64,000 nt of DNA, from contig CAZNEE010000001.1 in assembly GCA_964572255.1 (NCBI GenBank), positions 139,520-203,519 of the forward strand. The letters run 5' to 3'. A program made the position numbers and the translations under genes. The stretch comes from an uncultured Planctomycetia bacterium (GTDB lineage: Bacteria > Omnitrophota > Gorgyraeia > Tantalellales > Tantalellaceae). How positions within the stretch are numbered: the stretch's first letter is position 1; the number at the start of each line of letters is the position of its first letter. Below, one piece after another: positions 1-64,000 of this stretch. The notes under the pieces are model-generated. The model was given only the letters and a program-made list of their open reading frames with translations, did not search any database and had not been told where the DNA came from.

Positions 1-1647
1 GAGTATCTTAACCGCGTGCAGGAGGATATACTCGATGATATCGATTCTTTCAAGGAGGAGGAAGAGGCTCCGGCTCAGATCCTGGGATTGGGGGCTAAAA
101 CGCCTAAAAAGGACGTTTTCCTTAAATACAAAGTGAATCTTTTGGTGGATCACAAGTATTCCAAAGGCGCGCCTGTTATAAAAGAGGCTAATCCGAGTTA
201 TTATAATCTGCTCGGCAGGATAGAATATATTTCGCATTTCGGTTCCATGACAACCGATTTTACGATGATCGCTGCCGGCGCTCTTCATAAAGCGAACGGC
301 GGGTATCTTGTCCTGCAGGCCATGGACGTATTGAAGAATTTCATGGCCTGGGACGCGCTGAAGAGGGTGATACGCAACCATGAGATAAAAGTTGAGGATA
401 TAAACGAACAATTCCGTCTGATATCAACTACCAGTTTAAAACCCAAACCGATCCCCTGCGATATAAAAATAATCATGGTGGGGCCGCCCTGGCTTTACCA
501 GCTCCTCTATAGATATGATGAAGATTTTCGCAAGATGTTCAAGATAAAAGCTGATTTTGATGTTGAAATGAACAGAGACACTGAAAAACTCAAAAAATAC
601 GCTGCTTTTATAAAGGTGAGATGCAATGAGGAAGGACTAAGACATTTTGACAGAGAGGCTGTCGCCAGGGTTGTTGAATACGGTTCAAGGCTTGCGGAAG
701 ATAAGGAAAAACTCAGCGCACTTTTTATGTATATCGCCAATATACTGCGTGAAGCCAACTACTGGGCGGGAAAGGATCAAAAAGAATATGTAGGGAAAGA
801 TCATATTGAAAAAGCGATAGAAGAAAAGATATATCGTTCAAATTTGATCGAGGACAAAATACTGGAGCTCATTGAGAAAAACGTCATCATGATAGATACT
901 GAAGGGAGTGTCACCGGACAGGTAAATGGCCTTTCGGTGTTGGATATAGGTGAATATATGTTCGGCAAACCTTCGCGTATCACAGCCAGGACTTATATAG
1001 GCAAAGCAGGCGTAGTTGATATTGAACGGCAGGTCAAAATGGGCGGCAACATACATTCCAAAGGTGTTTTGATCCTTAACGGATATATAGGAGAAAAATT
1101 TGCGCAGGAGACGCCGCTTGCATTGAATGCAAGTATATGTTTCGAGCAATCTTATCAGGGAGTGGAAGGGGATTCGGCATCCAGCACCGAGATGTATTGC
1201 CTCCTGTCATCGCTTGCGGAAGTTCCTATTAAACAATCTATAGCGGTGACCGGTTCTATGAACCAGCACGGGATGGTGCAGCCTGTAGGCGGCATAAATG
1301 AGAAGATCGAAGGATTTTACCAGGTATGTAAGCTTAAAGGGCTTACGGGGGATCAGGGAGTGATCATGCCGTATCTAAATGTAAAACATCTTATGCTGAA
1401 AGATGAAGTTATAGATGCGGTTAAAAAAGGCAAGTTTCACATATGGGCAGTTTCCACGGTGGATGAGGGGATAGAGATACTTACCGGCAAAAAAGCCGGG
1501 AAGAAAAGCCCAAAAGGCAAATATCCTAAAGGGACAATAAACTATCTTGTCGCGGAAAAATTAAAGGAATATTCCGAGAGATTCAGTTCTCAGAAAAAAG
1601 GAAGATCCGGTAAAAAAAAGAAAACCTCCGGGAGAAAAAAGAAGTAG
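1..1647 (+). CDS. Lon-like (peptidase S16 family) ATP-dependent protease, C-terminal ~540 aa; the 5' end lies outside the window
   Basis: The frame is open from base 1. The Lon proteolytic domain shows the catalytic Ser context (TGSMNQHGMVQPVGGINEKIEGF) and a C-terminal Lys-rich tail (KKGRSGKKKKTSGRKKK). No Walker A motif is visible, so the AAA+ part must lie upstream. Confidence 0.7.
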   Translation, partial: EYLNRVQEDILDDIDSFKEEEEAPAQILGLGAKTPKKDVFLKYKVNLLVDHKYSKGAPVIKEANPSYYNLLGRIEYISHFGSMTTDFTMIAAGALHKANGGYLVLQAMDVLKNFMAWDALKRVIRNHEIKVEDINEQFRLISTTSLKPKPIPCDIKIIMVGPPWLYQLLYRYDEDFRKMFKIKADFDVEMNRDTEKLKKYAAFIKVRCNEEGLRHFDREAVARVVEYGSRLAEDKEKLSALFMYIANILREANYWAGKDQKEYVGKDHIEKAIEEKIYRSNLIEDKILELIEKNVIMIDTEGSVTGQVNGLSVLDIGEYMFGKPSRITARTYIGKAGVVDIERQVKMGGNIHSKGVLILNGYIGEKFAQETPLALNASICFEQSYQGVEGDSASSTEMYCLLSSLAEVPIKQSIAVTGSMNQHGMVQPVGGINEKIEGFYQVCKLKGLTGDQGVIMPYLNVKHLMLKDEVIDAVKKGKFHIWAVSTVDEGIEILTGKKAGKKSPKGKYPKGTINYLVAEKLKEYSERFSSQKKGRSGKKKKTSGRKKK

Positions 1648-3285
1648 ATGAACGTTCTTCTTGTTATTGGCTTAATTATGCTGCTCGGGGTGGTGAGCGG
1701 TAAGGTCTTTCAAAAACTTAATCTGCCCCAGGTAATGGGATATATTATAGTAGGCATACTTCTTGGTGAATCCTTTCAGGGAGTGATCAGCTGGGAGTTC
1801 CTTCAATCATTTAGCCCGTTCATCGATCTTGCGCTTGGAGTTATCGGTTTTCTGATAGGGGCGGAACTCAATTTCGACCGCTTCAAAAAATACGGTAAAT
1901 CAATATATACCATTCTTCTGGCCGAGTCTTTGATCACTTTTTTCCTTGTTGCGTTGGTTGCAACATTACTTACCGGTAAAGTATATATGGGGCTCATACT
2001 CGGGGCTTTGGCTTCCGCTACGGCACCGGCCGCTACATATAATGTCATCGGAGAATATAAAGCCCGCGGTCCGCTAACGATGACAACCCTTTCGATCGTT
2101 GCTTTGGATGACGGTGTTGCGCTTATCATTTACGGTTTTGCAAGCGCTTTCGCCAGGACCTTTATTGCGCATGAGAGCTTTTCGGTAATAACAACTATAG
2201 GATATCCTTTATTGGAGATCGCTTTCTCAGCTTTTATCGGCGCTGTTTCAGGTTTTGTGCTTCATAAGATCATACTGCGCGTAAGAGACAGAGAAAGAAT
2301 ACTTCCCATTACGTTCGGAACGATAATTTTTGTGGTCGGGCTTGCAAGGTTTTTTGACGTGGATGCGATCTTCGCGGCTATGATCCTTGGCGCCGTGGTT
2401 TCTACGCTTCAGACATCCGAACATCAGGAAATGTTCGATCTCATTAAACGGTTTAGTGCCCCGATATATGTGCTTTTCTTTGTTCTTGTAGGCGCCAGGC
2501 TTGATGCGAGGATATTTGCGAAAATAGGGGTTATTTCTCTTGCCGTGGCTTATATCATAGCCCGAAGTGTCGGAAAGCTTTCCGGTGCTTATATAGGAGG
2601 CAAAATATCGAAGGCTAAAGAAACCGTGACTAAATATCTTGGATTTTGCCTTTTCGATCAGGCCGGGGTTGCGGTCGGTCTTGCCATAGCTTCTTACAAT
2701 GTATTGAGCAAGATGGGCCCTGAAGCGCAAATGGCGGGCCTGCTCATAATTAACATTATAACCGCGACGACCTTTCTTCTGCAGATCATAGCGCCTCCGA
2801 TGATCAAATACGGAGTCAAGAAAGCCGATGAGATGTATCGTAATGTCACCGAAGAAGACATTATTCAAGAGTATAAGGTAAGAGATGTAATGGAAGAGGA
2901 TTTCTTCTTAATAAGAGAAAATAATAATCTTCATCAAATAATCGATATCATGAAAAAAAGCGACGGGTATATTTTTCCTGTTATAGGGATGGATGAAAAA
3001 TTCATCGGAGTGGTTTCGCTTGGAGAGATAAGAGATACATTTTACGAGGAACAAATGGATCAATTGATCCTGGCTGAAGACATTTACAGGGAAGTTGATA
3101 TTGTTGTTTATGCCGATCAGGAGCTTAAGGATGCAATGGATATATTCAAGGCTAAAAATATAGACTATCTTCCCGTATTGGAGAATAACCGGACAAAAAG
3201 GCTTGTGGGGCAGCTGGAATATAAAAAGATCAAGGAATTTATCAGCAGGGAAGTCATCCTCAGGCAGCAGGAACTCGAAACTTAA
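1648..3285 (+). CDS. Monovalent cation:proton antiporter (CPA/Kef-NhaP type) with C-terminal CBS-domain pair
   Basis: The N-terminal 400 aa are polytopic (MNVLLVIGLIMLLG..., GxxGxxxG-rich helices). The C-terminal soluble region resembles a CBS pair. Its ATG immediately follows the upstream stop (TAGATG), so the two genes are coupled. Confidence 0.8.
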   Translation: MNVLLVIGLIMLLGVVSGKVFQKLNLPQVMGYIIVGILLGESFQGVISWEFLQSFSPFIDLALGVIGFLIGAELNFDRFKKYGKSIYTILLAESLITFFLVALVATLLTGKVYMGLILGALASATAPAATYNVIGEYKARGPLTMTTLSIVALDDGVALIIYGFASAFARTFIAHESFSVITTIGYPLLEIAFSAFIGAVSGFVLHKIILRVRDRERILPITFGTIIFVVGLARFFDVDAIFAAMILGAVVSTLQTSEHQEMFDLIKRFSAPIYVLFFVLVGARLDARIFAKIGVISLAVAYIIARSVGKLSGAYIGGKISKAKETVTKYLGFCLFDQAGVAVGLAIASYNVLSKMGPEAQMAGLLIINIITATTFLLQIIAPPMIKYGVKKADEMYRNVTEEDIIQEYKVRDVMEEDFFLIRENNNLHQIIDIMKKSDGYIFPVIGMDEKFIGVVSLGEIRDTFYEEQMDQLILAEDIYREVDIVVYADQELKDAMDIFKAKNIDYLPVLENNRTKRLVGQLEYKKIKEFISREVILRQQELET

Positions 3286-3336
3286 AAAAATTTATTATTT
3301 TTTACATATCATATCGATGGATATAAATACATAAAT

Positions 3337-3358
3337 ATGTTAACATGTGTAACATGTG
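3337..3358. promoter_or_regulatory. Candidate operator: 10-bp palindrome ATGTTAACAT overlapping a tandem TAACATGTG x2 repeat, upstream of the dnaJ-like/arsR/yacP genes
   Basis: Read directly from the sequence at 3337-3358 (atgttaacatgtgtaacatgtg), 20 nt before the RBS AGGAGGAG of the 3377 gene. Confidence 0.3.
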
Positions 3359-3376
3359 CAATAGGAGGAGAGGTCT

Positions 3377-4030
3377 ATGGCTAAACAAGATTATTATCAG
3401 GTCCTGGGAGTAAAGGAAGATGCCGGCCAGGCCGAAATAAAAAAAGCATACAGAAAACTTGCCCTTAAATATCATCCGGATAAAAACCCGGGGGACAAGA
3501 AGGCCGAAGAAAACTTTAAGCAGGTCTCGGAGGCTTATTATACCCTTGGCGACGAAAAAAGACGTAAAGAGTATGATAACCTGCGAAAAATGGGAGCTTA
3601 TACCGGGGACTTTTCTTCCGATCAGGGATTCGATTTTTCGGAATTTTTAAGGCAATTTTCAGCCGGAGGAGGGGGCAGAGGCGCTTCTACAGGTTCTATT
3701 TTTGACGGCATTTTCGGCGATATTTTCGGGGGGGATCAGCGCGGGGGTAAATACACGTTTTATTACTCCGATGGCGGCGGCATGCGTGAAGGAACTGGAC
3801 AGGGGGTCCAGCAGCTGGATACGGACATGCGAGCATCTCTTCCTATACCCAAAAGACTTGCCCAGAGCGGCGGAGAAGCGAATTTTAAATTATCCGACGG
3901 CAGAAGCATAACTCTTAAAATACCTAAAGGAACAAAAGACGGCCAAAAAATGAGATTAAGAGCCCAGGGCCAGGATTGCCCTTATTGCGGACACAAAGGG
4001 GATCTTATCGTAACGATAAAAATAAAATAA
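3377..4030 (+). CDS. J-domain protein (DnaJ-like; Gly/Phe-rich linker, no CxxCxGxG zinc-finger repeats)
   Basis: The J-domain is present with its HPD motif ([21 protein letters not shown]). It has a G/F-rich region and a strong RBS (aggaggagaggtctATG). Confidence 0.8.
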
Positions 4031-4052
4031 ATTATTTTTAAAGGAGAGGGAA

Positions 4053-4331
4053 ATGACCCGATATGATCTTGTAAGAACATTTAAAGCCCTTGCGGATGAG
4101 ACGAGGCAGGATATTCTGGAGCTATTGGGGGGAAAGGAGATGAATGTCACGGATATATGCGCGGAGGTGAGAATATCACAGCCGACAGTTTCTCATCATC
4201 TCCAGATACTGAAAAATTGCAAACTGGTCGATTCGAGAAAGCAAGGCAAGAACATATTTTATTTCGTGAAAAAGGATATTGTAAATGACGTTTTTGATAA
4301 TGTGCTGCAAAAAATGCATAAAAAAGGATAG
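4053..4331 (+). CDS. ArsR/SmtB-family HTH transcriptional regulator
   Basis: Winged-helix signature ICAEVRISQPTVSHHLQILKNCKLV; the protein is 92 aa. Confidence 0.85.
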   Translation: MTRYDLVRTFKALADETRQDILELLGGKEMNVTDICAEVRISQPTVSHHLQILKNCKLVDSRKQGKNIFYFVKKDIVNDVFDNVLQKMHKKG

Positions 4332-4336
4332 AAGAA

Positions 4337-4819
4337 ATGACAGTATTGGTTGTAGACGGATATAATGCGATAAATGCCGTACCCGAGACGAGACAGTTGG
4401 CGGGGGAAGATCTTCATGAGGCGCGAAAAGAGATCATTAGGATCTCAAAAGAATATGCAAGGTCAAGCGGTTACATTACAGATGTCCGTGTTGTTTTTGA
4501 CGGGGATGATAGGTATAGGTACTTGGACGCCCTTGAAGTCCCGCGCGGAAAAACAATGATTTTTTCAGGAACAGGGGAGGGTGATGACAAGATCATTGAG
4601 GTAGTGAAGAAATGTTCTCGGAAAGCGAGGGTCATAATCGCTTCAAATGATAACTATGTGAGGAATATGGCCAGGGGCTACAAAGCTACACCGTTAAATG
4701 TGCAAGAGCTATCCTTTATGAAGAAAAAAAATAAAAAAAATAAAGCGCACAAAAGGATAACACAGGATATAAAGAATAAAATAAACGAAGAATACAGGAA
4801 AGAGCTGGGGATCAAGTGA
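4337..4819 (+). CDS. NYN-domain protein, YacP/Rae1-like
   Basis: N-terminal LVVDGYN motif and the overall size typical of YacP-like NYN RNase domains. The Lys-rich C-terminus is unusual for this family. Confidence 0.55.
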   Translation: MTVLVVDGYNAINAVPETRQLAGEDLHEARKEIIRISKEYARSSGYITDVRVVFDGDDRYRYLDALEVPRGKTMIFSGTGEGDDKIIEVVKKCSRKARVIIASNDNYVRNMARGYKATPLNVQELSFMKKKNKKNKAHKRITQDIKNKINEEYRKELGIK

Positions 4820-5823
4820 AGGATGTAGCTGCAAATATCAGTGATCCCATAAGGGGGATGGTTGATGCGCGAGCCGTGATGGCGCCTATGTCGGGTGTCA
4901 CAGATGTACCTTTTCGTCTTATTATGCGCAAGTTCGGCTGCCGGTTCGCGTTTACCGAGATGATAGACGTGAACGGTATTGTATACAACAACCGCAAAAC
5001 GCTCAGCATGCTTGAACGCCCCGAAAAAGACAGCCCGCTTGGTGTGCAGATCGTCGGGGAGAATAAAGAAAAGATCATCCATGCCGCAAAAGTGTGTGAA
5101 GGAAAAGGTTTTGATCTCATTGATCTCAATGTCGGATGTCCCGCTCCGAAAGTTATAAAAGGCGGTAAAGGTGTGGCGCTTCTTAAGGATTTGAGGAAAC
5201 TTGCGGGCATCGTCCGTAAACTCGTGAAGTCTGTCAAACTGCCCGTTACGGTTAAAATAAGAAGCGGATGGGATAGGAAAAACTTAAATTATCTCGAAGC
5301 GGCAAAGATAATCGAAACGGAAGGCGCGAGCGCGATTTGCATTCATCCCCGTTCGCGCGAACAGCAATATAAAGGTAAGCCGGATCACGATATGATACGT
5401 GAAATTGTCGAGGCCGTGGATATTCCGGTATTTGCGAGCGGGAACATGTTCAAACCGCAAGACATTGAAGAGGTGATCAGCCTTACCGGTTGTGACGGCG
5501 TATTTATTGCAAGAGGAGTATTGGGAAAACCATGGATATTCAGGCAGATAGAGGAATATTCTTCCGGAGAAGAATATTCCTGGGATCCGTCGTTTGATGA
5601 ACTGAAGAGGATTATCATGGAACACGTGTCCTTATCGCTTAAATACTACGAAGAAAGATTAGCTTTTTCCAGGATGTATAAACATATTTGTTGGTACCTG
5701 AAAAAATACAAGAACTTGAATGAGATAATGAAAGAGTATGTCCGCGCAAGGGAATGGGGCAGCTTTCTTATCTTTATGGATAAATTAAGATTGGAAGGAA
5801 ATAGATTGGTATCGGAGGATTGA
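4816..5823 (+). CDS. tRNA-dihydrouridine synthase (Dus family)
   Basis: MAPMSGVTDVPFR, the DLNVGCPAPKV catalytic Cys motif, and a TIM-barrel FMN-binding pattern. The GTG start overlaps the upstream stop; an alternative ATG lies at 4858. Confidence 0.8.
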   Translation: MKDVAANISDPIRGMVDARAVMAPMSGVTDVPFRLIMRKFGCRFAFTEMIDVNGIVYNNRKTLSMLERPEKDSPLGVQIVGENKEKIIHAAKVCEGKGFDLIDLNVGCPAPKVIKGGKGVALLKDLRKLAGIVRKLVKSVKLPVTVKIRSGWDRKNLNYLEAAKIIETEGASAICIHPRSREQQYKGKPDHDMIREIVEAVDIPVFASGNMFKPQDIEEVISLTGCDGVFIARGVLGKPWIFRQIEEYSSGEEYSWDPSFDELKRIIMEHVSLSLKYYEERLAFSRMYKHICWYLKKYKNLNEIMKEYVRAREWGSFLIFMDKLRLEGNRLVSED

Positions 5824-5824
5824 A

Positions 5825-6406
5825 ATGAAAAAGATCATTCTGGCTTCCGTTTCCGAAAGACGATCGCAAATCCTCACTTCATGCGGGGTTAAGCATGTTG
5901 TTATCGGCAGTAATATTGAAGAGCTGAAAAGCGGGTCTGTTTCAGAGGTCGTCCGGGTAAATGCCGAGAAAAAAGCGGAAAAAGCAGTTCAGGATTCCGG
6001 TGAAGCCGTTATTATCGGAGCTGATACTCTTGTCGCGCATGGCGAGGATATTATCGGAAAACCCCAGGACGAAAATGCCGCAAAAGATCTCTTGAAAAGG
6101 TTTTCGGGCAGCGATATCGAGGTGTATACAGGGCTTTGTGTAATAGACACGTCAAGCGGGAAGAAAGCATCGGGAGTTGATATGAGCGAGATAACAGTTG
6201 TTAGCATGACAGAGGAAAAAATCGAAAATTATTTCAAGTTGTTAGCCCCGTATGACAAGGCAGGGGGATTTTCTATAGAAGGCGTGGGCTCGCTTTTATT
6301 CGATAACATTAAGGGATCCTATTTCAACATATTAGGACTTCCCATGATCAAGCTTAACGAACTATTTAAAGAAATTGGATTAAATTTGTTAGAATTTTTA
6401 GCATAA
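5825..6406 (+). CDS. maf: Maf-like nucleoside triphosphate pyrophosphatase (septum formation protein Maf)
   Basis: ILASVSERRSQIL...IGADTLV...GLPMIKL signature; 193 aa. Confidence 0.85.
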   Translation: MKKIILASVSERRSQILTSCGVKHVVIGSNIEELKSGSVSEVVRVNAEKKAEKAVQDSGEAVIIGADTLVAHGEDIIGKPQDENAAKDLLKRFSGSDIEVYTGLCVIDTSSGKKASGVDMSEITVVSMTEEKIENYFKLLAPYDKAGGFSIEGVGSLLFDNIKGSYFNILGLPMIKLNELFKEIGLNLLEFLA

Positions 6407-6420
6407 AAAATCAATAAAAA

Positions 6421-7491
6421 ATGAAAAAACATTATACAATTCCATTTTTTATTCTGCATAAGGGATGCCCGTTCAAGTGCATATTCTGTGATCAGAATAG
6501 TATCACCGGGCAGGATATGATCAAGCCCGAGGATGTGGAAAAGGGTATTGAAGAATATCTTTCAACGATCCCGCCATCAGCGGAAAGGATCGAAGTCGGC
6601 TTTTTCGGCGGGACGTTTACCGGGCTGGATCCGGAACTTCAGAAAGAATTTCTCCGGCCCGTGCAAAAGTATATCCGGAAAGGCATTATCAAAGGCATCA
6701 GATTATCCACGCGTCCTGACTACATAAATAAAGAAACACTTAAGATGCTTAAAGAATATAGTGTGACTTGCATAGAACTTGGAGTGCAGTCCGCCTCAGA
6801 TAAAGTGCTTTTAGCCGCTAAAAGAGGGCATACAGCCGAAGATACGGAACGTGCTTCAGGAATGATACTGAATGAAGGTTTTATTTTGGCCCACCAGATA
6901 ATGCTGGGATTACCCGGAAGCAACAGGGAAGAAGAGTTCCACGCGGCAAAACGGTGCAAAGAATTGGGAGCGAAAGAAGTACGCATCTATCCGGTAATCG
7001 TCATCAAAGACACTGAACTTGCCGATCTTTGGCGGGAAGAAAAATATGAACCGCTTGATGAAGAAGAAGCTCTTTATCGCACTGCTATTATCATGCTCTA
7101 TTTGCAGGCTAATGATATTAAGGTCATACGGTGCGGATTGCACCCTTCTGAAGGGCTCATCGGAGGCAGCGGTTTTCTTGCCGGTCCGTTCCATCCCGCG
7201 TTCAGGCAAAAAGCCGAAAGCTTGATCTATTCGTTCGTGTTAGAGGCATTATTAAGAGAGCAAAGTTTGATAGATCGCATATCTTTTAACCCTGATGATG
7301 AAGGAGCGTTCTTCGGGTTTAAAGGTAAGAACTCCGGATTGATAAAAAGCCTTTTTCGTCCAAGAGAGGTTATTTTAAACAGGGATGTAAATATTCCCAA
7401 AGGAAGTTTGTACGTCTGGAGGAATGGGAAGATAGAAATGTTGGACAGAAAAAGCATAGCTAAGCGATGTAAAATGATTTGCGACTTTTAA
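6421..7491 (+). CDS. Radical SAM domain protein (ELP3-like / coproporphyrinogen-oxidase-like fold)
   Basis: CPFKCIFC (CxxxCxxC) near the N-terminus; 356 aa. Confidence 0.65.
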   Translation: MKKHYTIPFFILHKGCPFKCIFCDQNSITGQDMIKPEDVEKGIEEYLSTIPPSAERIEVGFFGGTFTGLDPELQKEFLRPVQKYIRKGIIKGIRLSTRPDYINKETLKMLKEYSVTCIELGVQSASDKVLLAAKRGHTAEDTERASGMILNEGFILAHQIMLGLPGSNREEEFHAAKRCKELGAKEVRIYPVIVIKDTELADLWREEKYEPLDEEEALYRTAIIMLYLQANDIKVIRCGLHPSEGLIGGSGFLAGPFHPAFRQKAESLIYSFVLEALLREQSLIDRISFNPDDEGAFFGFKGKNSGLIKSLFRPREVILNRDVNIPKGSLYVWRNGKIEMLDRKSIAKRCKMICDF

Positions 7492-7492
7492 T

Positions 7493-8200
7493 ATGATCAT
7501 TATTCACGATAAAAGATTGCCGGAAAAATATAAGGACGCGTTAAGCTCTAAAATACCAGCTATAGAATGGCTGCCTGTTCAGAGATCTTCCGGTGTTTAC
7601 GAGTCCATATCATGTCATGCTGACATATATTTCTTTTACCTGGACAAAAAGACATTAATTCATGCGCCCGGGTTGGAAGAGCAAATATTGGATCCCCTCA
7701 AAAATGTCGGCATTGATCTTATCGCAGGGGAGAAAGATCCGCACTCCGTATATCCCGATACGGCATTGTACAACGCCGTGCGTATAGGGGATGTTATGTT
7801 CCACAACTTAAAATATACTGACCCCTCAATAATCGATATCGCCGGGAAAAAAGGAATAAAGATGGTTCATATAAATCAGGGATATGCGCGCTGCTCTACT
7901 CTTGTTGTAAATGACCGCGCGATCATCACTTCGGATAGAGGCATAGCCGAAACTGCCCGCTTCGAGAATATTGATGTTCTTTTGATAGAGCCGGATTCGG
8001 TTCTTCTCCCGGGAGAAAAAGACGGTTTTATCGGCGGGGCGAGCGGGATATGCCCTGATGGCACGGTTTTACTGCTTGGTGATATTGATCTGCATCATGA
8101 GGCAGACAGAATTAAAGATTTTTTCGATAAGCATAAAGTGGATTATATGGATACTAAAGGTATGCCTCTATATGATGCAGGAGGCCTTTTTATTTTGTAA
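7493..8200 (+). CDS. Conserved hypothetical protein (possibly an amidinotransferase/DDAH-like fold; unverified)
   Basis: 235-aa ORF with a good coding signature. A Cys/His/Asp pattern (SCHAD.., GGASGIC) is only suggestive. Confidence 0.5.
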   Translation: MIIIHDKRLPEKYKDALSSKIPAIEWLPVQRSSGVYESISCHADIYFFYLDKKTLIHAPGLEEQILDPLKNVGIDLIAGEKDPHSVYPDTALYNAVRIGDVMFHNLKYTDPSIIDIAGKKGIKMVHINQGYARCSTLVVNDRAIITSDRGIAETARFENIDVLLIEPDSVLLPGEKDGFIGGASGICPDGTVLLLGDIDLHHEADRIKDFFDKHKVDYMDTKGMPLYDAGGLFIL

Positions 8201-8262
8201 CAACGGTTGCATATAGGCTTCTTTATAAGTATAATTTTATAAATAATAAATAGGGGGAGGGT

Positions 8263-8427
8263 ATGTTGACCAGAATAAAGATCATTATCGCTTCACTCAT
8301 CCTTAGCGTATTTATTTTAAATAATATAGGCTGCGCGGCAGCCTGGTTTCTCGCCGGCGCGGGGACCGCAGCTACAGTAATAGTAGCGTCAGACGAGATC
8401 GACAAGGATGAGGCAAAGAAAAAATAA
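8263..8427 (+). CDS. Small hydrophobic protein (54 aa), signal-peptide/lipoprotein-like
   Basis: MLTRIKIIIASLILSVFILNNIGCAAAW..., with an RBS GGGGGAGGG 5 nt upstream. Absent from the ORF track because it is under 60 aa. Confidence 0.35.
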   Translation: MLTRIKIIIASLILSVFILNNIGCAAAWFLAGAGTAATVIVASDEIDKDEAKKK

Positions 8428-8448
8428 TTTTTTAAAAGGAGAAGAAAA

Positions 8449-8589
8449 ATGACATTAAACCATCTTATTTACATTCTCTCTATTGTGTTCGGGGTATTAA
8501 TTCTCGCTGCGCCGAAAATAGCCAATTATCTGATAGGCGCGTATCTGATCGCGTTCGGGGTTATCAAGCTTATATATGTTTTGAGTTAA
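8449..8589 (+). CDS. Small two-helix membrane protein (46 aa, DUF3096-like)
   Basis: MTLNHLIYILSIVFGVLILAAPKIANYLIGAYLIAFGVIKLIYVLS, with an RBS AAAGGAGAAG upstream. Confidence 0.4.
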   Translation: MTLNHLIYILSIVFGVLILAAPKIANYLIGAYLIAFGVIKLIYVLS

Positions 8590-8608
8590 CAGTTCAGGAG
8601 GCATTGTT

Positions 8609-8989
8609 GTGGAAGATGATATAAGGCAGAAAGAAAAAGAACTGGAAGATGAGATCCGCAGTTTTGAAAAGGAAAGAGAGAGGATCCGGAACATTATAGG
8701 GCGCATAGGCGGTAAACCTTCGACCAAAGCGCGCGCGATAAATACCACTTTTGTTATTTTAGTGCTTCTGGTATTCGGACTTTCGATTGTCTACGGCGGT
8801 AAAGTAAGATTTTTCATGATAGAACTGGGTATTCTTCTGGTTTCTCTTAAACTGGTTTATTTTTTGGAAGCACATATGAAGCTCAACCACTTTCAATTCT
8901 GGGTTCTTTCTTCATTGGAATGGAGATTGGATAAAATAGAACGAAAATTAAGGGACGTGAGCAAGAAGCTTTTTAGTGAGGGGGGATGA
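8609..8989 (+). CDS. Hypothetical protein: N-terminal coiled-coil followed by 2 TM helices
   Basis: GTG start with a strong RBS (caggaggcattgttGTG); charged heptad-like N-terminus followed by hydrophobic helices. Confidence 0.45.
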   Translation: MEDDIRQKEKELEDEIRSFEKERERIRNIIGRIGGKPSTKARAINTTFVILVLLVFGLSIVYGGKVRFFMIELGILLVSLKLVYFLEAHMKLNHFQFWVLSSLEWRLDKIERKLRDVSKKLFSEGG

Positions 8990-9183
8990 TGATGAAAAAA
9001 ATGAATCTTGCGGTAGGTGCGCTTGTTTTAGTGGGATTTTTAATGCTTCAAGTCGGCATTATATTCAGGATGTCGGGGTTTAATATATTAGAACCGATGT
9101 TTGAGATACCGCAGAATTTCTTTATAGCTTCAAATACCTGTTTTCTTATCGCGCTTGTAGTCGATCGTTTCGGCGGTGAATGA
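8986..9183 (+). CDS. Small membrane protein (65 aa)
   Basis: Start overlaps the upstream stop (GATGA); two hydrophobic helices. Confidence 0.4.
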   Translation: MMMKKMNLAVGALVLVGFLMLQVGIIFRMSGFNILEPMFEIPQNFFIASNTCFLIALVVDRFGGE

Positions 9184-9195
9184 TAATTTTCTAAA

Positions 9196-11139
9196 ATGGC
9201 CCTTTCCAGCAATATATTTAATGAAAATGGCATTATAGCGGGCGGGATGCCCGGCTATGAAATGAGACCGCAGCAGCTCCAGATGGCAGAGGCAACAGAA
9301 AGGGCCATTGAGAGCGGTGCGCATCTTATTGTAGAAGCCGGTACAGGTATCGGGAAAAGTCTTGCCTATCTTATTCCGTTCATTTATTGGGCCGTCCGGG
9401 GGAATAAGAAAGTCGCTATATCAACGTATACAAAAACCCTTCAGAACCAGCTTTTCATAAAAGATCTCCCGTTTCTGGCAAAAAATTTGGATATAAAATT
9501 CAGCTATGCATTATGTATGGGGTCCGAAAATTATGTATGCTTGAGAAAGCTATACAGGAACCAGACAGGCAGTTTATTCAGCGGGAAACGGGAAAAGAAG
9601 CAAATCGAAAAGATCCTGCAGTGGGCGGAACATACTGAAACGGGCCTTAAGTCTGACCTTGATTTTGTCCCGGCCGAGAACCTGTGGAAGAGTTTTTCAC
9701 GGGAAGCCGATATGTGCAGGTGGCAAAAATGCCCGAATAAAGAAAATTGTTTTTATTATAAAAACCGCCAGAAGCAAAACGAATCTCATATCCTTATAAC
9801 AAACCATTCGCTTCTTTTTTCGGACATGATATCCGAATCGCGCGTTCTGCCTGATTATCATGGTTTAGTCCTGGATGAAGCGCATACTTTGGCGGATGTC
9901 GCTACAAAGCATTTCGGAGAGACTTTTTCCAACATGGGGATAAAATATATTGTAGAGAATATTTTAAAGATCCTTCCGGATGATATGAGAGATCTAAAGA
10001 AGCAGGCTAAAAAGGTCTTGAAAGTTTCAGACGGATTTTTTAAAAAAGTTGAAGAATTTTATGGGAAAGAAACCAAAATTGAACAATTCCAGAGTAGCCA
10101 GTTCTCTCCTGAAGAGATCCGGGATTCCTTAAAAGAATTATCATTTTTGTTGTCGGCCGCAAGCCGTGAAACGGAAGATGAGGAAACAGCGGAACTTATA
10201 AAGACATACGCCATGCGGTGCCATAATTTTTCCGAGAAAATAGATTTTATATTTAACGGTGACACGGACGAGTATGTTCTATGGCTGGATATAAAGAGCA
10301 TGCGCAGGGAAATGATATATTCTTTTCATGCCGAGCCGGTCGATATAAGTGAGAAACTAAAAGTATTTTTATTCGATCGGATAGCGCCTATTATCATGAC
10401 TTCCGCTACATTATCCTCTTCCAGCAGGGCAAGAAAGGATGATTTTACATTTTTCAAAAGAAACTTGGGAATAGAACGTTGTGACGAACTTTCTTTGGGT
10501 TCGCCTTTTGATTATTCGAACAATGTATTGATCTACCAGCCGGGGGGGATATCCGATCCTAACAAGGATTTTGAGAATTTCAAAGAGCAGGTATCCGGGC
10601 AAATTGTTGAATTGTACAGAATAATGGGCGGCAGGATATTCGTTCTTTTTACGAGTTACAATATGATGAATAAAGTTGCAGAGCACTTTAAAGAGAAACA
10701 TGAGGACATAAGCATCTTAAAACAAGGGGACATGCCGCGTTATGTATTGCTTGATGTGTTTAAACGTGATCGTAAAAGTCTGCTTCTTGGAACAGCATCT
10801 TTCTGGCAGGGGGTAGATGTTCCGGGAAGTTCTTTGGAGTGTGTTGTAATTACGAAACTTCCGTTTTCTTCGCCGGCTGATCCTTTGAATGCGGCCCGGA
10901 TAGAACATATGAGGAAAAAAGGCCTCGATGCGTTCAATGAATATCAGCTGCCTCAGGCAGTTCTTATGTTCAAGCAAGGGTTCGGACGCCTTATAAGGAG
11001 CAGCACCGATAGAGGGGTAGTTGCCGTATTAGATCCAAGGGTAAGCACGCGCAGTTACGGCAGGGAATTCATTAAAGCTTTGCCGCATTGCTCCAAGACA
11101 TCGGACATCGAGGATGTAAGGGGTTTCTTTAGATCCTAA
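9196..11139 (+). CDS. dinG: ATP-dependent DNA helicase, DinG/Rad3 (XPD) family
   Basis: Walker A GTGIGKS, DEAH box (LVLDEAH), a Cys cluster in the FeS region (CLRK...CRWQKC...C) and a helicase C-terminal domain. Confidence 0.8.
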   Translation: MALSSNIFNENGIIAGGMPGYEMRPQQLQMAEATERAIESGAHLIVEAGTGIGKSLAYLIPFIYWAVRGNKKVAISTYTKTLQNQLFIKDLPFLAKNLDIKFSYALCMGSENYVCLRKLYRNQTGSLFSGKREKKQIEKILQWAEHTETGLKSDLDFVPAENLWKSFSREADMCRWQKCPNKENCFYYKNRQKQNESHILITNHSLLFSDMISESRVLPDYHGLVLDEAHTLADVATKHFGETFSNMGIKYIVENILKILPDDMRDLKKQAKKVLKVSDGFFKKVEEFYGKETKIEQFQSSQFSPEEIRDSLKELSFLLSAASRETEDEETAELIKTYAMRCHNFSEKIDFIFNGDTDEYVLWLDIKSMRREMIYSFHAEPVDISEKLKVFLFDRIAPIIMTSATLSSSSRARKDDFTFFKRNLGIERCDELSLGSPFDYSNNVLIYQPGGISDPNKDFENFKEQVSGQIVELYRIMGGRIFVLFTSYNMMNKVAEHFKEKHEDISILKQGDMPRYVLLDVFKRDRKSLLLGTASFWQGVDVPGSSLECVVITKLPFSSPADPLNAARIEHMRKKGLDAFNEYQLPQAVLMFKQGFGRLIRSSTDRGVVAVLDPRVSTRSYGREFIKALPHCSKTSDIEDVRGFFRS

Positions 11140-11154
11140 AAAACTTTTCTGCTC

Positions 11155-11184
11155 TTGCCATTCTTTGATCCAACGTATTATAAT
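11155..11184 (+). promoter_or_regulatory. Putative sigma70 promoter for the moxR-bat operon (TTGCCA-18-TATAAT)
   Basis: -35 at 11155-11160 and -10 at 11179-11184, seen in the sequence. Confidence 0.35.
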
Positions 11185-11236
11185 ATTAAAATCAGTTTAG
11201 CGGATAAATTATAAATATTTAAACGGAGGTGTAAAT

Positions 11237-12229
11237 ATGTCCAACGGTATAACCGCAATAAATCAGAAGGTCGAGAAAGAAAGTCTTTTTATTGAAGAAC
11301 TTCTGGCGGAGATCAGAAAAGTGATCGTGGGCCAGGAACATCTCGTACAGCGTTTATTAGTGGGGCTTTTGGCGAACGGCCATGTCCTTATAGAGGGTGT
11401 GCCCGGTCTGGCGAAAACGATGTCTGTCAGGGTGCTTTCGGCAGCTATTGACACTAAATTCCAGAGATTGCAGTTCACGCCGGATCTTTTGCCGGCCGAT
11501 CTTATAGGGACCATGGTATATAATCCTAAAGACGGTACTTTTACCACGAAAAAGGGGCCCATCTTTGCCAACTTGATCCTGGCTGACGAGATCAACAGAG
11601 CACCCGCCAAAGTTCAGAGCGCGCTTTTGGAAGCCATGCAGGAAAGACAGGTGACGATAAGCGACAATACGTTCAAGCTTGGCGATCCGTTTCTTGTTCT
11701 GGCCACACAGAATCCTATCGAGCAGGAGGGAACATACCACCTGCCCGAAGCGCAGGTGGATAGATTCATGCTGAAGATCAATATAGGGTATCCGAATAAA
11801 GAAGAAGAGCATAAGATCCTTAAACGGATGGCTTTCACTGACAAGAAATTGGACGTAAAACCGGTAATATCCCCGAAAAAGATCATTGAGATCAGGAACG
11901 TCATCGATGAAGTTTACATGGACGAGAAGATAGAGAAGTACATTATAGATATAGTTTTCGCTACCCGCCAGCCGAAGGATTACGGGCTTGATGACCTGGA
12001 AGGGCTTATAGAATACGGAGCTTCACCCAGAGCAAGCATTTATCTGACCTTGGCTGCCAAAGCTTTTGCTTTCATTCAGCGAAGGGGCTATGTAACCCCT
12101 CAGGACGTAAAATCCATAGGGCTTGATGTCCTGCGTCACAGGGTCATACCCAGCTATGAAGCGGAAGCCGAAGACAAAACCTCAGACGATATCATAAAAA
12201 GGGTTTTCGAAGAAGTCGAAGTGCCATGA
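11237..12229 (+). CDS. moxR: MoxR-family AAA+ ATPase
   Basis: Walker A GVPGLAKT, the canonical MoxR N-terminus (ELLAEIRKVIVGQEHLVQRLLVGLLANGHVLIEGVPG) and Walker B LADEINRA. Confidence 0.9.
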   Translation: MSNGITAINQKVEKESLFIEELLAEIRKVIVGQEHLVQRLLVGLLANGHVLIEGVPGLAKTMSVRVLSAAIDTKFQRLQFTPDLLPADLIGTMVYNPKDGTFTTKKGPIFANLILADEINRAPAKVQSALLEAMQERQVTISDNTFKLGDPFLVLATQNPIEQEGTYHLPEAQVDRFMLKINIGYPNKEEEHKILKRMAFTDKKLDVKPVISPKKIIEIRNVIDEVYMDEKIEKYIIDIVFATRQPKDYGLDDLEGLIEYGASPRASIYLTLAAKAFAFIQRRGYVTPQDVKSIGLDVLRHRVIPSYEAEAEDKTSDDIIKRVFEEVEVP

Positions 12230-13110
12230 TACCGAAAGATATAATCAGTAAAATAAGAAGGATACAGATCACGACTTCCCGTAAAGTTTCTGACGTATTT
12301 GCGGGACAATATCTGAGCGTGTTTAAGGGTATAGGCATGGAGTTTGATGAAGTTCGCGAATACACACCCGGGGACGAGATACGTTCTATCGACTGGAACG
12401 TAACGGCGCGTATGGGGCATCCGTATGTTAAGAAGTTCGTTGAAGAGAGGGAACTTACGATAATGATACTTCTTGATGTATCCATGTCATGCCGTTTCGG
12501 AACACTGGGGCGGACGAAGGATGATCTTGCCGCTGAAATATGTTCGGTCCTGGCATTTTCTGCCATACAAAATAACGACAAGGTGGGTATGATCACGTTC
12601 ACTGACGGGGTAGAAAAATTTATCCCGCCCCGTAAAGGCGTTAAACATGTCCTGAGAGTGGTCAGGGAAGCGTTGTATAACAAGCCCAAAGGCACGAAGA
12701 CGGATATAAACAATGTCCTGGAACATCTTAACAGGGTTACCACGCGCAGCACGATCTCGTTTATCATTTCCGATTTTTTCGCTCCTGATTTCAAGAAAAT
12801 ATTATCTATAACAAATAAAAGACATGATGTAATAGCGATCACTATCACTGATCCGGCCGAAATTGAACTTCCCAATGCGGGAATTGTGATGGTCCACGAT
12901 GCCGAAACAGGGCTGCCTTACACGATAGATACTTCAGATCGATCGGTTGTAGAAAGCTACAAAGCAAAGACAAAAAAAATGACAGAGGCGAGAAAAGAGG
13001 TCTTCCGTTCCGTGAAAGTCGATAATATAGACGTTAAAACGGATGAGTCTTACATAGAACCTCTTATAAATTTTTTCAAAATGCGTGAAAGACGATTAAG
13101 AAGAATATGA
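12226..13110 (+). CDS. DUF58 (vWA-like) protein, MoxR partner
   Basis: FKGIGMEFDEVREYTPGDEIRSIDWNVTAR signature; ATGA overlap with moxR. Confidence 0.85.
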   Translation: MIPKDIISKIRRIQITTSRKVSDVFAGQYLSVFKGIGMEFDEVREYTPGDEIRSIDWNVTARMGHPYVKKFVEERELTIMILLDVSMSCRFGTLGRTKDDLAAEICSVLAFSAIQNNDKVGMITFTDGVEKFIPPRKGVKHVLRVVREALYNKPKGTKTDINNVLEHLNRVTTRSTISFIISDFFAPDFKKILSITNKRHDVIAITITDPAEIELPNAGIVMVHDAETGLPYTIDTSDRSVVESYKAKTKKMTEARKEVFRSVKVDNIDVKTDESYIEPLINFFKMRERRLRRI

Positions 13111-14039
13111 GAAAAGCGCTTTTCATTCTTTTTGCAGTTTTCTTTTTGTCCCAACCGGTGACTTTTGGCGAAAAAGCTTTGATCCCGCCTGATATAGAGG
13201 CTAAGGTCGATAAGGATAAAATACGTATCGGTGACAGGATAAAGCTCGAAGTAGTGGCGAAGGATAAAAAAGGATTGGACGTATCACTCCCCGAAAAGCC
13301 GGATGATTTAGGCGCGTTTTCTTTGATCTCTTCGGCGCCTATTAAAAAAGGTTTTTTTGGAAAAGAAACTATCGGCAGGGAGTATATTTTAAGTATTTAC
13401 ACTACAGGCTCTCATGAGATTCCTTCTGTACCTGTCGGATATAAAAGGACCGGCGGAACTGACTGGATCATGGCCGAAAGTCCCAAAGTTATGATAGAAG
13501 TCCAGAGCGTTCTGAAGGGGGACGAAACGGACATAAAAGATATCAAAGGGCTTATTCTTTACAGGAGCAAGACATTATTGTTCTTAGTTTTAATAATGAT
13601 CGTTGCCCTGATCTTGCTTCTTTTCTTTTTCCGGAAGAGATTAAAAGAATCTTTTAGGATCAGGAAAGTTGCTGTAAAGCCCGCTTACATAATAGCATAT
13701 GAAGAGTTGGAAGCGCTTCGTGAAATGCATCTGCCGGAGGCGGGTAAGATCAAAGAGTATTATATAAGGCTTTCTGACATAGTAAGAAGATATATCGAGA
13801 ACAGATTTTCGTACAAAGCCCCTGAGATGACCACGGAAGAATTCTTATCCAGCATAAAAAACTCTACAAAAATACAGAAAGAGAGCAAGGAATTCTTGAA
13901 GGAATTTTTATCGCGTTCCGACATGGTCAAATTCGCTAAGTACAGTTCGACGCTTCCTGAGATGGAGAAAAGTTTTGTTCTTGCCGAAGAATTTATTGAC
14001 CGGACAAAACCGGTTGAGCAGAAGGGTGAGAATAGATGA
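13107..14039 (+). CDS. Bat-operon membrane protein (signal peptide + one central TM; DUF4381-like position)
   Basis: Signal peptide, a TM LLFLVLIMIVALILLLFFF, and its position between DUF58 and batA as in canonical Bat operons. Confidence 0.55.
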   Translation: MRKALFILFAVFFLSQPVTFGEKALIPPDIEAKVDKDKIRIGDRIKLEVVAKDKKGLDVSLPEKPDDLGAFSLISSAPIKKGFFGKETIGREYILSIYTTGSHEIPSVPVGYKRTGGTDWIMAESPKVMIEVQSVLKGDETDIKDIKGLILYRSKTLLFLVLIMIVALILLLFFFRKRLKESFRIRKVAVKPAYIIAYEELEALREMHLPEAGKIKEYYIRLSDIVRRYIENRFSYKAPEMTTEEFLSSIKNSTKIQKESKEFLKEFLSRSDMVKFAKYSSTLPEMEKSFVLAEEFIDRTKPVEQKGENR

Positions 14040-15037
14040 GGTTTGATAATCCCTGGATCCTTTTACTTTGTTTTTTAGCGCCTTTATTGGTCTGGGCGGA
14101 GAAAAGGCTTCAAAGCCGCTCAAAGAGCACATTTCGGTTCTCTAATATCGATCTGGTAAGTTCTTTAAAACCGTCTTTGAGGATCATCCTAAGTGAGAAC
14201 ATGGTCTATTTGAGGGCGCTTAGCCTTATTTTTATTATTTTTGCGCTTGCGCGGCCGCAAATGCCAATTGAAGAGACAAGGATCTATGTTGAAGGAGTGG
14301 ATATAGTTCTTGCTGTGGATACTTCGACAAGTATGCGCGCGATGGATTTCGAGATAGACGGAAAGAGAGTTGACAGGCTCGAGGTCGTGAAAAGAGTAGT
14401 TGAGGATTTTATCGCGAAAAGGCCGGACGACAGGATCGGCATGGTAGCGTTCGCCGCGTTCGCGTATACGGTTTGTCCTCTTACGCTTGATCATGATTGG
14501 CTCGAGAAGAATCTGGAAAGAGTTAAGATCGGAATGGTTGAAGACGGTACGGCCATAGGATCCGCCATAAGTTCGTCTTTGAACAGGCTTAAGGATTCGG
14601 AGGCCAAGGAAAAAATAATCATTCTTCTTACCGACGGCAGGAACAATGCCGGCAGGATAACCCCGATGGTCGCTGCCGAGGCGGCCCAGGCTTTGGGGAT
14701 AAAGGCATATACAATAGGCGCGGGGACAAGAGGCCTTGCGCCGTTTCCCGTAAAAAACATGTTCGGGGAAACGGTGCTCCAGCCTGTCGAGGTAGAGATC
14801 GATGAAGGCCTTCTTAAGGGAATAGCAGAAACTACCGGCGGAGAATATTTCAGGGCAACTGATACCGAATCCCTGCAGAATATTTACGAAGAGATCGATA
14901 AGTTAGAAAAGACCCGCATGGAAGAAGTGGGATACAACCGGTACAGGGAACTTTTCGCGATGTTTCTTATTCCCGGGATCTGTTTGCTGCTCCTACAGAT
15001 TTTATTGTCAAATACTGTATTGAGGAGGATACCATAA
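14036..15037 (+). CDS. batA: vWA-domain membrane protein BatA
   Basis: MIDAS motif DIVLAVDTSTSM, N-terminal TMs and a C-terminal TM; coupled to its neighbours. Confidence 0.8.
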   Translation: MRFDNPWILLLCFLAPLLVWAEKRLQSRSKSTFRFSNIDLVSSLKPSLRIILSENMVYLRALSLIFIIFALARPQMPIEETRIYVEGVDIVLAVDTSTSMRAMDFEIDGKRVDRLEVVKRVVEDFIAKRPDDRIGMVAFAAFAYTVCPLTLDHDWLEKNLERVKIGMVEDGTAIGSAISSSLNRLKDSEAKEKIIILLTDGRNNAGRITPMVAAEAAQALGIKAYTIGAGTRGLAPFPVKNMFGETVLQPVEVEIDEGLLKGIAETTGGEYFRATDTESLQNIYEEIDKLEKTRMEEVGYNRYRELFAMFLIPGICLLLLQILLSNTVLRRIP

Positions 15038-16044
15038 TGAAGTTCGGCGCTCCGCACAATACAGTTTGGTTATGGCTTGTATTCGGGCTTATTGTTTTTT
15101 ATATATGGGCTTTCAGATCAAGGAGGAAAGCTCTTGAAAAATTTGCTAATTTTGATCTTCTGAAAGGTATCTCAAAAGAAGTAAGCATTCGCAGGAAAAA
15201 AATAAAATCATACATGGTTATTATAGCTTTTACGTTTCTTATCATTGCGCTCATGAGGCCTCAATGGGGGTTTAGATGGCAGGAGGTAAAAAGGCACGGT
15301 CTGGATATACTGATAGCTCTTGATACCTCGAACAGCATGTTGGCCGAGGATGTTCTTCCCAATAGACTGGAAAGATCAAAACTTGCCGTAAAAGATCTGG
15401 TCAAGAAATTGAAAGGCGACAGGATGGGCCTTGTATGTTTCGCGGGAAGGGCCTTTCTCCAGTGCCCCTTAACAATAGATTATGACGGCTTTTTGCTTTC
15501 TTTAGAAGATGTAGGTGCGGATACTATACCTCTTGGCGGGACGGCTATTTCACAGGCCATAAATGTCGCGTTAAAAAGTTATGAGGGAGGAGGAGAAAAA
15601 TATAAGATCCTGGTTATCATAACTGATGGAGAAGATCATGAAGGAGGTATAGATAATGCTATCCAGAGAGCCAAAGAGGCCAGGATAAAAATATTTTGTG
15701 TAGGAATAGGTTCATCCGAGGGAGAATTAATTCCGATCGATACTTCAAGAGGAAAAAGAGAGTTCCTTAAAGATGCTGAAGGAAATATAGTCAAAACCAG
15801 GCTCAATGAATCGCTTCTTCAAAAGATAGCCCTGGAAACAGGCGGTGCGTATGTGCGGGGAACAGGCGCGGAATTGGGGCTTGACGTTATATATGATAAG
15901 TGGCTCTCCAAAATGGAGAAACAGGAACTAAAAAGTAAGATGGAAAAACAGTATTATGAACGTTTTCAACTGCCGTTAGCGATCGCTTTTTTACTTCTTT
16001 TGATAGAGCCGCTTATCGGGGACAGAAGGAAAGAAAAAACTTAA
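15037..16044 (+). CDS. batB: vWA-domain membrane protein BatB
   Basis: MIDAS motif DILIALDTSNSM, N-terminal TMs and a C-terminal TM. Confidence 0.8.
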   Translation: MKFGAPHNTVWLWLVFGLIVFYIWAFRSRRKALEKFANFDLLKGISKEVSIRRKKIKSYMVIIAFTFLIIALMRPQWGFRWQEVKRHGLDILIALDTSNSMLAEDVLPNRLERSKLAVKDLVKKLKGDRMGLVCFAGRAFLQCPLTIDYDGFLLSLEDVGADTIPLGGTAISQAINVALKSYEGGGEKYKILVIITDGEDHEGGIDNAIQRAKEARIKIFCVGIGSSEGELIPIDTSRGKREFLKDAEGNIVKTRLNESLLQKIALETGGAYVRGTGAELGLDVIYDKWLSKMEKQELKSKMEKQYYERFQLPLAIAFLLLLIEPLIGDRRKEKT

Positions 16045-16050
16045 AACAAT

Positions 16051-16920
16051 ATGAGAATATTTTTCAAGATATATACCCTGATCATCTTTACAGCAATTAT
16101 TCTCTTGGCCGGATCGGATATTTTGTGCGCCGCTTCCGGAAGTGTGAAAAAAGGTGATAAGTATTATGAAAAAGAGGAATACGACGCGGCTTTGGAAGAA
16201 TACGATGCGGCGCTTTCGAAAAAACCGGATGATCCCGTGATCCAATATAATCGTGCGGCTACGTTTTATCGCAAAGGAGATTTCGCAAAGGCCATAGAAT
16301 CTTTTTTGAAGTCTTTTGCTTCCGAGAAAAAAGGTTTGGAAGAGAGTTCGGCCTATAATGTCGGGAATAGTAAATATCGTATCGGTGAGAAGGTCCAAAA
16401 AAAGGACCCCAAAGCTGCTTTGAAAGATTTTGGCGAAGCTTTGGAATACTATAAAAGATCCATGGAGATCGACCCGGATGATATGGACGCGAAGATCAAC
16501 TACGAATATACGCTGAAAAAAATGAATGATCTTAAACAAGAGTCCCAGGAACAGCAACAACAGCAACAGCAGCAGGACCAGCAGCCTCAACAAGAACAGG
16601 AGAAACAGGATCAGGAGCAAAAGGACGAACAGCAAAAGAAAGACCAGAAGCAGGAGAAACAGGATCAGCAGAAGGAACAGGAGAAGCAGCAGCAAGAGAA
16701 ACAGCGAGAACAGGAGCAACAACAGAAACAGCAGGAACAACCCAGACCGCAATTTCCAAAAGGCGGAAAGGGTGATACAATAGAAAAGCCCGAGAGCGAA
16801 ATGACTGAAGAAGAAGCAGAAATGCTTTTAAGAGGTCAGGATGAAGAAGAAGCGAGAATGAGGGCGGAACAAAGAAAAGGCAAGAGGTCTTATCAGCCTC
16901 AAGCGTTAATAAATTGGTGA
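16051..16920 (+). CDS. batC: TPR-repeat protein BatC with a Q/E/K-rich low-complexity C-terminal region
   Basis: Signal peptide, TPR repeats (YYEKEEYDAALEEYDAAL...), then about 70 residues of QQQQQQQQDQQPQQEQEKQDQEQK... Confidence 0.7.
   Translation: MRIFFKIYTLIIFTAIILLAGSDILCAASGSVKKGDKYYEKEEYDAALEEYDAALSKKPDDPVIQYNRAATFYRKGDFAKAIESFLKSFASEKKGLEESSAYNVGNSKYRIGEKVQKKDPKAALKDFGEALEYYKRSMEIDPDDMDAKINYEYTLKKMNDLKQESQEQQQQQQQQDQQPQQEQEKQDQEQKDEQQKKDQKQEKQDQQKEQEKQQQEKQREQEQQQKQQEQPRPQFPKGGKGDTIEKPESEMTEEEAEMLLRGQDEEEARMRAEQRKGKRSYQPQALINW
16545..16745. repeat. CAG/CAA/GAG-rich coding low-complexity tract (poly-Q/E/K) inside batC
   Basis: Directly visible (cagcaacaacagcaacagcagcagg...). It also explains the spurious Leu-rich minus ORF 15991..16752. 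Confidence 0.8.
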
Positions 16921-18749
16921 AGATGAAAAAGATCTTAATTATAGGTATGATTTTTTCCTTGCTTGCGGGCATTGCCGCGGCGCAGGATGATATCGGGCTG
17001 GAAGCCAAACTTGAGAGAGATCGTGTTTCTATCGGGAATCCGGTTTACCTCTATTTAACATTTTACGGCAGTCAGAGTTTATCTAAACCCGAAATGGAGT
17101 CGATAGATGGCTTGCAGATAAGTTATGTGGGGCCCTCAACGAGAATATCTGTTGTTAACGGGAAAGTCACGAGATCCATCACTCATACATTTTTGCTGCT
17201 GCCGCTCAAGGAAAGAGATTTCAAGATAGGGCCTTTTTCGGTCGAATACAAAGGTCAAACTTACCAGGCCGGCCCCGTTGAACTTATAGCAAGCAGTGTT
17301 CCTGCCCCGGGCAGGAGATCGCAGGCTCCGCCGGCATCTGTGCCTGTCGGAACTGCCACCGCAGATAAAAAACCTTATATCGGAGACAGGTTATTTTTGA
17401 CAATGGACACGACTAAAAAACGTGTTTACTTGAATGAAATGATACCGATAACGATTAAGTTATATGTATATAACATGAGCCTCAGAGAGATCGAGTACCC
17501 CGTATATTCACATGAAGGTTTTTCTGCCGGCAAAGCGACCGAACCGACAAGACAGAAAGAAATGTATGCGGGGAATATGTATGATGTGCTTGAATTCCGT
17601 CAGGTGCTTTATCCGTTAAAAGAGGGAGATTATACTTTAGGCCCCGCGAGTCTTAGTGCTAAGATCCTGACAAAGGAAAGAACCAAGCGTTCCGCGTTCT
17701 TTGACTGGAGCATATTTGAAGATGATTTTTTCTTTGGGAGTCAGACGTATCCGGTAGAGGTAGAGTCAAAAACAGTTCCTATAACTGTGCTTCCTTTCCC
17801 CGAAAAGGGCAAACCGCAGGATTTTAGCGGTACTGTCGGAGATTTTGATCTGGAAGTCCTGATCGAACCAAAAAAAGTCAAGGTGGGGGATCCTATTGTG
17901 GTACGTATGATCGTAAGCGGCAAGGGCAACCTTGATACCGTGACGGTCCCGTACATTTCAGTCCCGGATGATTTTAAAACTTACGAACCGCAAGTCACTA
18001 AAAAAGAAAAAATTAAGATTTATGAGAAGATCATTATACCTAAAAGTGAAAATGTAAAAGAGATCCCTGAGGTTACGTTCTCATTTTTCAACCCTGATTT
18101 TGGAAGGTATGAAACAATTAAAAAGGGCCCTTTCCCGGTTGAAGTTGCCAGCCAGCCTGATCAGGAGAAGGCGGTCAGGTTTGTTTCGGTCCCCGGAACG
18201 GAACAATTGATCTATCCGGAAGAAAAATTAGGAAGTGATATTATTCATATTAAAGAAGATATAGGAAAAGTTTACATGAAGGGGAAGAGGCTGCATAATA
18301 ATCCGTTCTTCTGGCTTATGCAGTCAATCCCGGCAGTTTTGTTCGGGGCGTTTTTCATCGCATATCGAAGAAAGGAAAAATTACGCACCGATAAAAGATA
18401 CGCAAGAGCCTTTCACGCTCCGAGAAAAGCACGAAAAGGCATCGCAAGAGCCAAAGCTTATTTGGATAAAGGTAATACAGCCCAGTTTTATGATGCTGTT
18501 TTTAAAGTACTTCAGGATTATCTGGGCGATAAATTCAATCTTCCCAAAGGAAGTATTACCAGCCAGATCATTGAGAACGAGTTAAGGCCTGCCGGGTATG
18601 ATGAAAAAGTCCTTGATATGCTGCACGAGGTATTCTTGAAATGTGAAATGGCCCGTTATGCTTCCTCGGTCCCCGGCGGGGAAGAAGCGGCAGAAGTCAT
18701 GGAAAAGGTAAAAAGCATTTTTGATTATATTGAGAGATCAAAAAAATGA
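16914..18749 (+). CDS. batD: BatD-like oxygen-tolerance protein
   Basis: About 600 aa with an N-terminal signal peptide, beta-rich repeats and a C-terminal TM plus cytoplasmic tail, in the canonical operon position. Confidence 0.7.
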   Translation: MVKMKKILIIGMIFSLLAGIAAAQDDIGLEAKLERDRVSIGNPVYLYLTFYGSQSLSKPEMESIDGLQISYVGPSTRISVVNGKVTRSITHTFLLLPLKERDFKIGPFSVEYKGQTYQAGPVELIASSVPAPGRRSQAPPASVPVGTATADKKPYIGDRLFLTMDTTKKRVYLNEMIPITIKLYVYNMSLREIEYPVYSHEGFSAGKATEPTRQKEMYAGNMYDVLEFRQVLYPLKEGDYTLGPASLSAKILTKERTKRSAFFDWSIFEDDFFFGSQTYPVEVESKTVPITVLPFPEKGKPQDFSGTVGDFDLEVLIEPKKVKVGDPIVVRMIVSGKGNLDTVTVPYISVPDDFKTYEPQVTKKEKIKIYEKIIIPKSENVKEIPEVTFSFFNPDFGRYETIKKGPFPVEVASQPDQEKAVRFVSVPGTEQLIYPEEKLGSDIIHIKEDIGKVYMKGKRLHNNPFFWLMQSIPAVLFGAFFIAYRRKEKLRTDKRYARAFHAPRKARKGIARAKAYLDKGNTAQFYDAVFKVLQDYLGDKFNLPKGSITSQIIENELRPAGYDEKVLDMLHEVFLKCEMARYASSVPGGEEAAEVMEKVKSIFDYIERSKK

Positions 18750-19522
18750 AGAAAACACTTTGGATTCTTTTTATAACATTTTTTCTTGCATTGGGAACAT
18801 GTTCTTCGGCGGAAGGCGCTGAAGGTGAAGGTTCCGTTAATATTGAACGCTGCTTTCACCTCGGGAATGATTATTATGAAAAAGGCGAGTACGAAAAGGC
18901 CTTAAGCGAATATAATAAAATATTCCAGTCAGGATATGAAAGTAAATCGCTTTATTATAATACGGCTAATGCATATTTTAAATCCGGGCAATTAGGCAAA
19001 GCCCTTGTAAATTATGAAAGAGCCGTTCGTCTCGCTCCCAGAGATTCGGATCTTATATCTAATTATAAATTCGCCAGATCAAATGTTGCTTCTATGCTGC
19101 AAATAAAAAGGGATATTTGGCTTCTAAGGATCGTGAAAGCATACGGGGAAAAGGTAACCTTAAATGAGCTTATTTGGTTTTCTTCTTTTATATATGTTAT
19201 TATAATCATACTGCTGTTTACGGCGGTTTTAAGGCCCGATGCTTTCAGGCGCATACTCCCAATAAACCTTGCTTTATTGGCGGCGCTGATTTTAAATCTA
19301 TGCGTTATATCAATAAAAGTTTATAATACTGGCAAAGAAGGTGTTATAATCACGCAACAGGTTGAATCCAGATACGGTCCGTTCGACTCGGCTACCGTGT
19401 TTTTTAAATTACATGAAGGCATGAAAGTGAAGATCTTGGATTACAAGGAAGGCTGGGTTAAGGTAAAACGCGCCGACGGTAAGATCGGATGGATCTCTAA
19501 AAGTGATGTGGAAGTGATATGA
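18746..19522 (+). CDS. batE: BatE-like TPR + SH3b domain protein
   Basis: Signal peptide, TPR repeats, 2 TMs, and a C-terminal SH3-like region (EGWVKVKRADGKIGWISKSDVEVI). Confidence 0.65.
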   Translation: MKKTLWILFITFFLALGTCSSAEGAEGEGSVNIERCFHLGNDYYEKGEYEKALSEYNKIFQSGYESKSLYYNTANAYFKSGQLGKALVNYERAVRLAPRDSDLISNYKFARSNVASMLQIKRDIWLLRIVKAYGEKVTLNELIWFSSFIYVIIIILLFTAVLRPDAFRRILPINLALLAALILNLCVISIKVYNTGKEGVIITQQVESRYGPFDSATVFFKLHEGMKVKILDYKEGWVKVKRADGKIGWISKSDVEVI

Positions 19523-22500
19523 AGAAGACGTTAAGGGACAAAATAAAGAAAGAGACGCTTTTGCTCGACGGGGCTTTCGGTACATATATCCAGACTTTTG
19601 GGCTTAAACAGGAAGATTTCAAGGGAAGGCCGGGATGTCTTGAACACTTAAATTTTACACGGCCTGACCTGATCGAGAAACTACATTCCGATTATCTCGA
19701 TGCCGGGAGTGATGCGGTTGAGACCAATACTTTCGGCGCGAATGCATTAAAACTTTCCGAATATGGGCTTTCTGACAAAGTATACGAAGTTAATAAAGAA
19801 GCCGCCAGGATCGCCCGTTCGGCTTGTGATAAATTTTCCTCCAGCTCTCATCCGAGACATGTCATAGGCACAATGGGGCCGACCGGGAAACTTCCTTCAT
19901 CTACGGATCCCGAGCTTGGCAATGTCACATATAAGGAACTCAAGAGGATCTTTTACGAGCAGGCACTTGGGATAATCGATGGCGGGGCTGATGCGCTTTT
20001 GGTTGAAACGGGGCAGGATCTATTGGAGATGAAAGCTGCCGTGAACGGCGCAAAAGAGGCATTAGGCGAGAATCGAAAAGACCTTGTGCTGATGGCACAG
20101 TGCACTTTAGCGAATAACGGACGTATGCTGCTGGGGACTGAAATATCGGCTGTTAGCGCCGCTCTTTCTTATCTTGATGTTGATGTAATCGGGCTGAACT
20201 GCAGTACAGGTCCCTTGGAAATGGAACCCGCAATAAAGTATTTAAGTTCGAATTGCCCAAAATATATTTCCTGTGTTCCCAACGCCGGTTTACCTATCGA
20301 AAAAGACGGCAAGACCTTTTATCCGCTCGCGCCGGATGAGATGGCTGAGATCATCTCACGTTTTGCTTCAGAATATAAAATAGATGTTGTAGGAGGATGC
20401 TGCGGAACAGACCCAGGCTACATTCGGAAGATAAGAGAGAAACTGAAGACTTCAAAGAAAAGAAAAATATCCAGAAGCGGTTTTTATGCGTCTTTTTATA
20501 AAGGGTATAATCTCGAGGAACAGGACAAGCCCGTAAAAGTGGGAGAAAGGATAAATGCCCAGGGCTCCAAAAAGATGAAGGATCTTTTGCTCGAGAAAGA
20601 CTATGACAGCATTGTTGAATTGGGGAAAGACCAGCAGAATAAGGGCGCGAGTTTACTTGATGTATGCGCCGTTCTTTCGGAACGATCTACCGAAAAAGAA
20701 GATGCCGTAATACTCGTGAGGAGATTATCCGAAAGTGTGCAGGTGCCTTTAATGATAGATTCCACGGATATAGAAGTTATAGAGGCTGCCCTTTCGAATT
20801 ATTCCGGCACCGCGTTCATCAATTCCGTTAATCTTGAAGACGGCGGAGACAGGGCGCGCCGCGTCTTTGAACTTGCGAAAGAGCACGGAAGTTTTGTTAT
20901 CAACCTTATGATAGATGAAAAAGGAATGGCGAAAACGTCCAGGCATAAACTGGATATTGCAAAGAGATTGTACAATCTAGCGACTAAGGAATATGGGATA
21001 GAGGCACATCGCCTGATCTATGACATGCTCACATTTGCTCTCGGAACAGGGGAGAAAGAATACGCAAATGCTGCCTTGGAAACTTGCAATGCCATAAAGG
21101 ATTTTAAAAAACATCATCCGGAGGCATTGACAGCACTGGGCGTGAGTAATGTTTCATTCGGTTTATCAAAACCCGCGCGGAAAGTACTGAACGCGGCATT
21201 TCTTTATCATGCCGTCCGGAGCGGACTGGACCTTGCTATTGTTGATCCTTCCAGTGACTTAAACTTTGAAAATTTTCCTTCTGAAGAGAAAAAACTGGCC
21301 GAAGAACTCGTTTTGAATAAAAGGAGCGACGCACTCGAACGGTTTATTGAGTATTTCGCAAAGAAAACACCTGAGAAAGAAGAAAGAACCGAAAAAGCGG
21401 CTGAACTTTCTATTGAGGAAAGCATTAAAAGATGCGTAATCGAAAGAAATAAAGCGGGCATACTTCCCCTGGTCGATGAAGCTTTAAAGAAATATAAGCC
21501 GGAAAGGATCATTAATGAAATTTTAATGGATGTAATGAGAGAAGTGGGGGATAAGCTCGATACGGGCGAGATGGTCCTTCCTTATGTTCTCCAGTCGGCT
21601 GAAGTGATGAGAAAAGCTATAGAACATCTTGAGAAATTTCTTCCGAAAGACAGGGAACATAAAAAAGGCAAGGTTCTTCTTGCGACAGTTTTTGGCGATG
21701 TGCACGATATCGGTAAAAATCTTGTTAAGATGATACTGAAAAATAACGGTTTTTCGGTTATAGATCTCGGCAAGCAGGTGCCTATTGAGAAAATAGTAAA
21801 AGAAGCAAAGAAGCAGAAAGTTGATGCCGTAGGCCTCAGCGCTTTGCTTGTCTCGACCGCCCGGCACATGAAGACATGCGTGCAATCCATGCACGATGCG
21901 GGGCTTCACTACCCGATCCTTATAGGCGGCGCTCCGATAAATGAGAGATTTGCGAAGGAGATATCCGCCCTTGAAGATAACACTATATATAAAGGCGGCG
22001 TTTTCTATGCCAGGGACGCGTTTACGGGCCTGAAGATCATGCAGGCTCTTATGGATACCGATGAGAAGCAGAAAGTTCAGGAGGAATATTACAGGCAGTT
22101 TAAGGATAAGGAAAAGATCATTGCTCCGGAAGAAAAGAGAAAAGTTGTTAAGGAAGATTACACAAAAAAAGGGACGCGGGAAGTCCCTACGCCTCCTTTT
22201 TACGGGATAAGATCATTAACGAATATTCCGGCTGATGAGGTATTCGGTTATCTGGACGAAAGACTTCTCTTTGAAGTTGGATGGAAAGCTAAACTAAAAG
22301 ATCCGGAAGAGAAGGAAAGAATTACAAGGGAAGAGCTTCAGCCTCTTTTAAAGGGACTAAAAGAAGAATGCCTGCATAAAGCCTGGCTGGATCTCAAGGC
22401 GGCATACGGGTATTTTAAATGCCGCATAGACGGGAACGACATGGAGATCCTTGATAAAAAGAGTAAGAGGATCGAAGTTTTTCATTTTGAGAGAGTGAAG

Positions 22501-22917
22501 GACGCTCCGGGAGGATGTTTAGTAGATTATTTTCTGCCGAGAGAAAAGGGCGAAGATATAGCGGTTTTCCAGGCAGTAACTGTAGGTTCACGCATAAACG
22601 ATGCGATAGAGAAACTATCCGGAGATAAGCAGGAGACGAAAGCTTTTTTCCTTCATGGATTAAGCGTGTATCTTGCAGAAGCTTTGGCGGCATATATACA
22701 TGACAGGATCCGCAAAGAACTTAATCTAAGCAAGAATCAGGGCAAGAGGTACAGCCCCGGATATCCCCTCTGGAAGGATCTCAGGGACCAGTCAAAGATT
22801 TTTAAGCTGTTAGAGATCGAAAGCAGGCTCAAAGTTACTCTTACACAAGAGCATCAAATGGTTCCCGAGCAGTCCACGACTGCCATGATCGTTTATGACA
22901 AAGCTGCAAGCTACTGA
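19519..22917 (+). CDS. metH: Cobalamin-dependent methionine synthase
   Basis: Hcy S-methyltransferase domain (GGCCGTDP), pterin-binding domain, B12-binding domain (GDVHDIGKN = DxHxxG) and the AdoMet activation domain. 1132 aa, start overlapping the batE stop. Confidence 0.9.
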   Translation: MKKTLRDKIKKETLLLDGAFGTYIQTFGLKQEDFKGRPGCLEHLNFTRPDLIEKLHSDYLDAGSDAVETNTFGANALKLSEYGLSDKVYEVNKEAARIARSACDKFSSSSHPRHVIGTMGPTGKLPSSTDPELGNVTYKELKRIFYEQALGIIDGGADALLVETGQDLLEMKAAVNGAKEALGENRKDLVLMAQCTLANNGRMLLGTEISAVSAALSYLDVDVIGLNCSTGPLEMEPAIKYLSSNCPKYISCVPNAGLPIEKDGKTFYPLAPDEMAEIISRFASEYKIDVVGGCCGTDPGYIRKIREKLKTSKKRKISRSGFYASFYKGYNLEEQDKPVKVGERINAQGSKKMKDLLLEKDYDSIVELGKDQQNKGASLLDVCAVLSERSTEKEDAVILVRRLSESVQVPLMIDSTDIEVIEAALSNYSGTAFINSVNLEDGGDRARRVFELAKEHGSFVINLMIDEKGMAKTSRHKLDIAKRLYNLATKEYGIEAHRLIYDMLTFALGTGEKEYANAALETCNAIKDFKKHHPEALTALGVSNVSFGLSKPARKVLNAAFLYHAVRSGLDLAIVDPSSDLNFENFPSEEKKLAEELVLNKRSDALERFIEYFAKKTPEKEERTEKAAELSIEESIKRCVIERNKAGILPLVDEALKKYKPERIINEILMDVMREVGDKLDTGEMVLPYVLQSAEVMRKAIEHLEKFLPKDREHKKGKVLLATVFGDVHDIGKNLVKMILKNNGFSVIDLGKQVPIEKIVKEAKKQKVDAVGLSALLVSTARHMKTCVQSMHDAGLHYPILIGGAPINERFAKEISALEDNTIYKGGVFYARDAFTGLKIMQALMDTDEKQKVQEEYYRQFKDKEKIIAPEEKRKVVKEDYTKKGTREVPTPPFYGIRSLTNIPADEVFGYLDERLLFEVGWKAKLKDPEEKERITREELQPLLKGLKEECLHKAWLDLKAAYGYFKCRIDGNDMEILDKKSKRIEVFHFERVKDAPGGCLVDYFLPREKGEDIAVFQAVTVGSRINDAIEKLSGDKQETKAFFLHGLSVYLAEALAAYIHDRIRKELNLSKNQGKRYSPGYPLWKDLRDQSKIFKLLEIESRLKVTLTQEHQMVPEQSTTAMIVYDKAASY

Positions 22918-22919
22918 TC

Positions 22920-22945
22920 GGGGACGCCCCACTCGGGGACACCCC
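22920..22945. repeat. GC-rich repeat GGGGACGCCCCACTCGGGGACACCCC, inverted partner of 23289-23314
   Basis: Exact reverse complement of 23289-23314; it sits directly after the metH stop. Confidence 0.7.
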
Positions 22946-23038
22946 GCAGCACAAAAAACATAAAATTTATACAAAAGTCTTGCTTCCTGTTTCATCTAAT
23001 AAAGCGCCAAAAATAGCCGCAGAAAAAGGAGGTTATTA

Positions 23039-23251
23039 ATGGCTGAATGTAAAATCAATGCCAATAAAAAAAACTGCAATTGTTCGTATGAACCTTGTTC
23101 GAAAAAAGGTGTATGCTGTGACTGCCTACAATATCATTTAAAAATGGGGCAGTTTCCCGCATGTTTATTCCCGGATGATGTTGAAAAAACATATGACCGC
23201 AGTATTGAACGATTTATAAAGACTTATCAGGAAAGAGGTTCCTGGTTCTAA
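23039..23251 (+). CDS. Small Cys-rich protein (70 aa, 8 Cys; putative metal-binding)
   Basis: [21 protein letters not shown]...; RBS AAAGGAGG 6 nt upstream; bracketed by the GC-rich inverted repeats. Confidence 0.5.
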
Positions 23252-23288
23252 CTGAAAAGGGCCCCGAATGGGGCGTTTCCAAAGGTGT

Positions 23289-23314
23289 GGGGTGTCCCCG
23301 AGTGGGGCGTCCCC
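23289..23314. repeat. GC-rich repeat (reverse orientation) GGGGTGTCCCCGAGTGGGGCGTCCCC, with an adjacent degenerate copy at 23268-23287
   Basis: Reverse complement of 22920-22945; a tandem ...GGGGCGTTTCCAAAGGTG / GGGGCGTCCCCAAAGGTG arrangement is visible. Confidence 0.7.
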
Positions 23315-23322
23315 AAAGGTGG

Positions 23323-25180
23323 TATGAAGAATTATTATGATGTTATAGTGGTTGGTGGGGGGCATGCCGGATGCGAAGCATCGCTTGCATCAAGCAGGAT
23401 AGGTGTGCGCGCACTTCTCATCACCATGAAGAAGGACGCGATCGGTTATACTTCCTGTAATCCCGCGATCGGCGGTATCGGCAAGGGGCAGCTTGTTAAA
23501 GAAATAGATGCGCTGGGCGGCGAGATGGCAAAAGCGGCAGATGCCAGCTGTATCCAGTACCGCATGCTCAATTCTTCCAAAGGGTACGCTGCGCGTTCAA
23601 GCAGGATGCAGATAGACCGTAAACTATACAACAATTACATGAAAGCTTGTCTGGGTAAACAGCCCGGATTAGATATTGTTGAAGATGAAGTCAAAGAGCT
23701 GGTCATTAAGAACAATTCTTGCCAAGGAGTTAAAACCGCCAAGGGAGAGATTTATAATGCCTCCTGCGTGATACTTACTACAGGCACTTACATGAACGGC
23801 ATCATTCATATAGGTCTTGAACATTTCTCAGGAGGGCGTATAGGCGAGGAAGCTTCAAGGGGATTATCAGATGATCTAAGAAGACTCGGATTCAATGTAA
23901 GCAGTTTAAAAACAGGTACTCCAGCAAGAATTGACGGCAGCACAATAGATTTTTCGGTTTGCACCAAGCAGGATGGAGACACTAGGATAATACCTTTCTC
24001 TTTCTCAACAAAAGAAATAACATTACCTCAAAAAAGTTGCTACATAACCAGGACTAATGAAAATACACATCGGATCATTCGTGAAGGATTAGACCATTCG
24101 CCGCTCTATACAGGTAAGATAAAATCCACGGGGGTGCGTTATTGTCCGTCAATTGAGGATAAAATAATAAGATTCCCTCAAAGAGATTCCCATATTGTAT
24201 TTATCGAGCCTGAAGGATTGGATACGGATGAATATTACCCCAATGGTGTATCTACAAGTTTGCCAAAAGACGTGCAGGAACGTATGTTACGCAGCATCAA
24301 GGGGCTAGAGAACGTAAAAATTAACACGCCCGCATATGGCATAGAATATGATTATGTCGATCCGACAGAGCTTTTTTCCACGCTTGAAGCTAAAAAGATA
24401 AGCGGGCTTTTTCTGGCCGGACAGATAAACGGGACGACCGGATATGAAGAAGCCGCTGCTTTAGGGCTAATGGCGGGGATAAATGCCGCCAGAAAAGTAA
24501 AGAAAGAGTCTTCCGTTATTTTGGATAGATCGCAAGGGTACATAGGCGTTTTGATAGATGATCTTGTCACAAAGGGCACAAAAGAGCCTTACAGGATGTT
24601 CACCTCACGCGTTGAATATAGACTTATCATTCGAGAAGACAATGCTGATACGAGACTTTCAAAGATAGGCCGGAAAGTAGGCCTAGTACCTGAAGAGCAA
24701 GTTGAACGTGTGCGGGAGGGGATCCAAAGAGTTCAAAAAGAAAGGCAGCGGCTGGAGAAAGAGTATTTGTATCCTGAAAAGAGAATAAACTCGTTTCTTG
24801 AAGAAAGAGGAGAATCTCCGTTAAGCGGCAAAATAAGTTTGGCTCAGCTCTTAAGAAGGTCCGGCATTTCTTATGACGATATTGTGCGCTTGGAGAAGGA
24901 AGACCGGAAGCTATCATATTATGAAAAAGTGCAGCTTGAAGTCGATATTAAATATTCCGGATATATTGAAAGGGAATCTTCAAGAATAAAAAAGTTTAAA
25001 GATCTTGAAAAAATACGCATACCCGGTAATTTTGATTACTCCGGGCTAAACAGCATTTCAAATGAGATAAAAGAGAAGCTCATGCATTTTAAACCGGCAT
25101 CGCTTGGTCAGGCATCAAGGATCTCAGGCGTAACGCCGCCAGCAATATCGATACTTATGGTAAAATTAAAGAACATTTGA
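23323..25180 (+). CDS. mnmG: tRNA uridine-5-carboxymethylaminomethyl modification enzyme MnmG (GidA)
   Basis: FAD motif [15 protein letters not shown] and the full-length GidA pattern. Start chosen at the ATG with an AAAGGTGG RBS; the track's upstream start at 23285 runs through the repeat. Confidence 0.9.
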
Positions 25181-25338
25181 GCTATTCTCGCAGGGACGGT
25201 CAATTTCCCCAGCGTGGAAATTGACCTCAGAAATCTACTCGCTCTCGTTACAATTAAACGCCGGCGAACCATGCCCGCTCGTAGATTTGATGCCCTGCTC
25301 GAACAGCTCAAACGTTCTCAAGTTTACAAAAATACAAC

Positions 25339-26241
25339 ATGTGCTACTATTCTTTCAGCAAATATCTTAAAGGGAGATACGGGACTCGTGTTCATCGTCT
25401 AAGCCTGGATGCGGGGTTTACTTGCCCCAATCGGGACGGGACTCTGGATGCTGAGGGATGCATCTATTGCAATGAAAAAGGTTTTTCTCGCTTTGCAGGA
25501 AAAAACCTTTCCTTATATGAGCAGATAGAAAGGTCGATGGCTTTCGCAAGAGAGAGATTTAAAGCAGAGAAATTCATCGCGTATTTTCAGAATGCCAGCG
25601 GAACTTATGCGCCTGTTAAAAAGCTTAAAGAAACTTATGATGTAATTAAGGATTACACTGATATTGTGGGACTTTTCATCTCAACCCGCCCGGATTGTAT
25701 TGATGATGAAAAGCTCGAACTTATCAAAAGCTATAAAGACGATTATGAAGTATGGGTTGAATATGGACTGCAGACTATCCATGACAAGACGCTAAAAGTC
25801 ATAAACCGAAAACATTCATTTGAGCAATCCAGGGAAGCAATAGAAAAAACCGCCGAAAAGGGAATAAAAGTTGCTGTTCATGTCATACTCGGGCTCCCGG
25901 GAGAGTCTGCCGGCGACATGATAGCGACAGCACGCGAAATATCAAAATTACCCGTATCGGGAGTAAAAATACATGTTCTACATGTCCTTAAAGATACAAA
26001 ATTGGAAGAATTGTACAAAGAAGAGAAGATAGGTCTTTTAACCGAGAAACAATATATAAAGGAAGTAAGCGGTTTTTTGGAAAATCTAAGGCCGGATTGT
26101 GTGATCTTCAGGCTTCTTTCAGACGCCGATCCGGATTACCTCATTGTGCCAACCTGGATAAATAGCAAAGCCGCAGTAATAAAGGGTATTAAGGAAGAAT
26201 TACACGCGCGCGGCAGCCGCCAAGGCAAAATTCACCCCTAA
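25339..26241 (+). CDS. Radical SAM protein, TIGR01212-like family
   Basis: N-terminus YYSFSKYLKGRYGTRVHRLSLDAGFTCPNRDG, the Cys motif CPNRDG...CIYC, and a 300-aa length typical of that family. Confidence 0.75.
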   Translation: MCYYSFSKYLKGRYGTRVHRLSLDAGFTCPNRDGTLDAEGCIYCNEKGFSRFAGKNLSLYEQIERSMAFARERFKAEKFIAYFQNASGTYAPVKKLKETYDVIKDYTDIVGLFISTRPDCIDDEKLELIKSYKDDYEVWVEYGLQTIHDKTLKVINRKHSFEQSREAIEKTAEKGIKVAVHVILGLPGESAGDMIATAREISKLPVSGVKIHVLHVLKDTKLEELYKEEKIGLLTEKQYIKEVSGFLENLRPDCVIFRLLSDADPDYLIVPTWINSKAAVIKGIKEELHARGSRQGKIHP

Positions 26242-26269
26242 AAAGTTCGCAAAAACACCCCTGGAATAC

Positions 26270-26298
26270 TTGACAAATAATAGTCTATATGGTATACT
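26270..26298 (+). promoter_or_regulatory. Near-consensus sigma70 promoter (TTGACA-17-TATACT) driving a short non-coding transcript
   Basis: -35 at 26270-26275 and -10 at 26293-26298, exact in the sequence. Confidence 0.5.
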
Positions 26299-26304
26299 TT
26301 AAAT

Positions 26305-26455
26305 GTTAGTAAAGTCAGTTATTTCTTACCAATCGAAAGGGGTGATGCACTCATAAAAATTTCCGAAATTAAAAAATAAGGGACGGTTCTGTACAAGGTA
26401 AAGATTTAAGCAAAAAGGAGGCAAAAATAAGCAGAATTCGTCCCTTATTTTTTAC
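26305..26455 (+). ncRNA. Candidate small RNA (~150 nt) between the promoter and a hairpin + U-tract terminator
   Basis: The 11-bp stem AATAAGGGACG (26375-26385) pairs with CGTCCCTTATT (26439-26449), followed by TTTTTT. No ORF longer than 13 aa lies inside. The class is unknown. Confidence 0.3.
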
Positions 26456-26513
26456 CTCTCCTGCCTGCGCAAAAGCCCGTTAGAAAACTTTCGTTAAAAC
26501 TTAAAAAAGTTAG

Positions 26514-26542
26514 TTGACTTATTCATACCTTTTTGTTATATT
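26514..26542 (+). promoter_or_regulatory. Near-consensus sigma70 promoter (TTGACT-17-TATATT) ending 9 nt before the giant-ORF ATG, implying a leaderless or near-leaderless mRNA
   Basis: -35 at 26514-26519 and -10 at 26537-26542. No Shine-Dalgarno sequence lies between the -10 and the ATG at 26552. Confidence 0.45.
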
Positions 26543-26551
26543 AACTACATC

Positions 26552-29500
26552 ATGAAAAACGTGGGAAAGTTAAAAATAATAAAAGTCATATCTATCATTG
26601 TGCTCATCACATTTTCTTTTCAGAATATTACATGGGCAAATCCTGATATTTTCCAATCTCGCAGTATTGTTGCCGGGCAGCACATGGCCGTAATGGGCTA
26701 TGGGCGCCAGTATGGCTTTAATCTGGCCGCTATGATGTGTTTTGCAAAGATCGGAAATGAATTTTTTGCGAATATCCTCAAAAACGAATTACCTCCGGAT
26801 CATGAAAGATGGGATGAACATCATCAATATCTGGTCAAAGAGGTCAATGAATATATCAATACTTCACCGCACATATTAAGCCAAATAAAAAGGGATGTTA
26901 CCAGGCGCGATATTTCTTTTGACGGGGAAACATTAAAGATCAAGTATAAGAACGTTGAGGGTAAGGAATTTATTGTTTGCCTGGCAAGGGGCGTAAACGA
27001 TAAGCCGGGGCAGTATGAGATAATTAACGGTATCCCGCAGATCGACGGTATTTTGGTGGAGTTCCGGGATCCATTGGATAAAGCTCAGGATACAAGGCAA
27101 GACAAAGTGATCAAAAAAGACGGGGATGCGGTCAAACCTTCAGATGTTTCTGATGAGACAAAAGCCGATAACGAACAGGACCAAAAAAATGATATTGAAG
27201 GAAAAACAGATCTACGCGATGGTTTTACAAGGATCGAACTTCTCAGTGCGGTTGCCGCTGCGGGCTTAATTCTTCCTATTGTAGTCAGTTACCCGACACT
27301 GCTATTACCGATATTAATAGCTTCTATTAGTTCGTTGATTCTCACTTTGGCATATTATTATTCATTTCCTTTATTTAAGGACCTTATCGGAAAAATCTCC
27401 TTGAGAAATCCTTTTATTTTCACCGAGCTTGCCGGTACGGGTATAAAAGTTCCTTCAGGACTGCAGTTGCCGGTACTTTTTGCCGCGCCTGATGACAATA
27501 AGGGTAAAGGCGGAAAAGGGGAGCAAAAGCCGCAGGGCAAAAAGCCAGTTCCTGTCGGAAAGAAAAAGGGCAAAGTGGTAGCAAGACCGGCAAAGAAAAA
27601 AGTGTTTTTAGACAATCGATCTCTTTTAAACACTCTTTTAAGGCATGCGAGGATTTTTAACGTAAAAAATAGAGAACAAGCCGAACAAAAACTTGAAGAG
27701 ATTTTAAGCAGCCTTTCAATGACGATGAAACCGCAGGGAGGAGTTTCTACCAGTGTAAAAGATATAGGAGATGTATTAAGGGATCTCAACGGCCAAGGTA
27801 ATGTATTTTTCCGCGATGTCAAGCATAGATCCACAGCCGGCCATAAGGGAAGATCTTCTTCCAGCAGCCGTACCGGATATAAATATTTTGACCGTTTGGT
27901 CGATAACCGCGTTTTTCAGGACAGGATAAAAAGAACACTCAGTACAGTGAGATTTTACATGGGGAATAATCCCACAATTTTCGGCCAGCCCAGAAGATTG
28001 TCCAGGGTATATTTCGGATCAAGTACCGGATATTTTGATGTGAGGGATAACCTGCAGTATGCTCATGTTGTCGATATTGTTGTTTTAGTTGACGGAAAGT
28101 CGCATATCAAGCCTGTTGCTGATATTCCCAAGACCCGAGAAGAGATCGAAGAGGCTTTTCATGAATTCAGGAATGTCCGGAAAATAAATGTCGAGGTTGT
28201 AGGATTCGATGAACTTGAGGCTGCTGTACAAGGGGACCCAAGCTTGCCTATAGAAAGGATCGAGCATTTGCGCACGCTGCTTATAAAAATTTACAGAGAA
28301 TATGTGCAGATCGCAGGTTCAAGCCTTGTGAAGGAAAATAACGAGGAAATTTTCAGTGAAAGGCTTAAATTGCTCGAGATAGCTTATGTAAACAGACTTG
28401 TCCGGGAGCTTAATGAATTTGCAGGCAAAAAAGAGAAGCTGAGAGAAGCGCATGAAAAAAAAGAAGACGAGAGAGTTCAATTGCCGATTAAGCGCAGAGA
28501 GAATTTAAAGAAAGCAAATGAAGAACTGGGGAGCATTGAAATGCGGATCGAAGAGCTTGAGGTGCAAGCATCTTCATTGTTCGGGACAACTGATCTAACG
28601 GCCATCGATCAGAAAGTTGCGGAAGAGTTGCCTATGTTGTCAGCTAAATGGAATGAGGCCTATATAAGAGAAGGAGGCGAGGGGGGCAAGGCAAGCATTA
28701 AAAATCCGCAGAAACATGTGGAGTATCAACAGATTTATGAGCAATATCAGGAAAAACAGGGATTACTTAACGCTCTAAAAAATCTGCATAAGGAAAAAAT
28801 AGCGATCGAAGAAAAAATAAAAGAAGTCAGGGGCAGTACAAGCGGAAAAGTCGAAGAGATTAATGACCAGTTAAAGCAAATAAGATTGGAAATAGAAGAA
28901 ACAGAAAGGAATTATGAACTTTTGTGTAAACGCATAGAAGACGCGATGTACGGCCAAACGTATATAACGCCGGGAACTGTTATAGGCGGTAAATATCAGA
29001 TAGTCAGTGAACTTGAAAAAGGCGGTTTCGGGATAGTTTATAACGCAAAATATATACCTTCATATGTGGAACAAAGCATTGATGACCGCGAGCGTGAGAG
29101 GATGAGGAATGCGGAATTAGCTATAAAATTCTTTGTCCCGGCGATCGCTCTTTCTGAAAGACAGCGTGAAGTCGCGGAAAAAAGGTTTTTAAATGAAAGG
29201 AAGACTCACAAAGAATTGTCGGAGGACAGCGCGCCTATTCCTATGTTTAGAGACGAAGGAGAGTATGCTGATTTACATTATCTGGTGATGGATAGAGTGC
29301 CTTTAAAAGGAAAAGGAATGACCCTTGATAAGATCATCGCGGAAATAGAGGCCGGACATATTAAGTTAGATTATCGCCAGAAAGTTATTTTATATTGGGC
29401 AATAACTAAAAGGCTCAGAAAATTTCATGGTAAAGGGGGGATCCATAGAGATATTAAGCCGGCACAGTTTATGATACCTATGGCTGAGGATGGATCGCTT

Positions 29501-32500
29501 GTTATCCCGAGTATTGACACACCGGCATTCGACGATTTTGTTGATGAAATTTATCTTCTTGATATGGGAACGGTCAAAAAGGGGAAACAAACAGACGATG
29601 GGGATGCTTTTGTTATGGGGGATCTTTTAGATGTTTCTCAGCAGTTAACCCAGCAGGCAAAATCACTTCCGTTCTCTCCTTCGTATATGTCACCTGAGAC
29701 AGTCGAACTTCTTTATAGCTTTGACGATAGTTCAAAATCAAAGGGCGAAAAAACCATAATAACATTCTCGGATGGGAAAGAGTCCGCTGCGCCAGATGGT
29801 GAAAGCGTCGAGGTTGCCGAGGTCGTCGAGGAAGAGCAATCCCATCAAAAGCCAAAAGTCACCCTTGGTACACCAACTGATATATATTCCTGGGGGGTTT
29901 CAGGTTATGAACTTTTTACAACAGAACTCACAACAAGCGGCGCGAAGAACCCGGTCGCCATAATGGGCGAGGTTTTGAACAATGAGGTGGAGTCTCCGCG
30001 AAGGGTTATTGCAAGATTGAACAGGGCGATGGAACCTAATGCAAAGACACCAAGAGAGGTCTTAGATAAGATTCATGCCAATTTATATAAGATCTTATCA
30101 AGCGAAAAGGATCCTGCCAAGAGGGTTGTCATTAAAAGCAATGACCCGAAGGATGTTGTGTGGGACGAGGTTATTGTGCGGGGGAACGAGGAAAATTTAA
30201 GAGATCGCCTGGAGGATATATTATGGCAAGATGATTCTCTTTTTGATTTGGGTTTAATGAGTTCAGATGAAACCGCAGTCGAATCCATAATAAACAGGCT
30301 TTGCAATAATATTACATATCTTGTTTTCCCGAGAATACCGCAAATGGACGAACACATGGAATTATTGCTTCTTAAATGTCTTGAGAAAGATCCTGAAAAT
30401 CGCCCTTCAGTAAAAGTCTTGGATGACGAGATAGATAAGTTGCTTCATAACAGGCAAGAGGCCATGATCTATCAGCCGGCAGGCGAAGCAAGCTGGGGCA
30501 CCCGTTTTGGTAAGTGGGTCGAACGTAATGCAAAATTAGCTTTAACGTTAGCCGGTGTGATCATACTTACTCTGGTTACTGCAGTGGTGGGTTTAGTGGT
30601 TTATTTTGATCAAAAAACCACCACGTTGAACGAAGCTGCCGAAAAAGCGGAAGCCGCGAGAACAAGAGCCGAAAGACAAACGAGAGAAGCCGAGACGGCG
30701 CAAAAAACACTTGCAGAGGAAAAGGACAAGCTTACTCAGGAGAAGGAAAAATTCGAAAAAGAAGTTGAAAGGAAGAACGAGGAATTGGCCGATAAAGAAA
30801 AACTGTTAGCCGCGAAGGATATTGAGATCAGGAAAAAGAGGGAAGAATTGTTAAAAATGCAGAAAGAGCTGGACGCAAAGACCAAACAGGTGGAAGAGGT
30901 AGCGAAGCAGCTGGCGGAGTTTGAAAAGAAAAAAGGTATTTACGCCAAGGACATCGATAATCTGACGGAAAAAAAAGGAAGCCTTCAGGAATCCATGAAA
31001 GAGATGACCCTGGCGATGAAGAAACTTGAAGAGGATAAGAAGCGGCTTCTTATCGATAAAAAGAACCTTGAGGAAGAGAAGAAAAAACTCGAAGAGGAAA
31101 AAGAAGTTCTCGCAAGGAAGTTCAAAGAGCTCAGCGAAAGCGTCCCGGGCATTTTTGAGGAGGCTAAAAAGCTGGCAAGAAATTATGAAGACGAAGAAGC
31201 TTTCGAAGCTTTAGCTAATCTGCCGCATTGGGGCATTGACAACGAAGAGAGCCTCGCGAAATTAACCCTCGGTTTTGACGAAGTGTTCAAGATATTCGTG
31301 GACAACGGACAATTCAATGAGGCTGTAAAGTTGGAAGAAGTCAGAAGGGATCTTTTCAGATTCGGCTTCAGTAAACTGGAGACGGAAGCATCAAAGAAGA
31401 CCTTTGAAAGCGAGATCAATGCGGTAAAAGCCATGTTGGCGGCGGGGTATCATGATAAAGCCATGAGCCAGACCGTCAACCTGATGGAAAAAACAATATA
31501 TAAAAATTCCAAAGAATGGATGGAGATATTAAAGGGTCTGTTCGCGGGAATAGTGATCGAGCATGCATATTATGAAAAGGATGCCCAGAAAAGAACCGAC
31601 AGGATAAACAGCGCGAAGGCCCTGATAGATGAGACCGGCAGCGAGGATGAAAGATATTTCCGTTTTGCCGGCTTTTATATGGTCTCAGGGGATTACGCAG
31701 CAGCGGCCAAATACTATAAAAGGTATTGTGACCACTGGGCGGAACAGGCTAAAGAAAAAGACATAGCCGAAGACGTTAAGAAAAACAGGCTCGAAAAAGC
31801 TTCATATGGCTTGATCTCGAGTGCCGTGGCCCATCTAAAAAGAGCGGAGGCCGCAAAGAGCAAAGATAAAAAGGAAGTAGCTGAATATGCGATGAAAATA
31901 CTCCAGGAGTGGGAGAAATCCTATACCGAACAAAAAGAGCACTTGGCATGGGCCAATTTCGTAAAAGGCGAATTGTACGTACTGATGAAAGAACGGGACA
32001 AGGCCGAGGAAGCCTATAATGGGTCCCTTAAACTTGCGAATGAAAATGGCCTGAAAGTTATTATCGCTTTATGTGAAGCGAGATTGGGGCAAGAGGTCAA
32101 GTTCAGCGATCTGTTAAATACGTGGACGACTTTTATTTCAAGCGAAGTGCCCCTGCCTTTTAGGGCGGAAATAAGAAGTATCTTGAGAAGCGCGACAACA
32201 AAATACCGGTCCGAACTTCAAAAAGCCAAACGTGAAGCCGAGGAAGAAAAAAGGAAGAAAGAGGAAGAGGAGCGGAGAAAAAAAGAAGCAGAGGAAAAGA
32301 TCCAGGGCAAACTTCTTGAGGATATAAAATGGCCGAAAGAGATCGATATCAAACTCATTCAGATAAATAAGGGGATACAGACTCTTACTCGCAATAAAGG
32401 GTTCGGAGATAAGCAGCAGAGGAATGATGCTGAAAAACAGCTTGCCAAGCTTATGGAAGAAAAAGAAAAACTGGAAGCGAAAAAAGCTAAATATTTAACG

Positions 32501-33280
32501 CAAGAACCACTCAAAGCATCAACGGGCGGACCGATGGCAGTAGTTTTCAGTTTAAACATTTTGTTAGGAGTTGTGACAAGTCTTGCGAAAAGCTTATCTA
32601 GTAAATTTCCAAAACTTTCTGGATATAGCGAAGAAGATAAGGGTAAAGGGTTGATATTATTTGCCGATGATATGATATATGCTGATAAAGAAGTGGATTA
32701 TTCTGCTGTATTTGATCTGGATAAACTTGCAAAAACTATAGGGGAAGAAGGTTCTTCTTTGATCGGTAAGATAGTAATTTATGCGGAAAATATCAATAAG
32801 GCAAAAATACTGGAGACAATTATAAAAACAGCCAATAAAAATGCTGTCGTGGAAATAGTAACAAGCGATAAGCTTGTGGCGAGCAATAATGGAGATTGCC
32901 GAGAATCGACAATTAAAGACTTATTAGAGTATTGCAGACATCCGAAGAACGGCATTGGGTTCAAAAGTCATAAAGATGTGCTCGGCATAATACGCGGGCG
33001 TCTTTCGGAGAAAGAAAAACAAAAATTGGAAATAGAATACAGAAGCACTGCTCATAAGATACCGCCCATAGTTGAATTTGTAGAGATAAAAAAGGGAAAC
33101 GTTTATTCGATTATGGAAGCTGTAAATATACTTATTAACCAGCTTGATCCGGAAAAGAGACAAGATGTCAGCTCTTTAGTTATACTTGCGCTCAAACCGA
33201 TAGTAAAAATGTCTGAAACCTTACAGGAAGAATATAATAAATATATCCATCAGGTCATGGCTCTCGAAAGCGCCGCGTAA
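26552..33280 (+). CDS. Giant (2242 aa) multidomain membrane protein with an embedded Ser/Thr protein kinase-like domain, long coiled-coils, a TPR-like helical region and a Lys-rich segment
   Basis: Uninterrupted 6.7-kb ORF. Hanks motifs are present: GxGxxG (EKGGFGIVY), AIK (ELAIKFF), catalytic loop HRDIKPAQ, a DFG variant (LLDMGTV), an APE-like SPE (YMSPE) and DIYSWGVSG. There are hydrophobic segments at residues 1-28, 225-275 and 1330-1352, and heptad-rich stretches such as KEKEKFEKEVERKNEELADKEKLL... Confidence 0.8.
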   Translation: MKNVGKLKIIKVISIIVLITFSFQNITWANPDIFQSRSIVAGQHMAVMGYGRQYGFNLAAMMCFAKIGNEFFANILKNELPPDHERWDEHHQYLVKEVNEYINTSPHILSQIKRDVTRRDISFDGETLKIKYKNVEGKEFIVCLARGVNDKPGQYEIINGIPQIDGILVEFRDPLDKAQDTRQDKVIKKDGDAVKPSDVSDETKADNEQDQKNDIEGKTDLRDGFTRIELLSAVAAAGLILPIVVSYPTLLLPILIASISSLILTLAYYYSFPLFKDLIGKISLRNPFIFTELAGTGIKVPSGLQLPVLFAAPDDNKGKGGKGEQKPQGKKPVPVGKKKGKVVARPAKKKVFLDNRSLLNTLLRHARIFNVKNREQAEQKLEEILSSLSMTMKPQGGVSTSVKDIGDVLRDLNGQGNVFFRDVKHRSTAGHKGRSSSSSRTGYKYFDRLVDNRVFQDRIKRTLSTVRFYMGNNPTIFGQPRRLSRVYFGSSTGYFDVRDNLQYAHVVDIVVLVDGKSHIKPVADIPKTREEIEEAFHEFRNVRKINVEVVGFDELEAAVQGDPSLPIERIEHLRTLLIKIYREYVQIAGSSLVKENNEEIFSERLKLLEIAYVNRLVRELNEFAGKKEKLREAHEKKEDERVQLPIKRRENLKKANEELGSIEMRIEELEVQASSLFGTTDLTAIDQKVAEELPMLSAKWNEAYIREGGEGGKASIKNPQKHVEYQQIYEQYQEKQGLLNALKNLHKEKIAIEEKIKEVRGSTSGKVEEINDQLKQIRLEIEETERNYELLCKRIEDAMYGQTYITPGTVIGGKYQIVSELEKGGFGIVYNAKYIPSYVEQSIDDRERERMRNAELAIKFFVPAIALSERQREVAEKRFLNERKTHKELSEDSAPIPMFRDEGEYADLHYLVMDRVPLKGKGMTLDKIIAEIEAGHIKLDYRQKVILYWAITKRLRKFHGKGGIHRDIKPAQFMIPMAEDGSLVIPSIDTPAFDDFVDEIYLLDMGTVKKGKQTDDGDAFVMGDLLDVSQQLTQQAKSLPFSPSYMSPETVELLYSFDDSSKSKGEKTIITFSDGKESAAPDGESVEVAEVVEEEQSHQKPKVTLGTPTDIYSWGVSGYELFTTELTTSGAKNPVAIMGEVLNNEVESPRRVIARLNRAMEPNAKTPREVLDKIHANLYKILSSEKDPAKRVVIKSNDPKDVVWDEVIVRGNEENLRDRLEDILWQDDSLFDLGLMSSDETAVESIINRLCNNITYLVFPRIPQMDEHMELLLLKCLEKDPENRPSVKVLDDEIDKLLHNRQEAMIYQPAGEASWGTRFGKWVERNAKLALTLAGVIILTLVTAVVGLVVYFDQKTTTLNEAAEKAEAARTRAERQTREAETAQKTLAEEKDKLTQEKEKFEKEVERKNEELADKEKLLAAKDIEIRKKREELLKMQKELDAKTKQVEEVAKQLAEFEKKKGIYAKDIDNLTEKKGSLQESMKEMTLAMKKLEEDKKRLLIDKKNLEEEKKKLEEEKEVLARKFKELSESVPGIFEEAKKLARNYEDEEAFEALANLPHWGIDNEESLAKLTLGFDEVFKIFVDNGQFNEAVKLEEVRRDLFRFGFSKLETEASKKTFESEINAVKAMLAAGYHDKAMSQTVNLMEKTIYKNSKEWMEILKGLFAGIVIEHAYYEKDAQKRTDRINSAKALIDETGSEDERYFRFAGFYMVSGDYAAAAKYYKRYCDHWAEQAKEKDIAEDVKKNRLEKASYGLISSAVAHLKRAEAAKSKDKKEVAEYAMKILQEWEKSYTEQKEHLAWANFVKGELYVLMKERDKAEEAYNGSLKLANENGLKVIIALCEARLGQEVKFSDLLNTWTTFISSEVPLPFRAEIRSILRSATTKYRSELQKAKREAEEEKRKKEEEERRKKEAEEKIQGKLLEDIKWPKEIDIKLIQINKGIQTLTRNKGFGDKQQRNDAEKQLAKLMEEKEKLEAKKAKYLTQEPLKASTGGPMAVVFSLNILLGVVTSLAKSLSSKFPKLSGYSEEDKGKGLILFADDMIYADKEVDYSAVFDLDKLAKTIGEEGSSLIGKIVIYAENINKAKILETIIKTANKNAVVEIVTSDKLVASNNGDCRESTIKDLLEYCRHPKNGIGFKSHKDVLGIIRGRLSEKEKQKLEIEYRSTAHKIPPIVEFVEIKKGNVYSIMEAVNILINQLDPEKRQDVSSLVILALKPIVKMSETLQEEYNKYIHQVMALESAA

Positions 33281-33411
33281 TCATTCGGTATAAATGCCAG
33301 GATGCCGGCCATCAAAAATCTACCTTGCAATTTTTCGTTGCCATTATTTATATTAATGTGCTAATATAATACGCGTTCGTTTCTATCTTTTGAATACAAC
33401 AAGGAGGGAAA

Positions 33412-33798
33412 ATGTTCAGATTTGTAGCAGGAATGATAATCATTACACTTTTATTGGCTGTTCCCGTTACTGATTGTTTTGCTCAAAGAAGTTCTTCAGA
33501 TCTGCTTAAACAGGGTCTTCTTGGAGCAGGAGCAGGTGCTGTGGGAGGCGCGGCTTCAGGAGCTAAAGGGAGAGACGTCTGGAAAGGCGCCCTTGCTGGT
33601 GCCGGTGTCAATATTATAGGCGGCGCACTTCTTGATTCAATGAGCGGCGAGAAGGTAAAGGACGTCCAGCAGGTCGATTCCGTGAGCCCGAGAACAGCTT
33701 ATTCGGATGGTTATGAAGACGGGTACAGGAACGGTTATAAAAAAGGCTATACAGAAGGTTACCAAGAAGGCCTTAAAGAGTCATATCAATCCCGTTAA
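33412..33798 (+). CDS. Secreted glycine-zipper protein (Gly_zipper_2TM-like) with a C-terminal (D/E/N)GY repeat tail
   Basis: Signal peptide, then GAGAGAVGGAASGAKG...GALAGAGVNIIGGALL, then DGYEDGYRNGYKKGYTEGYQEG. RBS AAGGAGGG upstream. Confidence 0.6.
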   Translation: MFRFVAGMIIITLLLAVPVTDCFAQRSSSDLLKQGLLGAGAGAVGGAASGAKGRDVWKGALAGAGVNIIGGALLDSMSGEKVKDVQQVDSVSPRTAYSDGYEDGYRNGYKKGYTEGYQEGLKESYQSR

Positions 33799-33876
33799 TT
33801 TTGTATAAATTTATAAGGGAGTAAAGAATACCGAAAAAAGTACTTTACTCCCTTTTTCTATTGAAGGATAGTTTAA

Positions 33877-34998
33877 ATGAAAAAAGATAATGAATCAAAA
33901 TCAAATCCGCTCTCGGAATTTCTCAGCGATAAGGAAGAGATAATTCTTCATGAAGAAGCATTGGTCGAAAGTATAAGGCGTTTTCAGGATCTTTTCGAGC
34001 AATCTCCTATAGGTGTTGCTCTATATGATTCGAAAGGCGAGATCCTGCTGACAAATAAGGCTTACCTGGAAGTTTTTGGGATCAGCTCATTTGGTGTGAT
34101 ACAGAAAAAGAATCTTTTTAAGAGTTTATTGCCTTTGGATGAAGGGGCAGAACTGCGCTCAGGAAAGTTCGTGCAGTATGAGCAGGAGTGTGATTTTGAA
34201 TCTTTGGGATACGAAACAAGCAGAGAAGGTTCCGGACATATCCTTTTTATAGTATCGCCTCTTCTTAGGGAAAATAAAGTGATCGCTTACATGGAACAGG
34301 TTCAGGATATTACGGAACGCAAAAAGATAGCGGAGTCGCAAAGACTTGCCCAGCTTGGAAGGCTGCTCTCGGATATAGCGCATGAAGTGAACAATCCCCT
34401 CATGATAATTTCAGGAAGAGCAGAACTTGCATTGATGGATGAGGTAAAAGACCCTGAGCTCAAGAAAACACTTGAGGTAATATTGGATCAGTGTTTTCTT
34501 GCAAAAGATATCATTCAGCGAGTCCTCAAATATGCAAGGTTGGGGAAAGTCGAAAAACATCCTTTAGATATAGCTCAAACATTGGACCTTATCTTGAATA
34601 TTCTTGACCATCAGTTCCGTATGTCAAATATAGAATTGAAAAGAGAAATTGATGCCGATCTTCCCAAGATATACGGCAATGAGAAGCAGTTTCAGGAAGT
34701 TTTCATGAATATCATACGCAACTCCGCCGATGCAATGCCTGACGGAGGGGTTATTGATGTAGCTGCCTCAAAAAATAAGGGTTTTATCAAAGTGCAGATA
34801 AAAGATAATGGGGTCGGCATTGAAAAAGATGTTCTATCCAGGATATTTGAGCCGTTTTTTACTACAAAACAAAAAGGGACCGGTTTAGGCCTGGCGATCA
34901 CATATTCGATCATCCAGGAGCATGGCGGAGAATTGAAATATGACAGTGAAATAGGCAAGGGTACAACAGCGACCATTTTACTGCCTTTTGCGGATTGA
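33877..34998 (+). CDS. Cytoplasmic PAS-domain sensor histidine kinase
   Basis: PAS region, HisKA H-box (IAHEVNNPLMIISGRAELA), and the N and G boxes (IRNSADAM, DNGVGI, GTGLGLAI). Confidence 0.85.
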   Translation: MKKDNESKSNPLSEFLSDKEEIILHEEALVESIRRFQDLFEQSPIGVALYDSKGEILLTNKAYLEVFGISSFGVIQKKNLFKSLLPLDEGAELRSGKFVQYEQECDFESLGYETSREGSGHILFIVSPLLRENKVIAYMEQVQDITERKKIAESQRLAQLGRLLSDIAHEVNNPLMIISGRAELALMDEVKDPELKKTLEVILDQCFLAKDIIQRVLKYARLGKVEKHPLDIAQTLDLILNILDHQFRMSNIELKREIDADLPKIYGNEKQFQEVFMNIIRNSADAMPDGGVIDVAASKNKGFIKVQIKDNGVGIEKDVLSRIFEPFFTTKQKGTGLGLAITYSIIQEHGGELKYDSEIGKGTTATILLPFAD

Positions 34999-35048
34999 AT
35001 TTTCAAGAATTAAAGCGCTCAAAGGTAGATGTTTTGAAAGGGGGGAAT

Positions 35049-35444
35049 ATGGTAAATTTTAAAAGGATCATTGGTTTTACTTTTGTTTTGTTATTAACAT
35101 TTTCATCAGCCGGCCTTGTAGCGTGTTTTTCCGAAGAAGTTACGGATTATACACTGTCAACGGATGCCCGGCTCAGCGAGCCTAAGGAAAGCTTCCGGAA
35201 GGGCCTTGAGTTCATGGATCGCGGCGGAAAAGAATTAAGAAGAAGACCAGGCCAGGCGCAGAAGTATTACGAGCATGCAGAGGATTATTTCCTAAAAGCC
35301 GCTTTTATGTACGGAGAACTGGGACAAAAACACGGTATAGATACAAGCGCAGAGGTATCTTTATGTAATAATATGCAGCGCAAAGCTCATGTAAAGGTGA
35401 GCAAGGCGAGAAGAGCCAGAAAACGCGCCGGTTCAAATTTTTGA
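35049..35444 (+). CDS. Putative lipoprotein (131 aa)
   Basis: RBS AAAGGGGGG, a signal peptide with an LVAC lipobox, and a basic C-terminus. The track ORF from 34995 overlaps the histidine-kinase end; the internal ATG was chosen instead. Confidence 0.5.
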   Translation: MVNFKRIIGFTFVLLLTFSSAGLVACFSEEVTDYTLSTDARLSEPKESFRKGLEFMDRGGKELRRRPGQAQKYYEHAEDYFLKAAFMYGELGQKHGIDTSAEVSLCNNMQRKAHVKVSKARRARKRAGSNF

Positions 35445-35453
35445 GGAGGAAGA

Positions 35454-36404
35454 ATGTACAGAGAAGCTATAAAAGTGCTCGATTGCACGGTCCGCGACGG
35501 AGGTCTTATCAATGACCATTATTTTGACGATCATTTTGTAAGAGCGGTTTACGAAGCTGTTTCCGCTTCAGGCGTTGATTACATGGAGATAGGATATAAA
35601 TGCTCGAAAAAGATCATGTCTCCGGATAAATTCGGGAAATGGAAGTTTTGCGAAGAAGATGAGATAAAAAAGGCGATAAAAGGCATCGAGTCAAACACGA
35701 AACTTTCGGTTATGGTGGACGTAGGCCGTGTTGAAAAAGAAGAGATCCTTCCCTGCAAAGACAGTGTTGTCGATATGATCCGCGTAGCGACATATGTTAA
35801 GGATATTGATAAAGCGATAGATCTTGTTAATGATGCGGTGGATAAGGGCTATGAAGGCACGGTAAACATCATGGCCATATCGAGGGCCCTTGATAACGAA
35901 CTTGACGAGGCATTAGACCAGCTTGAGAGAGAAAGCAAGGCTTCCGTGGTTTATATTGTAGATAGTTTCGGCGCTCTTTACTCTGAAAGTGTCCAATATC
36001 TTGTAGCTAAGTATAAAAAATTCCTTAAAACAAAAGAAGTCGGCGTGCACATGCATAATAATCAGCAGCTTGGTTATGCAAATACGATTCAGGGGATCAT
36101 TGAAGGCGCTAATTATCTGGACGGGACAATATACGGGATCGGAAGAGCCGCGGGGAACTGTCCTTTGGAGCTTCTTTTGGGATTTCTCAAAAATCCTAAA
36201 TTTGATATAAGGCCTATCCTGGATGTTATCGCGAAAGAATTCATTCCTCTGAGGAAAAAGATGGAGTGGGGGTATGTTATCCCTTACGCGATCACGGGCA
36301 TGTTCAACGAGCATCCCCGTTCCGCCATGGCGCTGAGAAAGTCCGATAAGAAGGATAATTACAGGGAATTTTTCGAGAGCTTAATGCCTGCTGATCTTGA
36401 ATGA
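35454..36404 (+). CDS. HMGL-like aldolase (DRE-TIM metallolyase; 4-hydroxy-2-oxovalerate aldolase-like)
   Basis: LDCTVRDGG near the N-terminus and HMHNNQQLGYANTIQGIIEGANYLDGTIYGIGRAAGNCPLELL. Confidence 0.75.
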   Translation: MYREAIKVLDCTVRDGGLINDHYFDDHFVRAVYEAVSASGVDYMEIGYKCSKKIMSPDKFGKWKFCEEDEIKKAIKGIESNTKLSVMVDVGRVEKEEILPCKDSVVDMIRVATYVKDIDKAIDLVNDAVDKGYEGTVNIMAISRALDNELDEALDQLERESKASVVYIVDSFGALYSESVQYLVAKYKKFLKTKEVGVHMHNNQQLGYANTIQGIIEGANYLDGTIYGIGRAAGNCPLELLLGFLKNPKFDIRPILDVIAKEFIPLRKKMEWGYVIPYAITGMFNEHPRSAMALRKSDKKDNYREFFESLMPADLE

Positions 36405-37036
36405 TGAATCTAACAAACTTCGAAAAACTGCCTCTCATGGGAATAATGAGGGGTATAGAGAAAGCGGACATCGAGCCGCTTGTTGAAACTGTTATAGGAG
36501 CGGGGCTCGAGACGCTTGAAGTGACAATGAACACTCAAGGCGCACCTGACCTTATCAGGGAAGCGAGAAAGGCATCCGGAGGAAAATTAACCATAGGCGC
36601 TGGAACAGTTCTGTCTGAAGAAGACCTTGAAAAGGCGCTTGATGCCGGTGCGAGTTTTATAGTCATGCCCTGCAATATAAAAGAAGTGATCGAAACTTGC
36701 ATGAAGAGAAACATCCCTGTTTTTCCCGGCGCTTTTACCCCTACAGAAGTTTGGAATGCTCATAAAGCCGGGGCGGCAATGGTAAAAGTTTTTCCCTCAA
36801 GCGTGTTCGGCCCGAAATACATTAAAGAACTTAAAGGGCCTTTTAATGATGTAAAACTCATGGCTGTCGGCGGGGTAAAGTTAGAGAATATCGGTGAATA
36901 TTTCTCGAACGGGGCGAGTGCCGTGGCTTTCGGTTCGAGCGTATTCAGGAAAGAATGGTTCGATAAAAGAGATTTCAAGTCTATCGGCTCACTTGTAAAG
37001 AAATATGTTGAAGAAGTTGAAAAGCATATATGTTAA
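36401..37036 (+). CDS. eda: KDPG/KHG aldolase family (Eda-like)
   Basis: PLMGIMRGIEKADIEPLVETVIGAGLETLEVTMNT...; 211 aa; coupled by an ATGA overlap to the upstream aldolase. Confidence 0.75.
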   Translation: MMNLTNFEKLPLMGIMRGIEKADIEPLVETVIGAGLETLEVTMNTQGAPDLIREARKASGGKLTIGAGTVLSEEDLEKALDAGASFIVMPCNIKEVIETCMKRNIPVFPGAFTPTEVWNAHKAGAAMVKVFPSSVFGPKYIKELKGPFNDVKLMAVGGVKLENIGEYFSNGASAVAFGSSVFRKEWFDKRDFKSIGSLVKKYVEEVEKHIC

Positions 37037-37055
37037 AAATTCAAACAGTATTCTA

Positions 37056-37090
37056 AAGGGGTCCCCTTAAAAGTTTTAGTCTTTTTTATA
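37056..37090 (+). terminator. Putative intrinsic terminator after eda (AAGGG-GTC-CCCTT hairpin followed by a T-rich tract)
   Basis: Seen in the sequence 20 nt after the stop: aaggggtcccctt aaaagttttagtctttttta. Confidence 0.35.
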
Positions 37091-37247
37091 ACTTTTGGAA
37101 GAAACAGGCGTAAAATATGTTTGAGCCTTGCTTTTAACGTTTGGGCGAGTTTATTTTACGCCCTTTCAAAATGTTAAAAAAAAGACGTTAAGAAACTTTC
37201 GGGGAAAAGAATACTGTTTTAATCTTTAAAGCTAATGTTTTTAGTTT

Positions 37248-38006
37248 ATGAGAATATTGTCCTGGAACGTTAACGGGATCAGATCGATCGCTGATAAGGG
37301 TTTTCTCGAATGGTTCAAGAAAGAATCTCCCGACATTCTTTGCCTTCAGGAAACAAAAGCTGCTCCTGATCAATTGAATAAATCATTAAGCTCTCCCAAA
37401 GGATATCACGTTTACTGGAATAATCCCCAGCGCAAGGGGTATGCCGGTGTTGCTGTTTATTCCAGGACTGAACCCCGTTCTGTAGAAAAAAAGTTCGGGT
37501 ATGGATCTTTTAATACGGAGGGGAGAGCCCTTATTTTGGATTATAAGAAATTCATTCTTATAAACTGCTATTTTCCGAATGGCAGAATGAGCCGGCAGCG
37601 CCTTAAATATAAATTGAAGTTTTATGATGAGTTTTTAAAGTTTACCGATAACTTAAAGAACAGGAACATAATTATTTGCGGGGATTTTAACACCGCGCAT
37701 AAGGAGATAGATCTTGCCCGGCCCAAAGAAAACGAGATGTTTTCAGGGTTTCTGCCGGTCGAAAGGAAATGGATGGATAAATTCACTTCACACGGATATA
37801 TCGACAGTTTCAGGCATTTCGCGAAGGACGGTGGGAATTATACATACTGGGATTATAAGACCAGGGCCAGAGAAAGAAATGTCGGCTGGAGAATAGATTA
37901 TTTTTTCGTGACAAGAGAATTTATAAAAAATCTTAAGAAGGCTTTTATTATGCCGGAAGTTACCGGTGCGGACCATTGCCCGATCGGCATTGAGATCGCT
38001 GCGTAA
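37248..38006 (+). CDS. xth: Exodeoxyribonuclease III (AP endonuclease, Xth family)
   Basis: MRILSWNVNGIRS...LCLQETK...; 252 aa with a C-terminal DHCPI motif. Confidence 0.9.
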   Translation: MRILSWNVNGIRSIADKGFLEWFKKESPDILCLQETKAAPDQLNKSLSSPKGYHVYWNNPQRKGYAGVAVYSRTEPRSVEKKFGYGSFNTEGRALILDYKKFILINCYFPNGRMSRQRLKYKLKFYDEFLKFTDNLKNRNIIICGDFNTAHKEIDLARPKENEMFSGFLPVERKWMDKFTSHGYIDSFRHFAKDGGNYTYWDYKTRARERNVGWRIDYFFVTREFIKNLKKAFIMPEVTGADHCPIGIEIAA

Positions 38007-38009
38007 ATA

Positions 38010-39338
38010 TTGGAGAATAGAAAGAACAGAATGGCTAAAGATATACCGGCGCTCATTATTGCCGATAAAAATAAAAAGATCTACGAGGTTCCTTTTTTAG
38101 AAGCAACAGGGATGAAAGGCGGAAGATTTTTCCGTCTTGATCCGGGGAAGCTCATCAAACTTCACCCGGACAGCGAACTTTTCTTTTTACCTTCAAGGAT
38201 CCCCGTGGGGTTTGATCCCGAAACGGGAGAATATATAAAAGTTGAAAAAAGTCCGTTCAAAAAATCCACTCAGCCCTGTTATGCCGTAGCGGCTTTTCTG
38301 TCTCCGGGTTATACGGCAACATACAGCGCTTCGTATAGAGAGAAGGGAGAACCTTCCATTCTTCCGCTTTTTAGTTATGCCGCGGTAACATTCTATAAGG
38401 GCGAATTTTACGCGACAGGCATACGTGTGGATAGAGAAAAGCGCCAGGAACTTGCCGGCATGGACCAAAGGCTGATCAATGAAAATATCGGTAAATTCCG
38501 CAGGAGTTTCCCGAAAAACAGGCTTATAAGACATCTCGAAAGATGCGCGCTCACCTATTGTTGTCCCGCGGCGAAAAATTTCTTCCTGCAAAGATATGAA
38601 GGGCCGCTTCCGACATCGCCAAAATGTAACGCACGCTGTATAGGATGCATATCACATCAGCCGGGCGGCAGATGCCCCGTAACACAGCCAAGGATAAGAT
38701 TCATCCCTACACCCGAAGAAATATCCCAGACGGCCCTTGTCCATTTAAATGCGGTTAGGGATCCGGTCGTGAGTTTCGGGCAAGGATGTGAAGGAGAACC
38801 GTTGATGGCGGGGGAGACCCTGGTAAAAGCGGTAGATCTTATAAGGCGCAAAACGAAAAAAGGCATTATCAATCTGAATACCAACGCAAGCAGGCCTGAT
38901 ATCATAAAGAAACTTTTTGATGCCGGGCTTGATTCGATAAGGGTCAGCTTGAACAGCGTACAGGAAGATCATTATAACGCCTATTACAAACCTTGCGGGT
39001 ATTCTTTCCGCGACGTCATGCGGTCGATAAAAGAAGCAAAAAAAGCAGGCGGATTTGTATCGATAAATTATCTTATCATGCCGGGATTTACTGATTCAAA
39101 GGGCGAGTTCAATGCCCTTAAAAGATTTCTGTCGAGAACAAATGTTGATATGATCCAGTGGCGCAATCTAAATTACGATCCGATCGCCTATTTTAAAGAT
39201 CTTAAGATCGATATAAAACCGGAGGGGGTGATCGGCGTTGAAAATGTAATTAAAGGGGTGCACGAGGGGTTTCCGCGTCTGATGAAGGGGTATTTCAACC
39301 CATCATTGGGGCGCATGAGAAGAAGAGAGAGATCATGA
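38010..39338 (+). CDS. Radical SAM protein with an uncharacterised ~200-aa N-terminal domain
   Basis: CNARCIGC (CxxxCxxC) at residues ~206-213 with a radical-SAM TIM-barrel pattern downstream. The N-terminal domain was not recognised. Confidence 0.65.
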   Translation: MENRKNRMAKDIPALIIADKNKKIYEVPFLEATGMKGGRFFRLDPGKLIKLHPDSELFFLPSRIPVGFDPETGEYIKVEKSPFKKSTQPCYAVAAFLSPGYTATYSASYREKGEPSILPLFSYAAVTFYKGEFYATGIRVDREKRQELAGMDQRLINENIGKFRRSFPKNRLIRHLERCALTYCCPAAKNFFLQRYEGPLPTSPKCNARCIGCISHQPGGRCPVTQPRIRFIPTPEEISQTALVHLNAVRDPVVSFGQGCEGEPLMAGETLVKAVDLIRRKTKKGIINLNTNASRPDIIKKLFDAGLDSIRVSLNSVQEDHYNAYYKPCGYSFRDVMRSIKEAKKAGGFVSINYLIMPGFTDSKGEFNALKRFLSRTNVDMIQWRNLNYDPIAYFKDLKIDIKPEGVIGVENVIKGVHEGFPRLMKGYFNPSLGRMRRRERS

Positions 39339-40309
39339 GACGAAAAAAACATTTAAAAAGAAAATTTATAACATTGTTTAAAAACCGCATTGTTTTTCTA
39401 TCTGTACTTTTCTTGGTTGGGATCGCGGCTTGGACGTTCCTTATCGGCGAGATCAGTGAAAAAAATGTTTTCCAGCCCATAACTCTCAATGCAAAAGCGG
39501 CAATAATTATTGAAGCCAAAGATGGCGAGGTGTTTTTTGATAAGGATCCCGATAAAAGATACCCTCCGGCCTCAACGGCTAAAGTAATGACGGCTATAGT
39601 GGCTATTGAGAACGCGCATCTGGATAAAAGGATCGTACCGTCCAAAGAAGCGTTAAGGGTTGAGCCTACGGTAGCAGGGCTAAAACCGGGGATAAGTTAC
39701 AAATTAAAAGACTTGCTCGCGGCCATACTTATAAAATCCGCTAATGACGCGGCGCAGGCGATAGCGGAGGGGGTGGCAGGCAGTCAGCAGGATTTTGTTG
39801 TTCTCATGAACGAAAAAGCCGGCCGGATCGGCATGGAAAATACTTATTTTGCCAATCCTTCAGGGCTTCCGACCGCGAGGAAGGATAGCCAGCATACAAC
39901 TGCCCGTGATCTCGCGAAAATGATGAAATATGCTTCCAGGTATAAGATAATCTTGGAATTAATGTCAAAAAGCGAAAAAAGCATATACGGAAGCGACAAA
40001 AAAGAGATTTATTTAAGAACACATAATAAGTCGCTTTTGAGGTACGATGACGCGCCGTGGGGAAAGACGGGTTACACCATTGAAGCCAGGAGAACTTTTG
40101 TCGGAACAGATCCTGCGCTTAGGCCAAGGATCGTTTTCGCGCTTCTTAAATCCGACGAGCTTTGGGCTGATATAATGATATTAAAAAGAGAAGGGCTCCA
40201 GCTTTACAAGGAGAACAATCGCACTTTTTTATCAGATCTTTTCCGATGGCTGGAAGAACAAAGATCGCAAGGCATCAGAGGAGTGCAAATAGCCGAAGCA
40301 AGGAAATAG
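39335..40309 (+). CDS. D-alanyl-D-alanine carboxypeptidase (class A low-molecular-weight PBP, DacA-like)
   Basis: SxxK (ASTAK), SxN (SANDA) and KTG (KTGYT) motifs, plus an N-terminal TM/signal. Confidence 0.8.
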   Translation: MRRKKHLKRKFITLFKNRIVFLSVLFLVGIAAWTFLIGEISEKNVFQPITLNAKAAIIIEAKDGEVFFDKDPDKRYPPASTAKVMTAIVAIENAHLDKRIVPSKEALRVEPTVAGLKPGISYKLKDLLAAILIKSANDAAQAIAEGVAGSQQDFVVLMNEKAGRIGMENTYFANPSGLPTARKDSQHTTARDLAKMMKYASRYKIILELMSKSEKSIYGSDKKEIYLRTHNKSLLRYDDAPWGKTGYTIEARRTFVGTDPALRPRIVFALLKSDELWADIMILKREGLQLYKENNRTFLSDLFRWLEEQRSQGIRGVQIAEARK

Positions 40310-40351
40310 GGTTAAGATATTTCTTGACGGCATATTATATATAAGTATGAT

Positions 40352-43300
40352 ATGGAAGCTATGAAGGATAAACTGCACGTAGCATTCTTATGGCACATGC
40401 ACCAACCCTTGTATAAGGATTATCTTACAGGGAAGTATCATCTCCCCTGGGTAAGACTCCATGCCACGTATTCATACCTGGATATGATCTCCATACTCGA
40501 CAGGTTCCCGGATATCAAAGCCACTTTCAACTTAACCCCATCCCTGATCTGGCAGTTATTGGATATCTCTGAAAATAAAGATGTTGATGATATTTTTCTT
40601 AAGCTTACGGAAAAAGACGCGGATGATCTGACCGTTGAAGACAAATGCTTTATTCTGAAAAACTTCTTCTCCTGCGATCTTAAGAAGGCGATATTCCCAA
40701 TTCCGAAATATAAAGAGCTTTTTCTTAAAAGAGGCGACGATCTTAGCGAAGCAGCCTTAAAAAGCAAGATAAGGGATTTTAAGACAGAAGATTTCAGGGA
40801 TTTGCAGGTTCTTTTTAATCTTGTTTGGTGCGGGTTCACTTTGAGGGAAAAGGATCATTTGGTTAAAGGATTGTTCCACAAGGGGAAAAATTTCACTGAA
40901 GATGAAAAACGCTCTCTCATCAAGAAACAGCAGGAAGCCGTAAGCTCGATCATTCCTTCTTACAAAAAACTCCAGGATAAGGGGCAAATAGAAATATCCA
41001 CTTCACCCTTTTACCATCCCATCCTTCCGCTTCTATGTAAAGACAAGTCAGGAAAAGGATATGATTTTCGCGAGGACGCCAAGATCCAGGTAACCAGAGC
41101 GATCGAACTTTATGAAAAGGTTTTCGGGAGGAAACCAAAAGGTTTCTGGCCCCCGGAAGGGAGCGTAAGCCAGAGAATAATACCCCTTCTGGCGGATGAA
41201 GGCATCGAGTGGATCGCTACTGACGAAGGGATCGTGCTTGAATCATTTAAAGGCGAAGATATTCTCAGAGAAGAGCTTATATATAAGGCTTTTACCGCTG
41301 AAGAAGACGGCAGAGAGATAAGCATGGTCTTCAGGGACATTAATATATCCAACGCGATAAGTTTTAGATATGCGAATATGCCGGCAAAAAAAGCCTGTGA
41401 GGACATCATCGAGGATATTAAAGCTATTAAAAGGGGAAGGGAGTTTCATGACGGGGATCATTTAGTCTCTATCATATTGGATGGCGAGAACCCTTGGCCG
41501 TATTTTGAAGACGGAGGAAAAACTTTCCTTTCGGAAACTTACAGGCATCTTTCTTCCATGAAAGATATTGAGACCGTGACCATCGGCGATTATTTAAGCT
41601 CTACCGGCGAGAGAAAAAAAATAAAAAAACTCCACAGCGGTTCCTGGATAGACAGGAATTTCAATAAATGGATCGGGTCCCCGCAGAAGAACAAGGCGTG
41701 GGAATATTTAGAGAGAGTAAGAGAAGATCTTTTTAATTTCGAACACCCGAGCGAAAAAGCTCTGGAGGAACTTTATATAGCGGAGGGAAGCGATTGGTTC
41801 TGGTGGTATGATGATTTTGGAAGCGAAATAAATTTTGTGTTCGAAGAATTGTACAGGTTACATCTGTCCAATATCTACAGGATCATGGGAAGAAAAGTTC
41901 CCTATTACCTGACCGAGCCCATACCGGCGGGTCCGTCCGCTCAGAAAGTCCCCGAGGTGATAACTCCCGGAGAAATGGCCAGTTATCCCAAAGTTTTGAT
42001 CGTTTCATCGGAAGCTATACCTTTTGCGAAAACAGGCGGCCTTGCTGATGTCGCCGGCAGTCTGCCCAAATCCCTGGTTTCGCTTGGCTGTGATGTAAGA
42101 GTGATCATGCCGCTTTATAGAAGTGTAACGAGCGGGAACTTTCCGTTAACCAGAGAAGCGCGCAATATTAGGCACCCTCTTTTGGGCGGAGTGAGAGCGT
42201 TCAGACTATATTCAAATCGCTCAGGAGGCGTCACTACTTATTTTGTAAGAAGAAGAAAATATTTTTCAAGAGAAGGATTATACGGCACCGAGAGAGGCGA
42301 TTATCCCGATAACGGCATAAGGTTCAGTTTTTTCTCAAAGGCTTCTCTTGCCGCGATCAAAGCTATAGACTTTAAACCGGATATCATACATTGCAACGAT
42401 TGGCAAAGCGCGCTTATTCCTTTCTATCTGAAGTTCAGGTTGGGTGAAGATGATTTTTACCGGGGGATAAAGACCCTGTTCACAATACACAATATAGCCT
42501 ATCAGGGCGTTTTTAATAAAAGGATCATGAAAAAAGCGGGCATCCCCGAGGCTTTTTTCAACATGAATGATCTTGAATTTTACGGCAAGATAAATTTCAT
42601 GAAATCGGGAGTATTATACTCGGATGCTATAAGCACCGTAAGTCACCGTTATGCCGAAGAGATAATGACGGAAGAATATGGCTATAATCTTGACGGGCTT
42701 TTACGGTCAAAAAAGGACAGCCTTTACGGCATACCAAACGGCGTGGATTATTCGATATGGAGCCCGAAGAATGATAAATACATAAAAGCGAATTATGACC
42801 GGGCGACGATCGACAAGAAGAAGGAATGCAAGAAAGATCTTCTGGAATATACAAAACTTCCGCTTTCCGAGGATACGCCGTTACTTGGATGTGTTACGAG
42901 ACTGGCGGAACAAAAAGGCATGGACCTGTTCGCGAACATTATGAATAAAGTCATAAAACTGGGAGCGGGTGTTATAATACTCGGGAAGGGCAGTAATTAT
43001 TATAACAATCTCTTCAAAGACCTGGTCAGGCAGTATCCAAGGAACATTTACGTTTGCAATGATTTTAACGATCCCTTGGCGCATAAGATCGAAGCTGGGT
43101 GTGACATGTTCATCATGCCTTCAAGATATGAACCTTGCGGTTTGAACCAGATGTACAGCATAAAATACGGTACACCTCCGGTTGTAAGGGCAACAGGGGG
43201 TTTGGATGATGTGATAATAGATTTTGATGAAAACGGGGAAAAGGGCAACGGGTTTAAGTTCGGTCCCGCTAAGGGGGATGCTCTTTTCTCGGCGATAAAA

Positions 43301-43444
43301 AGAGCGGTTGATCTGTATAATAATGATAAAGATTCCTGGAGAAAACTCATGCTTCAGGCTATGAGTTATGATCTTTCCTGGGAACATTCGGCAAAAGAAT
43401 ATCTTAAACTGTACAGGCATATCTTGAGCCTAAAGGGAGAATAA
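40352..43444 (+). CDS. glgA: Fusion protein: N-terminal GH57 glycoside hydrolase domain + C-terminal glycogen/starch synthase (GT5, GlgA)
   Basis: The N-terminus begins LHVAFLWHMHQPLYKD (GH57-type). From about residue 540 the sequence reads KVLIVSSEAIPFAKTGGLADVAGSLPKSL, the canonical GlgA N-terminus, and continues with GlgA motifs to the C-terminus. There is no internal stop. Confidence 0.8.
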   Translation: MEAMKDKLHVAFLWHMHQPLYKDYLTGKYHLPWVRLHATYSYLDMISILDRFPDIKATFNLTPSLIWQLLDISENKDVDDIFLKLTEKDADDLTVEDKCFILKNFFSCDLKKAIFPIPKYKELFLKRGDDLSEAALKSKIRDFKTEDFRDLQVLFNLVWCGFTLREKDHLVKGLFHKGKNFTEDEKRSLIKKQQEAVSSIIPSYKKLQDKGQIEISTSPFYHPILPLLCKDKSGKGYDFREDAKIQVTRAIELYEKVFGRKPKGFWPPEGSVSQRIIPLLADEGIEWIATDEGIVLESFKGEDILREELIYKAFTAEEDGREISMVFRDINISNAISFRYANMPAKKACEDIIEDIKAIKRGREFHDGDHLVSIILDGENPWPYFEDGGKTFLSETYRHLSSMKDIETVTIGDYLSSTGERKKIKKLHSGSWIDRNFNKWIGSPQKNKAWEYLERVREDLFNFEHPSEKALEELYIAEGSDWFWWYDDFGSEINFVFEELYRLHLSNIYRIMGRKVPYYLTEPIPAGPSAQKVPEVITPGEMASYPKVLIVSSEAIPFAKTGGLADVAGSLPKSLVSLGCDVRVIMPLYRSVTSGNFPLTREARNIRHPLLGGVRAFRLYSNRSGGVTTYFVRRRKYFSREGLYGTERGDYPDNGIRFSFFSKASLAAIKAIDFKPDIIHCNDWQSALIPFYLKFRLGEDDFYRGIKTLFTIHNIAYQGVFNKRIMKKAGIPEAFFNMNDLEFYGKINFMKSGVLYSDAISTVSHRYAEEIMTEEYGYNLDGLLRSKKDSLYGIPNGVDYSIWSPKNDKYIKANYDRATIDKKKECKKDLLEYTKLPLSEDTPLLGCVTRLAEQKGMDLFANIMNKVIKLGAGVIILGKGSNYYNNLFKDLVRQYPRNIYVCNDFNDPLAHKIEAGCDMFIMPSRYEPCGLNQMYSIKYGTPPVVRATGGLDDVIIDFDENGEKGNGFKFGPAKGDALFSAIKRAVDLYNNDKDSWRKLMLQAMSYDLSWEHSAKEYLKLYRHILSLKGE

Positions 43445-43445
43445 T

Positions 43446-45569
43446 ATGAAAGCTGATTTTGTAATGGGCATACATTTTCATCAGCCTGTAGGCAATTTCG
43501 ATTATGTCATAGAACACGCGTGCGATAAGTGTTATATGCCTTTTTTGGAGACTCTTAAAAAATATCCCGATATAAAGATGAGCTTTCATTTTACCGGGTG
43601 CCTATTGGAATGGATCGAGGCGAACAGGCCCGAGATCATAGACATTGTCCGCGATATGACCCGAAAGGGCCAGATCGAAATGTTAAGCGGAGGTTTTTAC
43701 GAACCGATACTTACTTCCATTCCCGAGAGAGACAGGTTATCACAGATCGCCATGCTCAATGACTATGTAAGATCAAAGTTTAAATATGAGCCTAAGGGCG
43801 CATGGGTCGCTGAGAGAGTGTGGGAACCTACTTTACCGGCGGTTTTTCATGATTCGGGCATAAAATATGTAATACTGGATGACACGCATTTTCTTTATTC
43901 CGGGATAACAAAAGACAGGACTTACGGATATTACATTACTGAAGATAACGGAAAGACCGTTGCAGCTTTTCCTTCCGATAAAGTTCTCAGGTATCATATT
44001 CCTTTTAAGATGCCCGAGGAAAGTATTAATTACATGAAGGAGGTCGCTTCAAAGCATGAAAACCCCACTTTCATTTATGGCGATGACGGTGAAAAATTCG
44101 GAGAATGGCCCGGAACGCACAAATGGGTATATGAGGAAAAATGGCTTAAAAATTTCTTCGATGAGATCATTAAGAACAAAGATTGGCTGAATACCATTAC
44201 ATTTTCTGAGTGTCTTGACAAAAAAAGTTCGCTCGGAAGAGTGTACTTTCCGACCACGTCGTATGAAGAGATGCTCGAATGGTCTCTTCCTCCGGGAAGT
44301 CAGGAATGGTTTGAGGACGTTCTTGAAGACATCAAGAATTCAGGCAAGGAAGATTATTATAAGCCCTTTATTCGCGGTGGTTTCTGGAGAAATTTTTTCG
44401 CGAAGTATCCAGAATCCAACCACATGAACAAGAAAATGCTGTATGTAAGCAATAAACTTAACGAGTTAAAAGATAAGAGGGGCGTTAACCAGGATCTCCT
44501 TAAAGAAGCAGAGAGGGAACTGTTCCGGGGACAGTGTAACTGTGCCTATTGGCACGGAGTCTTCGGCGGGCTTTATTTATTCCATCTCAGGAGGGCCATT
44601 TTCAACCACTTGATCAAAAGCGAGACGCTGATGGATAAAGCGGCTTATGGCGTGAAGCCTTACTTTAAGTCCAGAGAATTGGATATTGATGCTGACGGGC
44701 AGGATGAGGTTCTCTTGGAGAACAGGGATATCTCCCTGTATTTTGATCCCGCTGAAGGCGGTGTTTTAAAAGAGTTTGATTCTAAGGGTATGTGTCAGAA
44801 TTTTCTTAATACATTGAGCCGCAGGAAAGAGGCTTATCACAGAAAGATCATTGAAAAACTCGAGAACGCGCAGAATGAGCAGGAAAGCGACTGTCAGACC
44901 ATACACGACGGCATACAGAAGGTCGATCCCGGTATAGGAGAAAATCTCATCTATGACCGGTATAATAGATACGGCCTTATCGATCACTTTATCGGTAAAG
45001 ATGTGAATATCGAAAGTTTTTTCTCATGTAAATATAACGAATTAGGAGATTTTGTCAGTGGTCATTACAAGATGGATGTTAAAAAGGGAAGAGACGATAT
45101 CGTGCTTTCTATGGGGAGAAAAGGCAATGTCGAAGGCTTGCCGGTAAGTGTCGTGAAAAGGATAGGTTTTCCTTTAGAGGGCTCACATTTCAGCGTAAAT
45201 TATACTATCAAAAACATGGGTGACAGATTTCTTGATTGCGTGTTCGCTCCTGAATTCAATTTTACGATGCCGGATGCAGACGCGGAGAAGTATTCACTCC
45301 GCACTTCTGACAATAACAGAAGTCCGCTTTCAGCGGCCGCAGAGGATGAGGAAACACAAGAAGTATCCATATCCGACAATGAGGAGGAGACACTTACTAT
45401 AACTTTTTCCGAAGGGTGCAGACTTTGGTACTTTCCGGTCAGGACAGTTTCACAATCGGAGAAGGCATATGAGCTCAATTATCAGGGTTCTTCATTACTC
45501 CCAAGTTTCGAGTTACACCTGCAGCCGAACGAGAAGAAAGATATAAATATAAATGTTAGACTGGGGTAA
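43446..45569 (+). CDS. GH57 family alpha-glucan-active enzyme (4-alpha-glucanotransferase/amylopullulanase-like)
   Basis: MGIHFHQPVGNFD N-terminus typical of GH57; 707 aa. Confidence 0.75.
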   Translation: MKADFVMGIHFHQPVGNFDYVIEHACDKCYMPFLETLKKYPDIKMSFHFTGCLLEWIEANRPEIIDIVRDMTRKGQIEMLSGGFYEPILTSIPERDRLSQIAMLNDYVRSKFKYEPKGAWVAERVWEPTLPAVFHDSGIKYVILDDTHFLYSGITKDRTYGYYITEDNGKTVAAFPSDKVLRYHIPFKMPEESINYMKEVASKHENPTFIYGDDGEKFGEWPGTHKWVYEEKWLKNFFDEIIKNKDWLNTITFSECLDKKSSLGRVYFPTTSYEEMLEWSLPPGSQEWFEDVLEDIKNSGKEDYYKPFIRGGFWRNFFAKYPESNHMNKKMLYVSNKLNELKDKRGVNQDLLKEAERELFRGQCNCAYWHGVFGGLYLFHLRRAIFNHLIKSETLMDKAAYGVKPYFKSRELDIDADGQDEVLLENRDISLYFDPAEGGVLKEFDSKGMCQNFLNTLSRRKEAYHRKIIEKLENAQNEQESDCQTIHDGIQKVDPGIGENLIYDRYNRYGLIDHFIGKDVNIESFFSCKYNELGDFVSGHYKMDVKKGRDDIVLSMGRKGNVEGLPVSVVKRIGFPLEGSHFSVNYTIKNMGDRFLDCVFAPEFNFTMPDADAEKYSLRTSDNNRSPLSAAAEDEETQEVSISDNEEETLTITFSEGCRLWYFPVRTVSQSEKAYELNYQGSSLLPSFELHLQPNEKKDININVRLG

Positions 45570-45585
45570 AACTATACTATTTTTA

Positions 45586-45615
45586 TTGACATGTATTATA
45601 TCGTAGAGGTATAAT
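45586..45615 (+). promoter_or_regulatory. Putative sigma70 promoter (TTGACA-18-TATAAT) upstream of the DUF4912-glgB genes
   Basis: -35 at 45586-45591 and -10 at 45610-45615. Confidence 0.4.
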
Positions 45616-45668
45616 TTCACCGGGTAGTATACTTTACTTAAACCTTAACTGATAATATAAGAGGCTAA

Positions 45669-46271
45669 ATGGGGAATCCCGATTCCTGCACAAGTTTTTG
45701 TGTTCCTTTAGGTTATGATGATAATAAGATCGTCCTTATGGTCAGAGATCCTTGGACGCTTTTTTCATACTGGGAAATAAGAAAAGATGTCGAAGATAAT
45801 GCAAGAGAAAAGATCTATCAGCAAAACCTCACTCCATCCAAAAGTATTCTCAGAGTATACGATGTTTCACAAGGCGAAGATAATTTATCCGAAAAAATAG
45901 TGTTTGATTTCGAATTAAAAAACTGGGCCGCGAATTGGTATGTACATACAGGCGATCCCGGACGGAAATGGATGGTTGAAATAGGTATAGTATGTACAAC
46001 GGGGGAGTTTTTCTGTCTTGCAAGATCAAATGTGGTTGAGGCGCCGAATTACGGTATGAGCGATATATATGATGAAGAATGGATGTGTCCGGAAGATATT
46101 TATTATAAGATGTTCGCTGCCTGCAGCGGCTTGGGCACCAGTTCCATGGAGATGAAAGAGATGATAGAACGGCATCTCAAAGAGTGGATCTCCTCCGGAG
46201 GCATTTCGTCGGGCGCTTTCGGAAGTGCAAGCTTCCATTTACTTGAAGGAAAAAAGAGGAATAATGGCTAA
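45669..46271 (+). CDS. DUF4912-domain protein (commonly adjacent to GH57 branching enzymes)
   Basis: MVRDPWTLFSYWEI motif; 200 aa. Confidence 0.6.
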   Translation: MGNPDSCTSFCVPLGYDDNKIVLMVRDPWTLFSYWEIRKDVEDNAREKIYQQNLTPSKSILRVYDVSQGEDNLSEKIVFDFELKNWAANWYVHTGDPGRKWMVEIGIVCTTGEFFCLARSNVVEAPNYGMSDIYDEEWMCPEDIYYKMFAACSGLGTSSMEMKEMIERHLKEWISSGGISSGAFGSASFHLLEGKKRNNG

Positions 46272-47847
46272 AGGATATTTATCTTTAGTATTACATGCGC
46301 ACCTGCCTTTTATAAGGCATCCCGAACATGATAGTTTTCTTGAAGAGAACTGGTTGTTCGAAGCCATAACAGATACCTACATTCCGCTGATAAACGTTTT
46401 CGACAATCTTGTTAATGATAATGTTGATTTTCATATTACCATTTCGTTAAGCCCTACGCTTATCAGTATGCTTAGGGACGATCTTTTGACCTCAAGGTAC
46501 ATACGTCATATTGATAAGCTGATAACCCTTTCGGAACAGGAGATCGAAAGAACAAAAGGCGATGAAAGGACCCATCGCCTGGCCCGGATGTATAACGAAA
46601 GGTTCAATAACGCAAAAGGTATATTTTGCGATAAATATAATAAAGATATCGTCGGGGCGTTCAGGAAATTCCAGGATCTCGGGAAAGTGGAAGTTATTAC
46701 ATGCTGCGCAACTCACGGTTACCTGCCTTTAATGGACCTGTACAAAGGGGCGATAAAGGCGCAAGTTAAGGTAGCTGTTGACACTTACAAGGAGGCTTTC
46801 GGCACTATTCCAAAAGGTATATGGCTTCCTGAATGCGGTTATCATCCCGGACATGACGAGATCCTTAAAGAGTTCGGCATAAGATATTTCTTCGTTGAGA
46901 CACATGGCGTTATGTTCGGTTCTCCACGTCCGAAGTACGGCGTTTACAGCCCGTATCTTTGCCCTTCAGGAACCGCTGTTTACGGAAGAGATATGGAAAG
47001 TTCCAAGGCTGTATGGAGCGCAAAAGAAGGATATCCCGGCGATTATAATTACCGGGAATATTTCAGGGACATAGGTTTTGATCTTGATTTTGATTATGTA
47101 AAGCCGTATATAAACGGCTGTGGTACGCGCATCAATACCGGCATCAAATACCATAAGATAACGGGAAACTCGAATTATAAAGACATATACAACAGGCAGG
47201 CCGCGCTTGATACTGCGGCATCCCATGCCGGCAACTTTATGTTCAACAGGGAAAAACAGGTCGAGCATTTAGCGGGCATGATGGACCGCGCGCCCATCAT
47301 TGTTTCACCATACGATGCGGAGCTGTTCGGTCATTGGTGGTTTGAAGGCCCGGAATGGCTGGAATTTTTATTGAGAAAAATGCATTATGATCAAAATACC
47401 GTGAAGACCATAACACCGGGTGAATATCTTGACCTGTATGAGAAATATCCTGTTCTTAATCCTTCGATGTCCAGCTGGGGATGGAAAGGCTACAGCGAGG
47501 TATGGCTCGATGGTTCGAATGACTGGATATACAAACATCTTCACAAGTTATCGGAACTGATGATCAATGCTGTCCGCGATTACAGGAACGCGGAAGGTCT
47601 GCAAAAAAGGATACTCGATCAAATGGCAAGAGAACTTTTGCTTGCGCAGTCAAGCGATTGGGCCTTTATCATGAAGACGGATACATTTGTCAGTTATGCG
47701 ATCAACAGGACGAAAGAGCACGTCGGCAGATTTCTCGCTCTCCATGACCAGCTGAGAAACGGCAGCGTGGATATGGAAATGCTGGAGGAAGCAGAGAGGA
47801 AGAATAACGTATTCAGCAATGTTGATCACAGCGTATATGCTGTGTAG
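46264..47847 (+). CDS. GH57-type 1,4-alpha-glucan branching enzyme
   Basis: MAKGYLSLVLHAHLPFIRHPEHDSFLEENWLFEAI..., the canonical GH57 GlgB N-terminus, with RBS GAGGAATAATG. It overlaps the DUF4912 stop. The track's 46225 start is probably too long. Confidence 0.8.
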   Translation: MAKGYLSLVLHAHLPFIRHPEHDSFLEENWLFEAITDTYIPLINVFDNLVNDNVDFHITISLSPTLISMLRDDLLTSRYIRHIDKLITLSEQEIERTKGDERTHRLARMYNERFNNAKGIFCDKYNKDIVGAFRKFQDLGKVEVITCCATHGYLPLMDLYKGAIKAQVKVAVDTYKEAFGTIPKGIWLPECGYHPGHDEILKEFGIRYFFVETHGVMFGSPRPKYGVYSPYLCPSGTAVYGRDMESSKAVWSAKEGYPGDYNYREYFRDIGFDLDFDYVKPYINGCGTRINTGIKYHKITGNSNYKDIYNRQAALDTAASHAGNFMFNREKQVEHLAGMMDRAPIIVSPYDAELFGHWWFEGPEWLEFLLRKMHYDQNTVKTITPGEYLDLYEKYPVLNPSMSSWGWKGYSEVWLDGSNDWIYKHLHKLSELMINAVRDYRNAEGLQKRILDQMARELLLAQSSDWAFIMKTDTFVSYAINRTKEHVGRFLALHDQLRNGSVDMEMLEEAERKNNVFSNVDHSVYAV

Positions 47848-47906
47848 GAAATTAACAGGTTGAATGTTGCGGGAAAACAGATAAATAAAGAAGGGGGGGA
47901 AAAGGA

Positions 47907-48137
47907 ATGATCAAGAAGATGATGAAGAGGGCTTCAGCTAAAGCTTCTCAAACAACAAAGAAAACTACTCAGACAAAGTCAAAGAAAGCGTCTTGGAAAG
48001 ATCTATCTCAGGAAGAATTACATTCTTTAATAGAAAAAAAAGCTTACGAGCTTTTCGAGAAACGCGGATATTCGCATGGTGATGATTTTTCAGACTGGTT
48101 TGAAGCAGAAAAACTTGTCAAAAAAAGCCTTCGTTAG
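47907..48137 (+). CDS. DUF2934-like small basic protein
   Basis: Lys/Thr-rich N-terminus and a C-terminal ...EKRGYSHGDDFSDWFEAEK motif. Confidence 0.5.
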   Translation: MIKKMMKRASAKASQTTKKTTQTKSKKASWKDLSQEELHSLIEKKAYELFEKRGYSHGDDFSDWFEAEKLVKKSLR

Positions 48138-48179
48138 AGGGTTTTATTGCAGACTGTATGTTACAGTTGCAGCTTGTAA

Positions 48180-48218
48180 AGAGCTCGGATTGTTTTAAGG
48201 CCGGGCTCTTTTCTTTTT
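48180..48218 (+). terminator. Putative intrinsic terminator (AGAGCTCGG...CCGGGCTCT stem followed by TTTCTTTTT)
   Basis: Seen in the sequence after the 47907 gene. Confidence 0.4.
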
Positions 48219-48249
48219 GGATAGATAAAAAAAGAACGGTAAAGAAGAA

Positions 48250-49515
48250 ATGAAAGATGTACTTTGTGTAGTTTTAGGCGGGGGAAGAGGGACCAGGCTC
48301 TATCCTCTTACCAAAGAAAGAGCCAAGCCGGCAGTGCCTTTATTCGGGAAATACAGGCTTATAGATATCCCTGTAAGTAATTGCCTTAATTCTGATTTTA
48401 AAAAAATATATATTCTCACCCAGTTCCGATCCGAATCACTGAATAAACATATTTCCAGGACATACAAGATGGAGCCTTTTTCTAAAGGTTTTATCGAGAT
48501 CATGGCGGCAGAACAGTCATGGGAAAGTCCTGAAGGTATTACCGATTGGTTCCAGGGAACGGCTGATGCCGTGAGAAGGGGCCTTAAGCATTTTAATGAT
48601 CCCGCTATCAAGTATATAATGGTCCTTTCCGGGGATCAGCTCTACAAGATGAATTTTATTGAACTTTTCAGGTATCACCAAGACAGGAAAGCTGAAGTGA
48701 CCGTGGCATGTAATCTTGTAAAAGAGAAAGAGACCTCTCATTTCGGCATAATGGGGATAGACAAGAATACCAGGATCACAAAATTTGTGGAAAAACCGGA
48801 TAACTTAAAAGAAATAGAAGATATTAAGATCAAACAGGGGAAGGAATCTTATTTTTTAGGTTCAATGGGTATTTATCTTTTCAACAAAGATGTTCTCATC
48901 GATCTTCTCAAGGAAGAGAAAAAAGTGGATTTCGGGAAGGAGATCATACCGGACGCAATTAAATCAAGATCAACTCATGCGTATATCTTTGACGGCTATT
49001 GGCGGGACATCGGAACTATCAAAACTTTTTATGAAGAGAATCTTTCCCTGACAGAGCCCGTACCTCCTCTTGACATGTTCGATGAGGAGTGGCAGATATT
49101 CACCAGGCCACGTTACTTGTCACCCGCAAAAGTTGAAAACAGCTGTATAGAAAAAAGTATTATTGCAGAAGGTGCCATTATCCAGTCGTCCAAAATAGAG
49201 CACTCCATAATAGGCCTTCGTTTAAGGGTGGATAATGATGCCGAGGTGAAAGACACGGTCGCCATGGGCTGCGATTACTACCAAACCATGGGTGAGATCG
49301 AAGAAGACATAAAAAACGGAGTTCCTCATTTGGGTATAGGGAAAAAATGCGTTATACATAAAGCTATTTTAGACAAAAATGTCCGTATAGGCGATGATGT
49401 AAGGATCCTTAACAAAAAAGGGATAGAGAATGAGGACGGTTCGTGTTATTACATAAGGGACGGTATAGTTGTTATACCTAAAAATGCCGTTGTACCGTCC
49501 GGTACGGTGATTTAA
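48250..49515 (+). CDS. glgC: Glucose-1-phosphate adenylyltransferase
   Basis: VVLGGGRGTRLYPLTKERAKPAVPLFGKYRLIDIPVSNCLNS and the C-terminal left-handed beta-helix. Confidence 0.9.
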   Translation: MKDVLCVVLGGGRGTRLYPLTKERAKPAVPLFGKYRLIDIPVSNCLNSDFKKIYILTQFRSESLNKHISRTYKMEPFSKGFIEIMAAEQSWESPEGITDWFQGTADAVRRGLKHFNDPAIKYIMVLSGDQLYKMNFIELFRYHQDRKAEVTVACNLVKEKETSHFGIMGIDKNTRITKFVEKPDNLKEIEDIKIKQGKESYFLGSMGIYLFNKDVLIDLLKEEKKVDFGKEIIPDAIKSRSTHAYIFDGYWRDIGTIKTFYEENLSLTEPVPPLDMFDEEWQIFTRPRYLSPAKVENSCIEKSIIAEGAIIQSSKIEHSIIGLRLRVDNDAEVKDTVAMGCDYYQTMGEIEEDIKNGVPHLGIGKKCVIHKAILDKNVRIGDDVRILNKKGIENEDGSCYYIRDGIVVIPKNAVVPSGTVI

Positions 49516-49516
49516 T

Positions 49517-50275
49517 ATGCAGGACACATTTGCGATAACAATTCTTTTCATATTTATTTGCACGCTTTTCGGGGCGTTTATAAAAGGCAGGTCGAAGGAC
49601 AGGTGTTTAAATGATTTTTCCGATTTTCCGGTCACGTTAAAAAGAGAAGACGGAAAGATCGTTTGGGGAAGGTGCAGGATCGAAAACTCCGGCCTGGAAC
49701 TTGTTTATGACAAGCCGCACCTCGATGCGGATGACGGCCACATTGAAAAAAGCTATATCTTATATAAGGCGGAATTCGGTGCTATAAGAGCTATCGCCAG
49801 ATATGTTGATGCACTTTCATCCGAAGAGCTGAAGATCCGCGATAAGGTCCTGACGAGAACAATAGAACCTTCTCTTTATTCTGTTTTCTTAAGAAAAATA
49901 CGCAATATTTTCGGGACTATAAGGGATTCAATAATGGAAGTGGCAAGTCTTTTGCTCGGACGCATGAAAACAGCTCATCCCGGAGCCAAAATTCTTCAAG
50001 GGCAGGACAAATATATATCTCAGATCCAGCAGCAGAGCATCTCTGCAGTCGGGACTTCATATGAGCCGATATTGGAAAGATATATAGGTAAAAAGATGGT
50101 TTTGGATGTTAAAGAAGGGGATCAGAGGAAAGAATGTACCGGGATCCTTAAGGATTACACGATCGAATTCATCGAAATTTTAGATACGGATTTTGCTTGT
50201 GAAGAAGGGCAACTATCTCGGAAAGCTGACCTGGTCGTTCCGCGCAATATTGGAATAGTCAGGCATTCCGGATGA
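49517..50275 (+). CDS. Hypothetical protein with an N-terminal TM anchor
   Basis: 252-aa ORF immediately after glgC (the glgC TAA stop is followed directly by this ATG); no recognisable family. Confidence 0.5.
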   Translation: MQDTFAITILFIFICTLFGAFIKGRSKDRCLNDFSDFPVTLKREDGKIVWGRCRIENSGLELVYDKPHLDADDGHIEKSYILYKAEFGAIRAIARYVDALSSEELKIRDKVLTRTIEPSLYSVFLRKIRNIFGTIRDSIMEVASLLLGRMKTAHPGAKILQGQDKYISQIQQQSISAVGTSYEPILERYIGKKMVLDVKEGDQRKECTGILKDYTIEFIEILDTDFACEEGQLSRKADLVVPRNIGIVRHSG

Positions 50276-50285
50276 TAATATATAG

Positions 50286-50305
50286 GTCTTTGAAAAGTCT
50301 TTGAA
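50286..50305. promoter_or_regulatory. Direct repeat GTCTTTGAA-AA-GTCTTTGAA upstream of the Rrf2 regulator gene (candidate operator)
   Basis: Seen in the sequence. Confidence 0.25.
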
Positions 50306-50376
50306 CTAAAAAAAACCGGATAAACCAAACTGAAATTAGCGGGTTATCTATCGACTTCTTAGTCTGGGAGGATAAA

Positions 50377-50820
50377 ATGAAGGTAAGTTCAAGACTAGAT
50401 TATGCGATGTCCTGTGTGTTGAGGGTTGCGGATCAATATGACAGCAAAAGACCCGTAACTGCGAGAGAGATCTCTAAAAAAGAGAAAATAGCGGCTGAGT
50501 ATGCTGAACAGCTTTTAACAAAGCTGAAAAGGTCCGGAGTGGTCAGGAGTGTAAGAGGCGTCAAAGGCGGGTATATCCTATCCGATTCCCCAAGCAGGAT
50601 AAAAACAACGGATGTAGTAAGGACATTTGATAAGGATATACTTACTTTGGTATGTTACAGGCCGAAAGGAAGAAGAGGCAAGTGCATTCATTACGATGAT
50701 TGCAAGATAAGGTTTTTCTGGTTGGGGCTAAAGGATGACATGGAAACTTATTTTGACCATTATGATCTGGGGGAATTATTGAAAAAGAGAAGGGAAGAAA
50801 AGAACTGGAAAGGGGCATAA
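50377..50820 (+). CDS. Rrf2-family transcriptional regulator (IscR/NsrR-like) with a C-terminal Cys cluster
   Basis: N-terminal HTH ([14 protein letters not shown]...[40 protein letters not shown]); C-terminal Cys residues [14 protein letters not shown]. Confidence 0.85.
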
Positions 50821-50821
50821 T

Positions 50822-50962
50822 ATGAAGAAGTACAGATGTCTTGTTTGCGAATGGGTTTACGATCCTGCCGAGAATAATAATGTTGATTTTAACGATCTTC
50901 CGGAAGACTGGGTTTGTCCGGAATGCGGTGCGGGAAAAGATCAGTTTGTACCTGTAGAATAA
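50822..50962 (+). CDS. Rubredoxin (46 aa)
   Basis: [19 protein letters not shown]...[17 protein letters not shown], i.e. two CxxCG knuckles, with RBS AAAGGGG. Not in the ORF track because it is under 60 aa. Confidence 0.8.
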
Positions 50963-50986
50963 GCGAGAAACTGAAGGAGGATCATA

Positions 50987-51394
50987 ATGACTAAATTAAG
51001 AGAACTATATCGGTGTAACGTATGCGGAAATGTTGTTGAGATAACACATGAAGGGGCACCGTCTCTAGTCTGCTGTAATGAGCCAATGCAAAAGCTGGAA
51101 GCAAAAACGCAGGATGAAGGCCTTGAGAAACATGTTCCGGTTATCGAAAGAATGGATACCTCTCCCACAGGATGCGACTGTAAGGAATGCGGCGTGAAAG
51201 TAAAGGTCGGAAGCGTAGAACATCCGATGGAAGAAAAACATTTCATTAAATTTATAGAGGTTCTGACAAAGGACCAGGTGCTAAGAGCGGAACTTAAACC
51301 GGGGATGAAACCTGAAGCCGCTTTTTGCGTGAAGGAAGAGGATATAGTTGGAGTAAGAGAGTTTTGCAATATTCATATGCTTTGGAAGAAATAA
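50987..51394 (+). CDS. dfx: Desulfoferrodoxin (2Fe superoxide reductase)
   Basis: Desulforedoxin-like centre I (YRCNVCGNVVEI...LVCCNEPM) plus the SOR domain (EKHVPVIER...). Strong RBS GAAGGAGG. Confidence 0.9.
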   Translation: MTKLRELYRCNVCGNVVEITHEGAPSLVCCNEPMQKLEAKTQDEGLEKHVPVIERMDTSPTGCDCKECGVKVKVGSVEHPMEEKHFIKFIEVLTKDQVLRAELKPGMKPEAAFCVKEEDIVGVREFCNIHMLWKK

Positions 51395-51410
51395 CCAGAA
51401 AGGAAATTTT

Positions 51411-51986
51411 ATGCCGGAACTAAAAGGAACGCAAACTGAAAAAAATCTTCTTGCATCTTTTGCGGGAGAATCTCAAGCAAGGAACCGCTACACTTATTTC
51501 GCTTCCGCAGCTAAAAAGGAAGGGTACGAACAGATAGCTGCGATTTTTCTTGAGACCGCGGAGAATGAAAAGGAGCATGGTAAGAGATTTTTTAAGTTTT
51601 TAAAAGGCGGAGATGCTGAAATAACAGCCACTTACCCGGCGGGCGTTATAGGCAAAACCGCCGAAAACCTTAAAGAAGCCGCTGACGGCGAACGGCTTGA
51701 ATGGGGAACTCTTTACAAGGATGCCGCGAAAACCGCGCTTGATGAAGGTTTTGAAGAGATCACGGAACTTTTCAAAAATATAGCCGCGGTTGAAAAAGAA
51801 CACGAAGCGAGATACCGTAAACTATTGGCAAATCTCGAGGGAGGCAGCATATTCAAAAAAGATCAGCCTGTCAAGTGGAGATGCCGCAATTGCGGATACG
51901 TGCATGAAGCTCAAGAAGCCCCCAAAACTTGCCCGGCATGTTTACATCCGCAGTCATATTATGAACTCCTAGTTGAGAATTATTGA
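51411..51986 (+). CDS. rbr: Rubrerythrin
   Basis: Diiron ferritin-like helices (E..H motifs) plus a C-terminal rubredoxin-like domain (CRNCGYVHE...CPAC). Confidence 0.9.
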   Translation: MPELKGTQTEKNLLASFAGESQARNRYTYFASAAKKEGYEQIAAIFLETAENEKEHGKRFFKFLKGGDAEITATYPAGVIGKTAENLKEAADGERLEWGTLYKDAAKTALDEGFEEITELFKNIAAVEKEHEARYRKLLANLEGGSIFKKDQPVKWRCRNCGYVHEAQEAPKTCPACLHPQSYYELLVENY

Positions 51987-51988
51987 TC

Positions 51989-52558
51989 ATGAAGGTTCTT
52001 GGCATAAGCGGAAGTCCCCGAAAAGGCGGCAATTCGGATGTTTTGCTTGAAAAGGCGCTGGAAGGCGCCAGGTCAAGCGGGGCAGAGACAGAGATCATCT
52101 ATTTACGGGATCTGAATTTTTCACCGATCCAAGAAGAAGAATATGAAAAAGTCAATGATGATGGCCTTTCTGTCATTGATGATGATATGCAGCTGGTCTT
52201 TAAAAAGATAGATGAAGCTGGCGTTCTTATCCTGGCCTCGCCTATCTTTTTCGGCAGTCTTAGTTCGCAGGCCAAAATGATGATAGACCGTTTTCAATGC
52301 GTATGGCTGGCCAAAAATATTTTCCATAAAGAGATCTTTACTGAAACAAAGAAGGGGGCATTTATCTCTGTTGAAGCAACGACAAGAGATGATTTTTTCC
52401 AAAGCGCCAAGTCTATTGTAAGGCATTTCTTCGCGACAATAAACATGCATTACGAAGATGAACTGTTCTGCCCGGGGATAGATAAAAAAACCGGTGCGGC
52501 AGAGCATCCTGAATATTTAGAAAAAGCGTTTGAACTGGGCAGGAATATAGTTTCATAA
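51989..52558 (+). CDS. NAD(P)H-dependent FMN reductase / flavodoxin-like oxidoreductase
   Basis: MKVLGISGSPRKGGNSD N-terminus typical of NADPH-dependent FMN reductases and iron-sulfur flavoproteins. Confidence 0.7.
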   Translation: MKVLGISGSPRKGGNSDVLLEKALEGARSSGAETEIIYLRDLNFSPIQEEEYEKVNDDGLSVIDDDMQLVFKKIDEAGVLILASPIFFGSLSSQAKMMIDRFQCVWLAKNIFHKEIFTETKKGAFISVEATTRDDFFQSAKSIVRHFFATINMHYEDELFCPGIDKKTGAAEHPEYLEKAFELGRNIVS

Positions 52559-52588
52559 GAGTTTGAGGGCTGATGAAATGGAGGGAAC

Positions 52589-53089
52589 ATGGGGAAAAGT
52601 TTTTCGGGTTGTGAGATCATCGAGATCGCGATCCAGATAGAGAAGAACGGGATAGATTTTTACAACGGGTTGATCGAAATGTCCAAGCATGATAAAGCCA
52701 AGGAAGTCTTTAAGTATTTGGCCCAGCAGGAAGAAGAGCATATAAGGATCTTTAAGGGAATTTTTGACCCAAAATGCTCATATGAGCCTCAAGGCGCTTA
52801 TCCGGACGAATATTTCGCGTACATGAACGCTCTTGCCAGCGGCTATATCTTCACTAAAGAGAATAAAGGTAAAGAGATCGCCTCCGGAGTAAAAAACGAT
52901 AAAGAAGCGATCGATCTTGGGATCAAGTTTGAAAAAGAGTCTATACTTTTTTATGAAGGGATGAGAAAGATCGTTCCTGATAAGGATCAGCAGCTGCTTG
53001 AGAGAGTTATCAATGAGGAAAAGGAACATCTTAAAAAACTATGCGAACTAAAAGGGGACGTGCCAGTCGGGGACACCCCATGTGCTTGA
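52589..53089 (+). CDS. Ferritin-like diiron protein (rubrerythrin-family, no rubredoxin domain)
   Basis: Two EExH-containing helices (QQEEEHIRIF, NEEKEHLKKL). The C-terminal residues are encoded by the GC-rich repeat. Confidence 0.6.
   Translation: MGKSFSGCEIIEIAIQIEKNGIDFYNGLIEMSKHDKAKEVFKYLAQQEEEHIRIFKGIFDPKCSYEPQGAYPDEYFAYMNALASGYIFTKENKGKEIASGVKNDKEAIDLGIKFEKESILFYEGMRKIVPDKDQQLLERVINEEKEHLKKLCELKGDVPVGDTPCA
53054..53079. repeat. GC-rich repeat GGGGACGTGCCAGTCGGGGACACCCC
   Basis: Same family as 22920-22945; it overlaps the 3' end of the ferritin-like gene. Confidence 0.7.
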
Positions 53090-53143
53090 AATAGATTTAA
53101 AAATATAATTTTTATCTGAAATTGAGAGGGGTGGGAAGGTATA

Positions 53144-53386
53144 ATGAGCAAAAAAGTTTTTATATACAGTACTCCGACATGTCCGTTCTGCAGGAAGACA
53201 AAACAATTCCTACAGGACAATAATATTGAATTTACTGATTATGATGTATCCAGTGACCATGCAAAAGCTGAAGAAATGGTGCAGAAGTCTGGGCAGATGG
53301 GAGTGCCCGTTCTCGATATAGAAGGCGAGATCGTAGTTGGTTTTGATAAGGAAAAAATAGAAAAATTGTTAGATCTTTACGCTTAG
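53144..53386 (+). CDS. Glutaredoxin-like protein (CPFC active site)
   Basis: VFIYSTPTCPFCRKTKQFL...GVPVL..; 80 aa. Confidence 0.8.
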   Translation: MSKKVFIYSTPTCPFCRKTKQFLQDNNIEFTDYDVSSDHAKAEEMVQKSGQMGVPVLDIEGEIVVGFDKEKIEKLLDLYA

Positions 53387-53412
53387 GGGACGTGCCATGG
53401 GGGGGACACCCC
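53386..53412. repeat. GC-rich repeat GGGGACGTGCCATGGGGGGGACACCCC (overlaps the grx stop codon)
   Basis: Same repeat family; it forms an inverted pair with 53483-53508. Confidence 0.7.
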
Positions 53413-53482
53413 GCAAGGTTAAATTAATTCGTTTTTTTGGCATTTTAAGGGATTTTTAAAAATTTGGTTAGTTTTGTGTTGA

Positions 53483-53508
53483 GGGGTGTGCCCCCATGGC
53501 ACGTCCCC
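53483..53508. repeat. GC-rich repeat (reverse orientation) GGGGTGTGCCCCCATGGCACGTCCCC
   Basis: Its reverse complement matches the 53386-53412 copy; about 70 bp of AT-rich spacer lies between them. Confidence 0.7.
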
Positions 53509-53525
53509 GATTGAGCAAGTTTAAT

Positions 53526-54455
53526 ATGGCTAAGATTTACGATCTGATCATAGTCGGCGCAGGGCCGGCAGGAATAACCGCAAGCGTTTATGCCGCTCGC
53601 AAAAGAATGGATTTTATCGTGCTTACGGGAGACATCGGGGGACAGGCGGCCTGGAGCGGTGATATAGAGAATTACACGGGTTACCAGTTCATTACCGGCC
53701 CCGAACTCGCAGCGAAATTTGAAGAACATATGAAAGAATACGGCGTCGAGGTCAAGGAAGGCGAAGAAGTCAAGGAACTTTGGAAAGAGGATGATATTGT
53801 TCATGTCAAGACAGGGCAAGACGAATATCTTTCCCGGACAGCGATAATAGCTTCAGGAAAAAAGTCAAAAGAACTTGAAGTGGCCGGGGAGAAGGAATTC
53901 AAGAATAAAGGCCTTACATATTGCGCAACGTGCGATGGGCCGTTGTTTTCAGACAAGGAAGTGGCCGTTATAGGCGGCGGTAATTCCGCTCTTGATGCCG
54001 TACTGCAGCTTACCAAAATAGCCAAGAAGATCCACATTATAAACAATATACCTGAACTTGGAGGCGATCAGATAGTGAGGAAAAAGGCGGAAGAAAGCGA
54101 TAAAGTGATCGTGCATAATAATTCCGAGGTAACTGCCGTTCTCGGAGAAAAATTTGTCAGTGCCATCAAGATCAAAAAGGACGGGAAAGAAGAGACCATA
54201 TCTGTTCAGGGAGTTTTTGTTGAAATAGGCCTGATACCCAATTCGGATTTTGTCAAAAATCTTAAAAAAAATGATAATAATGAAATAAAGGTTAGTTGTT
54301 CAAACGAGACCAATGTGGCCGGTATTTTCGCCGCAGGTGATGTTACGGATGTTCCCGAAAAACAGATAATCGTAGCTGCCGGGGACGGCGCAAAAGCTGC
54401 ATTGAGTGCGTTCAGGTATATTTCCAGGACTAGTATGGAATCCGTAAATTGGTGA
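53526..54455 (+). CDS. trxB: Thioredoxin-disulfide reductase
   Basis: FAD motif YDLIIVGAGPAG, redox-active CATCDG, and the NADPH motif GGGNSA. An alternative upstream ATG at 53496 lies inside the repeat. Confidence 0.85.
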   Translation: MAKIYDLIIVGAGPAGITASVYAARKRMDFIVLTGDIGGQAAWSGDIENYTGYQFITGPELAAKFEEHMKEYGVEVKEGEEVKELWKEDDIVHVKTGQDEYLSRTAIIASGKKSKELEVAGEKEFKNKGLTYCATCDGPLFSDKEVAVIGGGNSALDAVLQLTKIAKKIHIINNIPELGGDQIVRKKAEESDKVIVHNNSEVTAVLGEKFVSAIKIKKDGKEETISVQGVFVEIGLIPNSDFVKNLKKNDNNEIKVSCSNETNVAGIFAAGDVTDVPEKQIIVAAGDGAKAALSAFRYISRTSMESVNW

Positions 54456-55081
54456 AAAAACTTCTCAAAGAGTATAAAGAAAGAAGATCCCAGATCAGGA
54501 AGAGGCTTAAAGATTTCAAGGCTACCTGGTCCATGCCTGATGAGAGAATCTTTAGTGAACTTTGTTTCTGCATATGCACTCCTCAATCAAAAGCTATCTA
54601 TTGTGATCAGGCCATAAAAAATTTAGAGAAAAACAACATTTTATATAAAGGCAGCCTTCGCCAGGTAAGATCACATCTTCACAAGGTGAGATTCCCGAAT
54701 AATAAATCAAAATATATAGTAGAAGCAAGAAAGTTTTTCTCGCAAAAGGGCGGAATAAGGATCAAAGATAAGCTTGATACCGGTAAGATCAAAAATACCC
54801 GCCATTGGCTTGTACGAAACGTAAAAGGGCTTGGGCTTAAGGAGGCAAGCCATTTCTTGAGGAACATCGGGTTTGGCAGGAAGCTAGCGATCCTGGATGT
54901 CCATATCCTGAAGAACATGAAAAAGTACGGTATCATAAAAGAGGTCCCGAAAAACATTTCAGAGAAGAAGTATTTAATTTTAGAGGAAAAGATAGAAAAG
55001 TTCTCAGGCAAGATTAATATTCCCATGGATGAACTGGACCTGCTTTTCTGGGCATCTGAGACCGGCGTTGTTTTTAAGTGA
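54449..55081 (+). CDS. N-glycosylase/DNA lyase (8-oxoguanine DNA glycosylase, Ogg2-type HhH-GPD)
   Basis: About 210 aa starting ...RIFSELCFCICTPQSKA..., with an HhH region LVRNVKGLGLKEASHFLRNIG and the catalytic Lys context. Confidence 0.65.
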   Translation: MVKKLLKEYKERRSQIRKRLKDFKATWSMPDERIFSELCFCICTPQSKAIYCDQAIKNLEKNNILYKGSLRQVRSHLHKVRFPNNKSKYIVEARKFFSQKGGIRIKDKLDTGKIKNTRHWLVRNVKGLGLKEASHFLRNIGFGRKLAILDVHILKNMKKYGIIKEVPKNISEKKYLILEEKIEKFSGKINIPMDELDLLFWASETGVVFK

Positions 55082-55123
55082 ACTATTATGTATAATTCCT
55101 TATAATATAGTTGAGGGGTTGAT

Positions 55124-56185
55124 GTGGTTAAATGGCAGTACGGAAAAAGGCTTAAACCTTCGGTTTTTGATATACCGGTGGAAAAGATAAAGAGCGGCTG
55201 GTATAGCGATAAGTATTTTGTCCGCACGAAAAAAATACTCGAAAAAGATAATGTACATACAAGAGCGCTGATGCAGGTCTTTTGTAGAAAAGATGCCACT
55301 GTATGCGGTATTGACGAGGCGATCGCTATATTGAAGCTATGTGCTGACAGGCCGAAGGAACTTAAGGTCAGGGCTTTGTATGACGGGGATGAAGTAAGGG
55401 CCGGAGAGACTGTCATGACGATAGAGGGGGATTACAGCACGTTCGCCCATCTTGAGACAGTTTATCTGGGGGTTATAGCAAGACCAACGGCGGTAGCAAC
55501 AGCTGTTAAGAAAGTCGTGAAAGCCGCTAAAGATAAAAAGGTCCTCTTTTTTCCCGCCAGGTTCGATCATTACAGAGTACAGACAACTGATGGATACGCG
55601 GCGTTCATTTCAGGGGCTTTGGGCGTATCAACCGATGCTCAAGGTTTGTGGTGGGGCGAGAAGGGTTTAGGAACGGTTCCGCACGGTCTCATAGCCGCTT
55701 TTGGGGGAGACACAGTTAAAGCGGCAGTAGCATTTGATAAATACATGCCTAAAAATATCCAGCGCATAGTACTTGTTGATTTTGAAAATGACTGTATCGG
55801 TACTTCCTTGAAAGTTGCGAAGGCTCTCGGCAGGAGACTTTGGGGGGTACGTTTTGATACGGCGGAAGACGTGAAAGACAAGTCTGTTAAAGGAAATTCG
55901 AAGGCTTCATATGGAGTATGCCCTGAACTTATTTTTAAAGCGCGGAAAACTTTTGATAGAGAAGGTTTTGATTATGTAAAGGTCATAATATCAAGCGGTT
56001 TTAACGAAGAAAAAATAAAGAAGTTCATAAAGATGAAAGTGCCGTTTGACGCTGTAGGGGTGGGTTCGGCGCTCTTTAGAGAAAAAATAGATTTTACCGC
56101 AGATGTAGTTAAGATCAACGGCAAGGCTCTTTCTAAAATAGGGAGAAAATACAACCCGAATCCGAAATTAAAACTTGTGAGGTAG
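55124..56185 (+). CDS. Nicotinate phosphoribosyltransferase-like protein
   Basis: GTG start with RBS GAGGGG; ...GWYSDKYFVRTKKIL...GIDEA... pattern of the NAPRTase/QPRTase superfamily. Confidence 0.55.
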   Translation: MVKWQYGKRLKPSVFDIPVEKIKSGWYSDKYFVRTKKILEKDNVHTRALMQVFCRKDATVCGIDEAIAILKLCADRPKELKVRALYDGDEVRAGETVMTIEGDYSTFAHLETVYLGVIARPTAVATAVKKVVKAAKDKKVLFFPARFDHYRVQTTDGYAAFISGALGVSTDAQGLWWGEKGLGTVPHGLIAAFGGDTVKAAVAFDKYMPKNIQRIVLVDFENDCIGTSLKVAKALGRRLWGVRFDTAEDVKDKSVKGNSKASYGVCPELIFKARKTFDREGFDYVKVIISSGFNEEKIKKFIKMKVPFDAVGVGSALFREKIDFTADVVKINGKALSKIGRKYNPNPKLKLVR

Positions 56186-56191
56186 GATAAA

Positions 56192-64000: not shown

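Follow-up and report, generated by a model that had tools for sequence, protein, structure and literature searches.

REP/REPIN-RAYT systems, among them the E. coli REP/BIME elements with TnpA-REP and the REPINs of Pseudomonas fluorescens, are built on a short imperfect palindrome that lies mostly outside genes, forms inward-facing doublets with a short spacer and lacks target-site duplications. Inverted copies of the repeat around a Y1/HUH gene are their defining arrangement, and the repeat sequence co-varies with the transposase lineage. These systems were reportedly described by Nunvar (2010), Bertels & Rainey (2011) and Ton-Hoang/Messing (2012). To our knowledge, they have been studied almost solely in Proteobacteria, and in a literature search we found no paper tying them to Omnitrophota. 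The REPIN/RAYT concept is set out in PMC3116915, PMC3337134, PMC5581495 and PMC3733652.

The repeats described here share all of these features, with a palindrome of 26 nt and a flanked Y1/HUH gene that is closest by sequence to E. coli TnpA-REP. They differ from the classical systems in their hosts, which are Omnitrophota, some MAGs labelled Aminicenantes and others rather than Proteobacteria, and in the unit itself, a pair of GGGG-N3-CCCC mini-palindromes whose outer end is the invariant GGGGACG and whose inner end is GGGGACACCCC. The terminal GTAG tetranucleotide of classical REPs, at which the E. coli RAYT cleaves, is not present in the family. Since GTAG is not carried by every described REP family (PMC3733652), its lack sets the present repeats apart from the GTAG super-family, though not from REPs as a whole.

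Three further groups of elements bear comparison. CGTC-tagged REPs (Di Nocera et al. 2013, PMC3733652) are likewise short palindromes found mainly as head-to-head dimers, and an invariant GACG (CGTC on the other strand) lies near the outer end of our repeats. Compared by description, the published CGTC families have a terminal CGTC and stems that begin with A/T pairs, and a dedicated transposase was not found for them (PMC3733652), whereas in the present family the motif is followed by three more C/G, the stems consist of G/C only and there is an associated transposase. IS200/IS605 elements resemble the present system in the Y1 HUH fold family of the transposase, in subterminal hairpins that are recognised as ssDNA and in the absence of target-site duplications. 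In IS200/IS605, however, the two ends have direct orientation and it is the entire IS that is present in many copies, while here the hairpins are inverted and short repeats are dispersed; the RAYT profile also matches TnpA-REP better than ISDra2 TnpA. Correia elements, the small intergenic MITEs of Neisseria, have 26-bp terminal inverted repeats, and their transcripts form long hairpins cleaved by RNase III. They duplicate a TA target, and their transposase is presumably of the DDE type. The likeness lies in the small size, the intergenic position and the 26-bp inverted ends, but in the present family target duplications are absent and a Y1-type enzyme is associated.

As detailed below, the 26-mers are very probably repetitive extragenic palindromes (REPs) that belong to a REP/REPIN family whose hosts are mainly Omnitrophota, and that entered the spacers beside a resident DUF6485 gene. 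Repeats that landed beside a conserved gene would make the locus a new example of known selfish DNA and not a mobile gene cassette.

Repeat pair around the DUF6485 gene

The window, that is the whole 64-kb stretch of DNA analysed, contains five intact copies of the repeat and one decayed copy. The 26-mer GGGGACGCCCCACTCGGGGACACCCC occupies positions 22920-22945 on the plus strand (REP 1L), and its exact reverse complement lies at 23289-23314 (REP 1R, minus strand), as recognised in the initial annotation; dinucleotide-preserving shuffles gave an expectation of 0 matches for such a repeat. In a repeat search the arms of the long inverted repeat extended to 29 nt, the left one to 22948, with 97% complementarity and 337 nt between them. 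The 343 nt between the 26-mers have a GC content of 37.6% vs. 42.3% for the window. The segment is AT-rich, as had been claimed, but the host genome, judged from the GC content of the window, is just moderately so. REP 1L starts 2 nt past the metH stop codon (TGA, 22915-22917) and REP 1R ends 9 nt before the probable mnmG ATG at 23324, with an SD-like AAAGGTGG in between, which confirms the placement of both repeats relative to these genes.

As ssDNA, REP 1L is predicted to form an imperfect hairpin with outer GGGG/CCCC and inner CCCC/GGGG pairing and a tetraloop (-9.1 kcal/mol, z -1.9). Its inner flank, GCAGCACAAAAAACATAAAATTTAT (22946-22970, plus strand), was compared with column frequencies at +26 to +50 of 77 copies and resembles TGAGCAC(G/A)AAA...AAAATTT, the conserved inner flank of copies in other genomes. 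This resemblance suggests that the full repeat unit is probably about 50 nt long and corresponds to one arm of a REPIN. On the right side, pairwise alignment with an intact copy and its flank placed the decayed tandem copy, GGAAACGCCCCATTCGGGGCCC on the minus strand, at 23259-23280; CACCTTT precedes both this copy and the intact one. A degenerate tandem copy had been noticed before at 23268-23321. It is real, but its coordinates needed correction: the 18-mers in question lie at 23270-23287 and 23304-23321 and are the ends of two tandem whole-repeat copies, one intact and one decayed.

The gene enclosed by the two repeats (23039-23251, plus strand) encodes a 70-AA protein with eight Cys that matches Pfam DUF6485 (E 2.8e-9), and an AAGGAGG SD motif is located 6 nt before its ATG, in agreement with the earlier description of a Cys-rich ORF with a good ribosome-binding site. 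DUF6485 proteins form a widespread conserved family in which all eight Cys are invariant and identity reaches about 70% even in other phyla. The gene order BatD-TPR-metH-DUF6485-mnmG-radical SAM is kept in relatives whose DUF6485 proteins are 89% and 84% identical, and no copy of the repeat was found in either spacer flanking DUF6485 in these relatives. Four loci (L122-L125) have DUF6485 at the same place and lack the repeats, and a further one (L126) has the gene in a different context, also repeat-free. Since the metH-DUF6485-mnmG order persists where the repeats are missing, the comparison of gene neighbourhoods indicates that DUF6485 is an ordinary conserved resident gene, outside a mobile element and not its cargo. 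Alignment of the spacers with those of relatives located the insertion points just roughly, because the intergenic DNA is too diverged. Other elements occur in the same spacers: at L122 an unrelated 37-nt inverted repeat (92% complementary) surrounds a 117-AA ORF between DUF6485 and mnmG, and at L124 DUF6485 is flanked by two 85-nt palindromic elements.

The initial annotation had proposed, as one option, an insertion bounded by terminal inverted repeats, with the small ORF as its cargo. A MITE-like transposon or cassette of this kind, or a variant in which DUF6485 replaces the transposase within a RAYT-mobilisable REPtron geometry, would account for perfect 26-bp terminal inverted repeats around one small gene. 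The geometry indeed equals that of REP(+)-RAYT-REP(-) units, and other non-transposase genes are enclosed in the same manner, namely a macro-domain gene (L046) and an Lrp/AsnC gene (L055). Against this, comparison with empty sites found DUF6485 in place in relatives and only the repeats missing. The sequences at the outer borders, TGATC (22915-22919) on the left and AAAGG (23315-23319) on the right, do not form a target-site duplication, and the two arms have unlike inner flanks, of REPIN type on the left and a decayed REP on the right. Presence/absence polymorphism was not seen either: in the eight same-species contigs, obtained from eight samples, the arrangement was identical (8/8). The cassette is already largely refuted by synteny, and we consider it very improbable. 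The window's exact 26-mer gave 0 matches in a scan of an incomplete metagenome contig collection, a zero that is uninformative because three JGI contigs, reached via a protein match, do carry it.

The repeat family and its link to RAYT transposases

Outside the window, the motif was found in more than 35 MAGs. Most of these are Omnitrophota, with some labelled Aminicenantes and others among the rest, and the copies usually face inwards in pairs separated by 5-170 nt. A scan of species-representative genomes gave more than 113 matching stretches, mostly in Omnitrophota-type MAGs, with copies on many contigs per genome (CAZAPM, CAZWMG, CAZBMI, JBDRDF). Matches in Micromonospora and Streptomyces were set aside as unrelated fits to a GC-rich pattern, as they had conserved coding-like flanks or were single in genomes of >70% GC. 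With this distribution and a second cluster in the window, the suggestion that the repeats belong to a dispersed family of the mobile-element type is borne out. It had also been proposed that a repeat unique to these loci, together with a flanked segment conserved in place in all relatives, would speak for a regulatory site. The two parts gave different answers: the repeat occurs elsewhere too, as a mobile one would, while the segment between the repeats keeps its place in relatives, which speaks against a cassette.

Among 47 pairs of adjacent copies up to 3 kb apart, 39 were oriented '+ then -', five '++' and three '-+', the last all about 2 kb or more apart. Spacers of 5-169 nt, typical of REPINs, were present in 33 of the 39 inward-facing pairs, and identical flanks of at least 3 nt, which would indicate target-site duplication, in none of them (0/39). 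The copies are mostly extragenic: 84 of 132 lie outside crude ORFs, vs. 10.6% of all bases, an approximately 6-fold enrichment. Single 26-mers are predicted to fold in ssDNA into an outer GGGG/CCCC and an inner 4-5 bp stem with a loop of 4-5 nt. At -8 to -9 kcal/mol (z about -2) this folding is weak for a single copy, and the common variant GGTCC-TAAA folds poorly alone (-4 kcal/mol, z about 0).

The repeats are linked to a transposase gene. At four loci (L044, L073, L099, L103) inward-facing copies enclose completely an ORF of about 200 AA, and at two others (L021, L094) a homologous ORF adjoins a copy, being partial or at the edge of the locus. The ORFs of about 200 AA beside repeats match Pfam Y1_Tnp with E values of 1e-11 to 1e-19. 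For the two proteins scanned against NCBIfam, those of L044 and L099, the best match was the REP-associated tyrosine transposase model (REP_Tyr_transpos), with 68.8-68.9 bits, below the model's cut-off of 80 bits. A PDB search with one RAYT sequence gave no match, and a five-sequence RAYT profile found E. coli TnpA-REP (4ER8, E 1.1e-5) as the best match, ahead of ISDra2 TnpA. The HUH histidines and the Tyr aligned to Y115 of 4ER8 are invariant in the repeat-associated RAYTs. Unlike in the classical systems, the repeat core has stayed the same despite an identity of only 44-54% among the associated RAYTs; RAYT relatives at a greater distance have variant repeats of their own beside them, with GGGAC/GTCCC cores. 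A constant core with transposases diverged to about 45-55% identity across many uncultivated lineages would be useful for studies of REPIN-RAYT co-evolution. RAYT-bearing genomes also contain further dispersed copies, for instance at no fewer than 9 loci in CAZWMG and 15 or more in CAZAPM.

These results suggest how the family would spread. The 26-mer, as an imperfect hairpin in ssDNA, would be recognised, cut and rejoined by a dedicated single-strand HUH/Y1 enzyme, the REP-associated tyrosine transposase (RAYT), a mechanism expected to disperse REPs into intergenic DNA with no target-site duplications. At the DUF6485 locus one copy would have entered just after the metH stop codon, and another, with a tandem that later decayed, just before mnmG; the copies face inwards, in the geometry of REPs flanking RAYT genes. 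A further set of copies may have entered the rubrerythrin-like/grx/trxB operon in the same way. No RAYT gene was found by tblastn in the 64-kb window, and none of the 4008 relatives returned by a profile search lies on the window's contig of 526,890 bp. Three database RAYTs have similar source patterns, all from other samples. We infer that a RAYT of the same genome made the window's copies. The repeats may help to fragment assemblies; many RAYT matches sit on contigs of 1-3 kb.

Other origins were examined and rejected. With Tn21-type 38-bp inverted repeats the present repeat shares a GGGG terminus and, at a similar position, an AGCACG inner motif. A Tn3-family origin was nevertheless discarded, as a 5-bp target-site duplication is absent and the transposase found with the repeats belongs to the Y1 type. 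Integron attC sites and CRISPR were rejected on anatomy, with no array of unique spacers and no integrase, and DNA-uptake sequences on density, which is far too low.

The second cluster and the operator alternative

Overlooked in the initial annotation, the same repeat family recurs at 53054-53079 (plus), 53386-53412 (plus) and 53483-53508 (minus), a cluster spanning 53054-53508 that encloses a glutaredoxin gene. The first copy, REP 2A (GGGGACGTGCCAGTCGGGGACACCCC, 53054-53079), lies inside the 3' end of a rubrerythrin-like ORF (52589-53089), whose final 11 codons it provides. In a relative (L207) the corresponding ORF ends in ...DLKKVLES*, is free of the repeat and is followed by a 13-nt spacer to grx. 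The glutaredoxin gene (53144-53386, plus strand, 80 AA) is enclosed by REP 2A and REP 2C, and its TAG stop codon shares its G with REP 2B. Between grx and trxB, REP 2B (53386-53412) and REP 2C (53483-53508) face inwards across a 70-nt AT-rich spacer and make up a REPIN (53386-53508), which as ssDNA is predicted to form a hairpin of -35.9 kcal/mol (z -7.95). The REPIN is absent from the 34-nt grx-trxB spacer of L207, whose grx operon is compact and repeat-free.

As both clusters of the window enclose small Cys-containing or redox genes, and as the 26-mer consists of two dyad-like GGGG-N3-CCCC units 15 bp apart, the repeats might be operators for a transcription factor acting on small thiol or Cys-rich redox genes (DUF6485, glutaredoxin, thioredoxin reductase, rubrerythrin-like). 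Paired protein-binding sites had likewise been put forward in the initial annotation. We judge this highly unlikely, as in dozens of genomes the motif adjoins many unrelated genes, occurs mostly as tight hairpin pairs and flanks the transposase gene. Moreover, no bias towards 5' gene ends was detected (33 copies there vs. 38 at 3' ends), copies overlap stop codons and coding 3' ends, and the motif is missing from the orthologous redox operon (L207) and DUF6485 locus (L122, L124). The main value of the DUF6485 locus is in this sense negative, being neither a gene cassette nor a regulatory operator.

Scans for other signals agreed in being negative. Sigma-70 promoter and terminator scans at the repeats gave nothing above shuffled expectation, and neither repeat is followed by a T/U tract, so the initial annotation was right in denying that the repeats are intrinsic terminators. 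Inspection by eye also led us to drop a sigma-54 interpretation of the inner flank TGAGCAC, since the GG of the -24 box is missing. Searches with Rfam 15 produced no match at gathering thresholds in the window and none at E<=1 for 22850-23400; for the REPIN there were just sub-threshold matches to plant miRNA-precursor hairpins, with at most 30.7 bits vs. a gathering score of 100.

Possible roles in RNA and effects on annotation

REPs that arrived as selfish elements could still have consequences for the transcripts in which they lie, and the window's copies may act at the RNA level as E. coli REPs do. In E. coli, as summarised in PMC12306157, REP hairpins at 3' ends protect the upstream mRNA, and where a hairpin lies only a few nt from a stop codon, ribosomes that are terminating there can stall. 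If metH-DUF6485-mnmG is a single transcript, the arms would form a 29-bp duplex around the DUF6485 cistron, adjoining the ribosome-binding site of mnmG, and such a duplex would be a plausible RNase III substrate. Going further, the inverted REP pair may have been co-opted as a long-range RNA stem, so that RNase III cleavage or sequestration excises or insulates the DUF6485 cistron and sets the 5' end of mnmG and the accessibility of its ribosome-binding site. This role would be a secondary function layered on a REP origin and is therefore compatible with the REP/REPIN explanation, but we regard it as unlikely.

Several observations bear on the proposed stem. In the folding predicted for 22905-23335 the arms pair with each other, in the MFE structure and in the centroid alike (-158 kcal/mol, z -8.3), and both lie outside the ORF. 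They are identical over 26/26 nt, compared with 24-25/26 in the three RAYT-flanking pairs measured, and theirs is the sole pair with identical arms among those whose spacer exceeds about 170 nt. Such identity would not be expected of old insertions that occurred independently; a master sequence inserted recently, local copying or selection for pairing may account for it. The glutaredoxin gene is similarly enclosed, by arms that are 85% complementary, and the unrelated elements at L122 and L124 offer parallels at the DUF6485 locus itself. However, relatives manage without the present repeats, and inward-facing REP pairs fold into such a stem by construction. Gene-sized pairs other than those at RAYT loci comprise three '+-' and two '++', so that orientation bias is absent; the stem is a predicted RNA fold, and the eight population contigs are identical.

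The recurrence of enclosed genes, with the DUF6485 pair, the grx pair and the L122 and L124 elements, hints at a broader reading. Inward-facing REP pairs around small genes might be retained as long-range RNA stems that excise small cistrons from polycistronic transcripts or insulate them, for which the RNase III processing stems of rRNA serve as a model, or might make the enclosed gene a RAYT substrate for excision or copying. We consider this generalisation unlikely.

Irrespective of such roles, the repeats affect gene annotation. Gene callers read through REP 1R and predict an MnmG of 631 AA, whereas a start at 23324 gives 618 AA; the proteins of relatives have 611 and 591 AA, and the ATG at 23324 is the likely start of mnmG. 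The repeats in this way lead gene callers to lengthen mnmG by 13 codons, and elsewhere they rewrite the C-terminus of the rubrerythrin-like protein and overlap stop codons.

Repeats and resident genes between metH and mnmG

The 26-mer GGGGACGCCCCACTCGGGGACACCCC occupies window positions 22920-22945 (+ strand), its first base 2 nt past the metH stop, and recurs exactly, as its reverse complement, at 23289-23314 (- strand), where 9 nt separate its last base from ATG 23324. With three mismatches allowed, 0.00 occurrences were expected from dinucleotide-preserving shuffles, and in a repeat search the arms lengthened to 29 nt with 97% complementarity. Between the 26-mers lie 343 nt (GC 37.6% vs. 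42.3% for the whole window) with an ORF at 23039-23251. Its product, 70 residues with 8 Cys, is a match to Pfam DUF6485 (E 2.8e-9), and AAGGAGG stands 6 bases upstream of its ATG. The initial annotation had described this inverted pair, its abutment on metH and mnmG and the Cys-rich ORF with a good ribosome-binding site in the same way. Its "degenerate tandem copy" is indeed an extra copy, but a decayed one of the whole repeat, at 23259-23280 (- strand), with CACCTTT in front as at the intact copy. No U tract follows the repeats, which excludes intrinsic terminators, as already proposed.

Public gene calls start mnmG at the GTG at 23285, giving 631 aa, with a stretch of 13 residues that reads through the repeat. 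From ATG 23324, which has AAAGGTGG ahead of it (window 23285-23326), the product is 618 aa vs. 611 and 591 aa in relatives, and we take this ATG to be the true start. Among eight same-species contigs from eight samples, the region was identical or differed by 1 base outside the repeats.

The arrangement had been read as MITE- or cassette-like, that is, as a mobile unit bounded by terminal inverted repeats and carrying the DUF6485 gene as cargo. Comparison with relatives contradicts this. Databases contain 723 relatives of DUF6485 at E<=1e-5, and identity is still ~70% in MAGs with the label Aminicenantes or Elusimicrobiota; all 8 Cys and His33 are invariant among 12 diverse members. The order BatD-TPR-metH-DUF6485-mnmG-radical SAM is kept in the two closest lineages, in which DUF6485 is 89% and 84% identical. 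The repeat is absent from both of their spacers, and its GGGGACACCCC core (1 mismatch allowed) was found nowhere in the relatives' 6-12 kb loci. The inner flanks, moreover, differ between the two arms, and target-site duplications are lacking. The DUF6485 gene is a resident gene, not cargo.

Relatives carry palindromic repeats of their own in these spacers, unrelated to those of the window. The closest one (L122, also L123) has a 54-nt hairpin of AAGAC-type units in the metH-DUF6485 spacer (5924-5977) and, between DUF6485 and mnmG, a 37-nt inverted repeat made up of TAGCATGT-type units (6216-6252 / 6829-6865, 92% complementary); the 576 nt that it brackets contain a 117-aa ORF without a known family. 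Another relative (L124, also L125) has 85-nt palindromic elements, GGGGTGTATTCCGTGCTCAGA...CACACCCCC, at 5751-5835 and 6250-6334, in direct orientation and 96% identical, flanking DUF6485; a 28-nt direct repeat (AAAAACAGCTCGAAGCGGTGGC...) lies near them in L124. At the very least, the spacers permit such repeats to land in them; selection for the bracketing of small genes is a possible but improbable further reading.

A second cluster in an oxidative-stress gene array

Three further copies are situated in the array at 51411-55081, which encodes rubrerythrin, a 191-aa ORF, a rubrerythrin-like protein, glutaredoxin (grx), a thioredoxin-reductase-like protein and a 210-aa ORF, and which is largely syntenic with a relative (L207). 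The copy at 53054-53079 (+) falls within the final codons of the rubrerythrin-like ORF (52589-53089), that at 53386-53412 (+) begins with the G that closes the grx TAG stop, and that at 53483-53508 (-) is upstream of the thioredoxin-reductase-like gene. The repeat encodes the last 11 residues of the rubrerythrin-like protein (...ELK|GDVPVGDTPCA*), and the Pfam domain stops exactly where it begins. In L207, whose glutaredoxin is 79% identical, the operon is compact and lacks the repeats: the rubrerythrin-like product ends ...DLKKVLES*, its gene is 13 nt away from grx (78 aa), and grx is 34 nt away from trxB. In the window, grx and trxB are 139 nt apart, and the 123-bp doublet lies in this gap. 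As the relative's protein has no repeat, the insertion rewrote the rubrerythrin-like C-terminus and shifted its stop codon. Since gene order is conserved without repeats at both loci, the repeats are lineage-specific insertions into conserved gene arrays.

L207 additionally carries desulfoferrodoxin and a flavodiiron-type gene upstream, and an Ogg-type glycosylase in the place of the 210-aa ORF. Elsewhere in the window, a 2242-aa ORF (26552-33280) follows a 310-nt spacer; nearly all genes of the window are encoded on the + strand, and its GC skew stays positive over the whole length.

A REP family with associated transposases

With one genome per species, the pattern GGGGACGNNCCN{3,6}GGGSACACCCC matched at least 113 stretches; with single matches in >70% GC actinomycetes left out, the rest come from more than 35 assemblies, and both counts are lower bounds. 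Together with the second cluster, this makes the repeat a family rather than a local feature. Most matching assemblies are labelled Omnitrophota/Omnitrophica or, as TPA MAGs, whose NCBI labels are unreliable, "uncultured Planctomycetia"; a few are Aminicenantes or others, and matching contigs are frequently many per assembly. The 26-mer is also present in JGI contigs Ga0180438_10006560, Ga0180433_10017906 and Ga0180437_10026940, found via protein; an exact 26-mer scan of metagenome_contigs gave 0 matches despite these, so zero there does not mean absence. Matches in Micromonospora (L012, L016, L022, L026, L032, L048, L052, L062, L092) were rejected as members: they are one 28-nt stretch, GGGGACGTACCGGTGCTGGGCACACCCC, with conserved flanks, presumably an unrelated orthologous coding region.

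Of the pairs of neighbouring copies (2 mismatches allowed, <=3 kb apart), 39 were inward-facing ('+ then -'), 5 were '++' and 3 were '-+', these last with ~2 kb or more between copies; in 33 inward-facing pairs the spacer was just 5-169 nt. Identical flanks of >=3 nt occurred in none of the 39 pairs, so target-site duplications are absent. On a crude ORF map, 84/132 copies were outside ORFs, vs. 10.6% of bases, with no preference for gene 3′ over 5′ ends (38 vs. 33). As ssDNA, each 26-mer is predicted to fold into an imperfect hairpin of modest stability (-8 to -9 kcal/mol, z about -2), and the doublet 53386-53508 into a strong hairpin (-35.9 kcal/mol, z -7.95). In several genomes the inner flank is conserved for ~25 nt further, TGAGCAC(G/A)AAA...AAAATTT, and the window copy at 22920-22945 carries GCAGCACAAAAAACATAAAATTTA at that position. 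In CAZAPM01 (L021, L023, L040, L046, L050, L055, L077, L105, L115) the outer half is reiterated, 2-4 tandem 15-bp units (GGGGACGCYCCTAAA) preceding the terminal GGGGACACCCC, so that arms are longer and unit number is variable.

The initial annotation had alternatively suggested paired protein-binding sites. Operators of a thiol/redox regulon are contradicted by the diverse neighbouring genes in other genomes, by the missing motif in orthologous operons and by copies overlapping coding 3′ ends.

Among inward-facing copies with spacers of gene size, four pairs bracket a ~200-aa ORF, each in a different assembly (L044, L073, L099, L103), and by tblastn a homolog, partial or at the locus edge, adjoins a copy in L021 and L094 too. 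The bracketed ORFs match Pfam Y1_Tnp (IS200-like; E 1e-11 to 1e-19). For the two scanned against NCBIfam, the top model was "REP-associated tyrosine transposase" (RAYT), at 68.8-68.9 bits, below the equivalog cut-off of 80. A profile from five ORFs gave E. coli TnpA-REP (PDB 4ER8) as best match (E 1.1e-5), ahead of ISDra2 TnpA. The HUH histidines H60 and H62 are invariant, as is Y120 (in RYIERNP), aligned to 4ER8 Y115, the catalytic residue. RAYT-bearing assemblies hold additional dispersed copies, and independently fetched RAYT relatives are flanked by variant inverted repeats of their own, many with GGGAC/GTCCC cores, e.g., GGGGACGTTCCCCAAGGTGCCACCC. The 5′ leaders of RAYT genes in L127 (~1985-2020), L210 and L214 (~2950-3000) and L217 (~280-328) have a common motif, ...GTTAGATTT(C/T)CCCTCCT...N~20...AGGAGGGA(A/T)TTTTATG, which would form an anti-SD/SD pairing occluding the ribosome-binding site, an arrangement similar to the translational control of IS200 tnpA.

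In the literature, REP/REPIN-RAYT systems are defined by short palindromes that lie outside genes, form inverted doublets in most cases, lack target-site duplications and flank a gene like TnpA-REP (PMC3116915, PMC3337134, PMC5581495, PMC3733652), and the present repeats fit this definition. The window's repeats are copies of a REP family associated with RAYTs and were added to spacers that already existed. The family is a new, mainly Omnitrophota-borne member of this class, and the arrangement is not a mobile gene cassette. No RAYT gene was found in the 64-kb window; for its organism we infer the cognate enzyme and true copy number from other genomes. Following the established HUH/Y1 mechanism, its RAYT would have recognised the ssDNA hairpin and copied it to new sites, leaving the target unduplicated.

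The DUF6485-flanking arms are 26/26 identical vs. 24-25/26 in three RAYT-flanking pairs measured. Copies are more alike within each window cluster (GCCCC-A(C/T)TC type around DUF6485, GTGCC-A.. type around grx) than between the two, which may reflect two sub-families, local copying or selection for pairing.

Possible behaviour as RNA

If metH, DUF6485 and mnmG are transcribed together, the arms are predicted to pair in the MFE structure as well as in the centroid (-158 kcal/mol, z -8.3). The resulting 29-bp helix would enclose the DUF6485 cistron and have the mnmG Shine-Dalgarno at its foot; at this length it could plausibly be a substrate of RNase III. That the pair has been exapted as a long-range RNA stem seems improbable to us. 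No known RNA family matched the repeats. In E. coli, transcribed REP hairpins protect upstream mRNA from exonucleases, and REPs few nucleotides from a stop codon can stall terminating ribosomes (summarized in PMC12306157). By analogy, the window copies, once transcribed, would behave likewise; stop-proximal placement applies to those after metH, after grx and inside the rubrerythrin-like ORF.

Follow-up and report, generated by a model that had tools for sequence, protein, structure and literature searches.

Two promoter-like sites ahead of a large kinase-like gene of Omnitrophota: a probable near-leaderless start and a species-specific terminator-like segment

Introduction

In the stretch of DNA analyzed here (64,000 nt, called the window throughout), a spacer of 310 bp lies between a radical-SAM gene and an ORF of 2242 aa, and two near-consensus sigma70 promoters had been noticed in it. 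The first, P1, was proposed to produce a non-coding RNA of about 150 nt, and the second, P2, to end so close to the ATG of the large ORF that the mRNA would be leaderless or nearly so. The locus thus raises the question of which promoter serves the large gene, how translation of this gene could be initiated, and what the remainder of the spacer contributes.

Omnitrophota are uncultivated, and to our knowledge nothing has been measured on how transcription or translation starts in these bacteria. Leaderless mRNAs and orphan intergenic RNAs are well-known kinds; in the PRM transcript of the phage lambda cI gene, for example, the −10 box lies against the AUG start codon and there is no Shine-Dalgarno (SD) sequence. 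In the literature on Omnitrophota, the only mention of leaderless initiation that we found is a speculative remark on a giant gene without a detectable SD sequence (bioRxiv 10.64898/2026.06.04.730025). The present locus resembles that case in the phylum, in the great length of the gene and in the missing SD sequence, but no recognizable sigma70 promoter was present there, whereas here a near-consensus promoter is found in six lineages; the gene of 2242 codons is also far smaller than the giants described in that study. The present case is better defined than the earlier remark and is still computational.

Results and discussion

The locus and its neighborhood

The two genes that flank the spacer are:

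25339–26241, plus strand: radical-SAM gene of the TIGR01212 family (Pfam families on record; homologues), used as the synteny anchor
26552–33280, plus strand: ORF of 2242 aa with a protein kinase domain at residues 853–1051, hydrophobic segments and coiled coils

The radical-SAM gene is the last member of a metH/DUF6485/mnmG/radical-SAM run. The large ORF begins with a signal-peptide-like segment that ends in a conserved ANPD(I/L)F motif, and its predicted product is a large, kinase-like, membrane-associated protein. The relatives of the radical-SAM protein come almost exclusively from Omnitrophota genome bins, the nearest with identities of 60–73%, and the window matches contigs from hypersaline-sediment metagenomes, one of which is 527 kb long; this genome occurs in hypersaline sediment of the Salton Sea type (JGI 3300018080 and 3300017963, ENA ERZ27256770, SRR6963311). 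The spacer is identical in six contigs of this species from different samples, so that there is neither polymorphism nor covariation to analyze within the species.

About 50 consecutive genes of the window are encoded on the plus strand, with a single minus-strand ORF at 50941–51369; a search for tRNA and tmRNA found none. An SD core precedes 23 of the 49 window genes, compared with a background motif rate of 18%, and is missing from the other 26. Thus, SD sequences are used in this organism, yet their absence is common, and the lack of an SD sequence ahead of any one gene is weak evidence when taken alone.

Two strong promoter-like sites in one spacer

The two promoters and the elements around the second one are:

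26270–26298, plus strand: P1, TTGACA (26270–26275), 17 nt, TGgTATACT with the −10 TATACT (26293–26298), from the promoter scan
26493–26513, plus strand: A-rich box GTTAnnnnTAAAAnAG upstream of P2, from the invariant columns of the six-lineage alignment
26514–26542, plus strand: P2, TTGACT (26514–26519), 17 nt, TGtTATATT with the −10 TATATT (26537–26542), from the promoter scan and the six-lineage alignment
26543–26551, plus strand: interval of 9 nt from the −10 to the ATG, invariant in length and variable in sequence across six lineages

P1 matches the sigma70 consensus at 11 of 12 positions and carries the TG of an extended −10 at 26290–26291; for P2, the corresponding values are 10 of 12 and 26534–26535. 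They are the two best promoter-like sites between 25500 and 27500, and in a scan of the whole 64-kb window they are the only ones that combine at least 10 of 12 consensus positions with an extended −10 TG. Both were located correctly by the initial annotation: P1 is the near-consensus TTGACA-17-TATACT that had been described, and 9 nt lie between the end of P2 and the ATG at 26552. Ordinary leaders and SD sequences follow other intergenic sigma70 promoters of the window, such as the perfect TTGACA-18-TATAAT at 45586, and the presence of such good promoters elsewhere indicates that the sigma70 consensus applies to this organism.

P2 is kept at a fixed distance from the ATG in six lineages

Orthologous starts of the large gene, located downstream of the radical-SAM gene, were taken from five further lineages, in which the neighboring radical-SAM proteins are 60–73% identical to that of the window:

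L024: radical-SAM protein 60% identical; ATG at 2870
L168: 73% identical, the closest relative; ATG at 1583
L169: 66% identical; true ATG at 9026, where the gene caller had chosen a later GTG
L170/L171: 66% identical
L172/L173: 65% identical; protein of 3023 aa with a kinase domain

When the sequences were aligned on the ATG, all six lineages, including that of the window, showed the same arrangement: TTGAC[A/T], a spacer of 16–17 nt, TGnTATAnT, exactly 9 nt, and ATG. TTGAC, TG and TATAnT are invariant, and the variable base of the −10 is A, T or C. The 9-nt interval never changes its length, although distantly related pairs share only 3–5 of its nine bases, and indels do occur elsewhere in the region, where the promoter spacer has 16 or 17 nt and the A-rich box lies 0–11 nt from the −35. 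At the seventh position after the −10 (26549 in the window), every lineage has an A. P2 is thus a sigma70-type promoter with an extended −10 that is kept at orthologous positions in six lineages, and the alignment supports its reading as a conserved housekeeping-type promoter of the large gene.

The A-rich box abuts the −35 in the window, whereas in the five relatives another 9–11 bp, close to one helical turn, lie between the two; a face-specific protein-binding site or an UP-like element would be compatible with such a placement.

The start codon itself is well pinned. It is an ATG in all six lineages, in-frame stop codons are present five codons upstream of it in L170 and L172, and the signal-like N-terminal peptide with the ANPD(I/L)F motif is conserved from this ATG onward. 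None of the motifs GGAG, GAGG and AGGA occurs upstream of the ATG in any of the six lineages. The first 50 nt of the mRNA are weakly structured throughout (−1.9 kcal/mol in the window), at odds with the earlier description of the message as highly structured.

A metagenome scan with the alignment of the window and L024 confirmed no locus. In genome and metagenome scans with the radical-SAM protein, none of the matches listed exceeded 65% identity, and one of them (L024) was a syntenic locus.

The large gene is a presence/absence cassette

Among relatives of 60–73% identity, the kinase-like gene of 6.7 kb is present in the five other lineages and absent from the same site in at least seven contigs. 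In L167, L175, L176, L177, L178 and two JGI contigs, the radical-SAM gene is directly followed by the Gly-zipper and histidine-kinase genes that, in the window, are located downstream of the large gene. The large gene is therefore a presence/absence cassette that, where present, carries P2.

This distribution bears on the possibility that P2 is not a working promoter at all. The large gene would then be expressed from upstream transcripts with a long, AU-rich leader devoid of an SD sequence and by S1-dependent initiation, and the conserved motifs would represent a protein-binding site or a translational enhancer. About half of the window genes lack an SD sequence, the orthologous spacers of the relatives contain neither significant structure nor an obvious terminator ahead of the large gene, and the first T of the −10 stands 15 nt from the ATG, further than in classical leaderless genes, all of which would be compatible with such a scheme. 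However, the invariant positions are exactly those of a sigma70 promoter (TTGAC, 16–17 nt, TG, TATAnT), the gene brings P2 along as part of the cassette, and, in the species of the window, a strong hairpin with a T-tract separates the gene from upstream transcription. We regard this alternative as improbable.

Predicted leader of the large-gene mRNA

With P2 taken as the promoter of the large gene, the distance between its −10 and the ATG can be compared with published values. In in-silico work, leaderless genes are recognized by a TANNNT box that precedes the start codon by about 12 bp, and the second base of this box lies between −14 and −8 relative to the transcription start site (PMC3160421). 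Counted from the ATG, the first T of the P2 −10 stands at −15 and the second base, an A, at −14; counted from the invariant A at 26549, this second base stands at −11. The most likely transcription start is this invariant A. The mRNA would then begin with AUC-AUG, and this 3-nt leader is more likely than a leader of zero length; a true 5′-AUG start is possible, lying at the edge of the published range and needing an unusually long discriminator of 9 nt. The leader length is predicted from the geometry between the −10 and the ATG.

Altogether, the mRNA of the large gene probably has an SD-less leader of 0–3 nt, and its translation would need SD-independent, 5′-end-dependent initiation of the leaderless type. 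The initial proposal that P2 yields a leaderless or nearly leaderless message without an SD sequence was strengthened by the comparison, in which the same promoter geometry was found at the same ATG in six lineages.

The arrangement shares with the leaderless mRNAs of Actinobacteria and Deinococcus-Thermus a −10 placed against the start codon, the lack of an SD sequence, the AUG and a TANNNT box close to the translation start (PMC3160421). It differs from classical leaderless genes in that the first T of the −10 precedes the ATG by 15 nt instead of about 12 nt, predicting the 3-nt leader, as well as in the full −35 and the extended −10; in addition, the arrangement looks gene-specific. In E. 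coli, true leaderless mRNAs are translated better than mRNAs whose leader is short but not absent. The fixed promoter-to-ATG geometry in six divergent lineages represents a concrete, testable case of leaderless-type expression in Omnitrophota, and the rule TGnTATAnT, 9 nt, ATG can be used to screen the long Omnitrophota genes that have been reported to lack ribosome-binding sites.

Among the strong promoters in 376 kb of Omnitrophota DNA, few other genes had a spacing of 10–13 nt to the ATG. TTGACA-16-TATAAT is followed after 10 nt by the ATG of a 391-aa ORF in L028 (minus strand, −35 at 95), and TTGACA-18-TATAAT is followed after 13 nt by the ATG of a 167-aa ORF in L017/L093 (plus strand, −35 at 8338). 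Within the window, a GH57-like gene of 1030 aa is preceded, within 40324–40363, by TTGACG, 16 nt, TATGAT, 9 nt and a second in-frame ATG at 40361 (MKDKLHVAFLWHMHQP...). This spacing from the −10 to the ATG equals that of the large gene, so that the start annotated at 40352 is possibly incorrect and this gene, too, may be leaderless.

P1 lies in a species-specific segment

The distal part of the spacer differs from the P2 region in its distribution. Its features are:

26242–26471, plus strand: segment of about 230 bp that holds P1, the hairpin and the T-tract (alignment; blastn and pattern search)
26303–26454, plus strand: transcript of about 150 nt predicted to start from P1, provided that the hairpin terminates it; a candidate orphan RNA, deduced from promoter and hairpin
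26370–26454, plus strand: long hairpin with arms 26370–26392 and 26431–26454 and loop 26393–26430 (folding compared with shuffled sequences)
26415–26421, plus strand: SD-like AAGGAGG in the hairpin loop, read from the sequence

The orthologous spacers have lengths of only 79–126 bp, and their alignment to the window begins no earlier than about 26472. A comparison of the orthologous intergenic regions had been suggested earlier; it revealed that the P1–hairpin segment is missing from all five syntenic relatives, and no counterpart of P1 is found at the orthologous positions in any of them. The distal segment is thus a species-specific insertion.

Neither blastn nor a mismatch-tolerant pattern search found other copies of the segment in the 64-kb window or in about 1 Mb of related loci. 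An imperfect direct repeat of 11–13 nt, recognized by eye, flanks the segment (CGCAAAAACACCCC at 26249 and CGCAAAAGCCCG at 26468; CGCAAAA..CCC), and no inverted repeats are found at the segment ends. A MITE or repeated palindromic element would be expected to have several genomic copies, terminal inverted repeats and a target-site duplication. An exact 17-mer match to a viral contig is located within a coding region without an inverted repeat and was rejected as a chance match, and a second pattern retrieved nothing. Readings of the segment as an attC or other recombination site or as a retron were discarded because no matching end motifs or partner genes were found nearby.

A long hairpin followed by a T-tract

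The stem described initially, an 11-bp core followed by a T6 tract, is real, but the pairing extends further, to 23 bp with one bulge. Consequently, the loop that had been given as 53 nt comprises 38 nt (26393–26430) upon refolding. The folding energy of the hairpin is −26.8 kcal/mol (z = −6.1), and none of 200 shuffled sequences folded as well.

The GC-rich core GGGACGG/CGTCCC is located directly before UUAUUUUUU, with T6 at 26448–26453, as is typical of Rho-independent terminators. The loops of such terminators usually have 3–8 nt, compared with 38 nt here; this loop size is the reason why a strict terminator scan made no call, and by the usual definition the hairpin, which does have a stem and a U-tract, falls outside the class of intrinsic terminators. 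It resembles an intrinsic terminator with an unusually large loop and may still act in a terminator-like manner, and the upstream A-tract could make it bidirectional. Hairpins with T-runs are also present at other gene ends of the window, some with fairly large loops (33815–33854 and 63883–63916).

The purine-rich loop does contain the AAGGAGG reported earlier, one base away from the position given then. None of ATG, GTG and TTG occurs 5–12 nt after it.

The candidate RNA downstream of P1

The view that P1 drives a small non-coding RNA stood only in part. The anatomy, with a strong promoter, a significant hairpin and a U-tract, would allow a species-specific transcript of about 150 nt, but conservation, an Rfam match, further copies and a target signal were all lacking. 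Rfam searches at the gathering threshold across the whole window and with permissive settings across 26200–26620, the kind of search that had been recommended for the region, gave only noise, with E-values of at least 1.7 and matches to eukaryotic or viral families. The 5′ part, the loop and the full length of the RNA were also tested for complementarity to 50 local translation starts; shuffled RNAs reached energies as good as the best of these pairings, and the 5′ end of the large gene was among the weakest targets. Of the features expected of a trans-acting small RNA, the segment has a promoter and a terminator-like hairpin; conservation in relatives and membership in a described family are lacking. 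The first predicted hairpin of the transcript (26313–26351) is no better than chance (z = +0.4).

In contrast to the earlier statement that no ORF longer than 13 aa follows P1, an ATG ORF of 17 codons is present at 26303–26356 (MLVKSVISYQSKGVMHS). Only 4 nt lie between the −10 of P1 and this ATG, so that the ORF is probably not fully transcribed; for it to be leaderless, the transcription start would have to lie at an unusually short distance from the −10. A small-protein reading of the segment was rejected, as this is the sole ORF and no start codon is suitably spaced from the SD-like motif.

Type I 3′UTR-derived sRNAs such as DapZ and MicL have their own promoter and share the terminator of the upstream mRNA. 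The P1 RNA resembles them in a promoter just past the stop codon and ahead of the only terminator-like hairpin, in its length of about 150 nt and in its end at a U-tract. It differs in that no conservation, chaperone context, seed or target was found and in the 38-nt loop of its terminator. We assign an independent function of the P1 RNA roughly one chance in three, and the candidate matters only if it is expressed.

One specific version of such a function is that the RNA is a new, species-specific regulator, the loop acting as a decoy for 30S subunits or for a CsrA/Hfq-type regulator. Above its long stem, the loop displays a consensus SD sequence together with ARN repeats and a GUACAAGG motif. 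If true, this decoy could alter how SD-dependent and leaderless translation are balanced and thereby benefit the adjacent leaderless gene; we consider it very improbable.

In another scheme, P1 would drive a regulatory 5′ leader, that is, a riboswitch or attenuator in which conditional read-through of the hairpin controls the large gene. P1, the hairpin and the gene do stand in the expected order. However, the orthologous genes are predicted to be of the leaderless type, with P2 kept against the ATG, no Rfam family was matched, nothing upstream of the hairpin is structured significantly enough to be a sensor, and a read-through mRNA would have no SD sequence near the ATG. This scheme is hardly credible. 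The same findings disfavor the suggestion in the initial annotation that the RNA could act in cis on the downstream gene, which is unlikely because the orthologues work without such a leader and a read-through transcript has no SD sequence near the ATG. Read-through from P1 would place the ATG about 250 nt from the 5′ end, which makes P1 an unlikely promoter of the large gene.

A proposed spacer of two parts with different ages

The best explanation of these observations is that the spacer consists of two parts that would differ in evolutionary age, an ancestral core with P2 and a species-specific insertion with a terminator or an orphan RNA. We assign this model a probability of about 60%. 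According to the model, the proximal 60 bp or so (26493–26551) would represent the ancestral core promoter of the large kinase-like gene, at which an RNA polymerase with a housekeeping sigma70-type factor would initiate at the invariant A, which lies three bases ahead of the ATG, or, less probably, at the ATG itself. The distal part, found only in this species, would have added P1 and, about 70 nt later, the 23-bp hairpin with its U-tract. Most likely this hairpin would act as a terminator that stops the upstream metH-to-radical-SAM transcript before P2, and it would also halt transcription from P1 short of P2, probably releasing an orphan RNA of about 150 nt as a consequence. The hairpin may thus shield P2 from upstream read-through, yield the orphan RNA, or both. 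A role as terminator or insulator is sensible since a read-through transcript, with the ATG far from its 5′ end and no SD sequence nearby, would be useless for the large gene.

The P1–hairpin segment could also be inert inserted DNA, left by a degraded small gene or a one-off insertion, in which case its promoter-like and terminator-like features would produce no stable or functional RNA and only P2 would matter. Its absence from every relative, including L168 with 73% identity, the lack of an Rfam match, the insignificant first hairpin, target complementarity that does not rise above shuffled controls and the imperfect flanking direct repeat are all in line with inert DNA, and so is the ATA that follows AAGGAGG instead of an ATG and could be a dead start codon. 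On the other hand, the occurrence within 200 bp of a promoter with 11 of 12 consensus positions, an extended −10, a hairpin with z = −6.1 and a T6 tract is very unlikely to be due to chance and argues for active DNA, and six contigs from different samples carry the segment unchanged, a uniformity that low diversity may also explain. Inert DNA is a tentative alternative, unlikely on balance but to be taken seriously; the two-part model with a terminator or an orphan RNA in the distal segment is preferred.

Another repeat in the window

Elsewhere in the window, a G-rich repeat, GGGGACGnnCCAnnnGGGGACACCCC, occurs in at least five copies (22920–22948, 23286–23314, 53054–53080, 53386–53412 and 53483–53508) and matched no Rfam family. 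Inverted pairs of this repeat bracket two small genes, the 70-aa DUF6485 ORF (23039–23251) and a glutaredoxin-like ORF (about 53145–53385); the repeat could be a REP-like element or a marker of small-gene cassettes.

What the first reader, a model, noticed from the sequence alone, without database searches (positions are those of the whole stretch)
26552..33280. Giant 2242-aa ORF with an embedded atypical Hanks-type Ser/Thr kinase domain, TM segments, ~250 residues of continuous coiled coil and a TPR-like block
This single uninterrupted 6.7-kb ORF is the largest gene in the window. Residues ~810-1150 (nt ~28970-30000) carry every core Hanks motif, several of them in atypical form:
- GxGxxG: EKGGFGIVY.
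- VAIK: ELAIKFF.
- Catalytic loop: HRDIKPAQ, with Gln where Asn is normal.
- DFG: replaced by DMG (LLDMGTV).
- APE: SPE.
- DxWSxG: DIYSWGVSG.

The kinase domain sits between a double hydrophobic hairpin (residues 225-275) and a single TM (residue ~1330). N-terminal is a signal-anchor and a poly-Lys stretch (GKGGKGEQKPQGKKPVPVGKKKGK). After the TM come an SMC-like coiled coil (nt 30640-31150), a TPR-like helical domain, a second charged coil (KAKREAEEEKRKKEEEERRKKEAEEK) and an uncharacterised ~280-aa C-terminal domain.

The architecture matches nothing I recognise. The unusual catalytic-loop and DFG substitutions suggest either a divergent active kinase or a pseudokinase scaffold.

Downstream genes are a glycine-zipper secreted protein, a PAS histidine kinase and a lipoprotein. 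Together with the giant ORF they may form one signalling or envelope module.
Basis: partly seen in the sequence, partly recalled or inferred. Interest (0 to 1): 0.8.

Follow-up and report, generated by a model that had tools for sequence, protein, structure and literature searches.

The report
Giant fast-evolving membrane Ser/Thr kinase
The 6.7-kb gene is real and encodes a 2,242-residue membrane protein built around a genuine but atypical eukaryotic-like Ser/Thr kinase domain; it belongs to a rare, undescribed family that holds a fixed chromosomal position in a small bacterial lineage yet diverges far faster than its neighbours.

Summary
ORF 26552..33280 (+) is uninterrupted, 2,242 aa, and an independent read-level assembly recovers it identically.

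Residues about 806-1300 are a Hanks-type kinase:
- Pfam Pkinase passes its curated cut-off.
- Sequence matches to solved PknB/StkP-type kinases.
- An AlphaFold model matches 1,085 solved kinase chains.

Lys859, Asp967 and Asp1004 are all present, so it is not a pseudokinase by the usual three-residue rule. Three features are atypical: Gln972 for the catalytic-loop Asn, DMG for DFG, and Glu822 for the first loop Gly.

New findings:
- The protein belongs to a rare family of 1.6-3.0-kaa proteins, about 14 clusters among 1.84 billion representatives, with one shared core architecture.
- Seven further loci hold the gene at one collinear position, next to the same radical-SAM gene. Flanking proteins are 55-85% identical; the giant protein is only 26-45%.
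- The conserved N- and C-terminal alpha/beta domains match no Pfam family or solved protein.

The "TPR-like" label is weak. The proposed functional module with downstream genes has no specific support. Membrane topology is unresolved, because a conserved signal peptide conflicts with a cytoplasmic kinase.

Most likely it is an active, coiled-coil-oligomerised, membrane-anchored signalling kinase. I rate it a new variant of a known kind, moderate interest.

The parts
26270..26298 (+). Promoter-like site (TTGACA-17-TATACT with TG) in the 310-nt gap upstream of the giant gene
   Evidence: Consensus scan, 11 of 12 matches. This is a consensus match only.
26514..26542 (+). Second promoter-like site (TTGACT-17-TATATT with TG). 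It ends 10 nt before the ATG, and no Shine-Dalgarno sequence is visible, so the mRNA may be leaderless.
   Evidence: Inference only.
26552..33280 (+). Giant ORF, 2,242 aa plus stop codon
26552..26638 (+). Residues 1-29: Sec-type signal-peptide-like N-terminus (K-rich n-region, ~12-residue h-region, T-W-A|NPD). It is conserved across the family as ...FSxQNxxxA[ND]PD.
   Evidence: Cleavage is inferred, not tested.
26639..27223 (+). Residues 30-224: N-terminal domain. It is weakly conserved in the family and has no Pfam match.
27224..27367 (+). Residues 225-272: 48-residue hydrophobic double segment (hairpin). It is absent at this position in the other members scanned.
27404..27475 (+). Residues 285-308: junction motif RNPFIFTELAGTGIKVPSGLQLPV. 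It is shared with the divergent subfamily (P0013, P0014, P0015, P0019).
27503..27574 (+). Residues 318-341: Lys/Gly/Pro-rich linker
27869..28321 (+). Residues 440-590: family-specific alpha/beta domain with invariant G489, S490, G493, F495 and H505 (YFGSSTGYFDV...H). No Pfam or PDB sequence relative was found.
   Evidence: (pLDDT 75-90)
28334..28945 (+). Residues 595-798: four long helices (coiled-coil hairpins) that end in the conserved LLCKRIEDA motif just before the kinase
28967..30451 (+). Residues ~806-1300: Hanks-type protein kinase domain. Key residues are E822-x-GGFG, K859, E882, H-R-D967-IKPA-Q972, D1004-MG, SPE 1047-1049, D1110 and R1284. Inserts lie at 973-1000, 1015-1040, 1050-1104 (specific to this protein) and ~1130-1260.
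30536..30604 (+). Residues 1329-1351: transmembrane helix, conserved in nearly all family members, with the N-terminal flank positively charged
30605..31147 (+). Residues 1352-1532: coiled coil. It gives compositional hits to RNase Y N-terminal, SMC and PspA models, all far below their cut-offs.
31148..32221 (+). Residues 1533-1890: conserved all-helical domain (GIFEEAK...LGFDEV..DNGQF). It contains at most one weak TPR-like motif, at 1778-1832.
32222..32506 (+). Residues 1891-1985: second highly charged helical or coiled segment
32519..32596 (+). Residues 1990-2015: hydrophobic or amphipathic helix preceding the C-terminal domain. It is probably not a TM.
32639..33277 (+). Residues 2030-2242: conserved Rossmann-like alpha/beta C-terminal domain (LILFADD..SAVFDLD...YSIM.A) ending in ...ALESAA
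   Evidence: (pLDDT 78, pTM 0.79)
33412..33798 (+). Downstream 128-aa secreted Gly-rich protein. Its glycine-zipper hits are below cut-off. It is a syntenic neighbour in related genomes and is not shown to be functionally linked.
33877..34998 (+). Downstream PAS-HisKA-HATPase_c histidine kinase, a syntenic neighbour. Its partner receiver gene, present in relatives, is missing here.

Best explanation
The ORF encodes a membrane-anchored, multi-domain Hanks-type Ser/Thr protein kinase. It belongs to a previously undescribed family restricted to one small bacterial lineage.

**Proposed mechanism.** Each step is marked as shown or inferred.
1. Shown: the kinase fold and the catalytic Lys859, Glu882, Asp967 and Asp1004 are present and conserved across the family. 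Inferred: the domain binds ATP and transfers phosphate. Gln972 would take over the metal-binding role of the usual Asn, and Met1005 would fill the DFG-Phe position of the regulatory spine.
2. Shown: long helical or coiled-coil segments flank the kinase on both sides, and a transmembrane helix lies between the kinase and the second coil. Inferred: the protein forms parallel dimers or oligomers in the membrane. The kinase would be switched by trans-autophosphorylation of its unusually long, Ser/Thr- and acid-rich activation segment and post-APE insert (1015-1104).
3. Inferred, about 50% likely: the kinase and the basic linker face the cytoplasm, and the region after the TM faces the periplasm. 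That region comprises the coiled coil, the helical domain and the Rossmann-like domain. This arrangement matches single-span PVC and PknB-type receptor kinases.
4. Shown: seven further loci hold the gene in the same collinear block, each next to the same radical-SAM gene where the contig extends that far. The gene diverges two to three times further than its flanking genes and gains or loses whole modules. Inferred: its partners or ligands change quickly, or much of its length is only loosely constrained scaffold.
For: **Kinase identity.**
- Pfam Pkinase: E=3.9e-10, 40 bits against a 31.7-bit cut-off.
- PDB sequence hits to a Staphylococcus kinase and to StkP, with a second stretch at the C-lobe end.
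- PADLOC and PHROG kinase models cover residues 806-1014.
- AF2 model: mean pLDDT 73.8. Foldseek finds 1,085 PDB chains at E<=1e-3, and all top hits are protein kinases, including PknB at TM 0.70.

**Catalytic residues.** K859, D967, K969, D1004, G1006, D1110 and R1284 are invariant or nearly so in 15 family members. Relatives score up to 1.7e-28 on Pkinase across the full profile.

**Family.**
- An exhaustive HMMER search of 1.84 billion representatives gave only 16 proteins at E<1e-10.
- Apart from the query itself, 13 of them are 1.1-3.0-kaa proteins with the kinase at the same relative position. A 14th member, P0019, scored 2.1e-9.

**Oligomerisation elements.** AF2 models helices at 595-798. 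A heptad scan marks 1350-1532. The TM is conserved, with +2 or +3 charge before it in most members.

**Position and rate.**
- Synteny is seen in L002, L082, L084, L085, L086 and L087.
- Flanking proteins are 57-84% identical to the window's, against 26-28% for the giant protein.
- Among the other orthologues the figures are 55-85% against 29-45%.

**Precedent.** Most PVC Ser/Thr kinases are single-span membrane proteins with a cytoplasmic kinase and a periplasmic helical-repeat tail (PMC11032199).
Against: - No activity data exist.
- Gln at the catalytic-loop Asn position occurred in 0 of 132 catalytic loops of generic bacterial kinases. Met or Leu at the DFG Phe is rare: 3 of 94.
- The first glycine of the loop is lost.
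- **Topology conflict.** The conserved N-terminus looks like a cleavable signal peptide. In most relatives no TM lies between it and the kinase, which by parity would put the kinase outside the cytoplasm.
- In relatives P0013 and L003, an HATPase_c domain lies across an odd number of predicted TMs from the kinase. One ATP-dependent domain would therefore be extracytoplasmic in any model.
- The coiled-coil assignment for 1350-1532 rests on a crude heptad scan and on compositional HMM hits.
Confidence: 0.5

Rival explanations
1. Exported or host-directed kinase. The N-terminal signal peptide is cleaved. The whole N-terminal ~1,300 residues, kinase included, are translocated. The TM at 1329-1351 is a stop-transfer anchor, and the C-terminal ~900 residues stay in the cytoplasm. 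The kinase would then act in the periplasm, at the cell surface or inside a partner or prey cell.
For: - A canonical signal peptide is conserved in every complete member scanned except P0011: positive n-region, ~12-residue h-region, small residues at -3 and -1.
- Only one TM follows in most relatives, and it comes after the kinase.
- In relatives, the ATP- or cytoplasm-typical modules lying after the TM (HATPase_c in P0013 and L003, HAD in P0019) would then be cytoplasmic.
- The gene diverges quickly and swaps modules, as surface or interface proteins often do.
- One relative comes from a MAG labelled Omnitrophota. That phylum is reported to be largely host-dependent and rich in very long membrane proteins (PMC10066038; bioRxiv 10.1101/2023.11.21.568195).
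Against: - The periplasm lacks ATP, yet the catalytic residues are conserved.
- Charge bias at the post-kinase TM (+2 or +3 before it, about 0 after it, in most members) points to a cytoplasmic kinase side.
- In this protein a Lys-rich linker (318-341) follows the hydrophobic hairpin, which also suggests a cytoplasmic location.
- In PVC kinases studied so far, the kinase domain was always predicted to be cytoplasmic (PMC11032199).
Confidence: 0.25
2. Pseudokinase scaffold. The kinase fold is kept as a nucleotide- or protein-binding module without phosphotransfer, and the giant protein is mainly a structural or assembly platform.
For: - Three simultaneous departures from consensus occur in this protein: Glu822 for loop Gly, Gln972 for Asn, and DMG for DFG.
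- Its Pkinase score is the weakest of the family members scanned individually: 40 bits, against 57-90 bits in relatives.
- Large disordered inserts sit within the domain.
Against: - Lys859, Asp967 and Asp1004 are all present. The usual operational definition of a pseudokinase is loss of at least one of these three residues (established knowledge, from memory).
- Glu882 and Arg1284 are also present.
- 13 of 15 relatives keep the Asn, and all keep the Lys/Asp/Asp triad. The family is therefore under catalytic constraint.
- Gln is a conservative, metal-capable replacement.
Confidence: 0.2
3. One functional module with the downstream glycine-zipper protein, the PAS histidine kinase and the 149-aa putative lipoprotein.
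For: The order giant gene, small Gly-rich protein, histidine kinase recurs in the window and in L002, L082, L085 and L086. Divergent relatives carry an HATPase_c domain fused into the giant protein itself.
Against: - The entire ~20-kb neighbourhood is collinear in these genomes: metH, mnmG, radical SAM, HMGL, aldolase, exonuclease III. The adjacency therefore carries no specific signal.
- Family members in other clades have unrelated neighbours: SurA and aldolase II, or ProRS, RimP and NusA.
- The giant gene has its own promoter-like sites, and a 131-nt gap precedes the next gene.
- The window genome has lost the receiver gene that follows the histidine kinase in relatives.
Confidence: 0.12
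4. Artefact: a chimeric or mis-assembled ORF, or several genes fused by sequencing error.
For: None was found. The only hint is that one distant relative (L003) is split into two overlapping ORFs.
Against: - The identical 2,242-aa product appears in four sources and on seven contigs, including an independent read-level assembly.
- Relatives of 1.8-3.0 kaa share the same domain order end to end.
- Both the N-terminus and the C-terminus are conserved.
Confidence: 0.02

Closest known systems
Single-span membrane Hanks-type Ser/Thr kinases of the PVC superphylum with C-terminal TPR or WD40 tails (Planctomycetota survey, PMC11032199)
   Same: - The kinase is followed directly by one transmembrane helix and then a long helical protein-interaction region.
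- The lineage is PVC-related: source records are labelled Planctomycetia and Omnitrophota.
- The accessory-domain content is lineage-specific and fast-changing.
   Different: - The kinase is not N-terminal. About 800 residues precede it: a signal-peptide-like N-terminus, an unknown domain, a hydrophobic hairpin, a family-specific alpha/beta domain and a coiled coil.
- The helical tail does not pass any TPR model.
- There is an additional conserved Rossmann-like C-terminal domain.
- Length is 2.2-3.0 kaa.
- The catalytic loop carries Gln in this protein, and DLG or DMG replaces DFG in most of the family.
PknB / StkP / Stk1 PASTA receptor kinases (nearest solved sequences: 4eqm, 9ruk, 5u94)
   Same: These share the Hanks fold and give the best sequence-level PDB matches (E=6e-5). 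PknB gives a fold match at TM 0.70. The kinase-TM-sensor logic is shared, and activation by dimerisation and activation-loop autophosphorylation is the natural model.
   Different: - No PASTA domains are present.
- Sequence identity is only about 14-16% in structural alignments.
- Four large inserts lie inside the kinase domain.
- The flanking architecture is completely different.
Very long multi-domain membrane proteins of Omnitrophota ('Archaeovorins' and related; bioRxiv 10.1101/2023.11.21.568195 and 10.64898/2026.06.07.730766)
   Same: - One family member lies in an Omnitrophota MAG.
- Relatives carry HATPase_c, HAD and HD modules, which the 2026 preprint lists in its 'Module 1' signalling content.
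- They are membrane-anchored, modular and carry ambiguous localisation predictions.
   Different: - Those proteins are 10 to 60 times longer and are dominated by HEAT repeats, glycosyltransferases or repeat scaffolds.
- Neither paper mentions a Hanks kinase-centred family in the passages searched.
- This protein lacks all of their signature domains.
PD-T4-6 single-gene anti-phage Ser/Thr kinases (PADLOC)
   Same: Their kinase-domain models hit residues 806-1014, with a best E of 1.9e-17.
   Different: Similarity is confined to the generic kinase core. The matching PD-T4-6 profiles are only 292-547 positions long. The window protein sits among collinear housekeeping genes, not in a defence-island context.

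Membership tests
Hanks-type (eukaryotic-like) protein kinase superfamily, Pfam PF00069 | Score above the curated Pfam gathering threshold | tested here: met
   40.0 bits against a 31.7-bit cut-off, E=3.9e-10, residues 853-1051. All 15 family members hit the model.
Hanks-type (eukaryotic-like) protein kinase superfamily, Pfam PF00069 | Bilobal protein-kinase fold | tested here: met
   The AF2 model of residues 400-1328 gave 1,085 Foldseek PDB hits at E<=1e-3. The top 50 are all protein kinases.
Hanks-type (eukaryotic-like) protein kinase superfamily, Pfam PF00069 | Beta3 Lys, alpha-C Glu, HRD Asp and DFG Asp present | tested here: met
   K859, E882, D967 and D1004 are present and are invariant or nearly invariant in the family alignment.
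Hanks-type (eukaryotic-like) protein kinase superfamily, Pfam PF00069 | Catalytic-loop Asn (HRDxKxxN) and full GxGxxG loop | tested here: not met
   Gln972 replaces the Asn; 0 of 132 catalytic loops in generic bacterial kinases carry Gln. Glu822 replaces the first Gly. These are departures within the superfamily, not grounds for exclusion.
Hanks-type (eukaryotic-like) protein kinase superfamily, Pfam PF00069 | Phosphotransfer activity | not testable with these tools
   This requires a recombinant-domain assay.
Pseudokinases (operational definition: loss of VAIK Lys, HRD Asp or DFG Asp) | At least one of the three catalytic residues missing | tested here: not met
   All three are present.
PASTA receptor kinases (PknB, StkP) | Extracellular PASTA repeats after the TM | tested here: not met
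   No PASTA hit was found in Pfam or NCBIfam.
TPR-repeat proteins | Repeats passing TPR family thresholds, or a detectable 34-residue internal repeat | tested here: not met
   - TPR_12 scores 15.5 bits against 30.1, and TPR_2 and TPR_8 are also below cut-off.
- Only 1 of 15 members hits each of TPR_12 and TPR_19 at E<0.01.
- The family profile hits only designed helical repeats, at E>=0.016.
- hhalign self-comparison finds no repeat.
RNase Y / SMC / PspA (coiled-coil hits) | Score at the family cut-off and presence of the catalytic or head domains | tested here: not met
   Scores are 17-27 bits against cut-offs of 32-850 bits, over residues 1335-1593 only. The similarity is compositional coiled-coil resemblance.
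HAD phosphatase or SDR Rossmann folds (C-terminal domain) | Strong fold match plus the family motifs (HAD DxDx[TV]; SDR TGxxxGxG) | tested here: inconclusive
- Best Foldseek hit is an SDR at E=2.8e-4 and TM 0.33.
- The FADD..D and FDLD acidic motifs exist in the main subfamily but are not conserved in the divergent one.
- No Pfam or PDB sequence match was found.
Omnitrophota giant proteins ('Archaeovorins') | Length >=30,000 aa, with HEAT, glycosyltransferase or similar content | tested here: not met
   The protein is 2,242 aa and carries none of those domains. The definition is taken from bioRxiv 10.1101/2023.11.21.568195.
The giant-kinase family defined here (P0001-P0008, P0010-P0015, P0019) | Shared order: signal-like N-terminus, GSxTGYFD alpha/beta domain, coiled coil, LLCKRIEDAQ plus kinase, TM, coiled coil, GIFEEAK helical domain, C-terminal Rossmann-like domain ending in -[AS]A | tested here: met
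   Full-length alignment A1 and sub-alignments A3-A7. N- and C-termini compared.

The most novel reading that the evidence does not exclude
The family may be a set of exported Hanks kinases. In this reading a conserved cleavable signal peptide and a single stop-transfer helix after the kinase put a catalytically intact Ser/Thr kinase outside the cytoplasm. The kinase would sit on a fast-evolving, module-swapping giant protein in a PVC/Omnitrophota-like lineage. It would then work at the cell surface or inside a partner or prey cell, making this a bacterial envelope-spanning effector kinase of a kind not described before.
Probability: 0.2. Interest if true: 0.8.

Novelty: new variant of a known kind. 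Interest (0 to 1): 0.5.

Why it matters
Bacterial eukaryotic-like kinases are common, and so is their combination with a membrane helix and helical repeats. On that score the core finding is ordinary. Four features are not ordinary:

- **Undescribed family.** It has two conserved domains that match no Pfam family and no solved protein.
- **Fixed position, fast sequence change.** The gene holds one chromosomal position across a lineage, yet it diverges two to three times further than every neighbour and swaps whole enzymatic modules: HD, LMW phosphatase, HAD and HATPase_c.
- **Topology paradox.** A conserved signal peptide is followed by a single TM after the kinase. If the signal peptide is real, an ATP-dependent kinase would sit outside the cytoplasm.
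- **Unusual catalytic loop.** The natural Asn-to-Gln and Phe-to-Met/Leu substitutions occur in an otherwise intact kinase.

Resolving the topology would show whether this is another receptor kinase or an exported kinase at a cell-cell interface.

Tried and rejected
**Searches that led nowhere.**
1. Word-indexed homologue searches:
   - The whole protein found only itself, because coiled-coil words filled the 8,000-candidate list.
   - The N-terminal 640 aa found nothing, not even itself.
   - A coil-free family alignment was swamped by generic kinases.
   - The family came only from the exhaustive HMMER search with the kinase region.
2. The genome-collection scan chose the generic kinase catalytic loop as its pattern. 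It returned mostly unrelated kinases and only two true family loci, L002 and L003.
3. The metagenome scan failed with the 15-sequence alignment. A closer subset gave one locus.
4. The viral-contig scan found no relative.
5. Cluster look-ups gave no organism names, so the taxonomy of the window itself is not established.
6. Profiles of the N-domain, C-domain and helical domain against PDB sequences and Pfam at E<=10 gave nothing consistent.
7. The afdb50 fold library was unavailable.
8. Rfam on the whole window gave no match. The upstream hairpin is not more stable than shuffled sequence (z = -1.1).

**Ideas considered and rejected.**
- Assembly artefact.
- Membership of TPR, RNase Y or SMC families.
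- Membership of the PD-T4-6 defence kinases.
- Membership of the Archaeovorins.

**Lead not supported.** From memory, the GS...D motif of the N-terminal domain recalled a Pol-beta-type nucleotidyltransferase. No sequence evidence supports this, and the putative acidic positions are not conserved. I do not claim it.

Full report
**1. The observation**

The window holds an uninterrupted ORF at 26552..33280 on the + strand: ATG start, 2,242 codons. It is the longest in the window; the next longest are 1,132 and 1,030 aa.

Exactly the same protein is on record from NCBI, JGI, ENA and Logan, on seven contigs. The longest contig is 526,890 bp. An independent read-level assembly of run SRR6963311 translates to the same sequence. 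An assembly artefact is therefore excluded for practical purposes.

**2. The kinase**

Four independent lines show a Hanks-type kinase:
- Pfam Pkinase passes its curated threshold: 40 bits against 31.7, E=3.9e-10, residues 853-1051.
- phmmer against PDB sequences finds a Staphylococcus PknB-like kinase (4eqm, E=6e-5), StkP and CK1. A second aligned stretch at residues ~1240-1307 matches the end of the C-lobe.
- PADLOC PD-T4-6 and PHROG kinase models cover residues 806-1014.
- An AlphaFold2 model of residues 400-1328, built on a 14-sequence family alignment, has mean pLDDT 73.8. Foldseek returns 1,085 solved chains at E<=1e-3. All top hits are protein kinases: Hrr25, DYRK2, CLK1, CaMKII, and PknB at target TM-score 0.70.

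The domain spans about 806-1300, not 810-1150. It is interrupted by:
- an insert between the catalytic loop and DMG;
- a long, low-confidence activation segment (1015-1040);
- a post-APE insert unique to this protein (1050-1104);
- a large insert in the C-lobe.

*Active or dead?* Lys859, Glu882, Asp967, Lys969, Asp1004, Asp1110 and Arg1284 are present, and they are invariant or nearly so in the family. By the usual three-residue rule (Lys/Asp/Asp; established knowledge, from memory) this is not a pseudokinase.

Three residues are atypical:
- **Gln972 for the catalytic-loop Asn** (codon CAG). Only this protein and P0002 have Gln; the other 13 relatives have Asn. Among 132 catalytic loops of 119 generic bacterial kinases, 130 have Asn and none has Gln.
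- **DMG for DFG.** The family mostly has DLG. Generic kinases have Phe in 88 of 94 cases.
- **Glu822 for the first loop Gly.** At least 90% of the family have Gly.

I read this as a divergent but probably competent kinase, with about 20% probability that it is a pseudokinase.

**3. It is not an orphan**

The word-indexed searches failed. An exhaustive HMMER search of 1.84 billion cluster representatives with residues 791-1328 gave 1,298 hits at E<=1e-3 but only 16 at E<1e-10. Apart from the query itself, 13 of those 16 are 1.1-3.0-kaa proteins with the kinase at a similar relative position. A 14th member, P0019, scored 2.1e-9.

A full-length alignment of 15 members shows one shared core, in this order:
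1. a signal-peptide-like N-terminus with a conserved ...FSxQNxxxA[ND]PD;
2. an N-terminal domain;
3. an alpha/beta domain with invariant G489, S490, G493, F495 and H505 (YFGSxTGYFDV...H);
4. about 200 residues of long helices ending in LLCKRIEDAQ;
5. the kinase;
6. one TM helix;
7. a coiled coil;
8. a ~360-residue helical domain (GIFEEAK...LGFDEV..DNGQF);
9. another charged coil;
10. a C-terminal alpha/beta domain ending in ...ALESAA. All complete members end in -[AS]A.

Members differ by whole modules. Most carry two copies of an extra 'HExxE' domain that this protein lacks. P0013 carries HATPase_c. P0019 carries HD, LMW phosphatase and HAD domains.

This protein uniquely has a 48-residue hydrophobic hairpin at 225-272. 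It shares a junction motif, RNPxxFxELAGTGxxxPxGxxxP, with the divergent subfamily.

**4. The other domains**

*C-terminal domain (2030-2242).* It models well: pLDDT 78, pTM 0.79. It is a Rossmann-like three-layer fold.
- Best Foldseek matches are SDRs at E ~3e-4 and TM 0.33.
- No Pfam or PDB sequence relative was found.
- Its acidic motifs are not conserved in the divergent subfamily.

It is a new domain family with a generic fold.

*N-terminal alpha/beta domain (440-590).* It models at pLDDT 75-90. It also has no Pfam or PDB sequence relative. It could not be fold-searched separately.

*Helical domain.* 'TPR-like' is at best weakly true. All TPR hits fall below their cut-offs. Only one family member hits each TPR model at E<0.01. 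The family profile touches only designed helical repeats, at E>=0.016. No internal repeat is detected.

*Coiled coil after the TM.* It is about 180 aa by a crude heptad scan. The hits to RNase Y, SMC and PspA models are compositional.

**5. Genomic context and rate**

The same gene order recurs wherever the contigs extend far enough, in the window and in seven further loci: L002, L082, L084, L085, L086, L087 and the read-level assembly L001. The order is:

metH, mnmG, radical SAM, GIANT, small Gly-rich protein, histidine kinase, (receiver, TRAM methyltransferase), small protein, HMGL-like, KDPG aldolase, exonuclease III, radical SAM.

| Comparison | Flanking proteins | Giant protein |
|---|---|---|
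| Window against the syntenic loci | 57-84% identical | 26-28% |
| Among the other orthologues | 55-85% identical | 29-45% |

Against all seven loci compared, including P0002 (L083), identity to the window protein by region is: kinase 25-27%, N-domain 30-36%, helical domain 28-43%, C-domain 36-42%.

The gene is therefore a fixed, single-position component of this lineage that diverges two to three times further than its neighbours.

Because the whole block is collinear, the adjacency to the glycine-zipper and PAS-HK genes carries no specific functional signal. Family members in other clades have different neighbours:
- SurA and aldolase II for P0013 and L003;
- ProRS, an unknown 2,074-aa protein, RimP and NusA for P0019.

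Source records name a 'Planctomycetia' MAG (L002) and a 'Candidatus Omnitrophota' MAG (L003). The taxonomy of the window itself could not be established.

No relative was found on viral contigs. The papers on Omnitrophota giant proteins that I read do not mention such a kinase family in the passages searched.

**6. Topology is unresolved**

*Evidence for export of the N-terminal part.* The N-terminus has the anatomy of a cleavable Sec signal peptide: positive n-region, ~12-residue h-region, small residues at -3 and -1, mature N-terminus NPD. This anatomy is conserved. In most relatives the only other TM follows the kinase. Simple parity then puts the kinase outside the cytoplasm.

*Evidence for a cytoplasmic kinase.*
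- The flank before the post-kinase TM carries +2 or +3 charge in most members, while the flank after it is about neutral.
- In this protein a Lys-rich linker follows the hairpin.
- A kinase needs ATP.

*A further complication.* In P0013 and L003, an HATPase_c domain lies across an odd number of predicted TMs from the kinase. One ATP-dependent domain looks extracytoplasmic in any model.

I give about 50% to the receptor-kinase-like arrangement (kinase inside, C-terminal half outside). That arrangement matches described PVC kinases (PMC11032199). I give about 25% to the exported-kinase arrangement. The remainder covers missed or mispredicted membrane segments.

**7. Verdict**

The most likely mechanism is an active, membrane-anchored kinase that oligomerises through its flanking coiled coils. 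It would be regulated by autophosphorylation of its long activation segment, within a rapidly diverging, module-swapping scaffold.

It is a new variant of a known kind: a multi-domain bacterial Hanks kinase. It defines an undescribed family with two new domains and a topology puzzle. Interest is moderate (0.5). It would be high only if the exported-kinase reading proved true.

Noticed in passing
window 34995-35000, compared with L002 13013-14603, L082 10982-11392, L085 16968-18537 and L086 16906-18462: In syntenic relatives, the PAS histidine kinase is followed by a single-domain response regulator. In three of them a TRAM/tRNA-U5 methyltransferase gene comes next. In the window both are missing, and the kinase stop overlaps the start of the 149-aa ORF, leaving an orphan histidine kinase.
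   Followed up: partly
window 26370-26455: A ~23-bp stem with a long loop, followed by a U-run, lies between two promoter-like sites upstream of the giant gene. It could be the terminator of the metH-mnmG-radical SAM unit or a small RNA. It is not more stable than shuffled sequence (z = -1.1) and has no Rfam match.
   Followed up: partly
window 26514-26552: The -10-like hexamer ends only 10 nt before the ATG of the giant gene, and no Shine-Dalgarno sequence is visible. The mRNA may be leaderless.
   Followed up: no
window 1-64000: All the long ORFs, and every one that was given a family assignment, lie on the + strand. GC skew is positive in every 2-kb bin, so strand bias is extreme across the whole 64 kb.
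   Followed up: no
window 40352-47847: A glycogen-type cluster is built on GH57 enzymes. It includes a 1,030-aa GH57 plus starch-synthase (GT5/GT1) fusion, an amylase/4-alpha-glucanotransferase and a GH57 branching enzyme.
   Followed up: no
L003 7817-15503: In the Omnitrophota MAG, the family gene is split into two overlapping ORFs of 1,651 and 922 aa. The second ORF carries HATPase_c. The close relative P0013 is a single 2,504-aa ORF, so this may be a frameshift, a pseudogene or a genuine split.
   Followed up: partly
L089 705-6929 and L083 6199-9819: Two family members sit directly next to other very long ORFs that have no Pfam family on record: 2,074 aa, and more than 1,207 aa cut by the contig end.
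   Followed up: no
family proteins P0003-P0006, P0008, P0010, P0011 (not in the window protein): Most relatives carry two copies of an uncharacterised domain with motifs [ST]xH[FA]G...I[HY][IV]xK and HExxE[ML]xxH. One copy lies near the N-terminus and one lies before the C-terminal domain. Pfam found nothing there in P0003.
   Followed up: no
window 33235-33277 and the C-termini of all complete family members: Every complete member ends in ...[LI]x[SAET][AS]A (for example ALESAA). This conserved extreme C-terminus is reminiscent of recognition tags for C-terminal proteases or ClpXP. The resemblance is from memory and is untested.
   Followed up: no
window 11237-18749: A run of ORFs ends in a BatD-domain protein (611 aa). 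It may be a BatA-D-type aerotolerance-like operon, but only the BatD protein was scanned. A LonB-like protease gene lies at 16-1647.
   Followed up: no

Follow-up and report, generated by a model that had tools for sequence, protein, structure and literature searches.

The short GC-rich repeat that recurs in the 64-kb stretch of DNA analysed here (hereafter the window) is very likely the REP-type target of a RAYT, or REP-associated tyrosine transposase. This enzyme would belong to the TIRYT kind, which is GTAG-less, and is widespread in Candidatus Omnitrophota. The assignment to a REP/REPIN-type family with its own tyrosine transposase is well supported: the kind itself, without GTAG and with the GGGGWSAS sequence, is known, and it is newly placed in Omnitrophota. 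From sequence comparison we infer that the repeat is mobile, and its copies may affect flanking genes.

All five copies of a 26–27 nt motif that a preliminary description had listed were recovered at the same positions when the window was read. Copies A (22920–22945, plus strand) and B (23289–23314, minus strand) share the sequence GGGGACGCCCCACTCGGGGACACCCC and are inverted partners that bracket a DUF6485 gene (23039–23251, plus strand) encoding a Cys-rich protein of 70 aa. Copy A begins 3 nt past the methionine synthase stop codon, and copy B is located ahead of the mnmG ribosome-binding site, with the upstream GTG of the long mnmG ORF inside it or adjoining it. Copy C (53054–53079, plus strand; GGGGACGTGCCAGTCGGGGACACCCC) is a single copy within the 3′ end of a rubrerythrin/ferritin-like gene (52589–53089, plus strand; 166 aa, Pfam PF02915), whose last codons come from the copy and its flank; as had been described, it encodes the C-terminus, GDVPVGDTP, followed by CA and the stop codon. 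Copy D (53386–53412, plus strand; GGGGACGTGCCATGGGGGGGACACCCC), which is 27 nt long with one extra G, and copy E (53483–53508, minus strand; GGGGACGTGCCATGGGGGCACACCCC) are the left and right arms of a doublet, and their reading as inverted partners across a 70-nt AT-rich spacer (53413–53482, 26% G+C) was correct. The glutaredoxin gene (grx; 53144–53386, plus strand) ends with its TAG stop codon at 53386, and the reported overlap of copy D with this codon consists of one base, the first base of D. The ATG of the longer thioredoxin reductase (trxB) ORF does fall inside copy E, at 53496; the probable true start is at 53526 (53526–54455, plus strand), which gives a protein of 309 aa, compared with 303–305 aa for the thioredoxin reductases of relatives. 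The sequences following copies E and B are GATTGAGCAAG and AAAGGTGG, respectively. Variants were specific to each cluster, with GCCCCACTC in A and B and GTGCCA in C, D and E, so that copies close together resemble each other more than they resemble distant ones.

The repeats in the window are beyond chance expectation. We scored 21 conserved positions of the repeat along the window and along ten shuffles of it; six sites in the window reached at least 15/21 (five at 17–21 and one at 15), compared with 0–2 sites per shuffle. A softer use of the 21-position score added a single doubtful copy at 23255–23280 (minus strand; GGAAACGCCCCATTCGGGGCCCTTTT), directly 3′ of the DUF6485 stop codon, which remains uncertain because its 13/21 matches are within the chance range. 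A position-weight matrix trained on pattern-selected copies was over-fitted and added no copies in the window. The five copies, four of which are intergenic, amount to a density of about one per 13 kb.

The consensus of the motif, in the window and at the 24 loci in other genomes described below, was GGGGACGTCCCATTTGGGGACACCCC. A single 26-nt unit can form an imperfect hairpin, GGGG-AC-GTCCC-ATTTG-GGGAC-A-CCCC, and the consensus 26-mer folded as ((((..(((((.....))))).)))) with −7.8 kcal/mol (z −2.5). Copy E by itself also folded well; its G9:C19 pair restores the inner stem, in which C and D have a mismatch. The single copies C and D folded no better than shuffles. Eight of the nine proposed stem pairs were pairable in 90–100% of 51 copies, a figure from which covariation is not demonstrable because most stem positions are invariant. 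The 123-nt region from D through the spacer to E formed one long hairpin, with −35.9 kcal/mol as DNA (z −8.4 versus shuffles) and −75.7 kcal/mol as RNA (z −8.7 versus shuffles). No GTAG tetranucleotide was found in or beside the consensus, and GGGGACAC, which fits GGGGWSAS, was present in every copy. As read from the sequence, all six frames of the 26-mer are free of stop codons, so that copies in or at the edges of genes can be read through.

We scanned a species-representative genome collection once with the pattern GGGGACGNNCCAN{3,4}GGGSACACCCC and obtained 24 loci in 13 other metagenome-assembled genomes, nine of which were labelled as Candidatus Omnitrophota or Omnitrophica and four otherwise. 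The 26-mer was almost unchanged across these genomes of 42–65% G+C. An inverted second copy was located 7–136 nt away in 11 of the 24 loci, with a spacer sequence that was not conserved, and copies were single elsewhere; L017 has three tandem 15-nt half-units. Most copies were found in co-directional intergenic gaps, a few nucleotides from the upstream stop codon. According to a Pfam scan, the products of the flanking genes included a TonB-dependent receptor, ABC ATPase, HPF, GAPDH, GGDEF response regulator, SurA, FeFe-hydrogenase, fumarase, radical-SAM enzyme, M50 protease, RecA/AlaS, UbiD, arginase/Maf, MreB, PTS EIIA, OsmC, aminotransferase, citrate synthase and aldehyde dehydrogenase.

These neighbourhoods bear on the proposal, raised in the preliminary description, that the motif serves as operator for a regulon of thiol/oxidative-stress genes, bound for instance by the neighbouring Rrf2 regulator. 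The proposal drew on the proximity of the window copies to the Cys-rich DUF6485 gene, the ferritin-like gene, grx and trxB, and an Rrf2 gene does lie 2.2 kb upstream in the window. The statement that all copies adjoin redox or thiol genes is loosely true, but A follows methionine synthase and B precedes mnmG. Beyond the window, the genes next to copies in the 24 loci had no functional relation to one another, the outcome by which, according to the preliminary description, the proposal would be refuted, and the motif also brackets a transposase gene in all four loci where this was examined. Moreover, copies were found past stop codons rather than at promoters and also within coding sequences, and two syntenic redox operons of relatives with the same gene set (L127, which also has an Rrf2 gene, and L128) carried no copy. 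The regulon reading is thus largely refuted, and we regard it as extremely improbable.

The reading as a transposase target is carried by the gene found between inverted copies. In L011, copies at 4256–4281 (plus strand) and 5056–5081 (minus strand) bracket a 224-aa ORF that matched Pfam Y1_Tnp (E 1.3e-18). Its best NCBIfam model was ‘REP-associated tyrosine transposase’ with 79.5 bits, where the cut-off is 80, while the IS200 model gave 25.6 bits; its sole PDB match was Escherichia coli TnpA-REP (4ER8), with a weak E value (0.009). Three further proteins, P0006, P0007 and P0032, shared 49–69% identity with the L011 protein, and at their loci a plus-strand copy was located 113–152 nt 5′ of the start and a minus-strand copy at or just past the stop. 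In all of the four distinct loci examined (L011, L025, L028 and L032), inverted motif copies thus flanked a Y1/HUH transposase gene. REP_Tyr_transpos was the best NCBIfam model for five of five proteins at 63–82 bits, the cut-off of 80 being passed by P0007 only, and the IS200 model gave only 20–26 bits on the transposases tested. A homology search returned thousands of relatives, several of them named as Omnitrophota transposases. The HUH histidines and the catalytic Tyr (in ARYIERNP) did not vary among 40 aligned homologues, and several C-termini ran into the downstream repeat, with GDVPxGDT-like endings.

No RAYT gene was found within the 64-kb window, which together with about 20 kb more was the part of this genome that was read. 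The transposase ascribed to the window genome is P0032, the product of L028, which scored 68 bits and hence under the NCBIfam cut-off of 80. The P0032 gene very probably shares a contig of about 527 kb with the window, a placement based on the agreement of samples and of longest-contig size (526,890 bp) between P0032 and P0241, the DUF6485 protein of the window.

The same loci speak to the nature of the inverted pairs, which the preliminary description had called ‘MITE-like’. A classical MITE arises by deletion from a DDE-type insertion sequence and has target-site duplications next to its terminal inverted repeats; the 26-nt inverted ends, the short AT-rich interior and the multiple copies all resemble one. 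However, no consistent target-site duplication was found in 17 pairs, in which chance identity was 0–2 nt; single units are common; the spacers range from 7 to 136 nt with no conserved sequence; and the only gene found between these ends is the Y1/HUH transposase. Y1 transposases, in contrast to DDE-type MITEs, are expected to leave no such duplication. ‘MITE-like’ is therefore imprecise: target-site duplications are lacking, the enzyme that goes with the repeat is a Y1/HUH tyrosine transposase, and the element is thus REP/REPIN-like; descent from a DDE-type element is very improbable.

Comparison with relatives was consistent with insertion of the repeats into existing gene orders. The order of the rubrerythrin-like gene, grx, trxB and ogg was kept in two relatives (L127 and L128) with no copies there. 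In both, the ferritin-like gene and grx overlap by 14–23 nt, whereas in the window they are separated by copy C plus about 54 nt of AT-rich sequence. The repeat-derived tail GDVPVGDTPCA was absent from all 119 homologues of the ferritin-like protein, most of which stop 2–3 residues past a conserved ELK (158 aa, compared with 166 aa here), and the tail is thus lineage-specific. The metH-DUF6485-mnmG order was likewise kept, without this repeat, in relatives whose DUF6485 proteins were 84–89% identical. As the neighbours of DUF6485 and grx are the same in repeat-free relatives, both genes are resident rather than passengers, and we rejected a passenger cassette in which inverted copies would mobilise them. 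In the relatives compared at the metH-DUF6485-mnmG locus, the two corresponding gaps carried palindromic repeats of other kinds, which indicates that these gaps have been colonised repeatedly. The ‘empty’ sites in these comparisons are from relatives only about 60–89% identical in the neighbouring protein. No filled/empty polymorphism was found, as the contigs with 99.3–100% identity to the window all carried the copies. A locus encoding a 97% identical variant of the ferritin-like protein (P0121/L046) was also considered as an empty site and was rejected for a different junction or an assembly break past 52968.

Copies within coding sequences were found in other genomes as well. In L005, a doublet is in frame within a UvrD/PcrA-like helicase, between motif II (DEYQDT) and motif III (VGDDDQSIY); alignment with PcrA placed 28 residues there against 4, that is, about 24–26 extra residues, GDVPFGDTPQHAAINKSGVPPNGTSP. 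In L022, a single copy is located in a loop of an OmpR-type response regulator. The other suggestion made in the preliminary description, a small non-autonomous element that settles at gene boundaries and is drawn into coding sequence, is in substance upheld.

Given that many loci carry copies a few nucleotides from stop codons, we also considered whether the copies are host-selected RNA or DNA structures, such as terminators, mRNA stabilisers or processing sites, with an incidental or ancestral link to the transposase. The D–E stem is very stable as RNA, the corresponding gaps in relatives contain different GC-rich palindromes, and the near identity of the 26-mer across genomes of 42–65% G+C could also be seen as a sign of selection by the host. 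Against this, a terminator scan of both clusters made no call at any copy, where no U-tract was present either; structure alone would not require the sequence to be fixed; and copies in ORFs and around the transposase gene are better fitted by a selfish element. A promoter scan of both clusters found none within the D–E spacer, and an Rfam scan of the whole window gave no matches at the gathering score. We consider host selection of this kind improbable, though less so than the regulon or the DDE-type element.

Uptake sequences for natural transformation, such as the Neisseria DUS and Haemophilus USS, also form inverted pairs after genes, and they occur at a density of roughly one per kb. The clade-wide conservation of the repeat, its inverted pairs downstream of genes and its tolerated copies in coding regions would suit a DNA uptake sequence. 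Its density of about one copy per 13 kb in the window would not, nor would its length of 26 nt, and the specific and repeated link to a transposase gene argues further against it, which leaves this explanation barely credible. Other candidates were discarded on geometry, an invertible segment since spacers down to 7–40 nt are too short, and integron attC sites or CRISPRs since there is neither a GTTRRRY core nor a regular array.

We therefore return to the transposase target as the best explanation. By analogy with RAYT and IS200/IS605 biochemistry (PMC3116915, PMC3479197, PMC5581495), a RAYT-type enzyme would bind and cut the folded single-stranded repeat and, as known RAYT and IS200/IS605 systems behave, would spread copies in trans without target-site duplication. 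Copies would then persist where they are least harmful, in short gaps past stop codons and ahead of ribosome-binding sites. Read-through of copies gives the ferritin-like protein its new 11-residue tail and leads to spurious N-terminal extensions of trxB and mnmG in gene calls. Side effects of the copies on flanking genes are plausible by comparison with REPs in other organisms; the 26-bp stem that the RNA would form between grx and trxB may, for instance, be a barrier or a site of processing. A bolder version, in which one REP dialect and its transposase are unusually old and were inherited vertically across much of Omnitrophota (about 42–65% G+C), the copies at gene boundaries were co-opted by the host, the grx–trxB stem and the copies overlapping stop codons tune the oxidative-stress operon, and the ferritin-like tail is functional, appears unlikely.

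We also scanned metagenomes with a transposase profile and obtained 80 loci, mostly of more distant relatives. The closest of them carried variant repeats, e.g. GACGTCCTATTTAG-GACACCCT, and the more distant ones other inverted repeats, many of which were built on GGGGACAG or GGGGTCAG. De novo inverted repeats flanking the gene and scoring at least 14 were found at 23 of 70 loci, compared with none of 70 shuffled controls. This pattern agrees with the GGGGWSAS terminal repeats published for TIRYT genes (PMC3733652). The scan could not enlarge the sample of the exact motif, because the flanks mostly carried other dialects.

These results explain a conspicuous repeat without regulation and remove a false regulon lead. 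They also point to annotation artefacts, in that the starts of trxB and mnmG in public gene calls fall within repeat copies and that the ferritin-like protein and several transposases bear repeat-encoded residues. REP/REPIN-RAYT systems are extended to an uncultivated phylum with very small cells and compact genomes, in which the motif could serve as a lineage marker for binning Omnitrophota and as a test case for the long-term persistence of an element. Nothing about the family amounts to a new kind of biology. Within the literature collection searched, no paper linked RAYT or REPIN with Omnitrophota, and a search for the repeat sequence itself returned unrelated primer matches only.

Among known systems, IS200/IS605 elements share the Y1/HUH fold family (PF01797), the lack of target duplication and, presumably, single-strand hairpin recognition with the system described here. 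However, their left and right ends are asymmetric, whereas inverted repeats form the ends in the present system; what has multiplied here are the short repeats and not the gene, and the IS200 model gave the 20–26 bits noted above. Rickettsia palindromic elements and intragenic REPs (PMC3733652) resemble the present family in that in-frame copies are read through as 9–30 extra residues and in that repair or replication genes are among the targets, as with the UvrD-like helicase here. Unlike the present family, which has a dedicated transposase and mostly extragenic copies, these elements and the CGTC repeats are without a known one.

The REP/REPIN-RAYT systems of Pseudomonas fluorescens and E. 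coli (PMC3116915; 4ER8, PMC3479197) are closer. As in our case, they consist of short imperfect palindromes that are mostly extragenic, form long hairpins from inverted doublets, have a repeat-flanked transposase gene and leave no target duplication. The GI REPIN 16-mers of Bertels and Rainey (2011; PMC3116915) are 71 bp apart, a distance similar to the 70-nt spacer of D–E. The Omnitrophota family differs by the absence of GTAG, by the weak similarity of its protein to E. coli TnpA-REP and by a copy number that appears lower.

The closest agreement was with the TIRYT/TIRtron type. Di Nocera et al. (2013; PMC3733652) set GTAG-tagged REPs flanking RAYT genes apart from RAYT-like ‘TIRYTs’, which are flanked by GTAG-less terminal inverted repeats with a common GGGGWSAS and whose repeats are moderately abundant in some genomes, where they make up families of dimers and single copies. 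Three features set the present family somewhat apart: Omnitrophota are outside the phyla surveyed in that study (PMC3733652), the unit consists of two tandem GGGGAC-N5 half-units 15 nt apart (three in L017), and the repeat is almost unchanged across genomes that differ widely in G+C content (42–65%). Otherwise, the arrangement is the same, with a Y1/HUH gene between inverted repeats at fixed distances, no GTAG, and a repeat family that occurs as single copies and inverted dimers. Since GTAG is absent and GGGGACAC fits GGGGWSAS, we place the family with the TIRYT type rather than with the classical GTAG REPs.

At locus L017 of another MAG assembly (positions 7919-7974), three 15-nt half-units (GGGGACRCCCC followed by AAAT or GAAT) were arranged in tandem, the usual number being two, and this arrangement suggests that the elementary unit of the GC-rich repeat is an 11-nt near-palindrome that recurs at a 15-nt period. 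In the assembly JAFGRN01 (loci L010, L014, L019 and L023), the 3' flank TACGATATTTTTGCC was conserved among the repeat copies so that, judged by this shared sequence, the repeated unit in that MAG is longer than 26 nt.

Repeat copies were also found inside ORFs of MAGs other than that of the window. A whole inverted doublet (L005:3304-3380) lies in frame within a UvrD/PcrA-like helicase ORF (963-4205, minus strand), where it adds ∼26 residues (GDVPFGDTPQHAAINKSGVPPNGTSP) between motifs II and III. In an OmpR-type response-regulator ORF (L022:5743-6453), one copy at 5979-6004 makes up a loop of the receiver domain (..LHEMGCPPMGRPPVLILTAKD..), and a further copy is located immediately upstream of the gene. 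Two very long ORFs of a single MAG, 1262 and 2418 aa in length and with a common N-terminal region, likewise contain repeat copies (L006:690-784 and L013:5089-5114), and these are either true giant genes reading through the repeat or fused ORFs.

In the window, the trxB start in the public gene calls (319 aa; 53496-53525) falls within copy E and the mnmG start (631 aa; 23285-23323) within copy B. Because the corresponding proteins in relatives are shorter (303-305 aa for trxB and 591-611 aa for mnmG), the N-terminal extensions of both called genes are probably annotation artefacts.

The top promoter-like match of this region was CTGAAA-18-TATAAT (window positions 53116-53145, 10 of 12 positions), which sits in the AT-rich stretch between copy C and the grx start. 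This stretch is absent from the relatives, where the ferritin-like gene and grx overlap. The grx-trxB gap of one relative (L128:4713-4847) contained an unrelated GC-rich hairpin (GGGGCGGGGTTTCCCCGCCC), and in several lineages this intergenic site may hold a stem-loop whatever its origin. Another contig, L046, was 99.8% identical to the window over 48480-52968 and diverged abruptly after position 52968, within the ferritin-like gene, continuing into an unrelated ORF; the contig is a structural variant or, alternatively, chimeric through misassembly.

The DUF6485 gene of a relative is flanked on both sides by a palindromic element of another kind, ∼90 nt long (GGGGGTGTATTCCGTGCTCAGACAGTCCG...CACACCCCCGG) and in direct orientation (L131:3740-4000 and 4214-4485; also L132). 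At L129, both flanking gaps contained yet other palindromes, one pair of which brackets a 117-aa ORF. The two gaps flanking DUF6485 thus appear to be hot spots where palindromic repeats accumulate.
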